Source: an uncultured Phycisphaeraceae bacterium (lineage in GTDB: Bacteria > Planctomycetota > Phycisphaerae > Phycisphaerales > Phycisphaeraceae). Taken from it: a stretch of DNA of 24,000 nucleotides. Below, in pieces: positions 1 through 24,000 of the stretch. The position numbers were made by a program, and so were the translations under genes. Position 1 is the stretch's first letter. Each line of letters begins with the position of its first letter. The DNA is taken from NCBI GenBank assembly GCA_963799335.1, contig CAWCWR010000005.1, positions 75,580 through 99,579 of the forward strand, given 5' to 3'. The notes under the pieces were generated by a model that had not been told where the DNA came from, did not search any database, and saw only the letters and a list, made by a program, of their open reading frames with translations.

Positions 1-157
1 TCCAACCTCCGGCAGTTAACCGTTTCTCATATAGCGGCCAGGCGGGGTCGAAGGGCTCATTTCCAGAAGGCTGGCCCTATCGATTCGCGGTGAACGAAGG
101 GCCGGGGTGGGCATCAGGGTGGCCACTTGGAAGATACCCGCTTTCAGGCCCAAAAGT

Positions 158-625
158 TCACGCATCCGCGATTGATTTCAGCGCTGCACGGATTGATGAC
201 GTGAGCTGTTTCGCATCGTCGTCGCCCAATTCTCCTGCGGGCCACGAAAATCCGAATCCTTGTGTACTGACCGCGGCCGAATCACGGCCGCTTTGTGACC
301 CATACCTCGGAATGAGATGGAAATGCACGTGCATCACCTCTTGCCCGGCCGCGGTGCCGTTGTTTTGCAACAAGTTGACCCCGTCGCAGCCCGTTGCCGC
401 CTTGACCGCCGCGACCAACCGGGGTAACGCCGCACCTAGTGCCGCGCCCACTTCCGCGGGCACGTCGTCTAACTCGACGTAACGCACCTTGGGGATCAGC
501 AAACAATGCCCCCGCGACACCGGCCCCACATCGAGAAACGCCAATGTGTGCTCGTCCTCGGCAAGACGATGACACGGAATCTCGCCGTTCACGATACGCT
601 CAAAGATGCTGAGTTCCTGGCTCAC
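158..625 (-). CDS. HIT-family (histidine triad) nucleotide hydrolase/transferase, HinT-like, ~155 aa
   Basis: ORF 158..670 (-). Histidine-triad motif HVHFHLIP, plus 'IFERIVNGEIPCHRLAEDEHTLAFLDV' and 'GHCLLIPK', typical of the HIT fold. The first 15 tracked codons are Arg/Pro-rich and overlap the upstream gene. Conserved sequence begins at GTG 625..623, which overlaps the upstream TGA 624..622 (GTGA), so the start is placed at 625. Confidence 0.85.
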   Translation of the reverse strand: MSQELSIFERIVNGEIPCHRLAEDEHTLAFLDVGPVSRGHCLLIPKVRYVELDDVPAEVGAALGAALPRLVAAVKAATGCDGVNLLQNNGTAAGQEVMHVHFHLIPRYGSQSGRDSAAVSTQGFGFSWPAGELGDDDAKQLTSSIRAALKSIADA

Positions 626-3600
626 GGAAGGTCCTGATCGTCGAGGCGTTTCACGGCAACCACGGTCCACTTTCCTTTCGACCGGTCGAACGTGGCGATC
701 AGTCGATATTCGGAGGTCGGGTCGGGGATCAGGTCGCCGTCGGCGTCGCCGTTGAGGGTAAAGTCGCTGCCGGGGTAGGCCCGTACCAAAACGTAGGCGG
801 TATAAACGTCTGACCGCACCGAGACGGTTTGGTTGAGGTAATTAAAGAGCCGGGTCTGTTCTTCCCGGTCGTTGATGAATCGGTCGTCGTCGTCGCCGGG
901 CGAGGTATCGGGGCCGCCGAGGTCGGGTTCATATTCATTGAAGTCCAGGGCTTCATCGGCGGGATCGTACGCGGCGAAGCTGCCCGACGGATCGAAGATC
1001 TCCGTGAGGTAAGCCAGTTGCCCGGGGTTTTGGATTCCCACCGTGTTGAGACGGCGTTCGAGGAAGTCAGTCCCCGTGCCCGGGCTCACCGTTTCCCGCA
1101 AGCCGCGGATCTCCTGGGCGATGGCTTGGTTGGCGGGGGTTCCGCCGTTGGTGTTGACCGTGGGCAGGACGCGGCCCAGGTAGCGCTCGGGCATCGTGTT
1201 GATGTTGGGGCGTCCGGGCACCAGGGCCCGGTTGGTCTCGAGGGTCGTGAATCGCGAGACCAGGTAGCCCGCGTGGGAGATGCACAGGTTCGTGTTGTTG
1301 ACATACGTCGGCGTGCCGCTGCGGTTGTCTTCCAAATCCAGCATCGCGTCTCTGATCGCAAAGCGGTTGGCGGTCGTGGCGCCGAGGAAGTTGCTCCACA
1401 CGTCGGCCACCGTGAGGTGATCCACCGAGGAAAACGGGGCGGTGGCAAAAGGGTCGAGCCTCGGGCCGATCATCACGACACGGAGGATGTCGCCCGTGCG
1501 GTAGAAACGCCCGGCATTGCCGATGATCCACGGCTCATCGCCCGCGGTGAACGTGGCCCCCGCCGCAGCCGACGGCAACACCGCGTCCGGGGCATCGACC
1601 ATCCGGTCGTCGAGATCGATCGAAGCGTCGTTGGGATCGGTAACGACTTTGAGGTAAGCATCGAAGTAAGCCTCCCCGTTGTCGGGTCCCGCGTTGTCGA
1701 TGTTCTGCGGGGCATTGGGCTGGATGGTGGTCGCACCGGCAATCAGATTGGCCTCGGTGGTGGCGTAGTTGAAAATCTCGGATTCATCGGCCCGCACCGT
1801 GGTGGCGGCGATGCCGTTGCCCGTGCCGCGGGCGCTGGATTGGAAATACCCCACCCCCGAAGCGGTGGCGGCATCGCCGGTGCCTTCGGTAAATTCGCTG
1901 ACCCGGTTGCTGATGATGTCTTCGGCACCAAATTTTTGGTACGCCACCCGCTGCCCCACTTCGGTCATGGCTTCCAGCCGCACTTCCACCCGCGGCACCC
2001 AGGTCCACCGGCCAGGCGGCGGTCGGAGTGATGATCCCGATGGTGCCCTCGGCCGTCGCGATCGGGTCGGCCCCGGTGAGGTAGCGGTTCGCATCGGCGG
2101 GGGCAGACGCTTCCCCGTCGTTCTTGACCAGGATCAACACTTCGTAAGGATCGATCGTCGTTTTGCCGGGGAAACCGGCGGCCAAGGTGCCCCAGGAGAG
2201 CGGCGTGGTGGCGGTGCCGTCGTCCACGAAGACCTCGACATCGGGCATCCGGATCGTAAAGGGCCAAGGGTTGACCAATTCGATCGCGGCCCCGTACGCC
2301 TGGGGCACATAATCCCAGGTCACCTGGTCGTTGACCCCGGGCGAAGTGACCGCCGGCCCGGCCTTGGCGTAGCGCGCCTGCACGTAAACTTCGCTGATAA
2401 ACGGGAGGTATTCCATCCCGAAGACGCCGTCCTGGAAATCAAGCTTCACCGCGGGGACGCCGCCGTTGGCATCGGTATCGCGGAAGTCGGTCAGCAAGAC
2501 CGCCACCTGATCCGCGAAGCGTTTTTCGGTGGTCCAGCCCCCGTCGTCATATAGATTGGGCGTGGTGGGATTTGCCCCGAAATTGAAGCCGTCCTGAATC
2601 GCTTCCGAAAGCTCGATCGCGGTGGAGCGGTTGAGATCGATCTGTCCGTGGTTGGCGGAGCCGGAGATGACGGTCAACTGCTTGCGTGGCTCGGCGGTGC
2701 GATTAGTGGGACTGACAAAGTTATAGAAAAAGTTGGGGATCGTGACGAAGCCCGAATCCGGGTAGGCCGTCTCCGCGGGGGGGATGGTGGAGGCCCGGAA
2801 GAGGGCGGTGTCTAAGGCCTCCATCGGCGTGGTGGGGTCGGGGTTGACGTTGTCGCTGGCGCGGTTGAGGCCGCTGCGCCAGCGCAGCTCGATCTCGTCG
2901 ATCCGGGGATTGAAGAAGCTAAAGTTGTTGGTCGGCGGGGTGAAGGTATCGGTCGCGGTGATGACGCCGGACTGTTCGAGTTCCGTGCCGATGGTTTCCC
3001 AGTCGTCGAAGTCTTGCCGGGTGGCGTCGAGCCAAATGCCCAGCCGCTGGGTGAAACCCTGGTCGTTCATGTTGTGGCCCAGGGGCGTGCCGATGCCGGT
3101 GGTGGCGACGTCCAGCGCGGTGACGCTGCCGGTGCCCGCGGTGGTTTTCACGTCCTCGAGGGGATCGTGCAGATCGAGTTCGCCCGGCCACAGCCAGCGG
3201 GGCTGATCGGGGTTGCCCCCGGTGCTGCGGTTAAAGGCCCAGGCGTTGAGATCGATCAGCGCGGAGTTGTCGATGATGCGGACCGCCATGATGAACACCT
3301 GCCCGCCGTTGGAAGGCAGGGGCGCCCAGGTCCAGCGGCTGTCGGCAATGCCGTCGCCGGTGGCGTCGGCAAACAGCCCGAGGTCGCCCGCGGCCGCCAC
3401 GTCCGCCATCGAGGCGGCGGGCACGGTGTAGGCCACGCCGCTGGCTTTGCCGGGCATCGTGGTGACGGGCGATCCGACCGTGCCGTTGGCGGTCGACAGA
3501 TACTGTGCCGGCAGCGGTCGGCCGGCAGCGTCCCGGGGGTTAAGGGTCGTGTCGTGAAGCGGGCTGATATCGCTCAGGTCCAGAAACACGCCCGAGAGGT

Positions 3601-4318
3601 CGGTGATGTGGGGCCAATACTGGTACGACGGCGAACCGATCACGAGATTCGGCTCGATCGACGCCAGCCAGGGGTCGTCGTCCTGCCCGCCGGTGGCAAA
3701 CAGATTACCCGCCGTCGGGATGCTGCCGGCGGTGGGCGGCCCCGCGGCCCGGTCGTAGACCGCGGTCGCCGAGCGGGGCTCGCGTGCCGGCTGATCGTTA
3801 TTCGCCAGATTCGGCACCGGGCCGGGCACCGTGGTGGGAGCAAACCGGTCGGGCACCGTCCGCGGCGCATCATTGGGCCCGCCGAGGGTCGAGCCGTTCT
3901 GCACATTGGCGGGCGTGGGCTTGGAATACGCGATGTCGTAAAACTCGTTGCCGTTGAGCCCCGAGCCGTCGGGGTCCTGGGGGATATCGCCTTCGAGGAT
4001 GGTGCCGATGTAGCGCAGGATCGAGGCGTCCGAGACGTTGGAGCGAGAATCGACCGCCTCCGCGGTGCGGCGGTCCACCCGGGCAATCTGCAGGTACGCC
4101 GCCCCGAGCATGAGCAGCATGATCACGGTGACCAACGCCAGGATCAACGCTGAGCCCCGTCGGCCCGCCGGACGCGGACCCCTCCGACAGCGTCCGTCAG
4201 TTGTCGATACACCCCTGCCGCGGGGAGCGACGGCACACACCGAGTCAGCCCGGCGGGAGAGAATGGGGGGGCAGAAGGGAGAGGGGGGGCAGGGGGGGCA
4301 GGGGGGGCGGGTTGTCAT
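622..4318 (-). CDS. Giant GspK/PilX-like minor pseudopilin (~1,230 aa if read through). The frame switches once (net +1) near 1985-2015, between ORF 1784..4390 and ORF 622..2094
   Basis: Basic leader followed by a hydrophobic helix 'GSALILALVTVIMLLMLGAAYLQIA' that lacks Phe+1/Glu+5, as GspK-type proteins do. 'AVRIIDNSALIDLNAW' (~3240-3290) resembles the GspK I-D-...-N-L-N motif. The C-terminal 'VSVRSDVYTAYVLVRA...EYRLIATFDRSKGKWTVVAVKRL' resembles the GspK/PilX C-terminal pattern. Below ~2000 the upper ORF turns Arg/His/Gly-rich (out-of-frame look), while the lower ORF becomes protein-like ('VEVRLEAMTEVGQRVAYQKFGAED'). The start is uncertain: ATG 4318 is the first ATG, and the tracked TTG 4390 only reads poly-Pro through the C-rich spacer. 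Confidence 0.6.
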
Positions 4319-4386
4319 GGGACAGACCTTTCGCGGGGGATTGCGGGGGGAGCGGGGAGCGGGAGGCGGGGGCGGGGGGGGGGGGG
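4262..4386. repeat. G-tract block (C-tracts on the coding strand): four G7 runs, three of them as a 9-bp tandem GGGGGGGCA-type repeat (4283-4309), then G5, G6 and a G13 homopolymer (4374-4386) abutting the TGA of the upstream gene
   Basis: Read directly: G7 at 4265-4271, 4283-4289, 4292-4298 and 4301-4307; G13 at 4374-4386. Satisfies G3+N1-7 x4 quadruplex patterns on the + strand. Confidence 0.9.
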
Positions 4387-6129
4387 TCAATAAAGACCCT
4401 GCGGCCGGGGGACCGCGACGATGAGTTCAAACCATCGGCCAACTTCGGAATAATCTGTCGCGGTCTGCGGGTCGGTCTGAATCGTGCGGAACTCGCCCCG
4501 GCCGTCCATGAGGCGGAACCGGTAGCGGATGAGGTAAGGCCAGTATTTGCCCGCCCCCTCGATCACGTCCGGGTCGGTGGGCAAAGCGGGGGTCGCGATG
4601 TCGTCGCCGGTGTGGGACCAGACGAAGAGGACATTCTCGACGCCCGGAGCGGGAAAGCCGAGGACCATACCGGACGCGGGGTTGAATTCATAAACGAATG
4701 GATTGGGGATGGTCCCGACGGCAGCGGGATCAAAATTGGCAATCACGGCAGGCGCGGCGTAGGTCACCGGCAGGCGAGGATTCGCGTTGCCGATCCCGTC
4801 GAAGGTGCCGCCGAACGGCGAACCGGTGGTGCTGTCGGGGTTGGCAAAGAAGGGCGCGGTGTACCAGATGACGTCGCCGTTGAGGTCGCGGTCCGGTTCC
4901 CGGTCGGGCAGGCCGTCGGAACCCGAGGCGCTGGCGGCGGCGTCCCAGTCGTCGGCCCAGTCCGCGGCAAACTCGATGGCGAAGTCCGCGATGTGCGGGG
5001 CAAACGCCGCGTGGAGCTTGGCGAATTCGTCGGCCGTGAAAATGCCGCCGCTGAAATCGGTGTCCAGTGAGGTCCGCGCCCGGAGGCGCTGCCCTTGAAG
5101 CGCGTACATCCAGTCGAAGGCTAACCCGGCGTACGTCGCATTCATCAGGCCGCTGGGCGAACCCAGAGCGCTGCCGTAGATGCTTGGGTTGACCGGGGCG
5201 AGGGCGTCATGGGTGGGGGTGCGGAACAGCCCGCGACCGGCGGGGGCCGCGGGGTCTGTGCCGCCGTCGTCGTAAACGCTCAACGTCCCGAGGCTGGTGA
5301 GTTCCAGGGCGTCAGACTCGGCTTCATAGGTCGCCGCTTGGATGCTGGTTCCCTGAGATACACGTCCCACCACGCCGGTGCCGCCCGTGCCGTCGCCCAG
5401 CAGTCCGCCGGGATAAGTCGTCGCGTCGTCGTTCTCCACGATCAGCAGCGCCTGTCGGCCCAGGACCATCTGCGTGGCGAGTTCGTACTCGTTCTCGCCG
5501 CCGGGCCGATCGTTGCCCGGCGAGGCGAGGATGACATCCTCGGGCCAGACGTGGCCGTACCAGATGCGGGCGAAGCGGGCCTTGGCCTGCGAGTCGTACT
5601 GGCGGTCGGTGCCGGGCGTGAGCGATTCCAATCCGCCCGCCTGCCGGAAGAACGCGATCTGATCCGAACGCAGGCCCCTCACATCATTCCCGTTGAACGT
5701 CTCGTCGTTGTTGTAATCCAGAAAATCCGGCCAGGTCCGATTAGTGGCGGGCCCCGCTTCGACGCTGTTGTCGTCGGGGATGGGGTAATGCACGCCGGCA
5801 AACGCCTGCTGGGTGATCGCGAGGAACCCGGGGTTGTTGCTGCCGTACTTCGACAAGAACACGTTCATGTTCTTCATGTCGTTGGTCAACGGCTGCACCA
5901 CGCTGCGCGACTCGGCGATGATCTGACTGGTCTGAATCCCCCGCTGCACGCCCGCCTGGGCATCAAAAAAGATCCGCGCCGCCAACGTCATCATCAACGA
6001 CAAAATACTGATGGCCACCAGCAGTTCGATCAGCGTAAACGCGGCGCGACGACCGGCCGCCACCCCACGCCGACGCCCCCGGGGAGACGGGCTAGGCCGG
6101 GACAGTGGGTAGAGGGAGAGATCGTTCAT
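4387..6129 (-). CDS. Large prepilin-type N-terminal domain protein, 580 aa (GspJ position in the operon); intact
   Basis: ORF 4387..6162 (-). Class III signal-like 'GRRAAFTLIELLVAISILSLMMTLAA' (Phe+1, Glu+5, Ala at -1). The rest is a long Asp/Gly/Thr/Pro-rich secreted-looking domain with no recognisable family. ATG 6129 (MNDLSLYPL...) is preferred over the tracked TTG 6162. AAGG lies 8 nt upstream. Confidence 0.7.
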   Translation of the reverse strand: MNDLSLYPLSRPSPSPRGRRRGVAAGRRAAFTLIELLVAISILSLMMTLAARIFFDAQAGVQRGIQTSQIIAESRSVVQPLTNDMKNMNVFLSKYGSNNPGFLAITQQAFAGVHYPIPDDNSVEAGPATNRTWPDFLDYNNDETFNGNDVRGLRSDQIAFFRQAGGLESLTPGTDRQYDSQAKARFARIWYGHVWPEDVILASPGNDRPGGENEYELATQMVLGRQALLIVENDDATTYPGGLLGDGTGGTGVVGRVSQGTSIQAATYEAESDALELTSLGTLSVYDDGGTDPAAPAGRGLFRTPTHDALAPVNPSIYGSALGSPSGLMNATYAGLAFDWMYALQGQRLRARTSLDTDFSGGIFTADEFAKLHAAFAPHIADFAIEFAADWADDWDAAASASGSDGLPDREPDRDLNGDVIWYTAPFFANPDSTTGSPFGGTFDGIGNANPRLPVTYAAPAVIANFDPAAVGTIPNPFVYEFNPASGMVLGFPAPGVENVLFVWSHTGDDIATPALPTDPDVIEGAGKYWPYLIRYRFRLMDGRGEFRTIQTDPQTATDYSEVGRWFELIVAVPRPQGLY

Positions 6130-6175
6130 GATGAACCTTGGGTCGTGGCCCGGCCGCGTCAAGCCGTGGCCGGAA

Positions 6176-6246
6176 GGGCGGGGGGGGCGGCCGAGGGGGT
6201 GAAAGCGGGGCGGGGCTACAGGGGGAAACGAGGGGGGGCGGGGGGG
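6176..6246. repeat. G-tract block in the intercistronic spacer (poly-C in the mRNA), ending at the TAA of the upstream gene
   Basis: Runs G3, G8 (6180-6187), G5, G4, G4, G5, G7 (6232-6238), G7 (6240-6246). On the minus strand it reads TAACCCCCCCGCCCCCCCTC..., 19/20 identical to the element at 7484-7503. Confidence 0.9.
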
Positions 6247-7363
6247 TTAGTAGTCATTGGAGCGAACGACGGTGTTGGAGAGCAGGCGAATGTCAGCCAG
6301 CGGGGAATCTTGATTCGCCCCGCCGGGCGCCGGCGCCACCCAGATCGCCCGGAGGTCGCGTTCGTTAAGCGGCTCGTAAAGCGTTTCGGAAGCCAGGATC
6401 ATGCGGAACGGAGCCGCGCCATCATTCTGCACCTGGGCCACGCGGAAAATCTTGCCGTTATCGCCCAGTACTTTGTCGCCGGGCTTGACGTAGCCGAACA
6501 GATCGATTGAAGTTTCGACGAGATTGAGATTGCCGGTAACCGGATTAAACGCCGGGATGCGGAAGACCTTGGGGAAGTAGGCGGCGGCGTCGGGATTGGC
6601 GCAAACAATGGGGTCGGCATCGAAGTCGCCGTAGCCGTAGTTGGCGGCGGCGGTGTTGAGGGTATAGACGCCGCTTTCGCGCAGCTGGCTGGGGGGTTGG
6701 AGAATAAAGGCGTAGACGTTCCAGTCGGGAATGATCTCGCTGGCTTCGAGACCCGCCCGCACCAGCGGAACCCAGAACAATTCGCGATCGACGTAGCTGC
6801 CGGCCACCGCCGGCTGAATCGACGGCAGACTCCGAAACGCGACCGGAAAGCGGCCGGCGGCGTAGCGGCCGCCAAGGGTCTCGTAAACGTATGAATCATT
6901 GAGGTCGAGCGAATCCAGCCGCATGTCGGGCGTGTCGCCGACGTCGGTTGGCGTGGGCGTGGTGAAATCCAGAGCTGGTATCGATTTCAGCGAGGGCGAA
7001 GACGTCGTAAGCCGGGTCGGTCAGTCGGTAGTCGTTGGGAACCGAGGTTTCGGCACGGACTTCGTAAGCCGGATAGCCCGCCGGTTGGCTATCAATAAAC
7101 GTGATGAAGTCTAGCAGCGTGGCGTTGTCCAGGCCGACGCCTTCGAGCAGGGCATCGGTGGAGCGGGTGTGGTTCTGGCGCAGTGTTTCCTTGACCGCTT
7201 CCTTTTGCAGGAACGCCGCGGTGGGAAACAGCGACGCGACCGCGACGCTGCCGATCGCCAGGATGCCCAACGCTACAAGAACTTCGTTGAGGGTAAAGCC
7301 GCCGCGGACACGCGGATTGCGTGGCCGGGTGCCGAAAACAAGCGGATGAGGCAGTACGTTCAT
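6247..7363 (-). CDS. Prepilin-type protein with a GspI-like N-terminus, ~371 aa; one net +1 frame break near 6970-6975
   Basis: ORF 6896..7375 carries 'PRVRGGFTLNEVLVALGILAIGSVAVASLFP' (Gly-1, Phe+1, Glu+5). It turns Arg/His-rich after '...FALAEIDTS'. The continuation 'LDFTTPTPTDVGDTPDMRLDSLDLNDSYVYE...' is in the frame of ORF 6247..6924. ATG 7363 is preferred over TTG 7375. Confidence 0.65.
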
Positions 7364-7471
7364 GAGAAGGCTCAATGTCGGAACAAGACCGAAACGGCAG
7401 CAATTACCGGGGTCACCGGGGGAAGCGGGAAATCGAGGACGAGGAAGCGGAGGCGTGGGCGAGGCAACGGC

Positions 7472-7500
7472 GGGCAGGGGGGGGAGGGGGGACGGGGGGG
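7472..7500. repeat. G-tract block (G3, G8, G6, G7) immediately after the TAA of the upstream gene
   Basis: Read directly. The minus strand reads TAACCCCCCCGTCCCCCCTCCCCCCCCTGCCCG. Confidence 0.9.
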
Positions 7501-8518
7501 TTAGCGGGTGAGGTCCTGGCCGGTGTAGCGGTTGAAGAGCAGGATGCGGGCGTAGGTGCCCTGGTCCTGCGCCCAGTTCAGCAGGGCGGCCGATTCTCGC
7601 GGGCCGTAGACCGCCAACTGGTCACGCGGGAACTGCGAGTGCGCTGGCGGGGTAGATTGTTTCCTGGCCGCCGCCGTCGGGGTGAGCAAATTCGCGGGGT
7701 ACCCGTTCGGGCTCCAGCAGCAGCACGCCGGACACGGTTTCGATCGCGCCGAGGGGCAGTTGCACGCGGCCGTCGGCCATGCGTTCCGTGCCGCGATAGC
7801 CATACCGATCCAGGTCGACGGTTCCGCCGAAACCGACGCGGTCCCGGGAGATGTCGTAATTCACCACGTCGAAAGCTTTGGTGCCGCTGCCAAGGGTGGT
7901 CGTGCTGCCGGTCGGGCTGACGTAGACCAGCCGATCCCAGGTCGCGGGGGTGGGCGACGGGTGGATGCCGACGTTGTCGTCGGTGCCCTGGGCGATCGTG
8001 CCGTCGCCGGCAAAACGGATCGCAAAGGGCGGCGGCACGAGTTGGACGTCGTAGTCTCCCGGGCCGGTGCGCACGATGCCCAGGGCCTGGACCCGGCTGG
8101 GGTATCGAGATGTCTTCGAAGTCGGGGATGGGGGAGTAGCCATTGAGCGGGGGAACTTGCAGTTCCAGCCAACCGGCACTGGTCGCGAGCAACGGGTCGT
8201 AGGCGTTCTGGTCGTTGGCCATGATCCGCAGCGTGTTGTCGGGGGAGAACACGACGATCACACCCGAGTAGCCGTCGCCGTTGTCGTCGGCGGTAGCGCA
8301 GGGTGCTGCCGACGGTCCGGGCGGCGACAAAGGATTTGTTCTGCGTGGCGTAGACCCGGGCGGCCGAGAGGGCGTTGGAGACTTGCCCCTGGGCGGCGTT
8401 GATCGCAGTGTTCTGCAGCGATCGTGCTGAGGAATGGGAAGCTGATAGCCACCAAGATGGCGATCATCGAGATGACCACCAGCAACTCGATTAACGAGAA
8501 AGCGCGGACCTGCCGCAT
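7501..8518 (-). pseudogene. Prepilin-type protein (GspH position), ~339 aa when reconstructed; four net +1 frame breaks (~8425, ~8298, ~8096, ~7648)
   Basis: 'MRQVRAFSLIELLVVISMIAILVAISFPFLS' (ORF 8258..8587 frame). This continues as 'ARSLQNTAINAAQGQVSNALSAARVYATQNKSFVAARTVGSTL' (unlisted frame), then 'ATADDNGDGYSGVIVVFSPDNTLRIMANDQNAYDPLLATSAGWLELQVPPLNGYSPIPDFEDISIP' (frame of ORF 7578..9062), then 'RVQALGIVRTGPGDYDVQL...GGGQETIYP' (ORF 7622..8179), and ends with 'AHSQFPRDQLAVYGPRESAALLNWAQDQGTYARILLFNRYTGQDLTR*' (ORF 7501..7803). Confidence 0.55.
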
Positions 8519-8551
8519 TCGCCGGCGGCTCGTCGTTCGGCCAGCGTCGCA

Positions 8552-8582
8552 GGGCGGGGGGGAGATGATGGAGGGAGGGGGG
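8552..8582. repeat. G-tract block (G3, G7, G3, G6) in the spacer between the gspG-like and next pseudopilin genes
   Basis: Read directly: GGGCGGGGGGGAGATGATGGAGGGAGGGGGG. Confidence 0.85.
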
Positions 8583-8589
8583 TACATGC

Positions 8590-9294
8590 TTAAAGTCCGT
8601 CCAGGTCAAAGCTGTAGAGGTTGTCCTGGGCGTCGGCAACGCCGTCGTTGTCTTCGTCGACCGCGGGGTCGGGCTGATTGTTTTTGAGCGTGTTGCCCCA
8701 CAGGCCGTCGGGACCCGCGGAAGCAAAGAACGCGCTGGGGTGGGCCGGCAGGTAGTCGTCGGCGGTAAAGGTGTCGGTGTGGCTGACGCTGCCGGCGTAA
8801 CGGATTTTGTTGTCCCACACGTCGCGGAGCTCGATGTCGTCGATCCCGATTGCGGGGGCGGAGGCGGCGGCGGCCACGTCCGCGATCGGTTGACCGGCGA
8901 GGGTATTGCGCAGGTCTTTCTTGGCGGCAATCTCCAGCAGCCGGGCGGTGGTCGGCACCTGTCCCGCGGTTTTGACGAAGTAGCCGAAGGTGCAATCGTC
9001 GTCGTTGCCGTCGGTGACATCGTCGCCCACATTGAGTCCGACGATGGCGGTCCCGAACGCATCGGCCCCGAAGTGGCGCACCACGTTCTTGGTCACCACG
9101 TTGTAATCGTCGGCCGCGGCGCCGAGGCTGTTGAGCATGGCGCGGGTCTTTCCGCCGTCGGCGGAGCTGAGAAACTTGATGGCCACCGGAAACGAGATGC
9201 CGATCAGCAGCACGATGATCGAGATCGTCACGAGGATCTCGATGAGCGTGAAGCCGGGGGCGGCTCGGCGGGGGGCGGGCGAGGGTTGAGTCAT
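8590..9294 (-). CDS. gspG: Major pseudopilin, GspG-like, 234 aa; intact
   Basis: Lower part of ORF 8590..9558. 'MTQPSPAPRRAAPGFTLIEILVTISIIVLLIGISFPV' has canonical G|FTLIE. C-terminal 'FFASAGPDGLWGN' and the acidic 'DEDNDGVADAQD' resemble the GspG C-terminal S-x-G-x-DG / Ca-site region. It sits directly downstream of gspF. The upper 88 codons of the tracked ORF belong to the gspF C-terminus. Confidence 0.7.
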   Translation of the reverse strand: MTQPSPAPRRAAPGFTLIEILVTISIIVLLIGISFPVAIKFLSSADGGKTRAMLNSLGAAADDYNVVTKNVVRHFGADAFGTAIVGLNVGDDVTDGNDDDCTFGYFVKTAGQVPTTARLLEIAAKKDLRNTLAGQPIADVAAAASAPAIGIDDIELRDVWDNKIRYAGSVSHTDTFTADDYLPAHPSAFFASAGPDGLWGNTLKNNQPDPAVDEDNDGVADAQDNLYSFDLDGL

Positions 9295-9341
9295 GGTAAA
9301 TCTCTGGATTGCGGGGACAGAGTCGGGGCCTGGGCCGAGGT

Positions 9342-10676
9342 TTACATCACCGACTGCATCAGCTTGACCAGGGGCAGGAAGAGGGCGATGACGATCATGC
9401 CGACGATGCCGCCGAGGACGACGACCATGATGGGTTCGAGCAGGCGACACGAGGCCGGCGACGGCGACATCGACTTCTTCGTCGTAGTTGTCGGCGATCT
9501 TCAGCAGCATCTTGTCCAGGTCACCGGTCTCTTCGCCCACGTCGATCATGTTGACCACCAGCGGGTCGCAGACCTTGGCCTTGCGCAGCGGCTCGGCGAA
9601 GCTGTCGCCCTGGCGGACGCTGTCGTGGACGTCGTTGAGGGCGTTGGAATAGACGTTGTTGGCGGTGGTTTCGGAGGTGATGGTGATCGCGTCGAGGATC
9701 GGGCACGCCGGCGTTGACCAGGGTGCCCAGGGTCCGGGTGAATTTGGCGATCGTGGCCTTGCGGACCAGCTGGCCCAGGACGGGGGTCAGGAGGATCATG
9801 CGGTCGAAGACGGCCTTGCCGCCGGAGGTCTTGCGGAGCATCTTGACGGCAAAGAAGATGACGAAAGGCGAAAGCAGGACCCACACGATCCCGGGGATCA
9901 TCTGGTCGGCGTTGATGGTGTCTTCCTTGGCGCCCATGTACGCCAGCAGCGCAGCCGCCGAGCCACTTGGACATCTCGATGAGCCAGACGGTCAGCGCGG
10001 GCATGTCGGTGTCGAAGTCGTCGAAGATCTCGATGAACTTGGGCACGATCAGGATCATGATGCCCAGCACGATGATGCCGGCGACGGTGATGACCGCGGC
10101 GGGGTAGATCATCGCGGAGATGATGCGGCGCTTGAGGCGGGCGGCTTTTTCGAGGAACTCGGCGAGGCGCTGCAGGATGATGTCCAGCACACCGCCGACT
10201 TCGCCCGCGGCGATCATTTTGGTGTAGAGGACGTTGAAGGCTTTGGGGTGTTTGGCAAACGCGTCGGAGAGCGAGACTGCCCGAGGAGACGTCTTCGTGG
10301 ACGTCTTCGAGGGTGTTCTTCATGAGGCCGGGCTTCTGCTGCTGCTCGAGGATCGACAGCGAGCGGAGGATGGGCAGGCCCGCGTCCTGGAGGGTGGAGA
10401 GCTGGCGGGTGAAGAGGGTCAGGTGCTTTTGGCTGACGCCGCCGATGTTGATGACGATGCCGCCGCGCACCTTTTCTTGCCGTCCTTACCGCCGCCTTTG
10501 CTGCCGCCGGAGCTGCCGCCTTTAGAGCCTTTTTTGACTTTCTGTTCGCGGATGGAGGTGGGGAAAAAGCCTTGACTTTTGATGCGGGCCAGGGCTTCGT
10601 CGCTGTTGGCGGCGTTGATCGTGCCTTTTTGGGGCTTGCCGGAGTCGTTGAGGGCTTCGAACTGGAAGGTGGGCAT
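9342..10676 (-). pseudogene. gspF: GspF/PilC-type inner-membrane platform protein (~444 aa reconstructed); 5 frame breaks (~10473 net -1; ~10276, ~9963, ~9702, ~9445 net +1)
   Basis: Tiles across ORFs 10419..10676, 9898..10470, 9546..10217, 9521..9937 and 8590..9558, plus a short terminal frame. The pieces are 'MPTFQFEALNDSGKPQKGTINAANSDEALARIKSQGFFP', 'LTLFTRQLSTLQDAGLPILRSLSIL', 'SLSDAFAKHPKAFNVLYTKMIAAGEVGGVLDIILQRLAEFLEK', 'VFDRMILLTPVLGQLVRKATIAKFTRTLGTLVNAGVP', 'ILDAITITSETTANNVY...VVNMIDVGEETGDLDKMLLKIADNYDEEVD' and 'LLEPIMVVVLGGIVGMIVIALFLPLVKLMQSVM*'. GGAG lies 7 nt before ATG 10676. Confidence 0.85.
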
Positions 10677-10820
10677 GACGGAACTCCGGTATCTAAGTTT
10701 GGATTGTTAGAGTGGAGGAATAAGGTTGACATCGAAGCGAAGCGGGGTGGCCGATGACGGCAGGGCGGCGATCGGGGAACGCAGGGGGGCGTGGCGGAAG
10801 TCGAGGGTTAATCTCGGCAA

Positions 10821-10853
10821 ATCAAAAATCGGGCTTGGACATCTATCAAAAAT
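10821..10853. repeat. Direct repeat ATCAAAAAT x2 (10821-10829 and 10845-10853; ATTTTTGAT on the coding strand) in an AT-rich patch between gspE and gspF
   Basis: Read directly; 24-bp start-to-start spacing. On the minus strand the first copy overlaps a TTGATA hexamer. Confidence 0.6.
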
Positions 10854-10876
10854 GCGGAAATAACGACGAGCGTGAT

Positions 10877-12613
10877 TCAGTCTTCGATCATGGTTTCTTT
10901 GACGACTTCGTCGATGGTGGTCGCTGCCGTCGTAGAGGGCCATGAGGCCGGACTGGCGGAGGGTGCGCATGCCGCGTTTGCGGGCTTCGGCCCGGAGTAG
11001 CTGGGACGAGGCTTGCTTCATGATCAGGTCGCGCATCTCGTCGTCGAGGATCATGACTTCGAAGATGCCCATCCGGCCTTTGTAGCCCGAGTGGTTGCAG
11101 TAGTCGCAGCCCACGCCGCGGTAAGAGCTGCCGACCTTCGAGGTCTTCGGGCGTGAGGTTGAGCAGGAACAGCTCGTCTTCCGACGGTGTGTAGGCCTCT
11201 TTGCACCGCTGACAGATTTTGCGGACCAGCCGCTGGGCGAGGATGCCTTCGATGGTCGCGGTGATGAGGAAGGATTCGAGGCCCAGGTCCAGAAGACGGG
11301 CGATGGAGGAGGGGGCGTCGTTGGTGTGGAGGGTGGTGAACACCAGGTGGCCGGTGAGCGAAGCCTGCACGCCGATGCGGGCGGTTTCGAGGTCGCGGGT
11401 TTCGCCGATCAGGACGATATCGGGGTCCTGCCGCAGGAAGCTTCGGAGGGCGGCGGCAAAGGTGAGGCCCACGTCGGGGTTGACCTGCACCTGGCAGAGC
11501 CCATCGATGTCGTACTCGACGGGGTCCTCGGCGGTGAGGATTTTTTCGGTGACCTGGTTGAGTTCCGCCAGCGCGGAGTAGAGGGTCGTGGTCTTGCCCG
11601 AGCCGGTGGGGCCGGTGACGATCACGATGCCGTTGGGCTTGTGGATGAGTTGGCGGAAGGTTTCGAGGTCGTCGGGCCGCATGCCGACCTTGTCGAGGTC
11701 GAGGTTGACGTTGCCGCGGTCGAGCACCCGCATGACGACCGATTCGCCGAACATGGTCGGCAGCACCGCGATGCGCAGGTCGACCGGCTCACCGCCCACG
11801 ACCAGCTCGATGCGGCCGTCCTGGGGCAGGCGACGCTCGGCGATGTCGAGGTCCGCCATGACCTTGATCCGCGAAACGATCGGGGTTGGCGAGGTGCCGG
11901 GGCGGGGGGATCATCTCGTAGAGCACGCCGTCGATGCGGTAGCGCATCTTGAACTCGTCTTCAAACGGCTCGAAGTGGATGTCGCTGGCCTTGTCCTTGA
12001 TCGCCTGAAGCAGGACGAGGTTCAGCAGCCGGATGACGCGGTTGTCGTTGGCCATCGCCATCTCGTCTTCGAGGTCGATCGGATGAGCCACGGTCGCCGA
12101 ACTCGTCGAGGTCTTCGTCCTCGGCCAGGCCGGCCACGAGCGAGGCGAGCGATTCTTCGTCTTCGCCGTAATGCCGGTCGATCAGCGTGTCGATCTGCTC
12201 GGCGGGTGCCACCACCGCTTCGACCTTGAACCCCATCAGCAGACCGCAGGTCGTCCAGCGCCCGGAAGTTGTCCGCCGACTTGAGCGCCACCGTCAGCAT
12301 GTTGGACTCGGCATCGTGATCGGATGGGCAGCACGTGGTAGGCGTTGGCCATCTCGGCGGGCACCATCTTGATGACCTCTTCTTTGATTTCGAGTTCTTC
12401 GAGATCGACGACTTTCATCCCCGCCTGGGCGGCAAGGGCGAAGTTGACATCGTCGTGAGAGCAATAGCCCAGCTCGACCAACAGCTGGCCGACCGGCGCC
12501 CGCTTCTGCTTCTGCAGCTCCAAAGCCTCCTGGGCCTGGTCACGGGTGATCTTGCCCATTTTGGTGAGGACTCGTCCGAGGCGTCGTCCCTGAAGTTCGG
12601 CGGTACTGGCCAT
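10877..12613 (-). pseudogene. gspE: GspE/PilB-family secretion ATPase with an N-terminal MshEN/T2SSE_N domain (~577 aa reconstructed); 6 net +1 frame breaks (~12322, ~12243, ~12092, ~11881, ~11123, ~10922)
   Basis: Tiles across ORFs 12236..12613, 12022..12300, 11961..12236, 11789..12091, 10888..11859 and 10707..11114, plus a short terminal frame. Supporting sequence:
- N-terminal 'RLGRVLTKMGKITRDQAQEALELQ'
- '[26 protein letters not shown]'
- '[24 protein letters not shown]'
- Walker A '[15 protein letters not shown]'
- '[12 protein letters not shown]'
- '[21 protein letters not shown]'
- tetracysteine 'CQRCKEAY...[13 protein letters not shown]'
- end '...[14 protein letters not shown]'. Confidence 0.88.
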
Positions 12614-12863
12614 AATCGAAGTTCCGTGGAGTTCAGTTTTCCAAGTGTCCCGTCACCTGCAAGCAGTGAGACGGGATATGATCGCGGGCAGGTGGGGGCG
12701 TTGCAAGAAATCGAGTCGGCAATGAGACGGCTAGCAGCCATCGCGGGTCGGGTTCATTCCTAATCATACGTGATCCCCACCGCGTTCCCAAGCGAATAGG
12801 GCCGTGAGAGAGGGGTGGGACACGTGGATTATTTGATCAGTCGAATTGATGGCGACCGCGAAC

Positions 12864-12890
12864 AAGCCCGCCCCGAGGGGGGGCGGGCTT
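12864..12890 (-). terminator. Perfect 11-bp GC-rich hairpin (AAGCCCGCCCC / GGGGCGGGCTT, 5-nt loop) ~100 nt downstream of the pilT stop; no canonical U-tract
   Basis: Inverted repeat read directly, inside the only long (380 nt) gap of the cluster. The missing T-run keeps confidence low; it could be an RNA-stabilising or processing hairpin instead. Confidence 0.35.
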
Positions 12891-12992
12891 GGGGCGGTGT
12901 CTGATTATTCTAGAAGTTCGTGGAAGGTTTGCCGGGAGCATCAGGGATTTGAACCGGGTGCTGTTGATGATTTTTGCGAGCCAGGGTGGATC

Positions 12993-14118
12993 TTAGGCCG
13001 CATTGTCATCGAGCTCTGGCCGGCCGATGGTGCCGCCCGCCCGGTGGACTTTTTCGATTAGGGAGTCGGCATTGGACGAGCGGTCGATCATGTCGCCAGC
13101 GTCGATAAGGTCTTTCTCATAAAGTTCCCAGAGGAAGTCGTCGAGCAGCTTCATGCCGAACTTCTTGCCGGTCTGGATCGCCGAGGGGATTTTGAAAGAC
13201 TGGGCCTCGCGGATGAGGTTGGAGATGGCGGGGGTGACGACCATAAATTCGTAGGCGGCGATCATGCCTTTGGGCTTACGTTTCATCAGCTGCTGGCAGA
13301 GCACCGCAATCAGGGCCACCGAGAGCTGGGCCCGGACCTGCTGCTGCTGATTGGTGGGGAAGGCGTCGACGAGGCGGTTGATGGTGCCGGCCGCGGAGTT
13401 GGTGTGGAGGGTGCCGAACACGAGGTGGCCGGTCTCGGCGGCGGTGATGGCGGCTTCGATGGTTTCGAGGTCACGCATCTCGCCGACCAGGATCACGTCG
13501 GGGTCCTGACGCAGGGCCCGCCGCAGGGCTTCGGAGAAGCTGGGCACGTCGGTGCCGATCTCGCGCTGGTTAACGATGGATTTTTTATGGGGCTGGTAGT
13601 ATTCGATCGGGTCCTCGACCGTGATGATGTGTCGGTCGAGGTTGATGTTGATGTAGTCGATCATCGACGCGAGGGTCGTGGTCTTGCCCGAGCCGGTGGG
13701 CCCGGTGACCAGGAACAGGCCGCGGGGCCGGCGGATCAGGTCCTTGACGATCGGCGGCAGGCCGATCTTGTCGATGTCCAGCAGCAAGTTGGGAATGCGG
13801 CGCAGCACCATGGCGACGCTGCCTTTCTGGCGGAAAATCGAGACACGAAAGCGGGCGGATTTTTCGGCATCATCTTGGTCGCCGTAGGAGAAGCCGAAGT
13901 CCGAGCCGCCCGCTCTCCTGCAGCTCGTTCTGGGCGCGTTCGGGGCTGATGGCTTTCATCAGCGCGGTGGTGTCGTCGGGCTCGAGGACTTTGGTCTTGA
14001 GCTCGACGAGTCGGCCGGACATCCGGACGGTGGGGGGCTTGCCGACGGTCAGGTGCAGGTCGCTGGCTTCCTGCTTGATGACGGTGTCGAGCAGACGATC
14101 GATTTGCATGGCGGACAT
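12993..14118 (-). CDS. pilT: PilT-type retraction ATPase (~374 aa); one net +1 frame break ~13908
   Basis: ORF 13870..14118 ('MSAMQIDRLLDTVIKQEASDLHLTVGKPP...ELQESG') joins the frame of ORF 12993..13811 ('GSDFGFSYGDQDDAEKSARFRVSIFRQKGSVAMVLRRIP'). It has Walker A '[14 protein letters not shown]', 'DPDVILVGEMRD', 'TGHLVFGTLHTN' and the PilT signature 'AISNLIRE' (canonical AIRNLIRE). It has no N-terminal MshEN domain and is small, as PilT is. Confidence 0.88.
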
Positions 14119-14267
14119 GGGCGTGGCCTCTTAGGCGCTAGGCGAGGAGCACTCGCAGGAAATTGATTTAGTAAGAATCCAACGGGTTAACGGTTATCGG
14201 AGCGGGTCATCGTGGAGCGTGGGAGTCAGCGGATCGCGTGTTATGGGTATGCGTAGCGCCGCTGGTC

Positions 14268-16050
14268 TCACGCCGCCAGATCGTCTTCGTCATCCCCGAC
14301 ATCGACGACGCCTTCGACCTGGGCGATCTTGGCGATCTCGTCGAGGGTGGTCTGGCCGTCGAGGATTTTGAGCTTGCCGTCACCCAGCAGCGTCCGCATG
14401 CCCGAGGCCACCGCCGCGGCCCGGATCTTGCCGACCGGGGCACGGTTGAACGCCAGCTCGCGGATCTCGGAGTTCATAAACATGATCTCGTAGATCCCGC
14501 GACGGCCGCGGAAACCGGTGTCGCCGCAGCGGGTGCAGCCGCCGGGTTTGTAGATGGTTTTACCTTCCAAGTCGTCGCGGGTCATGCCGCAGAGGGCCAT
14601 GCAGTCTTGCGATCGGGGTCGACCTCGGGCTCTTTGCAATGGTCGCAGAGGATCCGGACCAGCCGCTGGCCAAGCACCGCCTGGATCGAGCTGGCCACGA
14701 GGAACGGCTTGAGGCCCATGTCGATCAGGCGGGTGATGGCCGAGGGGGCGTCGTTGGTGTGCAGGGTGCGAGAACACCATGTGGCCGGTGAGGGCGGCCT
14801 GCACCGCGACTTCGCCGACTTCCTGGTCGCGGATTTCACCGACGAGGATGATATTGGGTGCCTGCCGCAACATCGCACGAAGAATAAGCTTGAAGTCCAG
14901 CGGCGGGTCCATCTGCATGTTGACCTGGCACTGGTTGATCCCCTTGAAGTTGTATTCGATGGGGTCCTCGGCCGTGATGATCTTGCGGTCGGGGCGGTTG
15001 AGCTCGTTCAGTGCCGAGTAGAGCGTGGTGGTCTTGCCCGAGCCGGTGGGGCCGGTGACCAGGAAGATGCCGTTGGGCCGGTTGATGACTTTGTTGAAGC
15101 CTTCGAGCGTGTCGGGCCTCATGCCGAGTTTTTCGAGGCCGAGCATCGCCGCTTCGGGCGCAGGATACGCATGACGATCGATTCGCCGTGGTAGGTCGGG
15201 CAGCAGGAAAAGCGGAAGTCGGTGACCTTGCCCTCGATGCGCATCTTGATCCGGCCGTCCTGCGGGATGCGTTTTTCTTCGACGCGGACGCCGGCCATGA
15301 TCTTGAGGCGGGCGATGACCGAGCCCTGCGTCCGCTTGGGGATCGTGTTGCGTTCGTGGCAGACGCCGTCGATGCGGTAGCGCAGCCGCACGCGGTTTTC
15401 AAAAGGCTCGATGTGGATGTCCGACGCCCGGCCGTTGACCGCCTCGGCGATGATCTGGTTGCACCAGCTTGATGATCGGGCCTTGCTGGGCTTTGTCCGC
15501 ATCGTTGCCGTCGGCGTCGATGTCGATGGATTTGTCCATCGTCGAGTCAAGGCTCATGTCCAGCGAAGTGTCGACGGACATGTCCATCGTCAGCTTGTCG
15601 ATGGAGTTCTTCACATCCGACATGACGTTGTCGATGTATTCGCTGATCTTGTTCTTGGCCGAGAGGGCCAGCTCGACCTTGCCGCCCAGGCGGAACTGCA
15701 GGTCGTCGATCAGGTTGATGTCCATCGGGTCGTGGACCAGGACCTTGAGGGTGTTGCCCTCTTTGCCCAGGGGCAGGACGAGGTACTTCTTAATCATGTC
15801 CGGCGGGATCAGCTCGAGCTGGTTGCGGTCGATGACGTTGGGCTGATCGAGATCGACGAACTCGAGACCGAACTGGGAGGCCAGCGCTTTGGCGATATCG
15901 TTTTCGGAGACGTGTCCGGCCGCGACGAGGGCTTCGCCGATGCGCTTGCGTGACCCCTTGGACAGATTTAAGGGCGTCTTCGATCTGCTTATCGTCGACG
16001 AGTCGCCACTGCTTGAGGATTTGTCCGAGTTGTAGCCGTTTGCGTGCCAT
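14268..16050 (-). pseudogene. pilB: PilB/GspE-family extension ATPase with N-terminal MshEN-type repeats (~593 aa reconstructed); 5 frame breaks (~15955-15966, ~15461, ~14768 net +1; ~15160, ~14605 net -1)
   Basis: Tiles across the frames of ORFs 15790..16143, 15399..16484, 15119..15550, 14268..15146 and 14582..14878, then back to 14268..15146. Supporting sequence:
- 'MARKRLQLGQILKQWRLVDDKQIEDALKS'
- 'KGSRKRIGEALVAAGHVSENDIAKALASQFGLEFVDL'
- 'NQIIAEAVNGRASDIHIEPFENRVRLRYRIDGV'
- 'RIPQDGRIKMRIEG'
- Walker A '[15 protein letters not shown]'
- '[19 protein letters not shown]'
- 'CDHCKEP...GCTRCGDTGFRGR'
The symbol is family-level only (pilB vs gspE cannot be resolved here). Confidence 0.85.
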
Positions 16051-16254
16051 CGGCACCTCTGTAAGTAGGTGGAGTCGGCCTTGGGCGGCGGTGCCCGGGG
16101 CCGGGGGGCTTTGAAGTATGCGGCTGCGGACGGTGAAAGGCAAGCCCCGGGCGGTGAACCGGGCGGCCTGACGGACGTATTAGCAGTCCCGGGACTTCGG
16201 CGGTCGAAGCCGGTGCACGACAGAATGAGGCACGCGAAAGACGTGTAATTAAAC

Positions 16255-16259
16255 AGGAG
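16255..16259 (+). promoter_or_regulatory. Shine-Dalgarno-like AGGAG, 7 nt upstream of ATG 16267
   Basis: aaacAGGAGttttccgATG read directly. Confidence 0.5.
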
Positions 16260-16266
16260 TTTTCCG

Positions 16267-17205
16267 ATGAACAGACGGACTTGGATCGCGGGGCTGGTAG
16301 CGGCGGGGGCGGTGGGCTGGTCGGCGATGTCGATGCACGCCGAGATCCAGGCCCAGGAGATGGCCGAGGAATCGCAAGAATCGACAGCCGAGTTCCGCCC
16401 CGGTTTTCTGGGGGTGGCGGTCGCCGAGACGTCGCGGTCCGTAGGGGGGGAGTTGCGGGCCCCGGCCCTCGTGGTAGCGGGCATCCAACCCGGCTCGCCC
16501 GCCGAGACGGCTGGGCTCCAGACCGGCGACGTGCTGATTCGATTGGAAGATCAACGCCTGGTCCACCCCGAACAGCTGCGCCGTCTGGTAATGGCCTATC
16601 CGGCAGGACAGGAGATGAGCGTAACGCTTTGGCGGGAGGGGCAACCGCAAACCATGACGGTGACGCTAGCCGAGCGGCCGATGGAATGGGACCGACCCGA
16701 AGGTTCTCTGCCGGGTGTTTGGAATCATTTGCCGCTGGATGAGCTCGGGGCGATCGGAGAATTCGACGAAATGCCACGGCTTGATCTGGACAGATTCGAC
16801 GACGACGCGATAAAGCAGCAAATTAAACGTATGCAATCGGACCTTGATCAGCACATGCAGGCGATGCGGAAACGGTTCAAGACCGAAAAAGATGGGGGGC
16901 GTGTCGGACCACCCGTAGAGGAGGCAATGCGTCATCCGTTGCTGCCCGGGCGATCGAGCTTGCAGGTGTTGCAAGACTCGCAGCATCGATTAACCATCCG
17001 TCAGGACGCCGACGGCCGACACCTCCACGCCACCGACTCCGCTGGGAACGTGATTTATGATGGTCCCATCAACACCGAGACCCAGCTTCTTAAGGTCCCC
17101 CCGGCCATCCTTGACAAGATTCCATCGCCCGCTCCGCAGCAGGTTCCATCCGACGAACTTTCGCCCGCTTCGTTGCCCCCCGACCCGCCGGGCCGCGGGG
17201 TTTGA
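16267..17205 (+). CDS. Secreted PDZ-domain protein, 312 aa; intact
   Basis: ORF 16267..17205. Signal-peptide-like 'MNRRTWIAGLVAAGAVGWSAMSMHA'. PDZ core 'GFLGVAV...ALVVAGIQPGSPAETAGLQTGDVLIRLEDQRLVHPEQLRRLV...MSVTLWREGQ'. The C-terminal half has no recognisable family. Confidence 0.75.
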   Translation: MNRRTWIAGLVAAGAVGWSAMSMHAEIQAQEMAEESQESTAEFRPGFLGVAVAETSRSVGGELRAPALVVAGIQPGSPAETAGLQTGDVLIRLEDQRLVHPEQLRRLVMAYPAGQEMSVTLWREGQPQTMTVTLAERPMEWDRPEGSLPGVWNHLPLDELGAIGEFDEMPRLDLDRFDDDAIKQQIKRMQSDLDQHMQAMRKRFKTEKDGGRVGPPVEEAMRHPLLPGRSSLQVLQDSQHRLTIRQDADGRHLHATDSAGNVIYDGPINTETQLLKVPPAILDKIPSPAPQQVPSDELSPASLPPDPPGRGV

Positions 17206-17353
17206 GCCCGATCAACGTCCATCCAGCTCCGTCTAGGTTTTGCAGGGCGGTTGAGAGATACCGAACTGATTGCCGATGTGTTGATATTTATAGAAGCTCG
17301 TATGGCAAAACGGGTAGAGTCTCCTACGATGCCGGGCCGTGCCAAGCCGTCGA

Positions 17354-17889
17354 ATGCTCATGCCCCGGATTGTGTTGAATCGCGTCACGACGAGCCGCCG
17401 GGTTTCTCGCGGGGCGGCGGCGATGGGCCTGGCGATTCTCGTTGCCGCCTGTTCGGACCCGGACTTTGCCACCGAGGCAGAGGTATTGTCCTACCTTAAC
17501 CAAACCCGCACGACCGCCGATCAGGATGAACTGCAAAAGCAGGGCGCCGGCTGTTTCTTCGTCACAGTTGTCATAACTGCCACGGCACCAATCTCAACGG
17601 CAACCTCAACATCGCCCCCCGCCTCCGCGGGCTCTACCTCGAACCCGTCAAGCTGATCGACGGCCAAGAACTGTTCCGTGACCCGGCTTACATTGCCCGC
17701 AGTATCCTGCGTTCTCGAGAGCAAATCGTGGCGGGTTACCGCCAGCCCATGTCCAGCTACGGGCACCTCCCGGCCGAGGATGTCGCGGCCATCATGGCTT
17801 ATCTGCACCGCTACTCCCCCCCGCCCACGGGGGTGAACGACCCCCTAACGCCTGCCGAAGCTGCAGCCCCGGTTGCCGCCGATCCGTAA
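17354..17889 (+). CDS. Lipoprotein c-type cytochrome (mono-haem, class I-like), ~178 aa; one net -1 frame break ~17550
   Basis: ORF 17339..17656 gives 'MLMPRIVLNRVTTSRRVSRGAAAMGLAILVAAC' (lipobox VAAC), then looks out of frame after '...ELQKQGAG'. The adjacent frame reads 'LFLRHSCHNCHGTNLNG...GYRQPMSSYGHLPAEDVAAIMAYLHRY...*' with a CxxCH haem site and a distal Met, and stops at TAA 17887-17889. Start choice (17339 GTG / 17354 / 17360 ATG) is uncertain. Confidence 0.7.
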
Positions 17890-18094
17890 TCGGCAGTGAA
17901 ACGTTCAGGTTCACCCCAGTTTCCAACCGATAAACCCGGATAAGACCCCCGACGTTTGGTCGTCCGCGCTGCCCTCCGTGTGGCACCGAGATTGCAACCT
18001 GTACCCATGGCTGACTCACGCTCGATCCTGAGACACACCCTCTCTTGAACCTTGATCAAACGTGCGACACGCTCTCGAACCGCTGGGCACGCGC

Positions 18095-18100
18095 TATAAT
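18095..18100 (+). promoter_or_regulatory. Perfect -10 hexamer TATAAT, 42 nt upstream of the clpC ATG (candidate clpC promoter)
   Basis: gcgcTATAATcacg read directly in otherwise GC-rich DNA. No convincing -35 at 16-18 nt (CTCTCG/TCTCGA), so this is only a candidate. Confidence 0.4.
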
Positions 18101-18141
18101 CACGCAGCGACGCCCTCACCACTTACGCAAAGCGAGAACCC

Positions 18142-20718
<2,577 letters not shown>

Positions 20719-20751
20719 AGTTCGGCACTTTGCTGAGATAAACTTTTACAG

Positions 20752-20782
20752 AAACCCGTCCCATCTTTGGGGCGGGTTTTTT
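20752..20782 (+). terminator. Rho-independent terminator of clpC
   Basis: ACCCGTCCC (20754-62), 6-nt loop ATCTTT, GGGGCGGGT (20769-77; 9 bp with one G-U), followed by a T6 run to 20782. It begins 34 nt after the clpC TAA (20716-18). Confidence 0.85.
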
Positions 20783-20802
20783 AGTGGGGAATTTAGCTGA
20801 AA

Positions 20803-20822
20803 TTGAACTTCCGGTAATTCAA
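20803..20822. promoter_or_regulatory. 20-bp near-palindrome TTGAACTTCCGGTAATTCAA (8 of 10 pairs) in the low-GC region upstream of the HDOD-GGDEF gene; candidate operator
   Basis: Read directly; the TTGAA...TTCAA arms surround a CCGG centre. No known regulator is assigned. Confidence 0.25.
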
Positions 20823-21006
20823 AGTTCCGTGAGACTGAAATCTAGTCGGAACCTCTTAAGTGACTCCGGTGTTTGCCCGAAGTATTGGGTGACGGTCAAC
20901 TTCCCCGCTGAGTGGGAACAACTATGAGTGCCGTTGCCGGTTCGTCGATCCGTAGACCGACCGGTCTTGCTTCACACACTTGCCCGGGGGGGTAAGTCAC
21001 CATCTC

Positions 21007-22523
21007 ATGAATGAGCAGCTTCTCGAACGCGTCCTCAAATCACCGCGGCTGCCCAGCCTGCCGACGATCGCCCTCGAGGTGATCGAACTGGTTCAGCGAA
21101 AAAACGTCGATATCAAGCAGATCGCCGATACGATCAAGATGGACCCGGCGTTGTCCAGCAAGATCCTTAAAACCGTGAACTCCAGTTTCTACGGCCAGGC
21201 TTACTCGATCTCCACGGTCAGCCATGCGTTGGTCGTGCTGGGTCTCAATAGCGTCAAGACCCTCGCGCTGGGCTTCAGCCTCGTCAATAACCTCGCGGAT
21301 CAGGGCGGCGACGGCTTTGACCACATGGATTACTGGAAACGGTCGTTGTTTACCGCTACCGCCAGCAAAGCCTTGGCCCAGAAGTCCGGCCTCATGCAGC
21401 AGGAAGAAGCTTTTCTCGGCGGGCTGCTCCAAGACCTGGGTATGCTCACGATGAACCAGACGCTGGGTAATGAATACAACCGGTTGATCGCCAAAACCAA
21501 AAATGTGCACGGCGACCTACTGGCTATGGAAAACGACGTACTCAAGCTTACCCACCCGGTGGTCGGCGAAGCGCTGGCCAATTCGTGGAGCCTGCCGACG
21601 TTACTGACCAACGCGATTCGCTATCACCACACTCCCGACGAGTCGGGGGAACACGCTCGGCCGTTGGTGTATTGCGTGGCGTTGGGCAACCTCGTGGCCG
21701 ACATCTTCATGCTCGGAGATACCGAGTCCGGCCAAGCCCTGGACAAGTACAAGCACAAGGCCGTCGAATGGTGCGGGCTGGCGGAGAACGAAGCCGAGCC
21801 GATGCTCAAAGCCATCCACAAGCAGACTAAGGAAATGCAGCGCCTCTTCGATTTGCCCACCGGCCAACTGGGCAACGCCGACGAAATCCTCGCCTCCGCC
21901 AATGAAGCGCTGATGTCCATCACCATGCAGGCCCACCAGCAATCCAGCCAACTCGAGCAGCAAGCCAAGGACCTGCAGATCGCCAACGAGACGTTGGAAA
22001 ATAAAGCCTACACCGATCAACTGACCGGCAGTAGCAACCGCCGGGCGTTTGACGAATTTGTCTCCGAGCAATACGACCAAGCCACCGCCGACGCGCCGGT
22101 AACGATCCTATTCATGGACATCGACAAGTTCAAAGTGTTCAACGATACACACGGCCACGCCATCGGCGACGAAGTGCTGATCAAGTTTGCCCAGGTCCTC
22201 GAAAAAGTCACCGGCGATAAGGGCCGGGTGTTCCGCTACGGCGGTGAGGAATACGCGATCATCTGCCCCGCCACCACCCGGCTCGAAGGAGCAAAGTTTG
22301 CCGAGCACGTCCGCGCCACCGTCCAGGCGGATTGCAAGATTAAAAAAGACGACGGCACCGTCCTTGGCGTCACCGCGTCCATCGGCGTCGCCTGCCATGA
22401 AGGCGACACCTTCCGCAGCGCCAGATCATGATCAAAGCCAGCGACAAAGGCGTCTACGCCGCCAAAGAAGGCGGCCGCAACTGCGTCCGCGTCTTCACCC
22501 CCCGCAAGAAAGTCGCGGCCTGA
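21007..22523 (+). CDS. HDOD domain / coiled coil / GGDEF diguanylate cyclase (~505 aa); one net -1 frame break ~22417-22424
   Basis: ORF 20980..22431 (ATG 21007 'MNEQLLERVL' preferred over TTG 20980). HDOD region 'LPSLPTIALEVIELVQRKNVDIKQIADTIKMDPALSSKILKTVNSSFYG...VSHALVVLGLNSVKTLALGFSLV'. Gln/Leu-rich coiled coil. GGDEF region 'YTDQLTGSSNRRAFDE...ILFMDIDKFKVFNDTHGHAIGDEVL...RYGGEEYAII...TASIGVA' with an active-site GGEEY. The usual C-terminal 'IKASDKGVYAAKEGGRNCVRVF...*' sits in the adjacent frame and ends at TGA 22521-23. Confidence 0.85.
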
Positions 22524-22560
22524 GTGTTGCCCGGTGTTACTGCCCAGCTATCATCTTTAC

Positions 22561-22794
22561 ATGACCGTGCAGACCTTCCGAGAAATTTTGGCTGCCCGAC
22601 CTTTCAAGCCCTTTCGATTGATGATGTCCAGCGGCCAAAGCTACGAAGTCCGACACCCTGAGATGGCGTTCCTCACTCGCTCCGACATGCTGATCGGGAT
22701 CGACGTGGAAGATGGTATCCCCGCAGAATTCAAAATCTGTTCTCTGCTGCACGTGAAGACTATCGAACCGCTCGATCTCGCCGCCGCGGCTTAG
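22561..22794 (+). CDS. Small hypothetical protein, 77 aa
   Basis: ORF 22534..22794, with ATG 22561 ('MTVQTFREILAARPFKPFRLMMSSGQSYEVRHPEMAFLTRSDMLIGIDVEDG...') preferred. The composition is protein-like and it starts 38 nt after the GGDEF stop. No family is recognised with confidence. Confidence 0.45.
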   Translation: MTVQTFREILAARPFKPFRLMMSSGQSYEVRHPEMAFLTRSDMLIGIDVEDGIPAEFKICSLLHVKTIEPLDLAAAA

Positions 22795-22876
22795 CCGCTC
22801 GGCAGGGGGAGTGCATGGTCGCGATTGAAATGTTTCTGGGAATCGGTATCCGTGATCTCTTCAAAATCAACATTGA

Positions 22877-24000
22877 CTAATTTCGGACGTAGACTTCGTA
22901 GGTGTAGGTGAGGGTTTGGCTGTGGTCTTGGCCGGGTTTGACCTCGAGTTGCCAGAGGAGTTGGGAGCGGGGGTTGACGCGGCGGAGGCCGGTGGCGAGT
23001 TTGGTGACGTCGGGGTTGCCGTCGGTTTGCGTTACTTCGCCGCTGACGGATTTCTGGATGCTGACGGTAACCGGTTCGGTTTTATAGTTGGTGACTTTGA
23101 GTTCACCGCGGATGGTGACTTTGTCGTAGTTGTAGCCGTAGAACTTGGTGGCGTTGCGTTCGCGTTGGGCTTCCTGTTCGTTCTGCTCGACGCGTACGGC
23201 GAGGGCCTGGGTGATCTTGAGGTCGGTGGAGGTGCCGGGGGTGGTGTAGTGGAGGGTGTCCTGCCCGAGGAGTCGGCCACCCTGGGTGGTCTGGCCGGGC
23301 GCGGTGGTCCAGGGGCGGTCGGTGGTATTTTTCAGGCGGACGGCGTGCCAGACGATCTCCTCGCGGGGTTGCTCGTCGTTGTTGTTGCGGTAGCGGTTGT
23401 CTTCGTCGATGAAGTCGGGGATCTCCCAGGTGTAGCAATGGCTGTAGGGCACCTGGGCGGCAAAGAGGGGGAAGTAGCCGCGATCGCCTTTGGCCAAGGT
23501 GACGGCGGGGACCTGGTAGAAGTAGAGGTCCTCGGCGGCTTCGCCGAGGACGGGGTCGGTGGGCATGTTGGGGCTGTCACCAAAAGTTCCGCCCCCGCCG
23601 CCCCCGCCACCTCCGCCATAGCCCCGGGCGGTATTGCTTAAGGCTTGGGTGAGGGCGAATTGCGGTGCATCTCGGCCGTTTGATTCGCGGAATCCAGCCA
23701 GGAATTGCGTTAGTGGATCAAGCGAGAGGCCAAAATCGAGACCGGCATACTGCAGATGCGGGTAGCCGGTGATGAGTTCGACGTGGGTATCACGGAGGTC
23801 CAGCAGGTCGTTGATGATGATGGCTTTGGCGGAGATGCGGGCGTGGTCGGGGTCGGAAATATCGACGCGGTAGCTGGGCGACCAGGTGATGCCCGCGGCG
23901 GTGTATTCGAGTTGGAGCCGAGCTTCTTCGGGTTTGTCGGCGCTGCCGGTCAAAGTCAGGTCGAGTACGGGTTCGCGGCGGGTGTGGTTGAAGTCCAGCG
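22877..24000 (-). CDS. DUF4139-like (MuiA-type) protein, C-terminal ~374 codons; the N-terminus lies beyond the window edge
   Basis: ORF 22877..23953 stays open upstream to position 24000 (no stop before the tracked TTG). 'LEYTAAGITWSPSYRVDI...ISAKAIIINDLLDLRDTHVELITGYP' resembles the DUF4139 core pattern as recalled from memory. It contains a 10-Gly run (codons ~23589-23618). Confidence 0.5.
   Translation of the reverse strand, partial: LDFNHTRREPVLDLTLTGSADKPEEARLQLEYTAAGITWSPSYRVDISDPDHARISAKAIIINDLLDLRDTHVELITGYPHLQYAGLDFGLSLDPLTQFLAGFRESNGRDAPQFALTQALSNTARGYGGGGGGGGGGTFGDSPNMPTDPVLGEAAEDLYFYQVPAVTLAKGDRGYFPLFAAQVPYSHCYTWEIPDFIDEDNRYRNNNDEQPREEIVWHAVRLKNTTDRPWTTAPGQTTQGGRLLGQDTLHYTTPGTSTDLKITQALAVRVEQNEQEAQRERNATKFYGYNYDKVTIRGELKVTNYKTEPVTVSIQKSVSGEVTQTDGNPDVTKLATGLRRVNPRSQLLWQLEVKPGQDHSQTLTYTYEVYVRN

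Follow-up and report, generated by a model that had tools for sequence, protein, structure and literature searches.

The cluster analysed here is a real type IV pilus-like locus, conserved across the planctomycete class Phycisphaerae, in which two motors for assembly and one for retraction are combined with a single membrane platform and five pilin-like proteins. We consider it probable that the region is a functional type IV filament locus, closest to type IVa pili (T4aP) and Phycisphaerae-conserved, that is organized as two adjacent transcription units and whose 23 frameshifts are consensus errors. No published account of this cluster was found, and it is a so far unstudied version of a well-known type of machine.

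The nine cluster genes all lie on the minus strand and span 16050..622 of the window, the whole 24,000-nt stretch of DNA that was analyzed (coordinates include stop codons). Together with a HIT-family hydrolase gene they make up the ten co-directional genes counted in the preliminary description, and the start of the divergent gene placed there at 16267, a PDZ gene, was confirmed. The features are as follows:

14268..16050, minus strand: pilB1, PilB/GspE-family extension ATPase, 592 aa after correction
12993..14118, minus strand: pilT, retraction ATPase, 374 aa after correction
12614..12992, minus strand: intergenic region of 380 nt with a hairpin and a promoter-like site
10877..12613, minus strand: pilB2, PilB/GspE-family extension ATPase, ~578 aa (the gene earlier called GspE-like)
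9342..10676, minus strand: pilC/gspF, inner-membrane platform protein, 442 aa after correction
8590..9294, minus strand: p1, candidate major (pseudo)pilin, 234 aa, intact
7501..8518, minus strand: p2, minor pilin in the GspH/FimU position, ~338 aa
6247..7363, minus strand: p3, minor pilin in the GspI/PilV position, ~371 aa
4387..6129, minus strand: p4, minor pilin in the GspJ/PilW position, 580 aa, intact
622..~4318, minus strand: "big", GspK/PilX-like pilin-like protein, ~1,170-1,230 aa
158..625, minus strand: HIT-family hydrolase gene, last gene of the downstream module

In the sequence GTGA, the GTG start of the HIT gene and the TGA stop of "big" overlap, and in relatives the HIT gene is the conserved final gene of the downstream module. 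The single long gap of 380 nt that had been described runs exactly from 12614 to 12992, between the pilT stop at 12993 and the pilB2 ATG at 12613; none of the remaining intergenic gaps exceeds about 150 nt, except for the 200 nt between pilB2 and pilC. The long gap holds a 12-bp GC-rich hairpin at ~12890-12862 (z-score -3.47) and a promoter-like TTGGGA-17-TATGAT at 12791..12763. This region is weakly conserved in relatives and gave no match to Rfam. From these predicted elements, the gap likely separates two transcription units.

Algisphaera agarilytica keeps this gene order intact, as do a 5.76-Mb genome and at least 14 further Phycisphaerae species. At least 16 species carry one platform gene together with two PilB-type genes and one PilT; in at least 16, PilT directly precedes the downstream module. 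The cluster nevertheless consists of two separable modules, pilB1-pilT and pilB2-pilC-p1-p2-p3-p4-big-HIT, since in P. mikurensis, and in seven or more further species, pilB1-pilT does not occur at this site. In Poriferisphaera corsica the modules are parted by 6.7 kb of opposite-strand genes.

Frameshifts in the cluster genes

Seven of the nine cluster genes are interrupted by about 23 frameshifts, 19 of them single-base insertions:

pilB1, five: ~15963, 15461, 15159, 14771 and 14605
pilT, one: ~13908-13930
pilB2, six: ~12323, 12243, 12080, 11881, 11125 and 10924
pilC/gspF, five: ~10470, 10278, 9950, 9704 and 9444
p2, four: ~8419, 8292, 8102 and 7669
p3, one: between ~6930 and 7015
"big", one: between ~1948 and 2094

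Because the last of these interrupts the reading frame, ORFs 1784-4390 and 622-2094 represent one gene, "big". The frameshifts are almost certainly small assembly insertion errors and not biology, and the genes look broken because of these ~23 errors. After correction no stops remain, and the proteins are 94% identical to their intact orthologues in L010 at only ~89% DNA identity, which indicates purifying selection. The cluster indels were found solely in this window. In a cytochrome c gene the window reads GGG, a 1-nt deletion relative to the GGGG of an independent contig of the same population (L001, 99.9% identical), in which the 176-aa protein is intact. A clp-type ATPase gene at 18142-20718, outside the cluster, is likewise split across frames, and other "contig_N" assemblies show comparable breaks in different places. 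The spread of the frameshifts is very uneven, with 21 of the 23 in the conserved genes and p2, and a uniform error model does not fit it.

If the frameshifts were real mutations, the cluster would be a decaying pseudogene array. The number of broken genes, the concentration of frameshifts in motor and platform genes and the source record's own short call for "big" (844 aa, P0145) all fit such decay, but we regard it as highly improbable. Corrected genes that are stop-free and encode proteins 88-94% identical to their orthologues at ~89% DNA identity are incompatible with relaxed selection lasting long enough for 23 indels. The housekeeping clp-type ATPase gene and the cytochrome c gene are broken too, the latter by an indel absent from the independent contig.

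Motors, platform and pilin-like subunits

All three ATPases and the platform have the expected domain content, and the catalytic motifs of the ATPases are present. PilB1 carries an N-terminal MshEN domain with a c-di-GMP motif, Walker A and B motifs, Asp and His boxes and two CxxC pairs. Both long ATPases, which are 42% identical to each other, pass Pfam MshEN and NF053729, the NCBIfam model for the MshE-related c-di-GMP-binding motif (47.6 for PilB1 and 48.7 for PilB2, cutoff 38). The PilB model TIGR02538 gave 595.3 for PilB1 and 656.0 for PilB2, and the GspE model TIGR02533 gave 627.2 for PilB2. In comparisons of the ATPase core, PilB1 scored 394/398 bits with Geobacter/Myxococcus PilB versus 364-372 with Vibrio GspE, and PilB2 scored 475 bits with Geobacter PilB and 460 with Myxococcus PilB versus 425-431 with Vibrio GspE. 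The preliminary description had called PilB2 GspE-like. This label is not supported: PilB2 shares the MshEN c-di-GMP motif with the upstream ATPase, and its core and model scores (656 versus 627) lie nearer T4aP PilB than GspE. Two observations count against a T4aP assignment: both long ATPases stay below the PilB equivalog cutoff of 675.65, and PilB2 is only 3 bits short of the GspE cutoff (630.25). The earlier identification of a bona fide PilT is borne out by the AISNLIRE signature at residue 297, the absence of an N-terminal MshEN domain and a TIGR01420 score of 431.7 (cutoff 319.1); the protein also matches PilT structures with E ~1e-100.

The platform protein scores slightly higher with the GspF model (379.8, below its cutoff of 424) than with the PilC models (364.1 for PilC-Myxococcus), which also counts against the T4aP reading. 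N_methyl and the E5 residue are present in all of p1 to p4. P1 shows G-1/F1/E5, and the motif FFASAGPDGLWG...DNLYSF is conserved at its C-terminus; by eye this motif is GspG-like, of the SxGPDG type, and to that extent counts against T4aP. P1 failed the GspG equivalog (24.8 versus 88.85), and none of eight orthologues matched Pfam T2SSG. The segments with E5 are FSLIELL in p2, GFTLNEVL in p3 and AFTLIELL in p4. P4 has a long N-terminal helix and a beta-rich head for which no PDB fold match was found, and NCBI names its P. mikurensis orthologue a PulJ/GspJ family protein. The N-terminus of "big", RGSALILALVTV, conserves G-1 and lacks E5. Weak Pfam T2SSK matches occur in 8 of 32 members of its family, and the sole pilin-family fold matches of its AF2 model (pLDDT 82) are GspK and XcpX. 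The inventory first proposed, a pair of PilB/GspE-family ATPases, PilT, a single platform and five pilin-like proteins, is correct.

In the mechanism we envisage, unit 1 (pilB1-pilT) would supply an extension and a retraction ATPase, while unit 2 would supply an extension ATPase, the platform, the major pilin, three E5 minor pilins, a giant E5-less GspK/PilX-like subunit and the HIT hydrolase. P2, p3, p4 and "big" would form a priming and tip complex on PilC, below which a PilB hexamer would polymerize p1; when PilT swaps in, the fibre would be depolymerized and retracted. Extension is probably gated by c-di-GMP, because both PilB paralogues carry the predicted MshEN c-di-GMP-binding motif. 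The two motors may act under different conditions or on different pilin sets.

Envelope-spanning parts and alternative readings

None of the other genes in the window was identified in Pfam scans as a secretin, GspC/L/M, PilMNOP or a prepilin peptidase, in agreement with the initial reading. Such genes in the flanks would have spoken against that reading, and none was present among the Pfam-annotated genes ~10 kb around nine related loci. Nor did any appear among the 25 most frequent Pfam families in each of two sets of flanking ORFs (126 ORFs, 24 further loci; the best 25 of 53 and the best 25 of 71 families, so that a weak singleton could be missed). Overall, the flanks of the ~35 loci examined showed no secretin. 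PilMNOPQ and PilD were likewise not seen within ~10 kb either side of the examined loci, which counts against the T4aP reading. A prepilin peptidase is indispensable for G-1/F1/E5 prepilins; since it is not in the cluster, the cluster cannot be self-contained. It would be encoded outside the cluster, as would any outer-membrane conduit. Of type II secretion systems (T2SS), 96.5% are encoded in one locus, while T4P systems normally occupy several loci (PMC4793230). Because T4P genes are usually dispersed in this way, unlike those of T2SS, a secretin missing from the locus is not diagnostic.

The downstream module, from pilB2 to "big", could be a true T2SS with its secretin and GspC/L/M elsewhere or replaced, and pilB1-pilT an unrelated neighbour serving a separate type IV pilus. 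The E-F-G-H-I-J-K-like order, "big" in the GspK position with its weak GspK signals, the near-cutoff GspE score of PilB2, the GspF-leaning platform and the PulJ/GspJ name of the p4 orthologue are in line with this, as is the physical separability of the modules. In about a third of the species, P. mikurensis and at least seven others among them, the downstream module occurs without PilT beside it, as in T2SS, which counts against T4aP. We nonetheless consider a T2SS unlikely: the N-terminal domain of PilB2 is of the PilB/MshE type, its core is 45 bits nearer Geobacter PilB than Vibrio GspE, p1 fails the GspG equivalog and its orthologues lack T2SSG, and PilT is directly upstream in at least 16 species. 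A T2SS would also be expected to include its secretin in the single locus, and the flanks of the ~35 loci revealed none. The preliminary description had noted that the gene order mirrors the T2SS core. The order of ATPase, platform, major subunit and four minor subunits is indeed present, but it is common to T4aP minor-pilin operons and is therefore no argument for T2SS.

That description had instead proposed a self-contained retractable pseudopilus machine, truly without secretin or alignment complex, in which two extension motors work on one platform. In at least 16 species a single platform gene recurs alongside two PilB-type genes and a PilT, which agrees with this, as does the lack of secretin, PilMNOP, GspCLM or Peptidase_A24 in the examined flanks. 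We find it very unlikely, given that the flank evidence covers ~10 kb either side of each locus, that T4P loci are typically dispersed (PMC4793230), and that the indispensable peptidase is clearly not in the cluster. The modules are also separable, with a hairpin and promoter-like site between them, split in Poriferisphaera, and with pilB1-pilT missing in other species. Its parts list and the local absence of secretin, alignment-complex and peptidase genes stand, while its "GspE-like" and "self-contained" labels are not supported.

Comparison with known systems

The closest solved homologues of the long ATPases and PilT belong to the T4aP of Myxococcus xanthus and Geobacter (pilB-pilT-pilC, together with PilY1 and a priming complex of minor pilins). 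As in those systems, PilB adjoins PilT, there is a single PilC-type platform, the extension ATPase has an MshEN-type N-terminal domain, and a major pilin is accompanied by four tip or priming subunits, here with the last one very large and without E5. The cluster differs in having two PilB paralogues flanking PilT with a single platform, a large tip component that is itself pilin-like (with a GspK/PilX-type N-terminus) instead of a separate PilY1, and minor pilins two to four times the usual size. It also differs in that no pilMNOPQ or pilD was seen near the examined loci, and in that both PilB-type ATPases and the platform fall below equivalog cutoffs.

With the T2SS core (gspE-F-G-H-I-J-K) the cluster shares the order of ATPase, platform, major subunit and four minor subunits, a GspK-like last subunit lacking E5, a platform scoring best on GspF and a PilB2 just under the GspE cutoff. 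It departs from a T2SS in that GspD, C, L, M and O are missing from the locus, most species have PilT next to it, the N-terminus of the ATPase is of the MshEN type, p1 does not pass the GspG model, and the subunits greatly exceed GspH to GspK in size. Both long ATPases resemble MshE of the MSH pilus in passing NF053729 and Pfam MshEN, with predicted c-di-GMP binding, but other Msh components are absent from the cluster, and to our knowledge MSH systems lack PilT. An HDOD-GGDEF gene lies 5 kb away. Finally, the best non-generic NCBIfam matches of p2 and p4 are proteins D and C of the Verru_Chthon cassette (TIGR02596, TIGR02599) of the PVC superphylum. These matches are limited to the N-terminal 60-80 residues and far under cutoff (40.3 versus 70; 27.9 versus 256.5). 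The cluster and the cassette are alike in comprising several genes for large prepilin-like proteins of PVC bacteria.

Gene order and reading frames of the cluster

The window has a G+C content of 60-69% and abundant spurious ORFs, and in a mechanical ORF list the ATPase and platform genes are fragmented across different frames. To obtain gene models, related contigs were used as a source of intact orthologues, and these were aligned to the window by dynamic programming that allows for frameshifts. Nine genes were resolved between 16050 and 622, all on the minus strand. Together with a gene for a HIT-family hydrolase, these are the ten co-directional genes recognized in the preliminary description, which is also exact in placing a 380-nt gap at 12614-12992 and a divergent gene (PDZ) at 16267.

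Features of the pilus cluster and its gap (window coordinates, strand, description)
16050..14268, minus: pilB1, long PilB-type ATPase; 5 frameshifts
14118..12993, minus: pilT; 1 frameshift
12862-12890, minus: GC-rich hairpin of 12 bp, AAGCCCGCCCCC/GGGGGCGGGCUU, about 100 nt past the pilT stop
12763-12791, minus: promoter-like TTGGGA-17-TATGAT, beyond the hairpin and 150 nt upstream of pilB2
12613..10877, minus: pilB2, long PilB-type ATPase; 6 frameshifts
10676..9342, minus: pilC/gspF, platform protein; 5 frameshifts
9294..8590, minus: p1, candidate major (pseudo)pilin; 0 frameshifts
8518..7501, minus: p2, minor pilin; 4 frameshifts
7363..6247, minus: p3, minor pilin; 1 frameshift
6129..4387, minus: p4, minor pilin; 0 frameshifts
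about 4318..622, minus: 'big', giant GspK/PilX-like protein; 1 frameshift
158-625, minus: HIT-family hydrolase gene, its GTG start overlapping the TGA stop of 'big' (GTGA)

The ORFs at 1784-4390 and 622-2094 are two halves of one 'big' gene, whose orthologues are undivided genes of 1,085-1,219 aa. The order of 'big' and the HIT gene is kept in five relatives, with an overlap of 4 nt in L005 and L007, and HIT is a conserved last gene of a pilus operon, probably coupled to 'big' in translation. In relatives, HIT is commonly followed by one more prepilin-like gene, with N_methyl and often DUF1559/SBP_bac_10 (L004 16184-16915, L005 11392-12258, L007 10182-11006), a position before which the window ends; N_methyl and DUF1559 also recur most often among 126 flank ORFs. 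Of the relatives, only Algisphaera (L009) has a convincing counterpart of the hairpin, a shorter one directly after pilT. Alignment of the gap from five loci recovered only short common motifs, at a mean column identity of 51%. Since no Rfam family reached its gathering score anywhere in the window, no riboswitch is placed in the 380-nt gap.

The 23 frameshifts in the cluster are almost certainly assembly errors. They comprise 19 single extra bases, two indels of +2, one of -1 and one of -2, at non-homopolymer sites. The frame-corrected genes contain no internal stops, and corrected PilB1, PilB2 and PilC share 94% identity with the proteins of the nearest relative (L010) despite DNA identities of 88.5-89.4%, which points to purifying selection and not to decay. 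The indel problem reaches beyond the pilus genes, since a clpB/clpC-type AAA+ chaperone gene at 18142-20718 on the plus strand (Clp_N, AAA_lid_9, AAA_2, ClpB_D2-small), a housekeeping gene outside the cluster, is split over at least 3 frames. Independent contig coverage of the window consists of the stretch 16016-17942, over which the Logan contig L001 is 99.9% identical across 1,928 nt. This contig encodes an intact 176-aa cytochrome c, while the window copy (about 17360-17890, plus strand) is broken by a 1-base deletion that turns GGGG into GGG at about 17542. For a direct check of the indels a 100%-identical independent copy of PilB1 was sought, and the best match was 94% identical.

In the source record, 'big' (P0145), on a 1,502,570-bp contig, is itself called as a truncated fragment of 844 aa. 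Two other 'contig_N' metagenome assemblies are similarly broken, in pilB2 of L004 (3562-5384) and in pilT of L010 (6232-7358), and consensus error of this kind seems common among assemblies of that type. The indels are unevenly spread, with 21 of the 23 in pilB1, pilT, pilB2, pilC and p2 (7500-16050) and only 2 in the 7.3 kb of 'big', p4, p3 and p1 (622-7500). A possible cause of this clustering is a polishing artefact in which reads of related populations co-align on conserved genes. A link to GATC methylation motifs was rejected, as 6 of the 23 frameshifts lie within 8 nt of one (random p about 0.19). With many single-base insertions in its conserved genes, this assembly gives gene calls that should not be read as pseudogenes.

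Motors, platform and pilin-like subunits

The pilT product is unambiguously a member of the PilT/PilU family of retraction ATPases as judged by its sequence. It scores 431.7 on TIGR01420 (cutoff 319.1), matches PilT structures at E of about 1e-100, carries AISNLIRE and has no N-terminal domain, which bears out its earlier reading as a bona fide PilT. The products of pilB1 and pilB2 share 42% identity, and each combines an MshEN domain at the N-terminus with Walker A and B motifs, Asp and His boxes and a tetracysteine motif. The tandem 24-residue MshEN c-di-GMP motif (NF053729, cutoff 38) scores 47.6 at residues 7-59 of pilB1 and 48.7 at residues 6-58 of pilB2, and Pfam MshEN also matches both N-termini. 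These motifs suggest that the extension ATPases may be gated by c-di-GMP. An intact gene of HDOD-GGDEF diguanylate cyclase type lies at 20980-22431 on the plus strand, 5 kb from both of these ATPases; in Algisphaera the PDZ gene is adjoined instead by a PilZ gene (L009 8262-8693).

The second long ATPase, pilB2, had been labelled 'GspE-like', and this label is not supported. Typing was based on bit scores over the same core region, in place of a phylogeny with reference clades. The PilB equivalog TIGR02538 is the best model for both proteins, below its cutoff of 675.65 (pilB2 656.0, pilB1 595.3), and the GspE equivalog TIGR02533 (cutoff 630.25) is second best, at 627.2 for pilB2, a marginal miss, and 568.8 for pilB1. 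The ATPase core of pilB2 scores 475 and 460 bits to Geobacter and Myxococcus PilB versus 425-431 to Vibrio GspE; for pilB1 the values are 394 and 398 versus 364-372. Its MshEN motif and these scores make pilB2, if anything, a more canonical PilB than pilB1. The platform, with two T2SSF domains, is a member of the PilC/GspF family, and its sequence scores are intermediate between the GspF and PilC models (GspF 379.8, cutoff 424; Myxococcus-type PilC 364.1, cutoff 700; Thermus-type PilC 324.3).

All of p1-p4 match N_methyl and have Glu5 within a class III signal (G/A at -1, F1, E5). The first and smallest, p1 (234 aa), carries the conserved motif FFASAGPDGLWG...DNLYSF in its C-terminal part. On the GspG model TIGR01710 (cutoff 88.85) it reaches 24.8, over the N-terminal helix only, and Pfam T2SSG was not found in 8 p1 orthologues at E up to 1. 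The AF2 model of p4 (pLDDT 77.5) has a long pilin helix and a beta-rich head; because Foldseek returned nothing in the PDB with E below 1, membership in GspJ/PilW could not be demonstrated for it. Like GspK and PilX, 'big' has Gly-1 and no Glu5, in a conserved N-terminal RGSALxLALVTV. In the model of its nearest intact homologue (pLDDT 82.3) a lamin-tail-like Ig domain is recognized (Foldseek E 7e-4), and the only pilin-family fold matches are GspK 3ci0_K (E 0.087, probability 0.33) and XcpX 6utu_C (E 0.24). Of 32 homologues, 8 match Pfam T2SSK weakly (best E 0.027) and 1 matches PilX_N, and a PDB profile search with the family gave no sequence match. The family, to which P0146 belongs, comprises 2,799 representatives at 50% identity, of which 612 match at E up to 1e-30; the members listed, of about 1,000-1,500 aa, are without a Pfam domain, and the named members sampled are all 'hypothetical protein' entries of Planctomycetota or Phycisphaeraceae.

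Conservation in Phycisphaerae and the envelope components

The order PDZ (divergent), pilB1, pilT, gap, pilB2, pilC, p1, p2, p3, p4, 'big' is found unbroken in Algisphaera agarilytica, a cultured species, and a 5.76-Mb genome has the cluster intact and no divergent PDZ gene. When GTDB species genomes were scanned with a profile of 'big', 30 loci were recovered, all from Phycisphaerae except one weak match. In at least 16 species pilT is the gene directly upstream of pilB2; it is not there in Phycisphaera mikurensis and at least 7 others, and in Poriferisphaera corsica 6.7 kb of opposite-strand genes stand between the two. This variable presence and spacing of pilT, together with the hairpin and the promoter-like site in the gap, indicates that pilB1-pilT and the genes from pilB2 onward are probably two adjacent, separable transcription units. 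A DUF4139-like ORF with a weak Pfam match below cutoff (E 4.6e-5) occupies 22877-23953 on the minus strand, at the window's far end.

Pfam Secretin, T2SSL, T2SSM and T2SSC were not found in the window, nor were a secretin or GspC/L/M found in the annotated flanks of 9 related loci. PilM/N/O/P, PilQ and PilD were found neither in the window nor in flanks of about 10 kb at the loci examined, and a secretin, PilMNOP, GspC/L/M and a prepilin peptidase are not among the recurrent top families of the 126 flank ORFs, which come from 24 further loci. The absence of secretin, alignment-complex and peptidase genes reported earlier for the window extends to the flanks examined at related loci. The description of the cluster as self-contained cannot hold in the strict sense, because its E5 prepilins need a peptidase that it lacks.

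Interpretation and comparison with known systems

Our best reading is that the cluster encodes a type IV filament machine most similar to T4aP. [quoted passage not shown] That the cluster is instead a T2SS keeps some weight: pilB2 is 3 bits short of the GspE cutoff, GspF is the best model for the platform, and in some species the pilB2 module has no PilT. The description as a T2SS/T4P hybrid is partly a question of labels, and the E-F-G-H-I-J-K order behind it, being common to T2SS and T4aP minor-pilin operons, is not specific to T2SS. A missing local secretin is normal for T4P, which are typically encoded in several loci, whereas a single locus holds the genes in 96.5% of T2SS (PMC4793230).

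We consider it improbable that Phycisphaerae have a type IV machine truly without a secretin or PilMNOP-type alignment complex, in which two c-di-GMP-gated PilB motors and one PilT act on a single platform, a GspK-like modular subunit of 1,100-1,400 aa (from a family of about 2,800 uncharacterised clusters) forms the fibre tip, and which could underlie planctomycete fibres for macromolecule capture or import. The probability that the machine is secretin-less and of real novelty is small. Planctomycetota have an unusual cell envelope and surface fibres without assigned machinery, for which capture or import of macromolecules has been proposed, and a 2025 review calls the players behind their pili and fibre-mediated uptake unknown (PMC12673574). 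Public genomes routinely carry annotations of the cluster genes, and each component belongs to a known superfamily; full-text literature searches on type IV pili, secretin, PilT, T2SS or DUF1559 in Planctomycetes and Phycisphaerae gave no account of the cluster. It is a conserved, class-wide candidate for the surface-fibre machinery, distinguished by two paralogous extension ATPases with c-di-GMP motifs around one PilT and one platform and by a giant pilin-like putative tip subunit, and cultured strains whose genomes are complete or nearly so (A. agarilytica, P. mikurensis and P. corsica) have it.

Among known systems, the Com pseudopilus is matched below cutoff (ComGA 235.7 and 244.9 versus 300; ComGB 119.7 versus 240), as is the Verru_Chthon cassette, over the N-terminal helix only (TIGR02596, protein D, 40.3 versus 70; TIGR02599, protein C, 27.9 versus 256.5). 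A T2SS would be expected to have the GspD secretin and GspC/L/M with its core, normally in one locus, and these are absent from the window and the flanks examined; both long ATPases fall below the GspE equivalog cutoff and p1 below that of GspG. The T2SS also has no associated retraction ATPase, whereas here PilT lies directly upstream of pilB2, as in at least 16 related species. With the MshEN c-di-GMP-binding ATPases the likeness is in the N-terminal motif that pilB1 and pilB2 both carry. With respect to T4aP, neither long ATPase reaches the PilB equivalog cutoff, while class III prepilins with a set of four minor pilins (E5 in p1-p4; the fifth pilin-like protein, 'big', without it) and a retraction ATPase of the PilT/PilU family are features that the cluster shares with this system.
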